A DNA stretch of 32,000 bases from Cyclobacteriaceae bacterium. GTDB lineage: Bacteria; Bacteroidota; Bacteroidia; Cytophagales; Cyclobacteriaceae. The notes below the pieces were generated by a model. The model saw nothing but the letters and a program-made list of their open reading frames with translations, searched no databases and was not told the origin of the DNA. The position numbers were made by a program, and so were the translations under genes. The DNA is taken from NCBI GenBank assembly GCA_039944535.1, contig JBDUYP010000022.1, forward strand, positions 1 through 32,000, written 5' to 3'. Below, in pieces: positions 1-32,000 of this stretch; positions within the stretch are counted from its first letter, which is position 1, and every line of letters starts with the position of its first letter.

Positions 1-353
1 CGTGCAGAAATCCTGTTCAAGAAGTACCCAAGGCTAGAACAAGCCTATAACCTTGCTCAAAACTTAGGCCATATCTACAGTATCAAAGAAAAGGGAGTGG
101 CATTCACCAAACTGGCTCAATGGTACAATCGTGTGGAAGAACTTGGGTTCAAGCAATTCAATACCATCTCCAGAACCATTCAGAGCCATTACCAAACTAT
201 CCTCAATTACTTTGATAAGAGAAGTACCAATGCAGCAGCAGAACTAGCCGTTCGCAATCCTTCAATGCAAAGATCAAAGCTCTCAGAGCCCAATTTAGAG
301 GCGTTAGAAATGTCAGCTTCTTTCTATATCGACTCTCTAAAATCTATGCTTAG
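1..353 (+). pseudogene. ISL3-like DDE transposase, 3' portion (gene enters from the left edge), frameshifted
   Basis: Frame 1 is open from nt 1 and reads ...FNTISRTIQSHYQTILNYFDKRSTNAAAE up to nt 243. The expected continuation SFNAKIKALRAQFRGVRNVSFFLYRLSKIYA* lies in frame 3 (258..353). Deleting the 14 nt at 244-257 (ctagccgttcgcaa) rejoins the halves in frame. The TNxxAExFNxKIKxxRxxxRG C-terminus is what I recall for ISL3-type transposases; the family call is from memory. Confidence 0.6.
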
Positions 354-430
354 TACAATCTCCACACAACTTTATTGCTTGATCCAAAATACTTCACTTC
401 GAACTTGACCTATCAAGTGACCTAAAAGCA

Positions 431-465
431 AAAAACCCACTCCATTTAAAATGGAGTGGGTTTTT
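431..465. terminator. Bidirectional rho-independent terminator
   Basis: Perfect 11-bp stem acccactccat (435-445) / atggagtgggt (451-461) with a 5-nt loop ttaaa. An A-run (431-435) and a T-run (461-465) flank it, so it gives stem plus U-tract on either strand. It sits between the transposase remnant and the tRNA fragment. Confidence 0.8.
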
Positions 466-477
466 AATGCTTAATTG

Positions 478-519
478 AGCCTCCTATCGGGATCGAACCA
501 ATGACCTACTGATTACAAG
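478..519 (-). tRNA. 3' fragment of tRNA-Thr(UGU) (anticodon loop to discriminator); non-functional, probable att-site remnant
   Basis: The minus strand reads CTTGTAA-TCAGT-AGGTC-ATTGG-TTCGATC-CCGAT-AGGAGGC-T. This gives an anticodon loop with TGT, the 3' anticodon stem, a variable loop, a full T-arm, the 3' acceptor strand and the discriminator. The 5' anticodon-stem strand (expected ACTGA), the D-arm and the 5' acceptor strand are absent; that strand continues ...ccattcttt. Confidence 0.75.
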
Positions 520-636
520 AAAGAATGGTGTTTGTTATCGTTGTTTATATTTATTTATAAGTAGTTGTATTTCAAGTATTTACAAAAACTTTTAATACTA
601 ATTGATCGTATTGTTTTATAGTTTTATATCAGAAAC

Positions 637-657
637 ATGTAAACCATATGTAAACCA
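637..657 (+). repeat. Tandem direct repeat ATGTAAACCA x2 (11-nt register) 8 nt upstream of the integrase ATG
   Basis: atgtaaacca at 637-646 and again at 648-657, separated by a single t. The repeat itself is certain; its function (arm-type site or operator) is not. Confidence 0.9.
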
Positions 658-664
658 CGCGTTC

Positions 665-1888
665 ATGAGTAAGTATCTAAGTGCAATAGCTAAAGTCATT
701 CTATTCAAATCTAAAACACTGAAAGCTGGATCGCATCCCGTAATGCTACGGATCACTTTCAAAGGAAAAAGAAAATATTTCACCACTCCCTTCAAGATGA
801 CTGATGAAGAATTTGAAAAACTCTTTTCAGCCAAACGTTTGCAAAAGACTGATCAAAATATTCTCACCCAAATTCGAAGCATAGAAGTTCGTGCGCAGAC
901 AACAATTGATCGAATAATAGAAGATACCCGCTCCTTTTCTTTCAGACAATTCGAAGACGCTTTCTATACATCAGCTAAAGACACCAACGTACTGAGGTTG
1001 TTCGATCAAAGAATTCAGTACTATCATGAGAAAGGGTCATATTCCACAAGAGACAGTTTTACTTGTGCTAAAAAGCACCTCCTTAAATACTCAAAAAACA
1101 ATGCATTACTACTTGAGGATATTACTCCAGAATATCTTGAGAAATACGAAAGGGCGCACCCAAAATTATCTCCCAACACTCTGGGCATTTACGAAAGAAA
1201 TTTAAGAGTGATTTTCAACCTTGCCATTAAGAATGGAGCAATCGCGCCAGAATTGAATCCATTTAACGAACACCGCCCACCGTTTCGACCAGGGCGAAAG
1301 AAAGCCCTAATCAAAGAGGATATTATTAAGATTCTCAATCATCAAACCGAAATGTATAGTTATAGGTGGCTATCACAACAGGTTTATATATTTAGTTACC
1401 TGTGTAATGGAATGAACCTGAAGGACATTGCCTCTTTAAGATGGACGGATGTAAATGACGGACGGATATATTTCATCCGGAGTAAAACAATCAACACCTC
1501 TGCAAGACCCAAAATACAAAGCATCAAAATCAATGAGCCACTTCTAAAAATCCTAAATGATTTGGAATACTATAAAACTACCGAATCAGATTATGTATTT
1601 CCTATTCTCAACAAGGGAGCCTCAGATGAGGAGCACTACAGGCGCAAGAATGATTTTGTCGGCACCATCAATGATAACATTAGGAAAATAGCCAAAGAAC
1701 TAGAGATCGAAAAAGACTTTACTTTTTACAGCGCGAGACATTCATGGGCCACTGTTTTGAAACGCGAAGGAGTCAGTGTCGAGGTGATTTCTGAAGGAAT
1801 GACACATTCGAGCGTGAGGGTAACTGAAGGGTATTTGGACAGTTTTGGAGATGATCAATTAGATAGTGTGAATGAATTCTTGTTATAA
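665..1888 (+). CDS. int: Tyrosine recombinase/integrase, Bacteroidetes type with N-terminal Arm DNA-binding domain
   Basis: ORF 602..1888. I start it at ATG 665 (MSKYLSAIAKVILFKSKTLKAGSHPVMLRITFKGKRKYF, a typical Arm-domain N-terminus). The C-terminal catalytic region carries YSARHSWATVL (HxxR) and HSSVRVTEGYL (catalytic Tyr). It lies next to the tRNA fragment. Confidence 0.9.
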   Translation: MSKYLSAIAKVILFKSKTLKAGSHPVMLRITFKGKRKYFTTPFKMTDEEFEKLFSAKRLQKTDQNILTQIRSIEVRAQTTIDRIIEDTRSFSFRQFEDAFYTSAKDTNVLRLFDQRIQYYHEKGSYSTRDSFTCAKKHLLKYSKNNALLLEDITPEYLEKYERAHPKLSPNTLGIYERNLRVIFNLAIKNGAIAPELNPFNEHRPPFRPGRKKALIKEDIIKILNHQTEMYSYRWLSQQVYIFSYLCNGMNLKDIASLRWTDVNDGRIYFIRSKTINTSARPKIQSIKINEPLLKILNDLEYYKTTESDYVFPILNKGASDEEHYRRKNDFVGTINDNIRKIAKELEIEKDFTFYSARHSWATVLKREGVSVEVISEGMTHSSVRVTEGYLDSFGDDQLDSVNEFLL

Positions 1889-2497
1889 TCATTCATAAGT
1901 CTCATTATAAATCTCCCTGATTCTCCTGCCCTCAAAAGTCCAATATGGACCAGGCGCAACATTGTAGTCATTACCCAATAAAATGCGCGTGGCTCTGGTA
2001 AGTGAAATGGTTTCTCCACGGAAAGAGACTTTCTTTTCCGTTTCCACAACACAAAATTCATCCTCAACATTGGACATAAGCCTGGAACCAACCGAAATGC
2101 CCATCTCAACGAAGTTGATTTGCGGTCTTTTCTTTCTGGAATACGCCTTGCCAGCTTCCTTTGAAGCCTCGTCTACCTTTTCTAACTCATTACTCACCTG
2201 TGGGGTAACATCTTCTACACAGATTAACTCAAGAAGGCCAATGGCTTGTTCATCGTCAATTTCAAAAAACTCCCGATTTGGGTTTATGCGATAAGGGCCA
2301 AACGCCTTGTGAAAGGCCTTCTCAACTTTCTTGACATCAGCAACTCTCCCTGCGAATGAACACTGAAAAGGCAGAGGTACACCGGTAGAGTAAAGCTCAC
2401 TCATTCGAATTTCTACTTCCAACCTTGTAGTCATCCCAATCTTCACCAGACCAGGTATTGCGGGATTAGTAAGTATATAAACGATTCCTTCTTCCAT
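1889..2497 (-). CDS. T5orf172 / GIY-YIG-like nuclease-family protein with a C-terminal DUF4357-like region
   Basis: Starting at MEEGIVYILTNPAIPGLVKIGMTTR...ELYSTGVPLPF...EKAFHKAFGPYRINPNREFFEI, which matches the T5orf172 pattern as I recall it. ATG 2497 lies 1 nt after the hsdR stop (2499-2501). Its stop codon (1889-1891) directly abuts the integrase stop (1886-1888). Confidence 0.65.
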   Translation of the reverse strand: MEEGIVYILTNPAIPGLVKIGMTTRLEVEIRMSELYSTGVPLPFQCSFAGRVADVKKVEKAFHKAFGPYRINPNREFFEIDDEQAIGLLELICVEDVTPQVSNELEKVDEASKEAGKAYSRKKRPQINFVEMGISVGSRLMSNVEDEFCVVETEKKVSFRGETISLTRATRILLGNDYNVAPGPYWTFEGRRIREIYNETYE

Positions 2498-2498
2498 A

Positions 2499-5465
2499 TC
2501 AATAATACTCCTTAATATACTCATAGGCCCTATCAAAGAGCACTTGATCCTTATGAAGTTGATATTTCAGCAAGGCTTTTCTCAAGGACTTTTGAACCTC
2601 CCGCTCCCCCGCTGATGAGTTTTGCCATCCTGGGAAGCGTACCTGCTTCACTATTTCATCAATGTCTTTGACGATCCGCTCCACCACCGCTGGAGTCTGA
2701 TCTGTTTTTAATTCGATGAATAATTCCGTTAAGGCAGCCTGAGGCGTTTTCTCTTCAATCAATGATTCCAGTTCCTTCTCAGCCAGCACCGTTTCTCTGG
2801 CCAGTTTGCAGAGTTCCTTTACAAACTCAATGGACGTAATCAATCCCTGCTCTGCTTTATCTCTGAGGGCTTCAAGACGTTCACTCAATTTTTTGAACTT
2901 CGGATTGCCTGCATGCTTCTTGAATCGCTTAATCAAGATGCCTTCCAGCTTAGCTGCGTTTCTTGGATCAGGATTGTTGAAGATCTCTTCGATCACATCG
3001 GCATCCAAAACGAACTCATCGAGGTGGTGAACATCGCCAACATGAATGTTTTCATGGATCAGTTTGGTGGTCTGTGCACCTAGCGTAAACCATAACAATT
3101 TTCCAGTATGATCTGAGGCAGGTCGTACCGATTCAAAAACTTGAGATAACCATTTGTAATCTTCCTGAAACTCATCTAAAACTGCATCTGGAGAAAGGGA
3201 CTCCCAAAGTTTCGAGAGGTATTTGAAGTCCTTAGCAAAGGCATCTTTCTTTTCGTCAGTACCAATAGCATTTTGGGCAGCCTCTAATCCTTCAAAACCT
3301 GTAACCTTACGATCTACCCCAATAAAATGATTCAAGGCTTTGGCGGCTGCATCAGGTAATTCTTCCTTAAGATTGGAGAGGTTAGTGATAACCTTCATCA
3401 CGCTCTTTTCATCAAATTGGAGTGCCTTGGCTGCATCATCAAAAACACCGAAATAATCGACAATGCGCCCAAAATGTTTGCCCTTATACAGTCGGTTGGT
3501 TCTGCATATGGCTTGAAGCAGGGTATGATCCTTGATGGATTTGTCCAGGTAAATGGTTTGGAGAATGGGTGCGTCAAATCCCGTGAGGAGCTTAGCAGTG
3601 ACGATGATAAATTTCAATGGTGAATGCTCATCCTCAAATTCCTCCACGATCTTTTCCTGCTTTCCTTTGTCCACACCCCATTTCTGCTTGAAGTCAAAAT
3701 CATCGTTGGCAGATGTAGAAATCACCACCCTGCTTGCTGCAGGATCAAAGTATTTATCCAGTTCCTCTTTATACTGCACACAGGCATACCGATCTGGGGT
3801 CACGATCATGGCCTTAAATCCATGCGGCTCCACTTTCTCTCGGAAATGCTGTGCAATGTCCTCCACGATCTTAGCTACCCGCTCCGGACTTTTGAGAAAT
3901 GCGGCCATCCGGGCAGAATGCTTGTTCAGCGCATCCGCCTCTTCATCAGACAAAGCTGAGGATTCCTTGAATGCTGCAAATAGCTTGTCGATGTTGTCGG
4001 TATCCACATGAACATCAACCAGCCTGGGCTCAAAATGTAGCGGTTTGGTGGCATCATCCCTAAGAGAGTCATGGAAGGTATATCGCGACATGTAGCCGCC
4101 CTGATCTTCCTCTGACCCGAAAGCCCAGAAGGTATTTTTGTCTGCTTTATTGACGGGTGTTCCCGTAAGACCAAACAGAAAGGCATTAGGCAATGCGGCA
4201 CGCATCTGGCGCCCCAAGTCGCCTTCCTGCGTACGGTGAGCCTCATCCACCATCACGATGATGTTCTCACGATCGTTCAGGTTGGGAGGTGCATCCCGAA
4301 ACTTGTGGATCATGGTAATGATGATCTTTCTGGTGTCTTTCTGCAAAAGATCTTTCAACTCACTGATACTCTCTGTAGTGATTACATTGGCCACATCTGC
4401 TGCATTGAATGTGCCACTGATCTGCGTATCCAAATCTGTACGATCTACCAGTATCAACACCGTGGGGCTCCTTAGATCGGCAAGCTTGCGCAACTTTTGC
4501 GCCGCGAAAACCATCAATAGTGATTTACCTGAACCTTGAAAATGCCAGATGAGTCCTTTTTTGATTCTCCCCTCCCTGACTCGCTCCACCAGCTTATTGG
4601 CACCCTCGTACTGCTGAAACCGGCAAATGATTTTAATCCTTCTTTTTTTACTGTCCGTGGTGAAGAGGGTGAAGTTTTGTAGGATGTCCAATAACCTGCC
4701 GGGATTCAATAAATCAGATAACTCCTTTCCGATCTCTCCAAGCCCAAGGCGCCTGGCCAAATCATCTTCATCTCCCTCTATCCGCCAGGGCGCCCAAAAA
4801 TCCAGAGGTGTGCGCACACCGCCATAATAAAGTTGCTTGCCCTCAGATGCAAAAGAGAGCACATTGGGTACGAACAATTGTGGTACCGCATTCTCATAGA
4901 TGTCGTGCACCTCGTGCGCACCATCCAGCCAACTGATAGACGGACGGATAGGTGTTTTCACTTCCCCGACTACTACGGGCAGTCCATTAATCAAGAGAAT
5001 GATGTCTGGGATCTTAGTCTCCCTGTGATGAACCCGGTATTGGTTGGTGATAATGTAGGTATTATTGGCCTTGTGATCAAAATCAATCAGGCGCACGGGC
5101 ACGTGCCGGTTATTCTCACCAAAGGGCATGGTTTTCTCACCCGTCATCCACTTGAAAAACTCCTCATTGGCACGAACGAGACCTACCTGATTCACTGTGA
5201 GTAGTATGGCACGAAGCTTATAGATGACTTCATCTGCCAATTCATTTCGTTCGGCGATTTCCGGATTCAGGTTGATCAAAGCCATGCGCAACTCCGACTC
5301 CACCAGTACCTCATTAATGCCTCTGCCTAGCTCGGAGGCAGAACGATATTGCCAACTATTACTGTAGGATACCTTGGGTTCTTCTGCCGCATTGCTATTG
5401 AGGTTGGTGCCGCTAAGCTGATGAATGATATAGTGCTCTACACTATTGAGTTCGTTAAATCCCAT
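2499..5465 (-). CDS. hsdR: Type I restriction enzyme R subunit
   Basis: 988 aa with SF2 helicase motifs: HFQGSGKSLLMVF (Walker A), MVDEAHRTQEG (DEAH), FGLTGTPV, QAICRTNRL. The N-terminus is nuclease-like. It shares an operon with hsdM and hsdS. Confidence 0.95.
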   Translation of the reverse strand: MGFNELNSVEHYIIHQLSGTNLNSNAAEEPKVSYSNSWQYRSASELGRGINEVLVESELRMALINLNPEIAERNELADEVIYKLRAILLTVNQVGLVRANEEFFKWMTGEKTMPFGENNRHVPVRLIDFDHKANNTYIITNQYRVHHRETKIPDIILLINGLPVVVGEVKTPIRPSISWLDGAHEVHDIYENAVPQLFVPNVLSFASEGKQLYYGGVRTPLDFWAPWRIEGDEDDLARRLGLGEIGKELSDLLNPGRLLDILQNFTLFTTDSKKRRIKIICRFQQYEGANKLVERVREGRIKKGLIWHFQGSGKSLLMVFAAQKLRKLADLRSPTVLILVDRTDLDTQISGTFNAADVANVITTESISELKDLLQKDTRKIIITMIHKFRDAPPNLNDRENIIVMVDEAHRTQEGDLGRQMRAALPNAFLFGLTGTPVNKADKNTFWAFGSEEDQGGYMSRYTFHDSLRDDATKPLHFEPRLVDVHVDTDNIDKLFAAFKESSALSDEEADALNKHSARMAAFLKSPERVAKIVEDIAQHFREKVEPHGFKAMIVTPDRYACVQYKEELDKYFDPAASRVVISTSANDDFDFKQKWGVDKGKQEKIVEEFEDEHSPLKFIIVTAKLLTGFDAPILQTIYLDKSIKDHTLLQAICRTNRLYKGKHFGRIVDYFGVFDDAAKALQFDEKSVMKVITNLSNLKEELPDAAAKALNHFIGVDRKVTGFEGLEAAQNAIGTDEKKDAFAKDFKYLSKLWESLSPDAVLDEFQEDYKWLSQVFESVRPASDHTGKLLWFTLGAQTTKLIHENIHVGDVHHLDEFVLDADVIEEIFNNPDPRNAAKLEGILIKRFKKHAGNPKFKKLSERLEALRDKAEQGLITSIEFVKELCKLARETVLAEKELESLIEEKTPQAALTELFIELKTDQTPAVVERIVKDIDEIVKQVRFPGWQNSSAGEREVQKSLRKALLKYQLHKDQVLFDRAYEYIKEYY

Positions 5466-6150
5466 CGACAGTATTCTTTAATGTGGTCATGATCATACCA
5501 AATCGCTCGTCTTGCTGATCATGATATAGGTTGCCAATAATGGCTTCCTGCAACAATTTACTTTCCAAAATCAATAAAAAGGATTCCTTTAGATAGTTTC
5601 TTACCGTTTCATCTGAATTGAGGATCTTTTCACGGATATCAGAAGTATGATTGAGTAAATAAACAATGTCCTCAAAATCATGACTGGCATATAAGTCCTT
5701 CATACCGCGATCACGGAAGGCGTCAAACTTGGCGGCCAAGAAATAGGGTAATGGTAAAATTCTGATAGTCAACCCTTCCAGATCATAGTGCAAGGCTTGA
5801 TCAAAACCAAGCTCAAACCAACGGTTGCCAGGTGCCCAACCAACGGGTTTGGTAGCCATCACATCGACAAGCACATCTTCATATCGGAAGCGGCAGACCA
5901 CTGAATCCTCCGCAGATTGTGTGAATCCACGACTGATCAACTCCTCTCGCAAAGTTTCCAGCGCTCCCAGACTGGCAATCTCCATGGTCAAGTCCAGGTC
6001 TTTTGTAGGACGAACATCATCTGCAGATGGATCATCTATGTACAAACTGACTACTGCTCCTCCTACATACACCACTTGATCATTAAGCTCTCCTAAAGCA
6101 GTGGCGATCTTCTTCGTGACTGCCCGATTGATTTGCGTATTCTTTAGCAT
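5455..6150 (-). CDS. Nucleotidyltransferase-fold protein (AbiEii-like toxin candidate)
   Basis: 231 aa. It has a Pol-beta-type NTase signature, VVYVGGAVVSLY...PTKDLDLTMEI (GG then DxD), and a helical C-terminal region. It overlaps the upstream wHTH gene by 7 nt and the hsdR start by 11 nt. Confidence 0.55.
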   Translation of the reverse strand: MLKNTQINRAVTKKIATALGELNDQVVYVGGAVVSLYIDDPSADDVRPTKDLDLTMEIASLGALETLREELISRGFTQSAEDSVVCRFRYEDVLVDVMATKPVGWAPGNRWFELGFDQALHYDLEGLTIRILPLPYFLAAKFDAFRDRGMKDLYASHDFEDIVYLLNHTSDIREKILNSDETVRNYLKESFLLILESKLLQEAIIGNLYHDQQDERFGMIMTTLKNTVDGI

Positions 6151-6656
6151 ATCCGCTTTTTGAGTTCTTCTACCGCGATGTTTCGTTCACGTGCTCTGCC
6201 TACTCTGAGCGCATCACACAAGGCCATTACTTCATAAAATGCCGGATCTTTGAGACAGGCGACAGGCACACTTGGATAAAGAGGCTCTATGGCCTGACCT
6301 CTCACATTCCCTTCATGATGTGGCCATACATACGGAGCATCACTCATGATCTCCTCGCTCAGTGGTGGCGCGGCATGGGCGGTTGGTACTCCTCTTAATA
6401 GCGCACCAGGCCGCTGGGGATAGACATACCGAAGACCATATTGCAAAAAATCCATTAAGGCTTGCCGCATCAGCTCCTTCTTGTTCTGAAACAATAACCC
6501 AGCAATGGACGAACGGTTCAGGCTCTCACTCACTTCACTGGCACTGATCTCCAACTCACGCGAAAGCTCTTTCATGGTCCAGGGCTGCTCACCTTTGATG
6601 GCTATTTTGAGTAGGATGACCACATCCTGTGGACGCATACCGCTGTGCTTTTTCAT
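6144..6656 (-). CDS. Winged-HTH regulator (AbiEi-like antitoxin / controller candidate)
   Basis: 170 aa. The N-terminal wHTH-like segment is VVILLKIAIKGEQPWTMKELSRELEISASEVSESLNRSSIAGLL, followed by a conserved-looking C-terminal domain. It is the first gene after a 133-nt intergenic gap that contains a perfect palindrome. Confidence 0.5.
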   Translation of the reverse strand: MKKHSGMRPQDVVILLKIAIKGEQPWTMKELSRELEISASEVSESLNRSSIAGLLFQNKKELMRQALMDFLQYGLRYVYPQRPGALLRGVPTAHAAPPLSEEIMSDAPYVWPHHEGNVRGQAIEPLYPSVPVACLKDPAFYEVMALCDALRVGRARERNIAVEELKKRIC

Positions 6657-6701
6657 TGGATGAGTGTTTTGCTATCCAGTAAAGGTAGGATTTAAATTCT
6701 T

Positions 6702-6720
6702 AATTCGCGAATCGCGAATT
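6702..6720. promoter_or_regulatory. Perfect 19-bp palindrome AATTCGCGA-a-TCGCGAATT; candidate operator for the wHTH protein
   Basis: 9-bp arms around a single central base, located 46-64 nt upstream of the wHTH start (6656). A Bacteroidetes -7-like element (TAccTTTa on the minus strand) lies between it and the start codon. Confidence 0.5.
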
Positions 6721-6789
6721 ACCAATGTTTGCTTTAGTGATCTGGCAATGCTATAGTGTTCGGTGCTATTGAATTCGATTAAATGCATA

Positions 6790-7665
6790 TCAGGGTTGAA
6801 TCAATTGATTCAATTTTTTAAAAGCATGATTTAAAACATTAATCTGAGATTGAATTGTGAACCGATACAAAACGTAATCGGTATACTGAGTGAAAATCTT
6901 GTATCTCCAATGATCAAAGGAATCTTCCTCTGCTATTGGCTGGAGAATATTCTCATAAATAACATCTTCAACATCTTGCTTAGCCACTTCAAAGGATCTT
7001 TGCCCATTACTATATCTCTCAACCCTTTTTGTTATTTTTTTTAGAAACTCGTCAATAAATTTCTGACGACCGTTTACGTAAAGTTCATCCCGATTTAAAT
7101 CATATACCCTGATTGATTCTTCGCCTTTATCGCTAAGATGTTCAAGCTTTCCATCTCTCAAATACACTAAATGATCATCTGGATTATCCAGTTCAGGATT
7201 AATTAAGACTGGTTTTTCTATTTTAATAGTACTAGAATAAGAGTAATTATGATTGAGGTCAATATTTTGACCAATCCATATAGGACTATCTAATCTCCTA
7301 ACTCCATTTAATAATGGAAATTCAGTACCCTTATGGCCATTGCAATTACCGCATGCGAATAGAAGATTTGTCCATTCATAGCCTAACCAATAATATCCTG
7401 TGTGTGCTGTTCCCTTTACACCATCTTTAGGTCGAAAATGCTCTACTTGCAAACGACTGCCCTTAGGTTTCTGATTACAATAAGCACACTTTTCATGATA
7501 ATAATTATCTAAAGCAGTTTTGACAATATTAGATCGATAAATAGAGGATGATTTAGCAGGCCATCTTTTTGACGTACTCAAATTAAGTATAGCACTATCA
7601 TATGCTGCCCAACCTGGCTTTAAATTACGAGGTGGGTTTGTCAAATTCTTATTGATTTTTCTCAC
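6790..7665 (-). CDS. HNH endonuclease (TIGR02646/PtuB-like)
   Basis: 291 aa. HNH core: CAYCNQKPKGSRLQVEHFRPK ... WTNLLFACGNCNGHKG (two CxxC pairs, catalytic His, Asn). GTG start at 7665 overlaps the upstream ATPase gene by 17 nt. Confidence 0.75.
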   Translation of the reverse strand: MRKINKNLTNPPRNLKPGWAAYDSAILNLSTSKRWPAKSSSIYRSNIVKTALDNYYHEKCAYCNQKPKGSRLQVEHFRPKDGVKGTAHTGYYWLGYEWTNLLFACGNCNGHKGTEFPLLNGVRRLDSPIWIGQNIDLNHNYSYSSTIKIEKPVLINPELDNPDDHLVYLRDGKLEHLSDKGEESIRVYDLNRDELYVNGRQKFIDEFLKKITKRVERYSNGQRSFEVAKQDVEDVIYENILQPIAEEDSFDHWRYKIFTQYTDYVLYRFTIQSQINVLNHAFKKLNQLIQP

Positions 7666-9451
7666 GAAACTTGGATTTTAGCTTTTCTAGAAATTCTTTA
7701 TTATCCGGATCTCGCAGTTCATTCTTCTTCTTTAATTCTTCAAATTCCTGAACCTCATTGAAAGTGTCTCCTGTAAATACATTTTTTCGATTTGGGTTCT
7801 GAACAGAAACTATTTCGTCGAAACCGAAAAGCTCAGAAGTAAGCAATTGGTTTGGCAATAGTTTATCAATGTTTATTTCCATAAAATCTAACCTCTCTAA
7901 TTCTACGGAAGATTTATTCCTTCTTAACCTAAGAAATACACTATTGGGTGGAGCTCCCAATAATGGAATTGGGCTGTGAGTTGTAACTATGAATTGAATG
8001 CCTGGAAATGCTTCATTCAATCTTATTATTAGCTCTTTTTGTGCACTAGGATGGAGATGAAGATCAATTTCATCTACAAGAACTATTCCTCGAAATTTAG
8101 CCGGATCTTCAACTTTTGGTTGTTGATCATAAAACCTGATAATGATATCAGACACAAACGAAAGTGTGCTTTTAGTACCTGAAGATAGCTGATCATAAGT
8201 GAGTTTAGAAACATTCTCGTCTTCATCATATCGAATAAAATAATCTGCTTTGACAACATTTCTTTCTTTATTAAAATGTACATCAACTAAGCCTGGAACA
8301 ACCTCACATAAAACCTGCACAATTAAATATTCACGATCCATAAACCGATTGAATTTCTCAATATCTGAATACCAATATTTTAATATTCGAGGTAGTTCAA
8401 TTAATCCCCTAGGAGTTCGTGCAAAGAGAGAATCTAACCTACCTTTTTTTGATAAGTGTTCCTCTGCCGGATTACTACCAGAAGTATCATACCTTTTCCA
8501 TAAACTCAATCGAAAAACTCCATAAGCAGCGAATCCATGAACCAAGGGGCGTTTTGCATACTTTGCATCACGACTATTTTCTGCACGCTTATAATGCTTT
8601 ATTGTATTATCATTCCTAACCAGATCAGCTTCAAATGATGTCCTTCCTTCCTGAAAATAATCCTTGGGAATTAATCCATACCCCAGCACTAATGCAATCG
8701 CCTTTAATAAGTTAGTCTTTCCAGATCCATTCTCACCTGTAATGAATATCCACCTGTTATTCATCGGAAGATTCCTAAATTCAATATGCTGGAAATTCGC
8801 AAAGTTGTTGACTACAAAAGAACTAATATAGGTGCCTCTATCCTTGTTTAAACCCTCTGTTAACTCGTAATCACGCTGAGCCTTACGGTGCTCTAAATGT
8901 TTAAAAATCTTGGCTCTACTATTTGAGAATTCATACTCATTAATAAAGCCAATTTTATCCCGTTCAATTATACTCTTTGAAAAGTATGACCCGTGGTTTT
9001 TCAAGACAACATCATCAATTGCCTTTTTTTCATTTTCAAGAAAATCTGATAATATACTTTCAATACTTCTGCCTTCTCCCACGATATATCGAAATCGCTC
9101 AATAGCTCCGTCCTCTCTTATTTTATCAAATTCCAGTAGCGGCACGATATGATCACGAAGAATATCGTATTTCCCACTTTCCTCCTCTGACATTGTAACA
9201 TCAAGCGATATGGTATAATTGACCTCATCACTTTCGCGAATAATCAAGCTTATATTAGGTAGTTTAGTTTGCCAGTTAACGCCAGTCCAAAATGAAACAG
9301 CCAAAAATTTCTCATTCCCGAAAAACCAATAGCCTCTTTCGAGCTTATTCCCCACATTGCTTTTTCTCAATGTAAATCTCAATTCAGGATCTTCTCTCCT
9401 TTTATATTCATCAAGAAATTCAAACAGTTCAGTATGGACATCTACCTTCAT
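7649..9451 (-). CDS. ABC/SMC-type ATPase (AAA_15/AAA_21, PtuA-like) with a ~205-aa uncharacterised N-terminal domain
   Basis: 600 aa. Motifs: ITGENGSGKTNLLKAI (Walker A, ~res 238), LSSGTKSTL (signature-like), VLVDEIDLHLHP (Walker B/D-loop), VTTHSP (H-loop). I recognise no motif in residues 1-205. The ATG is 2 nt after the hsdS stop. Confidence 0.8.
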   Translation of the reverse strand: MKVDVHTELFEFLDEYKRREDPELRFTLRKSNVGNKLERGYWFFGNEKFLAVSFWTGVNWQTKLPNISLIIRESDEVNYTISLDVTMSEEESGKYDILRDHIVPLLEFDKIREDGAIERFRYIVGEGRSIESILSDFLENEKKAIDDVVLKNHGSYFSKSIIERDKIGFINEYEFSNSRAKIFKHLEHRKAQRDYELTEGLNKDRGTYISSFVVNNFANFQHIEFRNLPMNNRWIFITGENGSGKTNLLKAIALVLGYGLIPKDYFQEGRTSFEADLVRNDNTIKHYKRAENSRDAKYAKRPLVHGFAAYGVFRLSLWKRYDTSGSNPAEEHLSKKGRLDSLFARTPRGLIELPRILKYWYSDIEKFNRFMDREYLIVQVLCEVVPGLVDVHFNKERNVVKADYFIRYDEDENVSKLTYDQLSSGTKSTLSFVSDIIIRFYDQQPKVEDPAKFRGIVLVDEIDLHLHPSAQKELIIRLNEAFPGIQFIVTTHSPIPLLGAPPNSVFLRLRRNKSSVELERLDFMEINIDKLLPNQLLTSELFGFDEIVSVQNPNRKNVFTGDTFNEVQEFEELKKKNELRDPDNKEFLEKLKSKFREKNQ

Positions 9452-9453
9452 AT

Positions 9454-10578
9454 CTAAAAAATCTGATTGATTAAACTCTTTTGAAGGGATAGGGAGCTTT
9501 CAATCGCAAATGATAGTTTGTCTACATTTACTTGAAAACCTCTCATCTTATTTAGCAAGCCGTTCTCATCATCAAGTACCTTGATCTCAAATTCCCCAAT
9601 TATTTTGTCACTGACTCTTGGCATTTTAGTACCAAATCCTTTCCCGGTTACATACTGAATAAAAGGTCTACTATGAAAATGATTTAATACATATTCTTTA
9701 GAAACTCCTTTAGTGTCGTAAATCAAGAGTTCTGTTGTAGATACGGCTTCAAATTCAGCAATAAAAGCTTTATCCAAGTATGGTCTGAGCTTGCTGTAGC
9801 ATAAATCACCTTCCTCAATGATATTGCATTGGGCTAATACTTCAGAAGAATCTCCACATTCCGTACAATGAGATGCACCAGACTTGATATGCTCTAGTCC
9901 GATATATTTTTTAAAAGTATGTGGAACTTGACTTTTCGATTTCTTTGGGATAAGAACCTTGGCTAATGGTATTTTTTTACCTTTTGACTTTATTATTTCA
10001 TTTTCAAAGAAAACTTGAGATGAAGTTTTCAACCTCTCCAACACCTCCCTCTCCCTTTCAATCACCTCATCCATGGCCCAGAGGAGTTCGGCCAGCTGGG
10101 CTTGCTGGTCTTTGGGGGGAAGGAGGAATTCGTAGTTGGCCAGGTCTTTAAACTTTACTCTTGGGGAAAGACCTCCTGCCGAATGCTTCACCGCGTAATC
10201 AAAGAACTTGTTATTGCAAACGATAAACGGCAATAGTTCAGGCATCAGGTTCTCCTTAGCTCTAAATACTGTAATATCTCCAGAGCAAATCCCACTAAAA
10301 GACGCTTGAGCGGCTTTCTTTAGATAAGCCCTTCTTCTGCCAAACAACACATCACCTTTGGAGAATTTCTTACTGAAAGTTGTGCTCTCCTCCAGCTTGC
10401 CAGATCGGGTCAAATGGATGTTCTCCGTATCGATATGCTCCAGCCCCACTACATGTTCTATCCCTTCATTGTAGATGTCTTTCGCATTTTCTTTTGGCTC
10501 AAATACCACATCACCAAACTTGACTGGTGTCCAATCTGACTTATCGATTTTAAGTTCTTGAATCGCTGATTCAATCAT
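9454..10578 (-). CDS. hsdS: Type I R-M specificity subunit
   Basis: 374 aa with two variable target-recognition regions. They are separated by a conserved helical spacer (QQAQLAELLWAMDEVIEREREVLERLK), and there is a second conserved helix at the C-terminus. ATGA start/stop overlap with hsdM1. Confidence 0.9.
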   Translation of the reverse strand: MIESAIQELKIDKSDWTPVKFGDVVFEPKENAKDIYNEGIEHVVGLEHIDTENIHLTRSGKLEESTTFSKKFSKGDVLFGRRRAYLKKAAQASFSGICSGDITVFRAKENLMPELLPFIVCNNKFFDYAVKHSAGGLSPRVKFKDLANYEFLLPPKDQQAQLAELLWAMDEVIEREREVLERLKTSSQVFFENEIIKSKGKKIPLAKVLIPKKSKSQVPHTFKKYIGLEHIKSGASHCTECGDSSEVLAQCNIIEEGDLCYSKLRPYLDKAFIAEFEAVSTTELLIYDTKGVSKEYVLNHFHSRPFIQYVTGKGFGTKMPRVSDKIIGEFEIKVLDDENGLLNKMRGFQVNVDKLSFAIESSLSLQKSLINQIF

Positions 10579-12041
10579 TTCTCTAATATTTCAAAAAGTT
10601 GATTCATTGATTTCGTCAAGTCTTTTGATGACCCGTCCCAGGCTGCATACGCATCATTAAAACTGATATCATTTTCACTGGAATGCTCTTCTGGTCGGAT
10701 GTACAAACTGATTGACATGTTGGCATTCTTTTCCAAAACCTCTGATGTCTCAATGCGTTTGCTAAACTTTTCTTGATTTGAAAAAGCAGTGTAAGCATTA
10801 AATATCTTTTGGACATGATCGTCTTCCAAATAGCCCATGGTCTTTTCTTGTTTCACTTCATTCACGGCATTGATGAACAGGATTTTTCCTTTTTTATGTT
10901 CAGGCTTGTGATTGCAGGTAATCAATAAACACGCCTCCATAGGCGAGTTGTAAAACAAGTTTGGCCCTAGTCCGATCACACAATCGACCAAATCCTCTTC
11001 AATCATCTTTCTGCGCATTGCTGCTTCAGAATCACGGAATAAAATCCCATGTGGCCATAAGGAAATAGAACGCCCGTTATCAGGATTCAAACTCTTTTGA
11101 ATATGCTGCTGAAACGCATAATCCGCACAACCTTGTGGCGGCACACCCCAGAGGTTACGTCCGTAAGGGTCGTTGGCAAAGCTTTTCTGGTCCCAGGCTT
11201 TAATGCTGTAAGGGGGATTGGCCAGGATGACGTTGAAGGTCTTAAGCTCGTCGTTGTGCAAAAAGGCCGGGTTGGCCAGCGTATCGCCCCGCACAATGCT
11301 AAACTCCTCTATGCCGTGCATAAACATGTTCATGCGAGCAATGGCCGAGGTAAGCAGGTTAATCTCCTGCCCGTAAAGTTTCAGGGTGCGGTATTCCTTT
11401 CCTTCTTCCTTCAGGTGCAGGGCGCAGTTAAGCAACAAACCGCCTGAACCACAAGTAGGGTCATAGACACTTTCGCCCGGCTGAGGGTCCATGATCAGGG
11501 TCATCAGCTTCACCACCGTGCGGTTGGTGTAAAACTCCGCAGCAGTGTGTCCGCTATCGTCGGCAAATTCCTTGATCAGGTATTCGTAGGCATTGCCCAG
11601 TTTATCATCTGCCACATTGCTCAGGCTCAGCTTGTGCTGGGAGTAATGCTCTATAAGGTTGGTGAGGGTCTCGTCACTCAGCCGGTCTTTGTTGGTCCAG
11701 CTGGCATCCCCAAAGATGCCGTAAAGCGTATCGGGGTTTGCTTTTTCTATAGCCCGCATGGCTTCCTGCAAGGCTATCCCTACATTGGCAGTGGTTTCAC
11801 GCACATCCTTCCAATGGGCTCCATCAGGTACTAGAAAATGGTGGTGTTCTGTGAAAGCAGCGTATTCCATATCGCCATCACTTTCTTCCAGTGCCTTTTC
11901 AAACTCTTCGTCATAGACATCACAGATACGCTTGAAGAACAACAGCGGAAAGATGTACTGCTTGTAGTCACCCGCATCGATGGTGCCTCGCAATTGGGTA
12001 GCCGCTCCCCAAAGGTATTTTTCGAGTTGTTGTTGGGTCAT
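10575..12041 (-). CDS. hsdM: Type I R-M N6-adenine DNA methyltransferase subunit (copy 1, coupled to hsdS)
   Basis: 488 aa with an HsdM N-terminal domain (YIFPLLFFKRICDVYDEEF), SAM motif DPTCGSGG and catalytic ANPPYS. Confidence 0.95.
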   Translation of the reverse strand: MTQQQLEKYLWGAATQLRGTIDAGDYKQYIFPLLFFKRICDVYDEEFEKALEESDGDMEYAAFTEHHHFLVPDGAHWKDVRETTANVGIALQEAMRAIEKANPDTLYGIFGDASWTNKDRLSDETLTNLIEHYSQHKLSLSNVADDKLGNAYEYLIKEFADDSGHTAAEFYTNRTVVKLMTLIMDPQPGESVYDPTCGSGGLLLNCALHLKEEGKEYRTLKLYGQEINLLTSAIARMNMFMHGIEEFSIVRGDTLANPAFLHNDELKTFNVILANPPYSIKAWDQKSFANDPYGRNLWGVPPQGCADYAFQQHIQKSLNPDNGRSISLWPHGILFRDSEAAMRRKMIEEDLVDCVIGLGPNLFYNSPMEACLLITCNHKPEHKKGKILFINAVNEVKQEKTMGYLEDDHVQKIFNAYTAFSNQEKFSKRIETSEVLEKNANMSISLYIRPEEHSSENDISFNDAYAAWDGSSKDLTKSMNQLFEILEK

Positions 12042-12055
12042 ATCTTATTTATTAA

Positions 12056-12106
12056 CCACAGATTCACACAGATAACCACAGATTTAATCTGAGTGATCCG
12101 TGGTGA
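12056..12106. repeat. Array of CACAGAT motifs (3 copies, 10-nt period) followed by two degenerate inverted copies
   Basis: CACAGAT at 12057-12063, 12067-12073 and 12077-12083, then atctgagtg / atccgtggtg at 12088-12105. It lies between the GxxExxY stop (12113) and the hsdM1 start (12041). Confidence 0.9.
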
Positions 12107-12112
12107 CCGTTT

Positions 12113-12487
12113 TTACATTATTATTCTATTTATTCCCTTTTTCATATCCTGCACATTGAAGTTGAGCAACAGCCCCAACTTTAATCCAGATAGTTTTAAA
12201 TACGTCATCAACTGTGCTTTATGAATCGGGGCAATTTCATCCACCGATTTGAGTTCCAGAATGATTTGTCCGTTCACCAAGAGATCAATTCGATAACCGG
12301 CATCCAGTTTTATCTCGTTATACACCACCGGAAGTGCTTTTTGTCGTTCGACATTCAATCCTGTTTTTAGCAATTCATGCTCTAAACAGACTTCATAGGT
12401 TGATTCCAAAAGGCCGGGCCCCAATTCCGTATGAACTTTATATACACAGCCAATAATCTTATAGGACAATTCATTCAAAGATTCCAT
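12113..12487 (-). CDS. GxxExxY protein (PD-(D/E)XK nuclease-like, PDDEXK_3 family)
   Basis: 124 aa with the eponymous motif GPGLLESTYE (G-L-L-E-S-T-Y) and a downstream D...ELK core (IDLLVNGQIILELKS). Confidence 0.85.
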   Translation of the reverse strand: MESLNELSYKIIGCVYKVHTELGPGLLESTYEVCLEHELLKTGLNVERQKALPVVYNEIKLDAGYRIDLLVNGQIILELKSVDEIAPIHKAQLMTYLKLSGLKLGLLLNFNVQDMKKGINRIIM

Positions 12488-12514
12488 CTGTGCTAATCTG
12501 CGCTATCTGTGGTG
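12486..12514. repeat. Inverted-orientation array ATCTGTG / ATCTGCG / ATCTGTGGTG (about 10-nt period)
   Basis: Motifs at 12486-12492, 12496-12502 and 12505-12514. They are the reverse complement of the CACAGAT motifs at 12056-12083. The array overlaps the GxxExxY start codon and encodes the last codons and stop of hsdM2 (KFTTDSAD*). Confidence 0.9.
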
Positions 12515-13989
12515 AACTTCATTAGTATCTTCTTAAACTTCACCTCTGCCTGTTGACTTGCTTCCCAAGCAGTTTTCAAATCCGCAAGTGCTTCTTCCAC
12601 ACTCGGAAGGTTGTCTTCAATAACCTTCTCTACGTACAATGGAATATTGAGATTGAAGTCGTTCTCCTCAAGGTCTTTGAGATCGGCCACTTTCACATAG
12701 TTCTCCACATCAGCATATGACTTGAACCACTTAAATATCTGGTTGACATGCTCTGGTTCCAGATAGTTTTGAGCTCTACCCACGCGTACCTGATCGGAAG
12801 CATCGATAAAAAGGACTTTGCCTTTCTTATCAGAATTCTTGTTTTGCTTGAACACCATCACACAAGCCGCCAGTTGAGTTCCGTAGAAGATATTAGGCCC
12901 CAAACCAATGACCGCTTCCAGCATGTCTTGCTTAATGAGCGCTTGCCTTATTCGCCCTTCTGCTCCTTTTCTAAATAAAGCACCATGTGGCAGTACTACC
13001 GTCATTCGTCCCGTGCTGTTCATAGACTTGATCATGTGCTGCACCCAGGCCATGTCGCCATTGCCTTGGGGAGGCACTCCCGCAATGTTGCGTCCATAAG
13101 GATCGTTTGCCCAATTCTCAGCGCCCCATTCTTTCAATGAAAATGGAGGATTGGCGATCACACAATCAAAGGTCTTCAAACCATCAGCTTCAAAGAAGGC
13201 TGGATGGCGCAAAGTGTCTCCCCTATGAATCTGAAAGTCTTCAATCCCATGAAGAAACATATTCATCCGGGCAATCGAACTGGAGGTTAGATTCTTTTCC
13301 TGTCCATAAAGCTTTAGTGTACGGAAATCTTCGTCATTGTGCTTAAGGTGGTCAATGCATTCCAGCAGCATTCCACCGGTACCGCACGCAGGATCATAGA
13401 TGGTTTCTCCTTCATGTGGGTCGAGGATCAATCCCAGTAAATGAACCACTGATCTTGGTGTATAGAATTCGCCCGCTTTCTTATTGGTTAGATCTGCAAA
13501 GTGCTTGATCAGGTATTCGTAGGCGTTTCCAAGCAAATCTGAATCTACATTGCTGTTGGAGAGCTCGTATTGCGAAAAATGCTCGATCAGATCAATAAGC
13601 AACCGATCCGAGAGTTTATTCTTGTTGCTCCATTGGGCATCTCCGAATATGCCATAGAGAAATTCCTGATTGGCTTGTTCTATTCCCCGCAAAGCTTTTT
13701 CGATAGCCAAGCCCACATTGGAGGTAGTTTCTCTGACGTCATTCCAATGACAGCTTTCAGGAATAACAAACCGGTGGAATTCCGGCAATGACGCATATTC
13801 ATTGTCTCCATCGGATTCCTCCAGAGCCACACGGAATTCTTCATCATATACATCAGATATCCTTTTGAAAAACAAGAGTGGAAAGATGTAAACCTTAAAG
13901 TCCGAAGCATCTACCGGGCCTTTGAGTATCCAGGCTGCTTTAGACAAATATTGTTCGAGTTGCGATTGTGTGAGATTTTTACTTTGCAA
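12493..13989 (-). CDS. hsdM: Type I R-M N6-adenine DNA methyltransferase subunit (copy 2, no cognate hsdS)
   Basis: 498 aa, colinear with copy 1 over its full length. It has YIFPLLFFKRISDVYDEEF, DPACGTGG and ANPPFS. The apparent start is TTG at 13989; there is no in-frame ATG upstream before a stop. Confidence 0.9.
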   Translation of the reverse strand: MQSKNLTQSQLEQYLSKAAWILKGPVDASDFKVYIFPLLFFKRISDVYDEEFRVALEESDGDNEYASLPEFHRFVIPESCHWNDVRETTSNVGLAIEKALRGIEQANQEFLYGIFGDAQWSNKNKLSDRLLIDLIEHFSQYELSNSNVDSDLLGNAYEYLIKHFADLTNKKAGEFYTPRSVVHLLGLILDPHEGETIYDPACGTGGMLLECIDHLKHNDEDFRTLKLYGQEKNLTSSSIARMNMFLHGIEDFQIHRGDTLRHPAFFEADGLKTFDCVIANPPFSLKEWGAENWANDPYGRNIAGVPPQGNGDMAWVQHMIKSMNSTGRMTVVLPHGALFRKGAEGRIRQALIKQDMLEAVIGLGPNIFYGTQLAACVMVFKQNKNSDKKGKVLFIDASDQVRVGRAQNYLEPEHVNQIFKWFKSYADVENYVKVADLKDLEENDFNLNIPLYVEKVIEDNLPSVEEALADLKTAWEASQQAEVKFKKILMKFTTDSAD

Positions 13990-14142
13990 TTTTCTTGGGA
14001 GTTGGATGACTAAAAGTAGACATCAAAGCGGTCATTATGATGATCAATTAAATATATTTATAGATGTTGGTATATGCATATCCTTTTCAGCTGTAAAACA
14101 CGATTATAGTGAACAATTTTAAATAATCATCTAAGTGACGTT

Positions 14143-15153
14143 ATGAATGAAACAGACATAACCCCTGAGAAGATCGAAAAAGACATTGACTCAAAACGAT
14201 CAGAAATAGAAATAGATGTCAAAAAAGAGTTGCCGAAAATTCAAATCTATAAGAATATTTCAGATCAGAATGACCATTTTCAGGGATACTTTAATCTCCG
14301 AAGATCAGGTCTCTTTGAAGTAACCCTAAAGGTAGAAGGGGACAAATCCTACAGCCATTTCAATACTTTTATTAAAGCCTGTGCCGAGGAATTTGATTCC
14401 TGGCATAATTCACTGACATCCTCATACCTCCCTGAGTATTTCAAAAAAAACAAGAGTGATGTACTCTCAGATAGAAATAACCTTTGGGATCTTCGGGACA
14501 TCCACTTGCATAAATTGCAACAACTGGGTGAGAAAACCGGGCTTTATGCTGACCGTGAATTATTACTTAACCCTGAACTGAATAAATTGTATGAAGTCAT
14601 CATTGAAGCGCATGTATTGAAAGACATGTTTGTCAAAGTAGAATCAATGAATGTTGATGACCCAAACATGATTGATAATTTCCTGAACGACACACAAGAT
14701 CCTTTTCAGGAGCTGCGCGAATTGGAAAATAAATTCAACACGGCTAGTGTTGGTGAATTGATCAACTTTTTCAGTGTTCTAAGAAAGGAAGTTAGAGGCC
14801 AAAGTGGACCAATAGCGTCGAACCAAGATATTGTCAACCTTGTGAAATCAATACTTAGCAAACAAGTCAAGAAAGGAAGTATCAAACCAAACCTAGTAAG
14901 TTCAGACTATCCAGCAGTAAGGAGGCTGTTTTTTGACTTTTACAATGAATTCAAAGAAAGAGACAAGTACCAAATTGAACCAATGCTTCGCAAGCAAGAC
15001 TACCTGAAATTCATAGAGAATTTCGAGCCATTTAAGGAAGCCACTTCAAGCGATTCATGGATCAAGGATACAAACCCGAAAAAACAGAGCACAACACTGA
15101 CGGAATTGACAAGTAGAAGGAAAAATCCTCTACAACCTCTACTTGAAAAATAG
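14143..15153 (+). CDS. Hypothetical protein (336 aa), no recognised domain
   Basis: Long ATG-initiated ORF, divergent from hsdM2 across a 153-nt AT-rich spacer. Predicted to be acidic and helical. There is a weak resemblance to RteC-like regulators of Bacteroidetes mobile elements, which I do not trust. Confidence 0.6.
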   Translation: MNETDITPEKIEKDIDSKRSEIEIDVKKELPKIQIYKNISDQNDHFQGYFNLRRSGLFEVTLKVEGDKSYSHFNTFIKACAEEFDSWHNSLTSSYLPEYFKKNKSDVLSDRNNLWDLRDIHLHKLQQLGEKTGLYADRELLLNPELNKLYEVIIEAHVLKDMFVKVESMNVDDPNMIDNFLNDTQDPFQELRELENKFNTASVGELINFFSVLRKEVRGQSGPIASNQDIVNLVKSILSKQVKKGSIKPNLVSSDYPAVRRLFFDFYNEFKERDKYQIEPMLRKQDYLKFIENFEPFKEATSSDSWIKDTNPKKQSTTLTELTSRRKNPLQPLLEK

Positions 15154-15231
15154 TACACCCTCAACCTCCTCTACTTTCAAATTCTGGAGTCAAAACCTAT
15201 CGTAACATCGCTTAAACAAACTAATAAAGCG

Positions 15232-15564
15232 ATGAAAAAAGAATTAAAAAATATCAAAGAATGGCTCCAGGCAGTCATTTTTGATGCCATTGAAAAGGCC
15301 TTTATCAAGTATTATCCCAGAAAGGATCCGGCCAGCAATTTTCTTAATGCGCAAGAAAGCGCGGCATATCTCGGAGATGCAATGCCAACTTTTTACCGCC
15401 GGGTTTCTGAAGGCGAATTACCTACATACGGGGGTGGAAAAAAAATCTTCTGTAAAGAATCTGATCTCATGGATTGGCTCAGCCAAAGCCGGTCTTACAG
15501 CAAAGAACAGCTGGAAAAAAATGCCATCGAAAACATGCAACATAGAATAAGGAGGACGTCATGA
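15232..15564 (+). CDS. HTH_17 / excisionase-family DNA-binding protein
   Basis: 110 aa. LNAQESAAYLGDAMPTFYRRVSEGELPTYGGGKKIFCKESDLMDWL is the MerR-like excisionase HTH pattern common in Bacteroidetes mobile elements. ATGA overlap with the next gene. Confidence 0.75.
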   Translation: MKKELKNIKEWLQAVIFDAIEKAFIKYYPRKDPASNFLNAQESAAYLGDAMPTFYRRVSEGELPTYGGGKKIFCKESDLMDWLSQSRSYSKEQLEKNAIENMQHRIRRTS

Positions 15565-17093
15565 CACATACTACCAAGGACATCAAGAAAAAGTTAGAAG
15601 CCTCCTTTCGAAGAGCAGAGTTGTCAGACTTCTTTGAGACAATTGATACCGGTCCTAATAAATTCATATGGTTTATTTGGACATTCAGAATAACCAAAGG
15701 TCAGGAAATAAAACCAATAGGTATTGCCAGAAACAACTTGCGCAGGCTTACTCAACACTTAGGTTTTAGAAGATTAACCTCCGAGCGGGAAGTGGTGCTA
15801 AAGGAGGGCCAAATCATCAGCTTGTCGTCTGTCGAAGAGATCAAGAGTACAATTTTCGATCTTCTGAATTTATTCGATGAAAAAGAGGTGGTTAGCTGTG
15901 ATGAAATAACAAGCGAACTACTTGTTGAAATCTTCCTCCGGCAACAGCACCTGGCAATAAACAAAACCAGTTTGATCGACTTCCTGACCGAGCTTGATGG
16001 AGACATTCTTCAAGACACTCCCGACACCTCGTACATACCATTCCAAAACGGGATTGTCACTATCACCAATTCCGACTTACAACTTGTTCCGTATGAGAAG
16101 TTCAACAAATTAGTCTGGAAAGAACGATTGCTACCACACAATTTTGAGTTCCGGGATTATTCCAACTTCATGGTAGCAAGGTTCATGTTCAACGTCTCCG
16201 GTAAAGACCAAAAAAGAGTGAGATCGCTTATGTCCATCTTAGGGTACCTCATGCATAATCACTTCCCAATGAGTGAAAATAGAGCCGTTATTCTGGTAGA
16301 TGAGGAAGCGGCGCACTCTAATGCGCCAGAAGGTGGGAGTGGCAAAGGACTAAGTGCGCAAATGTTGGCGCAAGTACGCAGAGTGATTGTTTTGGACGGC
16401 AAGAGATTCTTAAAAGACAACAGATTCCTTTTTCAGCAAGTGCGCACAGAACATCAAATCATTCACCTGGATGACGTAAAAAACAACTTTGATACCGTCT
16501 CACTAAACTCTGTTTTATCAGACGGCCTTGCCGCAGAACGGAAAGGTAAGGATGTGGTCAAAATCCCTAAAGAGAGAACTCCAAAGTTTCTTATCTCCGC
16601 CAATGCAGGCATTAGCTCAGAAGGAACCACGCGTAAACGCCGACAGATCATTTTCCCGTTTAGCAATCACTATTCTCAACTGATAAGAAAGGGTGTACAT
16701 GATCCTATTGTACATGAACATGGACAAAGATTCTTTGATAGCTCCTGGTCCGAAACAGATTGGCAAATGTTTTTTACCCTGATGACGGATTGCATCAAAA
16801 TTTACCTATCCGAAGGACTTATAGAGTTGGACAACAACCAGATAAAAACCATTGGACTAAAAGCCGTTACCAGCCTTGAGTTTGTAGATTTTATAGAAAA
16901 GGAAGTTCAGTTAAATGTACGTACCCCGACCAAAGAATCATACCAATCATTCTTGCAACATTATGATTTTGAAAGTACTGAGTTTAAGCAGCGCACCTTC
17001 TCCAATTGGCTGAAAAAGTATGCAGGCGTCTATGGGTATGAATACATCAATGAAACTATTAATGGGATCGGCTACTATACAATTAAGAATTAG
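15561..17093 (+). CDS. P-loop NTPase, SF3-helicase/primase-associated (D5/P4-like or VirE-like) replication protein
   Basis: 510 aa. Walker A PEGGSGKGLSA and Walker B-like QIIHLDDV lie in the central third of the protein. This layout resembles the primase-helicase C-terminal domains of P4/D5-type proteins. Confidence 0.6.
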   Translation: MTHTTKDIKKKLEASFRRAELSDFFETIDTGPNKFIWFIWTFRITKGQEIKPIGIARNNLRRLTQHLGFRRLTSEREVVLKEGQIISLSSVEEIKSTIFDLLNLFDEKEVVSCDEITSELLVEIFLRQQHLAINKTSLIDFLTELDGDILQDTPDTSYIPFQNGIVTITNSDLQLVPYEKFNKLVWKERLLPHNFEFRDYSNFMVARFMFNVSGKDQKRVRSLMSILGYLMHNHFPMSENRAVILVDEEAAHSNAPEGGSGKGLSAQMLAQVRRVIVLDGKRFLKDNRFLFQQVRTEHQIIHLDDVKNNFDTVSLNSVLSDGLAAERKGKDVVKIPKERTPKFLISANAGISSEGTTRKRRQIIFPFSNHYSQLIRKGVHDPIVHEHGQRFFDSSWSETDWQMFFTLMTDCIKIYLSEGLIELDNNQIKTIGLKAVTSLEFVDFIEKEVQLNVRTPTKESYQSFLQHYDFESTEFKQRTFSNWLKKYAGVYGYEYINETINGIGYYTIKN

Positions 17094-17149
17094 CGATTCA
17101 TAAAAAAAGGTATATACCCCATTTAGAGTTTTGTTAATTCTTAATTACT

Positions 17150-18001
17150 ATGTATCAATACCAACTTGATAAATCATCAAAAAAACATCTATGTCCGGCC
17201 TGCGGCCAGAGAAGATTTGTGCGCATAGTTGATATAAATACCGGTGAGCTTTGCGAGGCTGAGTTCGGAAGGTGCGACCGTGAACAGAGTTGTGGTTATA
17301 TACGATTCCCTTCCAAGGTCATGGATCCGCACCTTAATGACAAGGTGCCTAAACAGGTGCAGCAGGTATATGCGCCACCTTCCTTTATTCCTCAAACTTA
17401 TTACAATGACTCTATGAAACTGATGGAGCGAAATACTCTGTTCAAATACTTGATTTCTGAATATGATGACAGCATGGTGCGGCAGACCTGCGCACTGTAT
17501 GGCATGGGTTCAAATCCCTTTGCGCCTGCAGAAACTGTTTTTTGGCAAATCGATGCGCAGGGGCACGCCAGAACGGCAGAAATCATTCAATACTTGCGCA
17601 ATGGTAAGCGTGATCGGGTGCGCCACCCAAACTGGATGCATTCAATACTGCAAAAACGGGGTTTGATAAAGGATTTTAGGCTCGAACAGGTGGCTTATGG
17701 TGCGCAGCTTCTTGGCGCACACAAAGGCAAAGTCGCTGTTGTAGAGGGCGCCAAAACTGCCATAGTCTGCGCACTGAAGTATCCCGAGTACTTATGGCTC
17801 GGAACTCAAGGTGTGCACGGATTAAATGGTAAAATACTCAGCACGTTAAATCCGGCGCAGACAATTCTAGTGCCTGACGCAGGCTTTGAAGATAAATGGC
17901 GCAACAAGTCTATGCACCAATTTCAGATAATGAACATCTCTCAGTTTGTGGAAAAGGGTGAGGATTTGGCGGATTGTTGTTCCACAGACACATTACAATA
18001 A
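17150..18001 (+). CDS. Zn-ribbon + Toprim-domain protein (primase-like)
   Basis: 283 aa. The N-terminal zinc ribbon is CPACGQRRF...GRCDREQSCGY. The C-terminal Toprim-like part has VAVVEGAKTAIV (Glu) and ILVPDAGFEDKW (acidic cluster). Confidence 0.6.
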   Translation: MYQYQLDKSSKKHLCPACGQRRFVRIVDINTGELCEAEFGRCDREQSCGYIRFPSKVMDPHLNDKVPKQVQQVYAPPSFIPQTYYNDSMKLMERNTLFKYLISEYDDSMVRQTCALYGMGSNPFAPAETVFWQIDAQGHARTAEIIQYLRNGKRDRVRHPNWMHSILQKRGLIKDFRLEQVAYGAQLLGAHKGKVAVVEGAKTAIVCALKYPEYLWLGTQGVHGLNGKILSTLNPAQTILVPDAGFEDKWRNKSMHQFQIMNISQFVEKGEDLADCCSTDTLQ

Positions 18002-18065
18002 CTCCATGAAGTTCCCACAAAAAGGTATATGATAAAATAGTTGGTCGGTCTCAACCTGCGGATGA

Positions 18066-18332
18066 TCTTTCAGTTTACCAAGAAGCCGAAGTGATATAGA
18101 AGCTTATGGAGTGGGATTGTGTACACAAATCGCTCAGTACTTCATGACCAAATCGTATCAGGCTGAAGAAGTATCCAAGGTCTCCATTCTCAACTATGTG
18201 GGCATTGTTTATGCCCTCGGTTTTGGATGGGTGTTCTTCGATGAAACCTTCAACGTGATGACTTATGTGAGGATGGCTTTGGTACTCGCTGGGGTTATCC
18301 TGAATGTTTTGCTCAAGAAAACCAGAACGTAA
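18066..18332 (+). pseudogene. EamA/DMT-family transporter, C-terminal ~75-aa remnant (5'-truncated)
   Basis: GLCTQIAQYFMTKSYQAEEVSKVSILNYVGIVYALGFGWVFFDETFNVMTYVRMALVLAGVILNVLLK matches the last two TM helices of EamA-domain transporters. The frame is closed by a TGA at 18063-18065, so about 200 N-terminal residues are missing. Confidence 0.65.
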
Positions 18333-18333
18333 G

Positions 18334-18777
18334 TTAATTGCAGCAAACTCCTTCGGTGTAAGCCATTTCATTTTTGTAAGCCACACACCCACCTGACTCA
18401 CAAACCACACTATCAGGAGCCGGGGCAATGGCACAGTCCGAACCACGTCCGTCTCGGATATTGAGCTGCTCTTCCAGTTCGTTATACCTACTGACGAGAT
18501 TGAAAAGTGAAGCAGTATCTACTGTGGAGGAAAAAATGAGATATTCCCATGGGCCACCACATGGCTTGCTACCAAACCCGATGAAGTCACAAACTCCCTC
18601 GTCACAACCAGAATCAGCCGCCAGACTTATTATTTCCTGACGCATAGAATCGAGATCATCAATGGTGTATTCACTATGATCAATACAACTCGCAAACCCG
18701 GGACATTCCGTACCATCGTCAGTTTCTTCGCAGGCCAAAAACAGAGAAATGGCGACTAATGAGAATAGTATTTTCAT
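18334..18777 (-). CDS. Cys-rich lipoprotein, unknown function
   Basis: 147 aa. It has a signal peptide with a lipobox (LFLAC) and about 11 cysteines, including a C-terminal CC. Confidence 0.6.
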   Translation of the reverse strand: MKILFSLVAISLFLACEETDDGTECPGFASCIDHSEYTIDDLDSMRQEIISLAADSGCDEGVCDFIGFGSKPCGGPWEYLIFSSTVDTASLFNLVSRYNELEEQLNIRDGRGSDCAIAPAPDSVVCESGGCVAYKNEMAYTEGVCCN

Positions 18778-18954
18778 ACATGATTAAGATTTAAGTATAG
18801 GCACAGTTTTAAGCCTAAAGGTTGTATTATTTGATAGCCTCACATGTTTTTTTGACTATCCGATGATTTTTTTTCTCATATTATAACACAATTTTCACAC
18901 TAACACCTATCAATGCACCCAACACTGGTTAATTTCGATTAAATTAACAGAAGA

Positions 18955-19806
18955 ATGAAAGTTTTCAGATTCAATGTTCCAAAAACCAATAAGGAATCCT
19001 TTTGGATTGATGAATATAAAGGAAAATATTTCTATGATAAGTTGCACTGGCATCCTGAAATCCAAATAACCTTAATAAAAGGAATGACTGGAGATGTCTT
19101 GGCTGGTGGATATTATGGGCGATTTTATCCAGGTGAAATATACGTTATCGGATCAAATATTCCTCATGTTTTCAGAAGTGATCATCCGAACGAATTAAAA
19201 CAGGAAGATGCAGTATCTATCATATTTTCCCCAACACTTTTCGGTAAGACATTCCTTGCACTTCCAGAAAGCGAGTCCCTCAATGATTGGATAGAAAAAA
19301 CACATTATGGGATGAAAATAAGTGCCAATACAATAATTGATTTTGCTGCAATATTTGAGAAAATAAATAATAGCTGGGGTTTTAACAGATTATATCATTT
19401 GATAGAACTCCTATTTTCCCTTTTGAATACTGATTGCGTTGCATTAGCCACTAACCCAAAAAAGGTATATAATAATCAAGAAACCAAGTTGTTAGATAAA
19501 ATCCTCACTTATACCTTCACAAACTTTCAGAATACCATAACAATTGAAGATGTATCAAGTCTGGCTTGTATGTCATCAGCATCTTTTTGCAGGTATTTTA
19601 AATCGAAAACCCAAAAAACATATATTCAATTTCTTAATGAAGTTAGAATAGCTAATGCTTGTAAAATCCTTATGAAGGAAGATACAACCATTGCGCAAAG
19701 TGCACTTCTTTCTGGCTACAACAACCTAACATATTTTAATAGAAAGTTTAAGAGTATAATGGAGCATTCTCCGTCAGAATATTTAAAAATCATTAAACAA
19801 TATTGA
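18955..19806 (+). CDS. AraC-family transcriptional regulator (cupin sensor + HTH)
   Basis: 283 aa. The C-terminal double HTH reads SFCRYFKSKTQKTYIQFLNEVRIANACKIL...GYNNLTYFNRKFKSIMEHSPSEY. The N-terminus is cupin-like. Confidence 0.9.
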   Translation: MKVFRFNVPKTNKESFWIDEYKGKYFYDKLHWHPEIQITLIKGMTGDVLAGGYYGRFYPGEIYVIGSNIPHVFRSDHPNELKQEDAVSIIFSPTLFGKTFLALPESESLNDWIEKTHYGMKISANTIIDFAAIFEKINNSWGFNRLYHLIELLFSLLNTDCVALATNPKKVYNNQETKLLDKILTYTFTNFQNTITIEDVSSLACMSSASFCRYFKSKTQKTYIQFLNEVRIANACKILMKEDTTIAQSALLSGYNNLTYFNRKFKSIMEHSPSEYLKIIKQY

Positions 19807-19828
19807 TCTTTTTCCATCAAGAATTCAC

Positions 19829-20509
19829 ATGCAATTAAAAATAAAAACTACACTTATATATATTTTAACCCTCATCAGCACCTTCCACTTAAAATCTCAA
19901 CAATTACCAAAGGGCTTTGTGTATTTGGATGATTTTATTGAAGACATTGTGATTGATCTTAGATACTACTCTTCGAATAATTTTATGGGAGATACCATAA
20001 ATGGATATTTAAGTCAAAAGTGCATTATCACCAGGAAAGCAGCTAAAGCACTAAAAAATGTGCAAAAGGATCTGAAAAAGCATGATGTAAGGATCAAAAT
20101 ATTTGATGCTTACCGCCCACAAAGAGCAGTTAATCATTTCATCGAATGGAAGGACCTGCCGGATAATGATTCTATTAAGGAAAGGTATTATCCGGATTTT
20201 AAAAAAGCAGACTTGTTCAAAAATGGATACATTGCTACTCGCTCGGGGCATTCCAGGGGTAGTACTGTTGATCTTACACTCATCAATTCAAAAGGTGAAG
20301 AATTAGATATGGGAACTAGATGGGATTTCTTTAGTAAACTGTCCTGGCCAGACAACACAGATATAAGTAAGGCTCAATATCAAAACAGGATGTTACTTCG
20401 AAAAAGTATGATCAATAATGGCTTTAAGCCTTTAAAGGAAGAATGGTGGCATTTCACTTTGAAAAAGGAACCATTTCCTGATACTTATTTTGATTTTGCG
20501 ATAGAGTGA
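19829..20509 (+). CDS. D-alanyl-D-alanine dipeptidase (VanX/DdpX, peptidase M15D) with signal peptide
   Basis: 226 aa with DAYRPQRAV, SGHSRGSTVDLTL (Zn ligands His/Asp) and EWWHF. The N-terminal hydrophobic leader is TTLIYILTLISTFHLKS. Confidence 0.85.
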   Translation: MQLKIKTTLIYILTLISTFHLKSQQLPKGFVYLDDFIEDIVIDLRYYSSNNFMGDTINGYLSQKCIITRKAAKALKNVQKDLKKHDVRIKIFDAYRPQRAVNHFIEWKDLPDNDSIKERYYPDFKKADLFKNGYIATRSGHSRGSTVDLTLINSKGEELDMGTRWDFFSKLSWPDNTDISKAQYQNRMLLRKSMINNGFKPLKEEWWHFTLKKEPFPDTYFDFAIE

Positions 20510-20581
20510 AATTGAAGAAGGTCCCCTTATATAGAGTGGTCCGATAACTAGTAAGGCTTCAGAACCTGAACATAAACACTA

Positions 20582-20965
20582 TTAGCTTTTATCTTTTGCT
20601 GCAATACATTCAATTTCCACTAATACATCCAGGGGAAGGGATTTAACAGCAACAGTAGCTCTGGCCGGTGGAGAATCAGCAAAATACTTACTATAAACGT
20701 CGTTCATTTTCTTAAAATTTTTCATATCTGAAAGGTAACATGTGGTTTTCAACACATTCACAAAACCATATCCCGCTTCGTTTAATATATGATCAATGTT
20801 ATTAAGAACATTTGTTGTTTGTTCGTCAATCTGATCAGGTATCTGATTGGTTTCCCTGTCAATTGGCAATTGTCCGGAAATAAATAGGAAATTATTAAAT
20901 TCTATTGCCTGACTGTATGGGCCTAATGCTTCCGGTGCTTTTGTGCTTTCTACTACTTTTTTCAT
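20582..20965 (-). CDS. ridA: RidA (YjgF/TdcF) family reactive-enamine/imine deaminase
   Basis: 127 aa. APEALGPYSQAIEFNNFLFISGQLPID ... ARATVAVKSLPLDVLVEIECIA is the canonical RidA pattern. Confidence 0.9.
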   Translation of the reverse strand: MKKVVESTKAPEALGPYSQAIEFNNFLFISGQLPIDRETNQIPDQIDEQTTNVLNNIDHILNEAGYGFVNVLKTTCYLSDMKNFKKMNDVYSKYFADSPPARATVAVKSLPLDVLVEIECIAAKDKS

Positions 20966-20977
20966 CTTGTTTTTATA

Positions 20978-22789
20978 TTAATCTTTAACAAATAATTGCC
21001 TGACCACTCCTCCGTTAGTTACTCTAAATCCAATTACTGCCCCCTTATCATCACGCTCGAATTCCACTTTATCAAAAACCCAATAAGTCCCTTTGAATAC
21101 ATCCCCACCTATTGGCAGAAACTCAACATCTTCCAACTTCTTGTGACGAGCCAGAAGTTTACCATTATGAACATACAACGAATACTGTGTCTCCAATTCT
21201 GAACTATAATACCTCCCAGTGAATTGTACCAGTGATTCCTCTTCAAGTTCACTCATTATTTCATCGTAGGGTGACTTCTCTTTAGCTCTTTTTTGATCAG
21301 AATCCATCGGTTTATCTTCAATTCCCAGATATAAATCAGCTGTTCTCTTGGCCAAAGAGACTGTATTGCATGAAGCAAGATTGCTTAACACAATAACTCC
21401 CAATCTTTCTTCAGGGAAATACATCATATAGGATCTGTAACCTGCATCGACACCTGAATGATTATAGATCAAATAACCTTTATAATCTCTGACAACCACC
21501 CCGAGAGCATAGTGAGATTTCTCTCCATCGTTCAGAACACCCTTAGTTGTGAGCATCTCAAATATCTCTTTATTACCGACTTTCATTTCTTCAAAATTGA
21601 CCAACCACTTTGAAAAGTCGTGAACAGTTGTAAAAAGACTGGTTGCACCCATATTAGCAAAATTCAGATTGCTCTTTTTAAGCTCACCTGACCTGTCATC
21701 ATATGAATATGCTCGGTTTCTTACCAACTCTTCATGATCATTGTAAAAAAAGGTACTATTCATACCTAAAGGATCGAATATATTTTCTATTGTCCATTGC
21801 CTCAAGTCCTTACCGCTAACTCTCTCAATAATTTCTGCAGCTAACGTATAGTTGGTGTTGGAATAACTATACCTTTCACCCGGATGAAAGTTGAGCTCTT
21901 TCTGCCTATATATTATGTTTAGCAACTGATTTTGTGTGATCACATCATCCATTCTCCATCCTGCCAAAGCAAGTAAAATCCACTGATCTCTCAAACCACT
22001 GGTATGAGTAAGCATCTGTCTGATGGTTATATTCTGTGGTATCTGTAATTCAGGGATATACTTTATTATATTATCATCCAAAGAAAGTTCCCCTTGATAA
22101 TGAAGGTGAACCAAAGCAAAAGCAGCAAATTGCTTGGAAACTGATGCTATATGAAAAACTGTAGAGGGTGAAATAGGTATATTATACTCTGCATTAGCCA
22201 AACCATAACCTTTCTCATAGACGATTTCCCCATTTTTGACTACACCAACTGCTGCTCCTGGGTAATTCTTATTATTATAATGACTAAAAATCTCATCGAT
22301 ACCTCCTTCAATGGATTCCTCTTTCGTTGTTGAATTCAATAGAATCGAATAGACACCAGGCTGATTAATCGTTTCATAAGGCACCCTTCTTTCACCATCC
22401 CAAATAAATCCATTTCTATCAATTTCAGTCTCAATGACATGACCTACGGCTGGAATTACTTCGATCGTATACACCCCGTCCATTTTTACTCCAAAAGCCA
22501 ATGGTTCAGGTGCATTTATATTTTTCTGCTTATCCTGAGAAATCAATAGCTTCCCATCAGGTGATATAACCGATACCTTGATATTTACTCCCCTCTGCTC
22601 TATGTAACCGCTTGCATAGAACCCTTTTCTAAGCGCAATAGAATAAGCATGTCTCTGCAAGGGCTCTATGAATCTTTCAGTCTTTATTCCTAATCCTAAT
22701 TTGTAAGATTCATATTGCGCAAAACAATTACCATTAAGGCTTGCACAAAATATTAACAGTGTTGCGATTTTACTCTTCAATTGCCTCAT
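20978..22789 (-). CDS. Secreted serine hydrolase, beta-lactamase/transpeptidase fold (D-aminopeptidase/esterase-like), with extra N- and C-terminal domains
   Basis: 603 aa with a signal peptide. Motifs: SxxK (ASVSKQF), YxN (YSNTNY) and HSG (NHSGVD). An ~170-aa N-terminal domain and an ~100-aa C-terminal beta-rich domain flank the catalytic core. Confidence 0.8.
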   Translation of the reverse strand: MRQLKSKIATLLIFCASLNGNCFAQYESYKLGLGIKTERFIEPLQRHAYSIALRKGFYASGYIEQRGVNIKVSVISPDGKLLISQDKQKNINAPEPLAFGVKMDGVYTIEVIPAVGHVIETEIDRNGFIWDGERRVPYETINQPGVYSILLNSTTKEESIEGGIDEIFSHYNNKNYPGAAVGVVKNGEIVYEKGYGLANAEYNIPISPSTVFHIASVSKQFAAFALVHLHYQGELSLDDNIIKYIPELQIPQNITIRQMLTHTSGLRDQWILLALAGWRMDDVITQNQLLNIIYRQKELNFHPGERYSYSNTNYTLAAEIIERVSGKDLRQWTIENIFDPLGMNSTFFYNDHEELVRNRAYSYDDRSGELKKSNLNFANMGATSLFTTVHDFSKWLVNFEEMKVGNKEIFEMLTTKGVLNDGEKSHYALGVVVRDYKGYLIYNHSGVDAGYRSYMMYFPEERLGVIVLSNLASCNTVSLAKRTADLYLGIEDKPMDSDQKRAKEKSPYDEIMSELEEESLVQFTGRYYSSELETQYSLYVHNGKLLARHKKLEDVEFLPIGGDVFKGTYWVFDKVEFERDDKGAVIGFRVTNGGVVRQLFVKD

Positions 22790-23879
22790 TTTCAGAATTC
22801 AATATTAAAGTTGACTTTTTCATCAGGTTTGCGGTCAAACAACTATGAACGGGTATCACTCCAATGAAATCTCCTATTTTTATTCTATTAATAAATGATT
22901 CAGGAGCCTTAACAATTCCATGCTCTTGAGTTACCCAGGACAAATAGGCACCCGTTTCCTCGCAACTCCATGCACCATCTTGAAGCATAACCACGTCTCC
23001 GTGATAGTCACCTCTTTCCTTGGTATTTATGGCTTCTTTAGAGAAATGAACAGCACCTCCGAAAATAATAATTTCTCCTCTGTCCTTGTGAATAGCAACG
23101 ACAGGACATGCCACAATAGCAGATACTTGGTCACGAGTGCATGACCCGATGATAACCTGCATGAGATCATAAAAGATGAAATTGCCCGGTCGCATTTCCC
23201 CAATACCATTAAAATCCTCAGCTATACTACATGTTGGTGTATCTCCTATTGATAACTCCAACATTGGGTTTGATGAGATATATTCTTTCTTTAAGCCAAG
23301 CATATCCTCCATATACTCACTGTGTACTCTCAAGATTTCCTTTTCACTCCTTGCATGATAACTGTGACCAGCAAAAGTGAGAAACCCTCTGAAATCAAAA
23401 TTATGGCTCTTATCTAATCTCTGAATGAGCGGAGTAATAAGGTCAATATCTCGAGGGTTTAAACCAGCCCGATGATACCCTGTATTAATCTCAATATAAA
23501 CCCCAATTGGGCTATCTAATTTACTATCCAATTGATCTACCACTGAGATGTCTTCCAAAACAACATTTAAATTAACCTTGCCAGAAAGACATTTTATTGT
23601 TTCTACTTCGTTGGGATTAACGGAAAACGCTACCGTAATGTCGCTCCATCCATCAGAAGCAAAAAATTCTGCCATCTCGAAAGAAGAAACAGTTATAGCT
23701 TGTACTCCTACTTCCCTGAACCATCCTCCTACTTCTTTGCTTTGATGTGTTTTGAAGTGAGGGCGAAAAATCAATCCTTGGCGCTGTGATTTCTTGAGCA
23801 TCTTTTCGATTTTTACTATAGATTTCCCTTTATCTATTAGAAAGGTTGGCTTAGCTAAGTGCATTTTTAATAATTTCAT
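22770..23879 (-). CDS. PLP-dependent D-serine dehydratase/D-threonine aldolase-like enzyme (alanine racemase N-terminal fold, DSD1 family)
   Basis: 369 aa. The PLP-lysine motif is RPHFKTHQ. The C-terminal D-Ser-dehydratase-like segment is VTQEHGIV...GDFIGVIPVHSCLTANL. No signal peptide. It overlaps the next gene by 20 nt. Confidence 0.75.
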   Translation of the reverse strand: MKLLKMHLAKPTFLIDKGKSIVKIEKMLKKSQRQGLIFRPHFKTHQSKEVGGWFREVGVQAITVSSFEMAEFFASDGWSDITVAFSVNPNEVETIKCLSGKVNLNVVLEDISVVDQLDSKLDSPIGVYIEINTGYHRAGLNPRDIDLITPLIQRLDKSHNFDFRGFLTFAGHSYHARSEKEILRVHSEYMEDMLGLKKEYISSNPMLELSIGDTPTCSIAEDFNGIGEMRPGNFIFYDLMQVIIGSCTRDQVSAIVACPVVAIHKDRGEIIIFGGAVHFSKEAINTKERGDYHGDVVMLQDGAWSCEETGAYLSWVTQEHGIVKAPESFINRIKIGDFIGVIPVHSCLTANLMKKSTLILNSENEAIEE

Positions 23880-23903
23880 GTTTTGAATAATCTTTTAATT
23901 ACA

Positions 23904-25493
23904 TCATTCCCAAATGGATTTTAACTCCCAAACAATTCCTTCCTTCAGGGTGGTTTCTCCTTTCAGTGAATAAATTTTCAATGTTTCGTATGGAACCGTA
24001 GGAAAGGCAAGTGAAGTCATCACAAGTGAACCATCATCGACAAACAGTTCAATTGATGACCAGTCCATAAGAACATGTATTTTTAGTTTCTCTTTTGATT
24101 GATAAGGTGCGCGCTGTATGGATTCAAAATTCTTAACTAACGGTATTTCCGGTCCGCTACTTCTCAAACCTATATATCCTCCCTCCGATAAATATTCAAC
24201 ACTCAATGTGTCTCCAAGCTGATTGGACCACTCCAGGCCTAATACTTCAGGTTCTTCCTGGCCAAAATCAAAGGAGAATAGATATTCCGATTGATCTAAC
24301 CTACTTTTAATCTCGACTTCCTGATAACCAGAAAGGGACATTGGCCTGATCTCATTTCTTTGTTTTCTTAATGATTTAAGTTCAACGACCGGCCTTGAAA
24401 CGAGTTGATACTCTCCATTCGTCTCTATAAGTGTTAATTCACAAGGAATGGTCATCGCACTTCTCCACGGATGTGTTGGTACCATATTGGCATACTGCCA
24501 GTTACTCATCCAGCCAAGTAATATTTTCCTACCATCCGGTGATCCCGACCATGTGACTCCAGCATAATTATCCCTCCCATAATCCATCCACTTTGGTGTA
24601 ACCTGATCTGTGAGAAACTTGGAACCATTAAAATCTCCTATAAAATATTGAGTAGCCGATCCGCCATTCGGCCCTCCTTTCCCAACACTTACAAGCATTA
24701 CCCACTTAGAGATATCCGTGCCCTCCACTTGTAGTTCAAAAAGATCGGGACACTCCCAAACTCCACCATGAGCACCAATCTGGTCTCCAAAATCACTCTC
24801 AAATACCCATTCTTTTAGATTGATTGAGGAATATATTCTCACTCTATCTTCTGAAGAAATGACCATCAACCAACGTTTTGATCCTACATGCCAAAAGACC
24901 TTAGGATCTCTGAAACCCAGGCTTTTTTTATCCTCTAATACTGGATTGTCTTTGTATTTTATCCAGGTTCTTCCTTTATCAAGACTATATGCAATTGCTT
25001 GACTTTCAAATCCTTTTGTGCTCCTTTTTCTATGACGATAGGTAAATATTGCAACCAAGGGAGGCTCTTCCTTTGTACCAAAGCCACTCGAGTTATTCAA
25101 GTCGGCAACCGCACTTCCTGAAAATATAAACCCAATACTATCAGGATATAGTGCAATAGGCAGATGTTCCCAATGTGTCAGATCTTTACTCACCGCATGT
25201 CCCCAATGCATCGGTCCCCATACTGTACTATCGGGATTATGCTGATAGAACAAATGATACTCCCCATCAAAATAGACCATCCCATTGGGATCATTCATCC
25301 ACTTCTCCCTTGGAGTAAAATGATACTGTGGCCTAAATTGTTCATGATATAATGTGTCCTGAACCACACTTTCATTTCTCACCGATTCATGGCGAGAACA
25401 ACCATAAGTAGACAAGGTGAATAACAAGACAAATCCCAAAACCTTGTTTCGGAAAATATGACCTATATATTCAAACAAGAGATCCCTTAACAT
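23904..25493 (-). CDS. Glycoside hydrolase family 32 (beta-fructofuranosidase/levanase-type), lipoprotein
   Basis: 529 aa with WMNDPNG, FRDPKVFW and WECPDLF motifs. The lipobox is LSTYGC. Confidence 0.9.
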   Translation of the reverse strand: MLRDLLFEYIGHIFRNKVLGFVLLFTLSTYGCSRHESVRNESVVQDTLYHEQFRPQYHFTPREKWMNDPNGMVYFDGEYHLFYQHNPDSTVWGPMHWGHAVSKDLTHWEHLPIALYPDSIGFIFSGSAVADLNNSSGFGTKEEPPLVAIFTYRHRKRSTKGFESQAIAYSLDKGRTWIKYKDNPVLEDKKSLGFRDPKVFWHVGSKRWLMVISSEDRVRIYSSINLKEWVFESDFGDQIGAHGGVWECPDLFELQVEGTDISKWVMLVSVGKGGPNGGSATQYFIGDFNGSKFLTDQVTPKWMDYGRDNYAGVTWSGSPDGRKILLGWMSNWQYANMVPTHPWRSAMTIPCELTLIETNGEYQLVSRPVVELKSLRKQRNEIRPMSLSGYQEVEIKSRLDQSEYLFSFDFGQEEPEVLGLEWSNQLGDTLSVEYLSEGGYIGLRSSGPEIPLVKNFESIQRAPYQSKEKLKIHVLMDWSSIELFVDDGSLVMTSLAFPTVPYETLKIYSLKGETTLKEGIVWELKSIWE

Positions 25494-25528
25494 TTCTTCA
25501 TTGGTAAATTGTGGAGTAACTGATTAAA

Positions 25529-27094
25529 CTATACCCCTAATATTTCATCAATTTGGATGTACTGAATAAAGCCTGAACTTTCATCACCCCCACTAGAGGT
25601 AATATGAAGGCTGTTGTATTTATACCTGGGGAAGAATGATGCAGTCATCACTTTCTCTCCATTATTGATAAAAACTTCAATGGAGGTCTTGTCTACCAGA
25701 ATCTCAATAGGGAGATTTTGATCTATGACTTTATAAGGTGCCTTAATATCACGAATAAATAGCTCATTAAAATCTGTTACTCCTGATGCAGATCGTCTCA
25801 GAATAAATTGCTCAGAGGATTTATCATATTGGAGTGTGAGACGTTCACTCTCATTCCCTAATTTCAAAGACATACTTAGGATATTACCAAGATTTAATAT
25901 CGTTTTGATTCGATAGCTTCCTGTCTTAATTATCTCGCTCCCCTCTATAGAAATACTACCGGAAGTCTCCTCATATACTTCTTGTCTACCTAAATGGTCT
26001 TCCAGTTCACTCACAGGATTGAATGCCAACAAGTATCTGTCTGAAAATTTTCTTAATGAAACTTCTCTTGGAAACGTCATCGTCCCTCTCCATCCATTTT
26101 CCGGAATACTGCTGGCATAATACCAGTTTCCCATCCATCCGATATGAATTCTTCTTCCATCTTCTTCCGGGACACCAGACCAGGTGACGCCTGCATAGTT
26201 ATCAATTCCAAAATCCAGCCAAAGGATATCATTGTGCTCTGGTGTAAATGTATATCCATCAAAATCACCTATGTAGTATTGGGTAGAGCTACCTCCGTTT
26301 ATTCCTCCATCTATATTTCCACCATGACTTACAATCATCACCCATTTACCGACCCCATCTTCAGCTTGTATATAGAACAGGTCAGGACATTCCCAAACAC
26401 CATCAACAGCTTCTACATCTGGTCCGAAATCACTCTCAAACACCCAATCAATAAGATTCTCAGAAGAATATATCTTTATTCTGTCACCAGCTGCAACGCT
26501 TTGGATCCATCGTTGTCGGGGTTCATACCACATCAATTTTGGATCTCTGAATGCCCCAGTTCTCCCAAGGCTCAATACCGGATTTTGGGCATATTTAGTC
26601 CATGTATCACCACCATCATTACTGAAAGCAAGGCTTTGTTGCTGTATAGAACCAGCATTACTGGTGTACATAATCACCATTACATCCCCATCATTTTCCT
26701 CTGATTTCAACCCAGAAGTATTTTCTTTGTCTACTACAGCACTACCAGAGGATATTCTTCCTAAATCATCAGGTTCTAAAATGACCCCTTGATCTTCCCA
26801 ATACATCAAATCAGAACTGGCTTCTTTTCGCCAGTGTTGATTACCACCATGAACAGGAGCACTGGGGTTATGTATATAGCAGATATGGAACCTGCCGTTG
26901 TAATAAACCATTCCTGTGGGGTCACTTTGCCACCCATGGGGTGGAGTTAAATGATAAGTAGGTCTGTAACTATCTATCGCTTCAAGAACGATATCTTTTT
27001 GATCATCAATTGGGTCATCTCCCTTGTTACAGCTCATAAATACAAGAAGACCTAACCCAAATAACCAGAAAAAAATACGCCGCATCCTTACCAT
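25529..27094 (-). CDS. Glycoside hydrolase family 32, lipoprotein
   Basis: 521 aa. WQSDPTG (a variant nucleophile motif that retains the Asp), FRDPKLMW, WECPDLF. The lipobox is VFMSC. Confidence 0.9.
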   Translation of the reverse strand: MVRMRRIFFWLFGLGLLVFMSCNKGDDPIDDQKDIVLEAIDSYRPTYHLTPPHGWQSDPTGMVYYNGRFHICYIHNPSAPVHGGNQHWRKEASSDLMYWEDQGVILEPDDLGRISSGSAVVDKENTSGLKSEENDGDVMVIMYTSNAGSIQQQSLAFSNDGGDTWTKYAQNPVLSLGRTGAFRDPKLMWYEPRQRWIQSVAAGDRIKIYSSENLIDWVFESDFGPDVEAVDGVWECPDLFYIQAEDGVGKWVMIVSHGGNIDGGINGGSSTQYYIGDFDGYTFTPEHNDILWLDFGIDNYAGVTWSGVPEEDGRRIHIGWMGNWYYASSIPENGWRGTMTFPREVSLRKFSDRYLLAFNPVSELEDHLGRQEVYEETSGSISIEGSEIIKTGSYRIKTILNLGNILSMSLKLGNESERLTLQYDKSSEQFILRRSASGVTDFNELFIRDIKAPYKVIDQNLPIEILVDKTSIEVFINNGEKVMTASFFPRYKYNSLHITSSGGDESSGFIQYIQIDEILGV

Positions 27095-27100
27095 AACCTT

Positions 27101-28489
27101 CTAATTTTCACTTTCTATTAAAAATAAATCATACGGCGCCCATCTAAGTCTTTGATCAATGTCTTCCGTCATAAAATCATTTAATGCACTTGTTATTTCT
27201 CCTCCAGGAATTCTTGTATTGACAATAATTGAACTTCCAAGCTCATTATTTATTCTGGAGACCGATGAATTAGTGCCAGCAAAACCACCATTAAATATCC
27301 AGGTGGAATATGCTAAATATGAGTAGTCCAAACTTGATGAGGTAAGGATATCATCTACATGAGTATTCCTGTCTATGTGGATTAAAAGTTTGGTTAAGTC
27401 TTTTGTGGATGCGATCCATCCACCAGCTGCATCCATTCGTCTTACATTCATGGTGTAAGGATCAAAATTTTCCTGAGGATAATAAATGACTTCATTTGGG
27501 GCTTTTTCCTCTATGCTATTGCTGGCTATTGCCATGTCATCTATCCCAATTGGATTCAGTATTTTCTGATTAATGTATGATTCGTAATCCAATCCAGACA
27601 CTTTCTCTATCACCCTTCCCAATAGGATATATCCAAAATTTAAATAATATGAATCACCACCAGGTTCTGAATTTGGCCTGTTGTCAATGACTTCATTGAT
27701 CATTTCCGTCTGTGTAAATTCTTCGTTTCTAAAAACCGGATCATATGGCGTGTTCTTCCAGCCACTTTTGTGCTCAAGGAGGTGTAAAACAGTGATTTCT
27801 TCCATATTCTGAGGGTAAGGAGGAGTACCAAAATCATATTCCAGAATACCTTCATTCCCAAATACCTTATCACTAAAGGTTAATTGATCATTTTCAATCA
27901 ATTTAAGAACTCCTAAAACAGTCAGAACTTTGGAGATACTTGCTATCCTAAATAATGATTCATTGTTCACCGGTACATTATTCTCCACATCTGCTAAGCC
28001 ATATGATTTAGAATAGACCAGCCTTTCTTTGTAAACAATCGAAAGTTGTAATCCTGGGACATTGAAATCATCCATCAACCTCTGGATCATTCCATCTATT
28101 TCCAGATCATCTGTGACAACAATGACTGTATATTCAACAATTGTATGATCAGAAGCAATAACAGTAAACGCTGCACCGGAAGTAAAATCAACTGAGGTCT
28201 TTCCAGAAATTACTTCTTTTCCGTTTACTTCTATCCGGGTATCTTCCTTTTTTTCGAAAGTCGGAACCAGACTACTTTTATCTGTACCGGGAGGCAGAAA
28301 TACTTCAATTATATTCTGACGGATGGAGCCCCTGGAATCAACTTTAATTGCATTGTTGTCCTTATTGAATTCAAATGAGAATATCCTTTCCTCATACCCA
28401 ATATCCACCAATGAGTCGTCTTTCGAACAGCTAAAACAAATTAAAAATATTAATAGCGCAACAACATTCTTTACCTTGAACATACCCAA
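27101..28489 (-). CDS. Lipoprotein with an N-terminal Ig-like (PUL surface-protein-type) domain fused to a beta-lactamase-fold serine hydrolase
   Basis: 462 aa with lipobox CFSC. The N-terminal ~130 aa have the beta-sandwich pattern seen in PUL surface proteins (IFSFEF...IEVFLPPGTD...FTVIASDHTIVEYTVIV). These are followed by SxxK (ASISKVL) and YLN motifs. Confidence 0.75.
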   Translation of the reverse strand: MGMFKVKNVVALLIFLICFSCSKDDSLVDIGYEERIFSFEFNKDNNAIKVDSRGSIRQNIIEVFLPPGTDKSSLVPTFEKKEDTRIEVNGKEVISGKTSVDFTSGAAFTVIASDHTIVEYTVIVVTDDLEIDGMIQRLMDDFNVPGLQLSIVYKERLVYSKSYGLADVENNVPVNNESLFRIASISKVLTVLGVLKLIENDQLTFSDKVFGNEGILEYDFGTPPYPQNMEEITVLHLLEHKSGWKNTPYDPVFRNEEFTQTEMINEVIDNRPNSEPGGDSYYLNFGYILLGRVIEKVSGLDYESYINQKILNPIGIDDMAIASNSIEEKAPNEVIYYPQENFDPYTMNVRRMDAAGGWIASTKDLTKLLIHIDRNTHVDDILTSSSLDYSYLAYSTWIFNGGFAGTNSSVSRINNELGSSIIVNTRIPGGEITSALNDFMTEDIDQRLRWAPYDLFLIESEN

Positions 28490-28495
28490 TCAAAA

Positions 28496-30019
28496 TCATT
28501 TAAATCCGAAATAATCTCTGGCATTAGTATAGCAAATGTCTTCGACCATTCCTCCTAATAATTCCAGGTCATTTGGAAGCTCCCCCTTTTCTACCCCCAC
28601 ACCTAACATATTACAGAGGACTCTTCTAAAATATTCGTGTCTGGAATAAGAAAGAAAACTCCTGGAATCAGTAGTCATACCAACGAACCGGCCCAGCAAT
28701 CCCATATTACCAAGTGCCTTCAACTGCTTTTCAATCCCATCCTTTTGATCCAAAAACCACCATGCTGATCCATATTGCATTTTTCCAGGTATTGAACCAT
28801 CATTAAAATTCATTACCATACTAGCCATTAGCTCATTGTCTCGTGGATTTACATTGTATACAATAGTTTTTGTTAGCTTCTTTCTCTTTTCTAGACTGTT
28901 TAGAAATTTTGCCATTGGTTTAGCGATCTCAAAATCACCAATTGAATCGTAACCTGTATCAGAACCAATCAGCTCCAACATTCGTGTGTTATTATTCCGT
29001 ATAGGTCCAATATGAAATTGTTGAGTCCAGCCGAAATCATGGTTCATTGCTCCCAGATCCAGTAAAAGGGAAGATTTAAGTTTATTGATTTCTATGGTTT
29101 GAAGATTCCTGCCAGATCTTATCTTTCTAAATATTCTGTTGACCTCCTTCTCAGAAAACTCTTCCGCATAAAAAGTTTCCATGCCATGGTCTGACACTTT
29201 ACAACCCATGGAATTGAAATAAGCTTGCCTGGATTTTAAGGCCCTAATAAGATCCCTATACTCATCAATAGCTATCTTAGCAGCTTTAGAAAGCTTATCC
29301 AAATAGTCATTATAAGTACCTTCTGATTCAACCTTCATGGCTTTATCAGGACGCCATGCGGGCAAAACCAACAACGCATTTTGTTCCTGAAGCTTACGAT
29401 GGTACTTCAGGTCATCCACAGGATCATCAGTGGTACAAACCACCTCAACATTTTTGCTTTTTAGCAAATTTTGAACCCGATAATTTTCCGTTTGCAGCAA
29501 CCTATTGGCTTCATCGTAAATTTCTTTAGCTGTTTTGGAATTCAGCAGCTTATTGATTCCGAAGTATCTCTTCAATTCCAAATGTGTCCAATGGTAAAGG
29601 GGATTCATTAAAGTATATGGAACCGTTTGGGCCCATTTTTGAAACTTCTCAAAATCCGTGGCATCCCCTGTTATGTATTTTTCATCAATTCCATTAGCTC
29701 TCATCGCCCTCCACTTGTAATGATCTCCATCAAGCCAGATCTGAGTTATCGTATCAAACTGCCTATTTTCTGCGATATCCTGAGGAGGGAGGTGATTATG
29801 ATAATCAATGATTGGCAGCCTTTCAGCATAATTATGATATAGATTTTCTGCCATCTTGCTTTGAAGCAGAAAGTCTTCCGCGATAAACCCTTCTAAATCA
29901 CCTTGCTTATTGAACTCCGTTCTATTCCCGGCTGGAGCCATTCTGGGAATGAACGTCAGACCAGCAATACCTGCTGACATACTAAGAATAGCGTTTCTAC
30001 GTGATGATATGCTTCCCAC
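28496..30019 (-). CDS. uxaC: Glucuronate (uronate) isomerase homolog with an N-terminal Tat-like signal sequence
   Basis: 507 aa. From about residue 44 it is canonical UxaC: FIAEDFLLQSKMAENLYHNYAERLPIIDYHNHLPPQDIAENRQF...YKWRAMRANG. Residues 1-31, MGSISSRRNAILSMSAGIAGLTFIPRMAPA|G, look like a twin-arginine leader with an AxA site. The start is GTG at 30019. Confidence 0.85.
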   Translation of the reverse strand: MGSISSRRNAILSMSAGIAGLTFIPRMAPAGNRTEFNKQGDLEGFIAEDFLLQSKMAENLYHNYAERLPIIDYHNHLPPQDIAENRQFDTITQIWLDGDHYKWRAMRANGIDEKYITGDATDFEKFQKWAQTVPYTLMNPLYHWTHLELKRYFGINKLLNSKTAKEIYDEANRLLQTENYRVQNLLKSKNVEVVCTTDDPVDDLKYHRKLQEQNALLVLPAWRPDKAMKVESEGTYNDYLDKLSKAAKIAIDEYRDLIRALKSRQAYFNSMGCKVSDHGMETFYAEEFSEKEVNRIFRKIRSGRNLQTIEINKLKSSLLLDLGAMNHDFGWTQQFHIGPIRNNNTRMLELIGSDTGYDSIGDFEIAKPMAKFLNSLEKRKKLTKTIVYNVNPRDNELMASMVMNFNDGSIPGKMQYGSAWWFLDQKDGIEKQLKALGNMGLLGRFVGMTTDSRSFLSYSRHEYFRRVLCNMLGVGVEKGELPNDLELLGGMVEDICYTNARDYFGFK

Positions 30020-30058
30020 AATTATTCAAATTTTATTGCTCCTTAAAAAATTAAACCC

Positions 30059-31582
30059 TTATTCAGGTTTCATATACTTTAGTTCTTCCCTTTGGTATCC
30101 TAACTCCTGCTCCTTCTTCAACCAAATTGACCTCAACCTGTAAACTTCCATCGTTTGAATGGTAAACTTTCCTCCTGTTGAAGTAAGGCTTAAGTCCATA
30201 TTAGCAGGATCAGGATAGAAAAAACGCGTAAACGTCACGTCTCCCTGATTAGCGTAGATTTCAATCGAATTCCTATCAACAATGAGTCTTAATTTAATTA
30301 TGTTATCTATAGAGGCCACTGTAGCTTCACTATCCATCACTTTAAGTAATTGATCTTTCACATGATAGATCAATTTCTCTCCCCTAATATCAAGGACAAT
30401 TTCTTTTGATTTACCTAGATTCATTTCCGCTATTATCTCGAAAACATCTCCGTCAATATCTTCCCATAAGTTTTCACCAGGCTTTACCTCAACACTGTTC
30501 CAGGTCTTAGTATCATATCTCAACTCCTTTATTCCGTTAATCGGATTTCGACATAATTTCACCTCTCCATCAATCGTCTCTAAAGACAGTTCCACAGGAA
30601 ATGATAATTGTTGACTCCAGGTTCTATCATGAGTAGGGGCTCCCTTTATCATCATAAATCCTAGTTGATAAAATGGCCCATCACCTTCATAGGAATGCTT
30701 CCATGCTTGCGTCGCATAGATGTCTTTTGAGTAATAGTGTTTGTTTTCATCGCGACCATTGAGGTAAAACAACTCACTCAATGCACGCTTCTCAGTTTCA
30801 GGAATAAATTCAGTCCCATTAAATTCACCTATGTAATGCTCCCCATTTCCATCAAACAATACCCACTTTTTATTTTCCGGGTCACCATCAATAGGCATAC
30901 GCATGATATCGGGACATTCATAAAATCCTTCCATGGTACTCAGCAATTTCCAATCAGTCAGGTTTTCAGATTTATAAAAAGTGATTCCAGGCTCTTCATA
31001 AATTACCATCCGCCAGGAGTTATCTGGTTTATACCAAAATACAACCGGATCACGAAAACTTCTTTTGATTGGCATAAGCGGGTTCGCCTTATGACGAATC
31101 CATGTTTTCCCAGCATCAACACTATATGCCATAGAAGGCCCTCTTCCATAGTCGGTGTAGAATATCACCATGGTTTTCTCTACTCCTCTCTGTAATCCAA
31201 GAGTATTGTTCCAGTCTACAATTCCACTTCCACTTCCGGGGGCATTGTCCAAAACCGTATTGGTTACTGGGGGCAATTGCTCCCAGTGGATAGCATCGTT
31301 ACTAATGGCATGGCCCCATCCCTTATTATCACCTCTTCTTTTTGACCATTCATCAAACATATAGAATAAATGATATGTCCCTTTGTACATGACTAAACCT
31401 GTTGGATCGGCTATTTGACCAGTAATAGGAGTATAATGCACTTGAGGGCGAAGGGGTTGATTATAATGCATGTTTTCATACACCACCTTGTAATCCAATT
31501 GATATGGGTCATCCTTCTTCTGGGAAAGCCCCTCCATTTGTAACAAGATCAAAAACGTCAGGGTGACTAAAAAATATCTCAT
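30059..31582 (-). CDS. Glycoside hydrolase family 32, secreted
   Basis: 507 aa with a signal peptide. Motifs: QIADPTG (nucleophile Asp retained), FRDPVVFW, FYECPDIM. Confidence 0.85.
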   Translation of the reverse strand: MRYFLVTLTFLILLQMEGLSQKKDDPYQLDYKVVYENMHYNQPLRPQVHYTPITGQIADPTGLVMYKGTYHLFYMFDEWSKRRGDNKGWGHAISNDAIHWEQLPPVTNTVLDNAPGSGSGIVDWNNTLGLQRGVEKTMVIFYTDYGRGPSMAYSVDAGKTWIRHKANPLMPIKRSFRDPVVFWYKPDNSWRMVIYEEPGITFYKSENLTDWKLLSTMEGFYECPDIMRMPIDGDPENKKWVLFDGNGEHYIGEFNGTEFIPETEKRALSELFYLNGRDENKHYYSKDIYATQAWKHSYEGDGPFYQLGFMMIKGAPTHDRTWSQQLSFPVELSLETIDGEVKLCRNPINGIKELRYDTKTWNSVEVKPGENLWEDIDGDVFEIIAEMNLGKSKEIVLDIRGEKLIYHVKDQLLKVMDSEATVASIDNIIKLRLIVDRNSIEIYANQGDVTFTRFFYPDPANMDLSLTSTGGKFTIQTMEVYRLRSIWLKKEQELGYQREELKYMKPE

Positions 31583-31605
31583 AATTAAATTGCTTGAAAA
31601 GATTG

Positions 31606-31635
31606 CTCTAAAAACATGTTTCCATGTTTTTAGAG
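31606..31635 (-). terminator. Perfect 13-bp intergenic stem-loop between susD and the first GH32 gene (attenuator or mRNA-stability element candidate)
   Basis: ctctaaaaacatg (31606-31618) / catgtttttagag (31623-31635) with a 4-nt loop. There is no clean U-tract after it on the minus strand, so it is more likely a partial terminator or processing site than a full stop. Confidence 0.45.
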
Positions 31636-31648
31636 GAAATGATAAGGT

Positions 31649-32000
31649 TCAATAATTGGGGTTTTGAATCAATACCCCATTTGTGTAATTAATTTGGTTA
31701 TTTGAAATTGGAAGATACTCATGCTTGTTTTTGGTAAATTGCGCATTTGATAGAAACTCCCTCCGATCTCTTTCAGTATCCAGATAATCATTCAGTGTTT
31801 CAGCTGCAATCCCCCATCTCACTAAATCAAAAAACCTTGAATTTTCCATAGCAAACTCAAGCCTTCTCTCCCACTGAAGTGCTTTCCTTGCATTTTCTTT
31901 CGTCCAGTCAATATTTACACCATCTTCATAAAGGGAAATTCTATAATTAGAAGCAAAAGTACCATCTGAATAGCTCAACCTTCCGGTACTATTGGAGGCT
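31649..32000 (-). CDS. susD: SusD/RagB-family outer-membrane glycan-binding protein, C-terminal part (gene continues past the right edge)
   Basis: WERRLEFAMENSRFFDLVRWG...NKHEYLPISNNQINYTNGVLIQNPNY is a typical SusD C-terminus. The listed M at 31978 is a TTG, and the frame stays open to nt 32000. Confidence 0.85.
   Translation of the reverse strand, partial: ASNSTGRLSYSDGTFASNYRISLYEDGVNIDWTKENARKALQWERRLEFAMENSRFFDLVRWGIAAETLNDYLDTERDRREFLSNAQFTKNKHEYLPISNNQINYTNGVLIQNPNY

Follow-up and report, generated by a model that had tools for sequence, protein, structure and literature searches.

A Type I restriction-modification (R-M) operon with several accessory genes nested in it raises the question of whether the whole array works as one coordinated machine or is a conserved enzyme that has accumulated independent modules. 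The locus considered here comes from a Cyclobacteriaceae bacterium (GCA_039944535.1, contig JBDUYP010000022.1, positions 1 to 32,000 of the forward strand; these 32,000 nt are called the window below). On its minus strand, between positions 1889 and 13989, the ORF list and profile searches identified ten co-directional, tightly packed genes. A sequence-only reading had described them as a Type I operon used as a scaffold for two two-gene systems, a trailing nuclease and a second methylase, whose effectors might sense inhibition of the Type I enzyme. The present analysis indicates that the locus is very probably a mosaic defence islet, in which self-contained cassettes have slotted into a PacII-like Type I R-M core. 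It is not a new integrated machine, because mosaics of this kind are typical throughout the enzyme family and have already been described in print.

The architecture described earlier was confirmed. All ten ORFs are present on the minus strand, and the ATGA, 2-nt, 7-, 11- and 17-nt junctions were each seen in the measured gene spacing. From hsdM(NPPF) to the HTH gene, the successive junctions are +5 nt, +71 nt, an ATGA overlap (-4) that joins hsdM(NPPY) to hsdS, +2 nt, -17 nt and a 133-nt gap; the HTH gene then overlaps the nucleotidyltransferase (NTase) gene by 7 nt, and the latter overlaps hsdR by 11 nt. Because the packing is so tight, co-transcription or translational coupling of the inserts is likely, as had been proposed, and the Type I operon does act as a scaffold, its inserts being separate modules. 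Each of the ten ORFs is full length compared with its family model and has the catalytic motifs that were checked. A PADLOC run, suggested by the earlier reading as a check, gave matches to PtuA, PtuB, PDC-M21A, PDC-M21B, PDC-S57 and Specificity_I, and no tRNA or Rfam RNA was found in the window. The same hsdR, identical in sequence, is found on eight public contigs; the longer of two places compared repeats the gene order of the window. The main promoter of the operon is predicted, as the likely site, in the sole sizeable upstream non-coding stretch (a sigma-70 promoter scan is uninformative for Bacteroidota):

13990..14142, minus strand, intergenic region that separates hsdM(NPPF) from the divergent gene at 14143 and lies upstream of both

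The core of the operon consists of the following genes:

12493..13989, minus strand, hsdM of the M1 type, NPPF at residue 280 and AGEF at 172, predicted m6A methyltransferase subunit
10575..12041, minus strand, hsdM of the M2 type, NPPY at residue 275, AAEF at 167 and an NSPME loop, predicted m4C methyltransferase subunit
9454..10578, minus strand, hsdS, specificity subunit with two target-recognition domains (TRDs), PADLOC Specificity_I 4e-105 in two stretches
2499..5465, minus strand, hsdR, restriction and translocase subunit of 988 aa, TIGR00348 4e-159

The hsdM(NPPF) product matched Pfam N6_Mtase (8e-104) and HsdM_N and keeps motifs I and IV. Its best PDB match was PacII 7vru_A (563 bits vs 501 for chain B) and that of hsdM(NPPY) was PacII 7vru_B (630 bits vs 440 for chain A), the chains being assigned to M1 or M2 by these match scores and not by the PDB entry. 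TRD1 of hsdS (residues 15-191) matched residues 9-185 of PacII S (7vru_C, 6e-27), and hsdR gave Pfam matches to HSDR_N, SWI2_SNF2 and a T1R_D3-like domain. The two HsdM paralogues are 53% identical, and a range of 45-55% was reported for the paralogous M subunits of m6A/m4C Type I systems (PMC5100572). Diagnostic for the PacII-like systems are NPPF/AGEF in M1, NPPY/AAEF in M2 and the order M1-M2-S-R (Morgan et al. 2016, PMC5100572; PacII M1M2S structure 7VRU, PMC9613975). This order, with M2 directly adjoining S, is that of the window and matches the related loci, which came from one genome collection with 372 confirmed matches. Among the best 80 of these 372, which were examined, both M genes are kept in most loci, hsdM(NPPF) orthologues are 82-92% identical in most, and HsdR is 77-93% identical across 80 species and nearly always 988 aa long. 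Judged by these motifs, the core is a member of the PacII-like, non-canonical m6A/m4C Type I R-M subgroup, with predicted methylation chemistry. Since the motifs are the signature of the described M1-M2-S-R subgroup, the upstream hsdM is not an accessory gene, as the 'second methylase' had been taken to be; it is a core subunit, and both M genes are conserved. The earlier numbering is also the reverse of the published nomenclature, 'hsdM2' being M1 and 'hsdM1' being M2.

The family has three docking slots in which accessory genes sit co-directionally and near-seamlessly. Slot A separates the two M genes, slot B separates hsdS from hsdR, and the third directly follows hsdR. In the window, slot A carries a GxxExxY gene, slot B a Septu system followed by the HTH/NTase pair, and the position after hsdR the T5orf172/PDC-S57 gene. 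The GxxExxY gene that lies between the two hsdM genes is bordered by repeats on both sides:

12113..12487, minus strand, small GxxExxY / PD-(D/E)XK_3 protein of 124 aa, Pfam PDDEXK_3 6e-45, TIGR04256 2e-46
12486..12514, minus strand, 5′ flank of the cassette, with three heptamer repeats of CACAGAT type that overlap the hsdM(NPPF) end
12056..12105, minus strand, 3′ flank of the cassette, inverted CACCACGGAT...ATCTGTGG repeats, hairpin

The 5′ flank is kept along with the gene in L005, L044, L072 and L074. The 3′ hairpin has an RNA fold of -22.2 kcal/mol (z -3.6), is kept in 4 other loci and is not followed by a U-run. In relatives, the gap at slot A is 8 nt or less in eight loci, and a separate count found ten loci with no ORF there.

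The ABC-ATPase and the HNH nuclease at the head of slot B correspond to Septu:

7649..9451, minus strand, PtuA, Septu ABC-type ATPase of 600 aa, Walker A GENGSGKT at residue 239, first in slot B
6790..7665, minus strand, PtuB, Septu HNH nuclease of 291 aa, PADLOC PtuB 7e-58, Pfam HNH 4e-5

PtuA starts 2 nt past hsdS and matched the PADLOC PtuA model PDLC00287 (1e-145) over residues 4-587; it overlaps PtuB by 17 nt, and the Walker A and HNH motifs are both present. PtuA models scored far above the retron I-A ATPase model in PADLOC, no retron RT domain was found among the ten ORFs, and no msr/msd RNA was found by Rfam matching in the window. Neither PrrC nor RloC was among the top PADLOC matches, the best of which were PtuA/PtuB. 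GC3 is 0.285 for PtuA and 0.25 for PtuB, against 0.51-0.54 for hsdM(NPPY) and hsdR. The nearest PtuA homologues are 37-55% identical; five of eight sampled lie in slot B of the PacII-like R-M family, and PtuAB homologues stand alone in the other three sampled contexts. Within the R-M family the Septu subtypes are only 26-56% identical to each other, and this low identity suggests repeated acquisitions.

The 133-nt gap behind PtuB and the two genes that follow it contain these features:

6738..6788, minus strand, degenerate copy of the hsdR 5′ end with a frameshift, beginning 1 nt past the PtuB stop
6701..6721, minus strand, palindrome TAATTCGCGATTCGCGAATTA, present once in the window, predicted HTH operator
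6680..6687, minus strand, TACCTTTA, possible Bacteroidota-type -7 box (consensus TAnnTTTG), 23 nt before the start codon of the HTH gene
6144..6656, minus strand, HTH DNA-binding protein of 170 aa, PADLOC PDC-M21A 1e-49, weak MarR_2 match
5455..6150, minus strand, AbiEii/DUF1814-type NTase of 231 aa, Pfam AbiEii PF08843 33 bits (cut-off 22.5)

The copy of the hsdR 5′ end reached a local alignment score of 52, compared with 23.7 +/- 4.5 (maximum 43) for shuffles, and its translation MHLIEFNSTEHYSI aligns with MGFNELNSVEHYII of hsdR. It marks a former PtuB|hsdR junction as a recombination scar. Clearer hsdR 5′ stubs were seen at cassette junctions in about 8 relatives, where 5′ stubs of another cassette are also present. 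A palindrome precedes every HTH gene in the relatives; by sequence these palindromes form three classes, and class and HTH subfamily co-vary. A parallel is AbiEi, which autoregulates the abiE operator through inverted repeats (PMC7319586, PMC3985639). The HTH protein is predicted to be an autorepressor and an antitoxin-like partner of the NTase. The co-variation of operator and HTH subfamily suggests that the HTH/NTase pair and hsdR are probably under their own regulated promoter. Because the pair carries its own predicted operator, the array is probably not a single promoter-to-terminator unit. The -7-type box is at the same position in L003, L028 and L032, all of which share the operator class; it is not general (7 of 23 loci, vs 17% of shuffles) and points weakly to TACCTTTA as a promoter box.

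The NTase matched PADLOC PDC-M21B (5e-51), 22 homologues all keep its GG...S and DxD motifs unchanged, and a PDB profile search gave weak matches only. No Pfam domain was found in the 2237 homologues of the HTH protein, which gave no Pfam AbiEi match and no PDB sequence match; its AF2 model (pLDDT 68, moderate, with an N-terminal HTH) had no PDB fold match beyond generic HTH. PDC-M21 is a three-gene cassette (FAM_01665 >> FAM_00091 >> FAM_01402) of which only the A and B models matched, and its source table had turned down the two-gene version as a candidate. The HTH gene and the NTase gene invariably occur as a pair, and of about 38 metagenome loci that are at least 5 kb long, about 24 have no hsdR of the PacII-like family downstream of the pair. 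Where it does precede hsdR (about 24 related loci), the pair is always the last cassette, directly before hsdR, which it often overlaps; in the closest subfamily an overlap of 11-14 nt is conserved.

The last gene of the array abuts, stop codon to stop codon, a convergent integrase gene:

1889..2497, minus strand, T5orf172 (GIY-YIG-related) gene, PADLOC candidate PDC-S57, Pfam T5orf172 4e-17, PDC-S57 9e-74 over residues 14-214
602..1888, plus strand, Bacteroidota-type tyrosine integrase, Pfam Arm-DNA-bind_5, Phage_int_SAM_5 and Phage_integrase
15232-15564, excisionase-like HTH_17 gene, excisionase-domain match of 24.6 bits, below the curated cut-off of 28.8

The start of the T5orf172 gene is most likely the ATG at 2497, 1 nt past the hsdR stop. 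A TTG start at 2536, with a 38-nt hsdR overlap, is less likely, the PADLOC match beginning only at residue 14. None of the 80 relatives (the best 80 of 372 matches) has a T5orf172 gene after hsdR. The integrase together with the excisionase-like gene suggests that the cluster is probably cargo of a Bacteroidota integrative element, and integrases were found near the R-M cluster in about 8-10 relatives. A fragment of an ISL3 transposase also lies near the cluster.

The survey of relatives showed how variable the inserts are around the conserved core. The gene maps rest on a crude calling of ORFs (minimum 70 aa, longest taken first), which makes the counts approximate. Slot B is filled in 52 of 62 loci (~84%) and empty in the other 10, with at least two genes in 46/62 and at least four in 16/62. 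Nearly all inserts are co-directional (196/198, 99%), and 145 of 221 slot-B junctions measure 10 nt or less. The slots of relatives hold HEC-05/BrxU-like genes, DarTG, AbiL, Tiamat, McrBC-like genes, helicases and genes of unknown type, and several frequent inserts have no PADLOC or Pfam match. About two-thirds of the family loci are without the HTH/NTase pair, and hsdR there starts 1-5 nt past hsdS or another cassette. The most direct comparison is with L003, the closest backbone (HsdR 93% identical), which has DUF4145 in slot A and, in slot B, an unannotated gene (c45), DarTG and a GIY-YIG gene at the position that Septu has in the window. DNA homology between the two forms an uninterrupted block that starts exactly at the operator (6719) and ends exactly at the hsdR stop; another exact break falls at the last 45 nt of hsdS, which are 95.6% identical. 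Cassettes are swapped between otherwise near-identical backbones. The nesting of multiple cassettes, presented earlier as special, turned out to be the norm in this family and had already been published (Payne et al. 2024; Morgan et al. 2016).

A mechanism consistent with these observations can be proposed. Cassettes would be gained and lost by recombination, with probable anchors in the hsdM genes, in the ~45 nt that end hsdS and in the initial ~50-70 nt of hsdR, and the process would leave scars like the one behind PtuB, where an hsdR 5′ stub persists. The spacing and the operator-like palindrome suggest a first transcription unit from upstream of M1 through PtuB and a second one from the palindromic operator over the HTH gene, the NTase, hsdR and T5orf172, which the HTH protein would autorepress. 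From what is known of the families, the R-M core is predicted to restrict unmodified DNA, and Septu, the NTase toxin pair and T5orf172 are predicted to be independent second-line effectors. Embedding would then mean common transfer and common expression, not a common molecular mechanism. The concentration of PtuA homologues in the R-M family and the constant position of the pair before hsdR could reflect functional linkage, and not only anchors.

That observation touches the proposal of a coordinated multi-layer system, in which the Type I enzyme would restrain the effectors, or be monitored by them, and its inhibition would set them off, as with PrrC. Tight, co-directional coupling of the genes, the five of eight sampled PtuA-clade relatives in slot B of the same family and the NTase pair that always abuts hsdR are what such a system would lead one to expect, and anti-restriction proteins can trigger ABC-ATPase defence according to the discussion of Payne et al. 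2024 (10.1101/2024.01.29.577857). The proposal is nonetheless quite unlikely: near-identical backbones exchange cassettes, the R-M core exists without slot-B cassettes in 10 loci, the HTH/NTase pair is often away from any hsdR and PtuAB relatives can stand alone (3/8), the top matches are PtuA/PtuB and none is PrrC or RloC, and the divergence of the Septu subtypes (26-56% identity) suggests repeated acquisitions. A narrower role for the HTH/NTase pair, as a control or addiction element of hsdR whose promoter tunes restriction in the manner of a C protein or whose toxin stabilises it, would explain why the pair immediately precedes hsdR in all of those ~24 loci with the conserved overlap, why operator palindromes co-vary with the HTH subfamily and why the L003 homology block runs unbroken from operator to hsdR stop. 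It seems rather improbable, given that some two-thirds of the family loci dispense with the pair and that the pair is common without hsdR; as an added role, it would be compatible with the mosaic islet.

The presence of two hsdM genes alongside one hsdS and one hsdR might also suggest that two Type I systems collapsed together and left the upstream hsdM as an orphan of the degraded one. This is scarcely credible, the orphan being contradicted by conservation (82-92% identity in most related loci), by retained motifs I and IV, by the AGEF/NPPF signature of M1 and by the published M1-M2-S-R order. The hsdR stub and the nearby ISL3 fragment would fit a decaying, non-functional junkyard of defence-gene fragments, which is very unlikely for ten ORFs that are full length against their models with intact catalytic motifs, and for an hsdR that is identical on eight public contigs with the gene order repeated at the longer of two places compared. 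A further reading goes beyond the mosaic islet and is put forward tentatively, as a minor possibility: the R-M family would be an integron-like exchange platform, hsdR in the window would have been captured under the autorepressed promoter of the AbiE-like toxin pair, and Septu and the toxin would be back-ups. Units of 'cassette + anchor' would recombine seamlessly with any member of the family through the short, conserved hsdS-end and hsdR-start anchors, sometimes duplicated as stubs; restriction, toxin and T5orf172 nuclease would be switched together, and Septu and the toxin pair would act when the R-M enzyme is blocked.

For annotation, the mosaic islet means that the 'extra' methylase of such loci should be taken as the second subunit of an m6A/m4C enzyme, and that the locus should be reported as R-M Type I + Septu + AbiE-like pair + PDC-S57, not as one new system. 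The R-M family is a compact natural experiment, with one conserved backbone and dozens of cassette combinations, which makes it suitable for mining candidate defence genes and for testing whether embedding serves co-regulation or synergy. The scar and the operator evidence provide concrete hypotheses on cassette insertion and hsdR expression.

Several known systems share parts of this organisation. PacII-like systems have the two M paralogues, NPPF/AGEF upstream and NPPY/AAEF by S, the M1-M2-S-R order and extra ORFs, which had been noted between M1|M2 and S|R in m6A/m4C Type I systems (PMC5100572). The window differs from the ten characterised systems in having more and larger inserts and in being probable cargo of a Bacteroidota integrative element. 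PrrC monitors the Type I enzyme EcoprrI and fires on its inhibition. PrrC/EcoprrI, RloC and the Campylobacter rlo genes resemble the window in having effectors between hsdS and hsdR and an embedded ABC-ATPase-type protein, whereas the window has no match to an anticodon-nuclease family and its modules also occur outside Type I operons; near-exclusive embedding in such operons, a PrrC-like trait, does not hold for the HTH/NTase pair, with ~24 of ~38 loci lacking a downstream hsdR of the PacII-like family. As in Septu, the two genes adjoin and overlap, both products match over their full length, and the Walker A and HNH motifs are there; in contrast, the window PtuA has a ~200-aa N-terminal extension, and the pair belongs to a divergent clade (closest homologue 55% identical) whose nearest members are mostly embedded in the PacII-like family and has no retron RT or ncRNA. 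The AbiE Type IV toxin-antitoxin system likewise has bicistronic, overlapping HTH and DUF1814/AbiEii genes with inverted repeats upstream, whereas the HTH partner in the window is shorter (170 aa), has no AbiEi family or fold match, and the toxin gene is overlapped by hsdR.

Two-gene defence systems between R-M genes are known from TgvAB, embedded in the Type I R-M of V. cholerae VPI-2 (PMC11411939), and from DarTG2, embedded in an EPEC Type I R-M in which a small RptR repressor controls the island (PMC12255303). Both work on their own, and hsdS|hsdR has been put forward as a hotspot of recombination (PMC11411939, PMC12255303). The window holds other cassettes, and its regulator is an internal, cassette-borne HTH protein rather than the first gene of the island. 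A further parallel is provided by the 'embedded' defence genes of Type I RM, BREX, DISARM and Hma, from which the PDC-S57 and PDC-M21A/B models were derived (Payne et al. 2024, 10.1101/2024.01.29.577857); the discussion of that work also links anti-restriction proteins to the triggering of ABC-ATPase defence systems. Known and candidate defence genes are nested there co-directionally in a multi-gene system as they are in the window (10.1101/2024.01.29.577857). The window differs in having three slots in one operon, with two systems stacked in one of them, and adds the hsdR 5′ scar and the operator evidence, neither of which seems to be discussed in that work.

The ten-gene array at 1889-13989 can be read with good confidence as a mosaic in which autonomous defence cassettes sit, all in the operon's direction and probably co-transcribed, within a PacII-like m6A/m4C Type I restriction-modification operon on a mobile element. 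The ORF map and the domain and defence-model scans bore out the ten co-directional genes of the sequence-only reading, all on the minus strand, and the junctions agree with its description; from the upstream methyltransferase to hsdR they measure +5, +71, -4 (ATGA), +2, -17, +133, -7 and -11 nt.

Genes of the array, with the models they match
12493-13989, minus strand, upstream Type I methyltransferase (N6_Mtase, HsdM_N)
12113-12487, minus strand, GxxExxY / PD-(D/E)XK_3 protein (PDDEXK_3, TIGR04256)
10575-12041, minus strand, second Type I methyltransferase (N6_Mtase, HsdM_N)
9454-10578, minus strand, hsdS (Specificity_I)
7649-9451, minus strand, PtuA (PADLOC 1e-145)
6790-7665, minus strand, PtuB / HNH (PADLOC 7e-58)
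6144-6656, minus strand, HTH protein (PDC-M21A 1e-49)
5455-6150, minus strand, AbiEii-type nucleotidyltransferase, NTase (Pfam, above cut-off; PDC-M21B 5e-51)
2499-5465, minus strand, hsdR (TIGR00348, SWI2_SNF2)
1889-2497, minus strand, T5orf172 protein (PDC-S57 9e-74)

The second methylase had been taken for an accessory gene, a view that did not survive comparison with related loci. With HsdR as query, searching one genome per species yielded 372 confirmed matches. The 80 best of these were fetched (HsdR 77-93% identical); nearly all come from Bacteroidota, and a few are proteobacterial or Desulfobacterota MAGs. Of the fetched loci whose upstream sequence was long enough, most carry orthologues of both methyltransferases, the upstream enzyme at 82-92% identity and the downstream one at 73-87%. 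The two HsdM paralogues of the window are 53% identical and both keep the SAM-binding motif, the upstream protein carrying AGEF/NPPF and the downstream one AAEF/NPPY and an NSPME loop. A non-canonical Type I subgroup has been described in which a heterodimeric M1M2S methyltransferase places m6A and m4C on opposite strands (PMC5100572; PMC9613975) and the genes run NPPF-M1, NPPY-M2, S, R (Morgan et al. 2016, PMC5100572; PacII structure, PMC9613975). These motif pairs are the published diagnostics of the subgroup, and the second methylase is a core subunit. Further, the closest solved relatives of the two HsdM proteins are the two PacII M chains, reciprocally assigned, and hsdS matches PacII S in its first target-recognition domain. 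The backbone is thus a PacII-like Type I system, whose m6A/m4C chemistry is predicted from its motifs. Extra ORFs were already noted in this subgroup by Morgan et al., between M1 and M2 in 6/10 systems and also between S and R (PMC5100572).

Gene maps of the 80 loci, which are crude, displayed two variable slots, one between the hsdM genes (slot A) and one between hsdS and hsdR (slot B), and a variable region past hsdR. Slot A was filled in 35/45 loci and slot B in 52 of 62, with at least two genes in 46 and at least four in 16; up to seven genes were counted in slot B with hsdS in view, nine lie upstream of hsdR in one locus (L036), and the slot ranged in length from 2 nt to ~8.9 kb. Nearly all inserts are co-directional (196/198 ORFs). 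HEC-05/BrxU-like GmrSD recurred 12 times in 11 loci, mainly in slot A, and other representative inserts were Tiamat TmtA, AbiL, DarTG, McrBC-like genes, a Mokosh-like helicase, GIY-YIG_2 and DUF4145. Septu (PtuA/PtuB) was present in nine related loci besides the window (26-56% identity) and the HTH/NTase pair in ~24, and the window's exact combination recurred only in a contig of the same strain (L001), with its hsdR-proximal part in L002. In the locus with the closest backbone (L003, HsdR 93% identical), slot A holds DUF4145 and slot B an unannotated gene (c45), DarT, DarG and a GIY-YIG gene ahead of the HTH/NTase pair that the window also has. The exact breakpoints of DNA homology between the two loci are the hsdR stop, the palindrome (6719) and the final 45 nt of hsdS, a stretch with 95.6% identity. 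These observations indicate that the inserts are interchangeable cassettes. Similar combining was seen in further family members (L163, L164, L165, L166 and L168): L164, a Logan SRR35789029 contig, has GxxExxY in slot A and Septu with four small genes of unassigned function in slot B; in L163, DarTG comes after Septu; L166 and L168 carry GmrSD_N/HEC-05 in slot A, with Septu as the sole occupant of slot B.

Several slot inserts gave no PADLOC or Pfam match, and the recurrent ones listed here are possible candidate defence genes.

Recurrent slot inserts, with example coordinates
L027:391-753, 120-aa protein without match (14 loci)
L072:7731-8687, 318-aa protein without match (10 loci)
L030:8062-8640, 192-aa protein without match
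L024:1231-1857, 208-aa protein without match
L071:4556-6514 with L079:6314-8026, 652+570-aa pair (8 loci), the 652-aa protein without match and the 570-aa protein weakly matching PD-Lambda-4_A
L015:798-5030 with L050:6109-9996, 1410+1295-aa pair with helicase domains, Pfam scan only (6 loci)

Tight packing is a property of the whole family: 145 of 221 slot-B junctions measure 10 nt or less, the next cassette starts within 4 nt of hsdS in 40/62 loci, and the gene upstream of hsdR lies within 10 nt of it in ~60/78. Short copies of the hsdR 5′ end were found at cassette junctions in about eight relatives. Such copies of the start-codon region, 28-70 nt long, lie at internal junctions, and 5′ stubs of another cassette (c11) occur past hsdS in L047 and L052; both are footprints of cassette gain and loss.

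Copies of the hsdR start in related loci
L054:9314-9383
L060:8640-8688
L032:8649-8694
L058:5606-5670
L070:8602-8635
L044:8606-8633
L046:8632-8688
L049:8902-8943

A frameshifted copy of the hsdR start also occupies the window's 133-nt gap, where it makes up the first ~50 nt from 1 nt past the PtuB stop (alignment score 52 vs 23.7 +/- 4.5 in shuffles). PtuB directly precedes hsdR in L007, L008, L010, L058 and L073 (gap of 1-2 nt); in L011 the two overlap by 11 nt. This scar and these neighbours suggest either that the HTH/NTase unit split an ancestral PtuB|hsdR junction, or that a unit of Septu and stub was placed ahead of the HTH/NTase unit. By either route the two modules arrived separately.

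The HTH/NTase pair next to hsdR behaves as an autonomous module. In a metagenome scan with an NTase profile, HTH and NTase were paired in 78/78 loci reaching upstream of NTase, and on contigs of at least 5 kb ~14 pairs preceded this hsdR and ~24 lay elsewhere, some beside integrases. Palindromes precede every HTH gene in the relatives L001-L082, often as two copies ~60-80 nt apart, and form three classes that co-vary with the HTH subfamily: AATTCGCGAnTCGCGAATT, the class of the window's single copy, ATATCGCATATCGCGATATGCGATAT and TATTCCGTATTCCGATACGGAATA. Autoregulated operators show this pattern, as known for AbiEi (PMC7319586, PMC3985639), and the palindromes are predicted operators by that analogy. 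The Bacteroidota -7 box TAnnTTT[GA] appeared upstream of HTH genes only in the window's operator class (7/23 loci vs 17% of shuffles) and is weak as a promoter signal. The NTase gene overlaps hsdR by 11 nt, and T5orf172 most likely begins at the ATG 1 nt past the hsdR stop rather than at an upstream TTG; from this layout, HTH, NTase, hsdR and T5orf172 probably form one unit under its own regulated promoter. A sigma-70 promoter/terminator scan of the window was discarded, its counts being at or below shuffle expectation and its model unsuited to Bacteroidota; Rfam and tRNA scans of the window gave no matches. The NTase matches AbiEii in Pfam; its HTH partner matched no AbiEi family, and its model, of moderate quality (pLDDT 68), had no significant fold match in the PDB, so that it was not assigned to AbiEi. 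PDB sequence searches gave marginal matches only for both proteins. A formal PDC-M21 call was rejected, since PDC-M21 in PADLOC is a three-gene cassette whose third gene is missing in the window.

The sequence-only reading had proposed a scaffold whose accessory effectors are coordinated with the Type I enzyme and may sense its failure or inhibition as PrrC does. The docking of modules in the operon was upheld; the second methylase proved to be core, and the modules exchangeable and separately arrived. Coordinated sensing is kept alive, at low probability, by the distribution of Septu. PtuA and PtuB of the window are both complete and retain the Walker A and HNH motifs; domain and Rfam scans detected no retron RT domain or retron RNA, and the closest homologue is only 55% identical. 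Eight relatives were sampled: five (37-55% identity) occupy slot B in members of this two-methylase family, and three (32-36%) are located outside any Type I operon. The clustering could reflect some functional affinity, or it could arise if shared recombination anchors confined exchange to family members.

The GxxExxY gene moves with its own flanks (window 12042-12520, minus strand; L005:3380-3880; L044:2870-3390; L072:1420-1970; L074:2370-2890): its 5′ flank has three CACAGAT heptamers and its 3′ flank an inverted CACCACAGAT...ATCTGTGGTG hairpin (-22 kcal/mol, z -3.6). With these flanks the gene looks like a small mobile cassette. The repeat also occurs as solo copies ahead of HTH genes in L021, L044 and L072, and as a 12-copy tandem at L047:17540-17677. 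The heptamers were rejected as a general cassette-boundary signal: they mainly accompany the GxxExxY gene, with a few solo copies.

The locus probably sits on a mobile element. A Bacteroidota-type tyrosine integrase (602-1888) flanks the array on one side, and a block of HTH_17 and DUF6371/zinc-ribbon genes on the other. At 1886-1891, the integrase (plus strand, ending at 1888) and T5orf172 (minus strand, ending at 1889) converge with abutting stop codons; the zero spacer leaves no space for a terminator. The plus-strand block (14143-18001) encodes a 336-aa protein, a weakly excisionase-like HTH_17 protein whose score is under the NCBIfam cut-off, a protein of 510 aa and a PG0870-related protein with zinc ribbon and DUF6371; the 336-aa and 510-aa proteins had no match. 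The genes of this block are probably integrative-element backbone. Beyond it, 20582-31978 carries three GH32 glycoside hydrolases, glucuronate isomerase, two beta-lactamase-domain proteins, a D-serine dehydratase-like protein, RidA/L-PSP and the end of a SusD gene. These are host genes of a fructan-type GH32/SusD polysaccharide utilisation locus, which confirms a Bacteroidota host. An identical hsdR is found on eight public contigs. The locus is compositionally mosaic, as GC3 is 0.51-0.54 in backbone genes and 0.25-0.29 in the much AT-richer Septu, and the backbone genes are GC-richer than flanking DNA (overall GC ~0.37-0.41 further along the window). A search for island att sites gave one pair bracketing the 12-kb cluster, a 16-mer at 1850-1865 / 14039-14054 (GATGATCAATTAGATA / GATGATCAATTAAATA), with a 17-mer pair nearby (1704-1720 / 14171-14187); these could be chance or a trace of the cluster's entry into the element. 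Positions 97-465, on the margin of the integrase region, contain a fragment of an ISL3 transposase (97-408) and, after it, a 17-bp inverted repeat that is perfect and has a T-run (431-465).

Defence systems embedded in Type I RM, BREX, DISARM and Hma operons are already described in Payne et al. 2024 (10.1101/2024.01.29.577857), which gives 96.7% co-orientation, uses embedding as a discovery tool and is the source of the PDC models matching in the window. Worked examples are PrrC, TgvAB (PMC11411939) and DarTG2 with RptR (PMC12255303), and the site between hsdS and hsdR has been proposed as a recombination hotspot. The PacII-like subgroup is likewise described and structurally solved, and the window is a well-stocked new example of it. 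What is added to this prior work is incremental: the three-slot picture for the whole family, the seamless junctions, the scars derived from the hsdR 5′ end and the subfamily-specific predicted operators ahead of the pair abutting hsdR.

Follow-up and report, generated by a model that had tools for sequence, protein, structure and literature searches.

Septu type I systems, structurally known from E. coli (8EE4, 8EEA, and 8SUX), are two-gene operons in which an ATPase with intact ABC motifs (PtuA) is paired with an HNH protein that has two CxxC pairs (PtuB). The E. coli proteins form a 6:2 complex whose nuclease is inhibited by ATP, and plasmids (which are nicked), ssDNA, and tRNA-Tyr have been reported as Septu substrates (PMC12640716). 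In retron Ec78, PtuA carries a helical N-terminal extension of approximately 65 aa that binds the partner RT/ncRNA, and added elements altered the oligomeric state of the protein (PMC12819146). Defense systems embedded in type I restriction–modification (R-M) operons have been described under the term 'guilt by embedding', with PrrC found almost exclusively in such positions (Payne 2024, bioRxiv 10.1101/2024.01.29.577857), and DarTG2 lies between hsdS and hsdR in EPEC (PMC12255303).

Within the 32-kb stretch of DNA analyzed here (hereafter, the window), two overlapping genes on the minus strand have the same organization. The first, ptuA (7649–9451, ATG start), encodes a 600-aa ABC-type ATPase, and the second, ptuB (6790–7665, GTG start), encodes a 291-aa HNH nuclease and has a start that overlaps the ptuA stop by 17 nt. 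The initial annotation had read the pair as Septu-like, with a complete ABC/SMC core in the larger protein and an HNH core with two CxxC pairs in the smaller one, and both descriptions hold. The ATPase set of PtuA comprises Walker A (GENGSGKT, 239–246), the signature (LSSGTKS, 422–428), Walker B (457–463, the start of VLVDEIDLHLHP at 457–468), and the H-loop (TTHSP, 490–494). The HNH core of PtuB consists of C60xxC63, H76 (in VEHFRPK), N100, C105xxC108, and H111. Across 119 homologs, the ATPase motifs and catalytic residues are invariant or nearly so.

The Septu assignment is borne out by full-length profiles, by sequence matches, and by fold, and no rival system fits better. PtuA matches PADLOC profile PDLC00287 at 1.1e-145 (residues 4–587 on profile positions 6–575 of 584), and PtuB matches PDLC00316 at 5.7e-57 (aa 2–286), values that exclude a chance match. 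Pfam searches recover SMC_N in PtuA together with AAA_15 and AAA_21, the two families that the initial annotation had proposed to look for, and HNH above its cut-off in PtuB. When PtuA is compared to PDB sequences with phmmer, its matches are PtuA chains of Septu and retron systems (E-values down to 2.6e-25); the PDB matches of PtuB are likewise the PtuB proteins of Septu and retrons. The AF2 model of full-length PtuA is confident (pLDDT 88.7, pTM 0.88), and the best 50 PDB matches listed by Foldseek, with E-values from 7.5e-20 to 5e-15, are all PtuA chains at a probability of 1.00. The pair is an intact, functional-looking two-gene Septu type I system, filed in PADLOC as PtuA1/PtuB1, and belongs to a Bacteroidota-specific subfamily. 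Current defense-annotation models already recognize it, and the locus is ordinary apart from the N-terminal domain of PtuA.

The pair is nonetheless distant from the characterized E. coli proteins, since its scores miss the cut-offs of the corresponding families. Against the NCBIfam equivalogs of retron Ec78, PtuA reaches 134 bits (cut-off 500) and PtuB 68 bits (cut-off 150), and the TIGR02646 search suggested earlier does find PtuB, but at 47.6 bits, slightly under the cut-off of 52.15. Identity to the solved Septu type I proteins is only ~18–24 per cent, whereas the fold similarity of PtuA to the E. coli structures is clear (Foldseek E ~1e-15, TMt 0.55–0.64). Among solved structures, the best matches in both sequence and fold are the PtuAB proteins of type I-A retrons, or Septu type II (Ec78/Eco7 and Ec83/Eco4). 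PtuB exceeds the solved PtuB (215 aa) by ~75 aa, and the solved PtuAs lack the 205-aa N-terminal domain of the window's PtuA. Unlike stand-alone Septu type I, the pair lies inside a type I operon.

All genes of this operon lie on the minus strand. Among them, hsdM2 (12493–13989; Pfam N6_Mtase at 8e-104) is followed by a gene for a small PDDEXK_3 protein (12113–12487; PF13366 at 6e-45), by hsdM1 (10575–12041; N6_Mtase at 6e-85 and HsdM_N), and by hsdS (9454–10578; Methylase_S), the latter two overlapping by 4 nt. With the last base of the hsdS stop codon (TAG) at 9454 and the first base of the ptuA ATG at 9451, the spacing of 2 nt given in the initial annotation is correct. Its placement of the pair between hsdS and hsdR is right with regard to the slot, but ptuB does not directly adjoin hsdR: a 133-nt gap (6657–6789), which contains the perfect 19-bp palindrome AATTCGCGATTCGCGAATT at 6702–6720, and two further genes intervene. 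These genes encode PDC-M21A, a wHTH protein (6144–6656; PDLC04515 at 1e-49), and PDC-M21B, an AbiEii-type nucleotidyltransferase (5455–6150; PDLC04516 at 5e-51, Pfam AbiEii), and constitute a second embedded cargo pair that is also present in a related locus, L012. The 988-aa HsdR is encoded at 2499–5465 (Pfam HSDR_N, SWI2_SNF2, ResIII, and T1R_D3-like). The place between hsdM1 and hsdM2 is a second cargo position, occupied in relatives by GmrSD_N, DUF4145, or a helicase. HsdS, at 374 aa, has an ordinary two-TRD length (383–425 aa in solved two-TRD HsdS chains in the PDB), has no extra C-terminal tail or adaptor domain ahead of ptuA, and aligns end to end over residues 1–373 with the HsdS of L012. 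The 2-nt and 17-nt junctions point to co-expression of ptuAB with hsdS, and the pair is probably co-transcribed with hsdM-hsdS. A scan of positions 5400–14200 with sigma-70 promoter and terminator models, which do not cover Bacteroidota promoters, found sites no more often than in shuffled sequences.

The position inside a type I operon, singled out in the initial annotation as unusual, is real, but embedded defense systems of this kind have already been described. As in the cargo of the DarTG2 and PrrC type, the pair sits in the hsdS-hsdR slot, on the same strand and tightly coupled. DarTG itself is found in the slot of these Bacteroidota operons, as it is in EPEC. In contrast to the described embedded systems, the cargo here is Septu plus PDC-M21, and the operon offers an additional cargo position between its two HsdM genes. 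PrrC is physically coupled to the R-M enzyme; the feature that the pair shares with it is the embedded position.

Comparisons with related operons indicate that the pair is exchangeable cargo in the hsdS-hsdR slot of a mobile two-HsdM operon. HsdM2, HsdM1, and HsdR are 71–87 per cent identical across 13 related operons (HsdR, 72–81 per cent in the 13; HsdM2, 78–87 per cent in 10), whereas PtuA is 32–55 per cent and PtuB 29–58 per cent identical, a pattern that fits swapping and not co-adaptation. In blastn comparisons with loci L057, L063, L012, and L058, similarity ends at approximately position 10030, within hsdS, and picks up again in hsdR. The composition breaks at the same place: GC content is 0.449 in the 5' half of hsdS and 0.338 in its 3' half, and the block formed by this 3' half, ptuA, ptuB, and the gap (6657–10030) has a GC content of 0.34–0.36, compared to 0.45–0.47 for the operon frame. 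Unrelated systems fill the slot in 14 other close HsdR relatives, with DarT/DarG, AAA_15 ATPases, and an RT+PRTase pair among the occupants; in Septu-bearing relatives, a TIR protein or DarTG is present there as well. In all likelihood, ptuAB came in together with the 3' half of hsdS as a single AT-rich block, when the conserved frames of two operons recombined. The locus clearly illustrates how a type I R-M operon can serve as a conserved frame for exchangeable defense cargo, with a recombination breakpoint in hsdS that is visible both by composition and by similarity.

The N-terminal domain of PtuA (8831–9451 on the minus strand; aa 1–207) is an alpha/beta module with a confident AF2 model (pLDDT 92.8). 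A conserved motif half (aa 1–75) is followed by a fast-evolving half (aa 76–170) and a long linker helix (aa 172–203 in the domain model, 172–191 in the full-length model). Conservation is strongest at aa 21–60, and R29, N32, F43, G45, F54, and W55 are invariant, which gives the conserved half its aromatic/basic motif; the string quoted from this domain in the initial annotation is present at aa 39–71. When PtuA up to its C-terminal tail is divided into four segments and 11 close pairs are compared, aa 76–170 are always less conserved than the ATPase segment, and in seven of the pairs they are the lowest-identity segment or within 2 points of it. Such fast evolution could reflect relaxed constraint.

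The earlier statement that nothing is recognizable in this domain is upheld by the searches, with one qualification. Pfam returned only noise at E-values up to 10, a 20-sequence profile of the domain had no match below E = 0.6 among PDB sequences, and Foldseek found no match in BFVD and, in the PDB, only TM-scores of 0.3 or lower, including weak LAGLIDADG-like matches that are not credible. The isolated 207-aa domain likewise gave no Foldseek match to the N-terminal extension of Ec78 PtuA. The alpha-beta-beta-beta-alpha-beta order of its elements invited a reading as a PD-(D/E)XK fold, which we rejected because there are no invariant acidic residues and no nuclease among the Foldseek matches. 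The qualification is that PDLC00287 spans residues 4–587, and the domain is therefore already within a catalogued PtuA subfamily: it is uncharacterized, yet covered by the existing PADLOC model. With Septu as the best fit and the domain matchless in Pfam, PDB, and BFVD, neither a different system nor a well-known domain emerged for the pair. Within the family, the domain is represented by 329 clusters, almost all of them PtuAs of ~560–600 aa. It is nearly confined to ~580-aa PtuAs of Bacteroidota, the only phylum among the named matches, and occurs in 5 of 401 sampled genomes. Short matches of 104–280 aa show no second domain and are probably contig-end fragments.

We consider that these observations are best explained by a functional-looking Septu pair carried as cargo in a type I operon, with the N-terminal domain of PtuA as its input, and assign this explanation as a whole a probability of about 0.75. 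By homology with the solved Septu and retron PtuAB complexes, we infer that PtuA oligomerizes and that its ATP-bound form would keep PtuB inactive. An infection cue would then free the nuclease activity on DNA or tRNA, and phage replication would stop. The N-terminal domain would be the cue-sensing or regulatory input of PtuA. With a median net charge of −5 and a pI of 5.2, its core is acidic, which weakens the generic DNA-binding role considered in the initial annotation, although charge does not indicate the binding partner; a protein or a specific ligand is a more likely target than DNA in general. If the domain is a sensor, it would offer a handle on infection sensing by stand-alone Septu, which is so far poorly understood.

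An alternative is that the pair acts as a PrrC-like guard, in which the N-terminal domain docks PtuA on HsdM/HsdS or senses a phage anti-restriction factor and a block of restriction sets off PtuB. The classical example of a type I-linked guard is PrrC in EcoprrI; anticodon nucleases of the PrrC/RloC kind combine an AAA_13-type ABC ATPase with a C-terminal anticodon-nuclease domain in one protein and are kept latent on the type I enzyme. The window's clade (SH-aLRT 100; 10 sampled sequences including the window's, from several genera) is found without exception in the hsdS-hsdR slot of a single two-HsdM operon family, and embedding is clustered on the tree (four changes, compared to a mean of 8.4 after shuffling). 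From the hsdS stop to the ptuA ATG, the distance is 2–4 nt in the window, L057, and L067, and 13–14 nt in L060 and L065. However, the 10 members of this clade were chosen as best matches to the window and are not an independent sample, and in five of them further cargo lies between hsdS and ptuA. Among the 25 family loci within the matches listed, 14 are embedded in type I operons, but the other 11 have no hsdM, hsdS, or hsdR within 10 kb despite carrying the same domain with the same invariant residues. Hence, the domain does not simply track type I linkage across the family, as the initial annotation had wondered, and its suggested role as the contact to the R-M complex is disfavored. The swapping pattern, the unrelated occupants of the slot, and the ordinary, tail-less HsdS also argue against a guard, which we regard as unlikely. 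In a narrower version, the domain of the window's clade would be a novel sensor fold through which Septu responds to the state of the type I enzyme, by detecting either a blocked HsdM/HsdS complex or the anti-restriction factors of a phage. This version would explain why the clade is found only inside one operon family; we judge it quite improbable. Under the preferred cargo explanation, the domain is probably not a dedicated R-M contact.

Alternatively, the N-terminal domain may be a structural or oligomerization add-on without a sensing function that, for example, replaces hexamer contacts of E. coli PtuA. Its conserved half (aa 21–60) could be an intramolecular interface, the full-length model, with its pTM of 0.88, predicts fixed packing of the domain against the ATPase, and added elements shifted the oligomeric state of Ec78 PtuA (PMC12819146). 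An input domain is nevertheless a better fit to the pace of aa 76–170, which outstrips the ATPase segment in every close pair, and to relatives in which recognition-type modules (HARE-HTH or HSDR_N_2) are stacked ahead of the domain, and we consider a purely structural role unlikely.

Finally, it is very improbable that the pair serves as effector in a different ABC-ATPase system (retron type I-A, PARIS, Gabija/OLD, or RloC/PrrC): such an assignment could draw on the retron PtuAs as best solved matches and on weaker PADLOC matches to retron ATPase_I-A (3e-39) and AriA (1e-22, partial), but Pfam detects no RVT domain in 17 scanned ORFs of the window, no TOPRIM (Gabija/OLD, PARIS) or anticodon-nuclease domain in PtuA or PtuB, and no AAA_13 match; an Rfam scan of the 32-kb window returned no match and hence no retron ncRNA; only the embedded position is shared with PrrC/RloC; the partner is a separate, PtuB-type HNH protein; and the retron PtuAs are themselves Septu type II (PMC12640716).

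The ATPase gene ptuA (600 aa; 7649–9451, minus strand) and the HNH gene ptuB (291 aa; 6790–7665, minus strand) form a genuine Septu type I system with both genes intact, which automatic annotation with current tools would recognize. The PADLOC model for PtuA (PDLC00287) matches the ATPase at 1.1e-145, with residues 4–587 aligned to positions 6–575 of the 584-position profile, and the model for PtuB (PDLC00316) matches the HNH protein at 5.7e-57. When PDB sequences were searched with phmmer, all significant matches of the ATPase were PtuA chains (of retrons Ec78, Eco7, and Ec83 and of E. coli Septu; E as low as 2.6e-25), and the HNH protein matched PtuB chains. Likewise, all 50 PDB matches listed by Foldseek for the full-length AF2 model of PtuA (pLDDT 88.7, pTM 0.88) are PtuA chains (E = 7.5e-20 to 5e-15). 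PADLOC profiles, PDB sequences, and structure comparison therefore agree on the Septu assignment proposed in the initial annotation, and the ATPase and HNH motifs on which it was based were all found. Profile searches supported none of the rival systems: neither protein has the TOPRIM feature of Gabija/OLD and PARIS, and the pair has no AAA_13 or anticodon-nuclease feature of PrrC/RloC. The HNH protein scores just under the TIGR02646 cut-off. Because the pair scores far under the cut-offs of the NCBIfam retron-Ec78 equivalogs, and because no RT domain was found in the 17 window ORFs scanned and no Rfam match anywhere in the window, we regard the system as type I Septu of the stand-alone kind, only distantly related to the characterized E. 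coli proteins.

The pair lies in a single minus-strand gene array that extends from hsdM2 (12493–13989) to a T5orf172/MUG113 (GIY-YIG-like) gene (1889–2536), which overlaps the 3′ end of hsdR (2499–5465) and for which no homolog was found among 13 related operons. Between the two HsdM paralogs is a small gene with a PDDEXK_3 match (12113–12487, minus strand; 6e-45), followed by hsdM1 (10575–12041) and hsdS (9454–10578), the product of which is of ordinary length (374 aa versus 383–425 aa in solved HsdS chains). As originally described, the ptuA ATG is 2 nt from the hsdS TAG; ptuB starts with GTG and overlaps the ptuA stop by 17 nt. The reported location between hsdS and hsdR also holds, but the HNH gene is separated from hsdR by the two-gene PDC-M21 module, a PADLOC candidate system that consists of a wHTH gene (PDC-M21A, 6144–6656, minus strand; 1e-49) and an AbiEii-type nucleotidyltransferase gene (PDC-M21B, 5455–6150, minus strand; 5e-51). 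PDC-M21B and the start of hsdR share 11 nt. The 133-nt gap upstream of the module (6657–6789) holds a perfect 19-bp palindrome (6702–6720), and a PDC-M21 pair also precedes hsdR in the related locus L012.

Such an embedded position is of a kind already described. Payne et al. report the same orientation in 96.7 per cent of cases and find that nearly all embedded PrrC lies within type I systems. The PADLOC "PDC" models are described in the same study (Payne et al.), and the second pair of the window matches one of them. In EPEC, DarTG2 sits between hsdS and hsdR, and the site has been called a possible hotspot at which defence systems recombine (PMC12255303).

Part of what is new here is the N-terminal domain of PtuA (aa ~1–205), which is rare and has no match to known domains. 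Consistent with the domain having gone unrecognized in the initial annotation, Pfam yielded no match for it at thresholds as loose as E ≤10, Foldseek detected nothing significant in PDB (best TM ≤0.3) or BFVD, and a 20-sequence profile retrieved no matching PDB sequence. Since the PDLC00287 alignment covers the whole protein, the domain already falls within a catalogued Septu PtuA subfamily. Walker A is situated near residue 230 in all but two of the 118 sequences with the motif located (117 homologs and the window's own protein), and the ~205-aa extension is therefore a family trait. Among 1.84 billion representative proteins, phmmer found the domain in 329 clusters, nearly all of them proteins of ~560–600 aa in which it is N-terminal. 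It is carried by 5 of 401 genomes sampled in the phylum, and all named carriers are Bacteroidota. In a few relatives the domain is preceded by an extra module, either HARE-HTH (P0180, P0235), HSDR_N_2 (P0222, P0179), or a ~158-aa segment without a match (L012, 5335–7482; P0176, P0260).

Modelled in isolation, the domain is predicted by AF2 (pLDDT 92.8) to comprise two helices, three strands, a helix, two strands, two helices, and a long helix (172–203). Its consensus is YTxRKSN...RLxxGYWFYGNExYLxxSFWSGMDWKNRTPNI; across 119 sequences, R29, N32, F43, G45, F54, and W55 are invariant and L13, L37, G40, W42, S53, G57, P65, I67, L83, and K94 nearly so. In 11 close PtuA pairs, identity is 45–87 per cent in the motif half (aa 1–75), 24–68 per cent in aa 76–170, and 57–83 per cent in the ATPase (aa 206–550). 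The aa 76–170 segment is below the ATPase in all 11 pairs and, of the four segments that precede the C-terminal tail, is the lowest or within 2 points of the lowest in seven; in the remaining four, the linker helix (aa 171–205) is lower.

The suggestion that the domain might track with type I linkage was examined in the genomic contexts of 25 family members (12 loci listed from representative genomes, 12 homolog look-ups, and the window). Three of the 12 representative-genome loci (L007, L010, and L012) are between hsdS and hsdR, and the other nine have no hsdM/S/R within 10 kb. Ten of the 12 look-ups, made for the window's better homologs, are embedded as in the window, the exceptions being P0098 (Dyadobacter) and P0052. 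The embedded order is hsdM2, a variable gene, hsdM1, hsdS, optional cargo, ptuA, ptuB, optional cargo, and an hsdR encoding 988–990 aa. In the maximum-likelihood tree, the window's clade (SH-aLRT 100) is embedded in all 10 rows, which had been selected as best matches to the window, and embedding arises at least three more times in the sister group; it requires a minimum of 4 changes versus a shuffled mean of 8.4. Thus, linkage to type I operons is not a general property of the domain, although for one deep clade no other context was found. That its closest clade turned up in a single operon family only is the other part of what is new.

Across 13 embedded loci, identity to the window's proteins is 78–87 per cent for HsdM2 (51–54 per cent in three loci), 71–85 per cent for HsdM1, and 72–81 per cent for HsdR, versus 32–55 per cent for PtuA and 29–58 per cent for PtuB. 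Nucleotide similarity to L057, L063, L012, and L058 spans hsdM2, hsdM1, and the 5′ half of hsdS, ends at ~10030, and restarts in hsdR (in L012, already in the PDC-M21 genes). GC content is 0.468 in hsdM1, 0.449 in the hsdS 5′ half, and 0.464 in hsdR, versus 0.338 in the hsdS 3′ half, 0.352 in ptuA, and 0.339 in ptuB. Because the two breaks coincide, the second TRD of hsdS, ptuA, and ptuB make up a compositional and recombinational unit, and the sequence comparisons indicate that this block has most likely been exchanged between operons with a common frame. PtuB is 56–58 per cent and PtuA 39–42 per cent identical to the window's in L059 and L063, and PtuA 45 per cent and PtuB 31 per cent in L058. 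Such discordance (L057, L058, L059, and L063) suggests recombination between ptuA and ptuB or within ptuA.

Stretches upstream of hsdR in 14 other genomes (HsdR 55–81 per cent identical; four stretches are truncated by contig ends) contain no Septu, and in 10 of the 14 the hsdS–hsdR interval holds ~1.8–3.9 kb of other genes, among them DarT with Macro-domain DarG, AAA_15/21 ATPases, an RT and PRTase pair, and a GIY-YIG protein. DarTG is downstream of Septu in L057, L061, and L062. DarT and DarG directly precede hsdR, with or without Septu, in several related operons (L057:12858–14551, L061:12744–14437, L062:10832–12525, L043:14248–15951, and L048:105–1807), as has been published for DarTG2 of EPEC. 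A TIR-domain protein is upstream of Septu in L007. L010 (a Roseivirga MAG) has two tandem Septu pairs between hsdS and hsdR (7860–12518), the first PtuA without the N-terminal domain (its match begins at query residue 209) and the second with it. A second variable position is upstream of hsdS, and AAA_13 ATPases occupy the hsdM1–hsdS gap in two of the 14 relatives. The hsdM2–hsdM1 interval looks like a second cargo slot: it is occupied by GmrSD_N in L063, L064, L065, and L067, by DUF4145 in L057, and by a large helicase/MTES_1575 protein in L059.

The window's Septu genes are intact cargo with all catalytic motifs, a PtuA fold, and tight hsdS junctions. In E. coli Septu, PtuA and PtuB assemble at a 6:2 ratio into a complex in which ATP inhibits the nuclease, and the substrates reported vary by system (plasmid nicking, ssDNA, and tRNA-Tyr; PMC12640716). 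By homology, the window's PtuA would oligomerize, bind PtuB, and hold it off while ATP is bound, until a phage cue sets the HNH nuclease free to cut DNA or tRNA. The N-terminal extension of Ec78 PtuA contacts the partner RT/ncRNA, and protein-mediated control has been ascribed to stand-alone Septu (PMC12819146). Judging from its anatomy, the N-terminal domain is likely the input module of PtuA. Its conserved half probably packs against the ATPase or recognizes a fixed ligand, and its fast-evolving half may face the variable cue. Because the domain core (aa 1–170) is acidic (median net charge −5, pI 5.2), a protein or specific ligand is favoured over general DNA binding, an option raised initially. 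Transcription probably proceeds in two units, one from hsdM2 through ptuB and the other comprising PDC-M21A, PDC-M21B, and hsdR, with the palindrome at its head. The operon is flanked by plus-strand genes for a tyrosine integrase that has an Arm-DNA-binding domain (602–1888), an HTH_17 excisionase-like protein (15232–15564), and a Zn-ribbon/DUF6371 protein (17150–18001), and the entire restriction–modification array with its cargo is probably carried by an integrative element.
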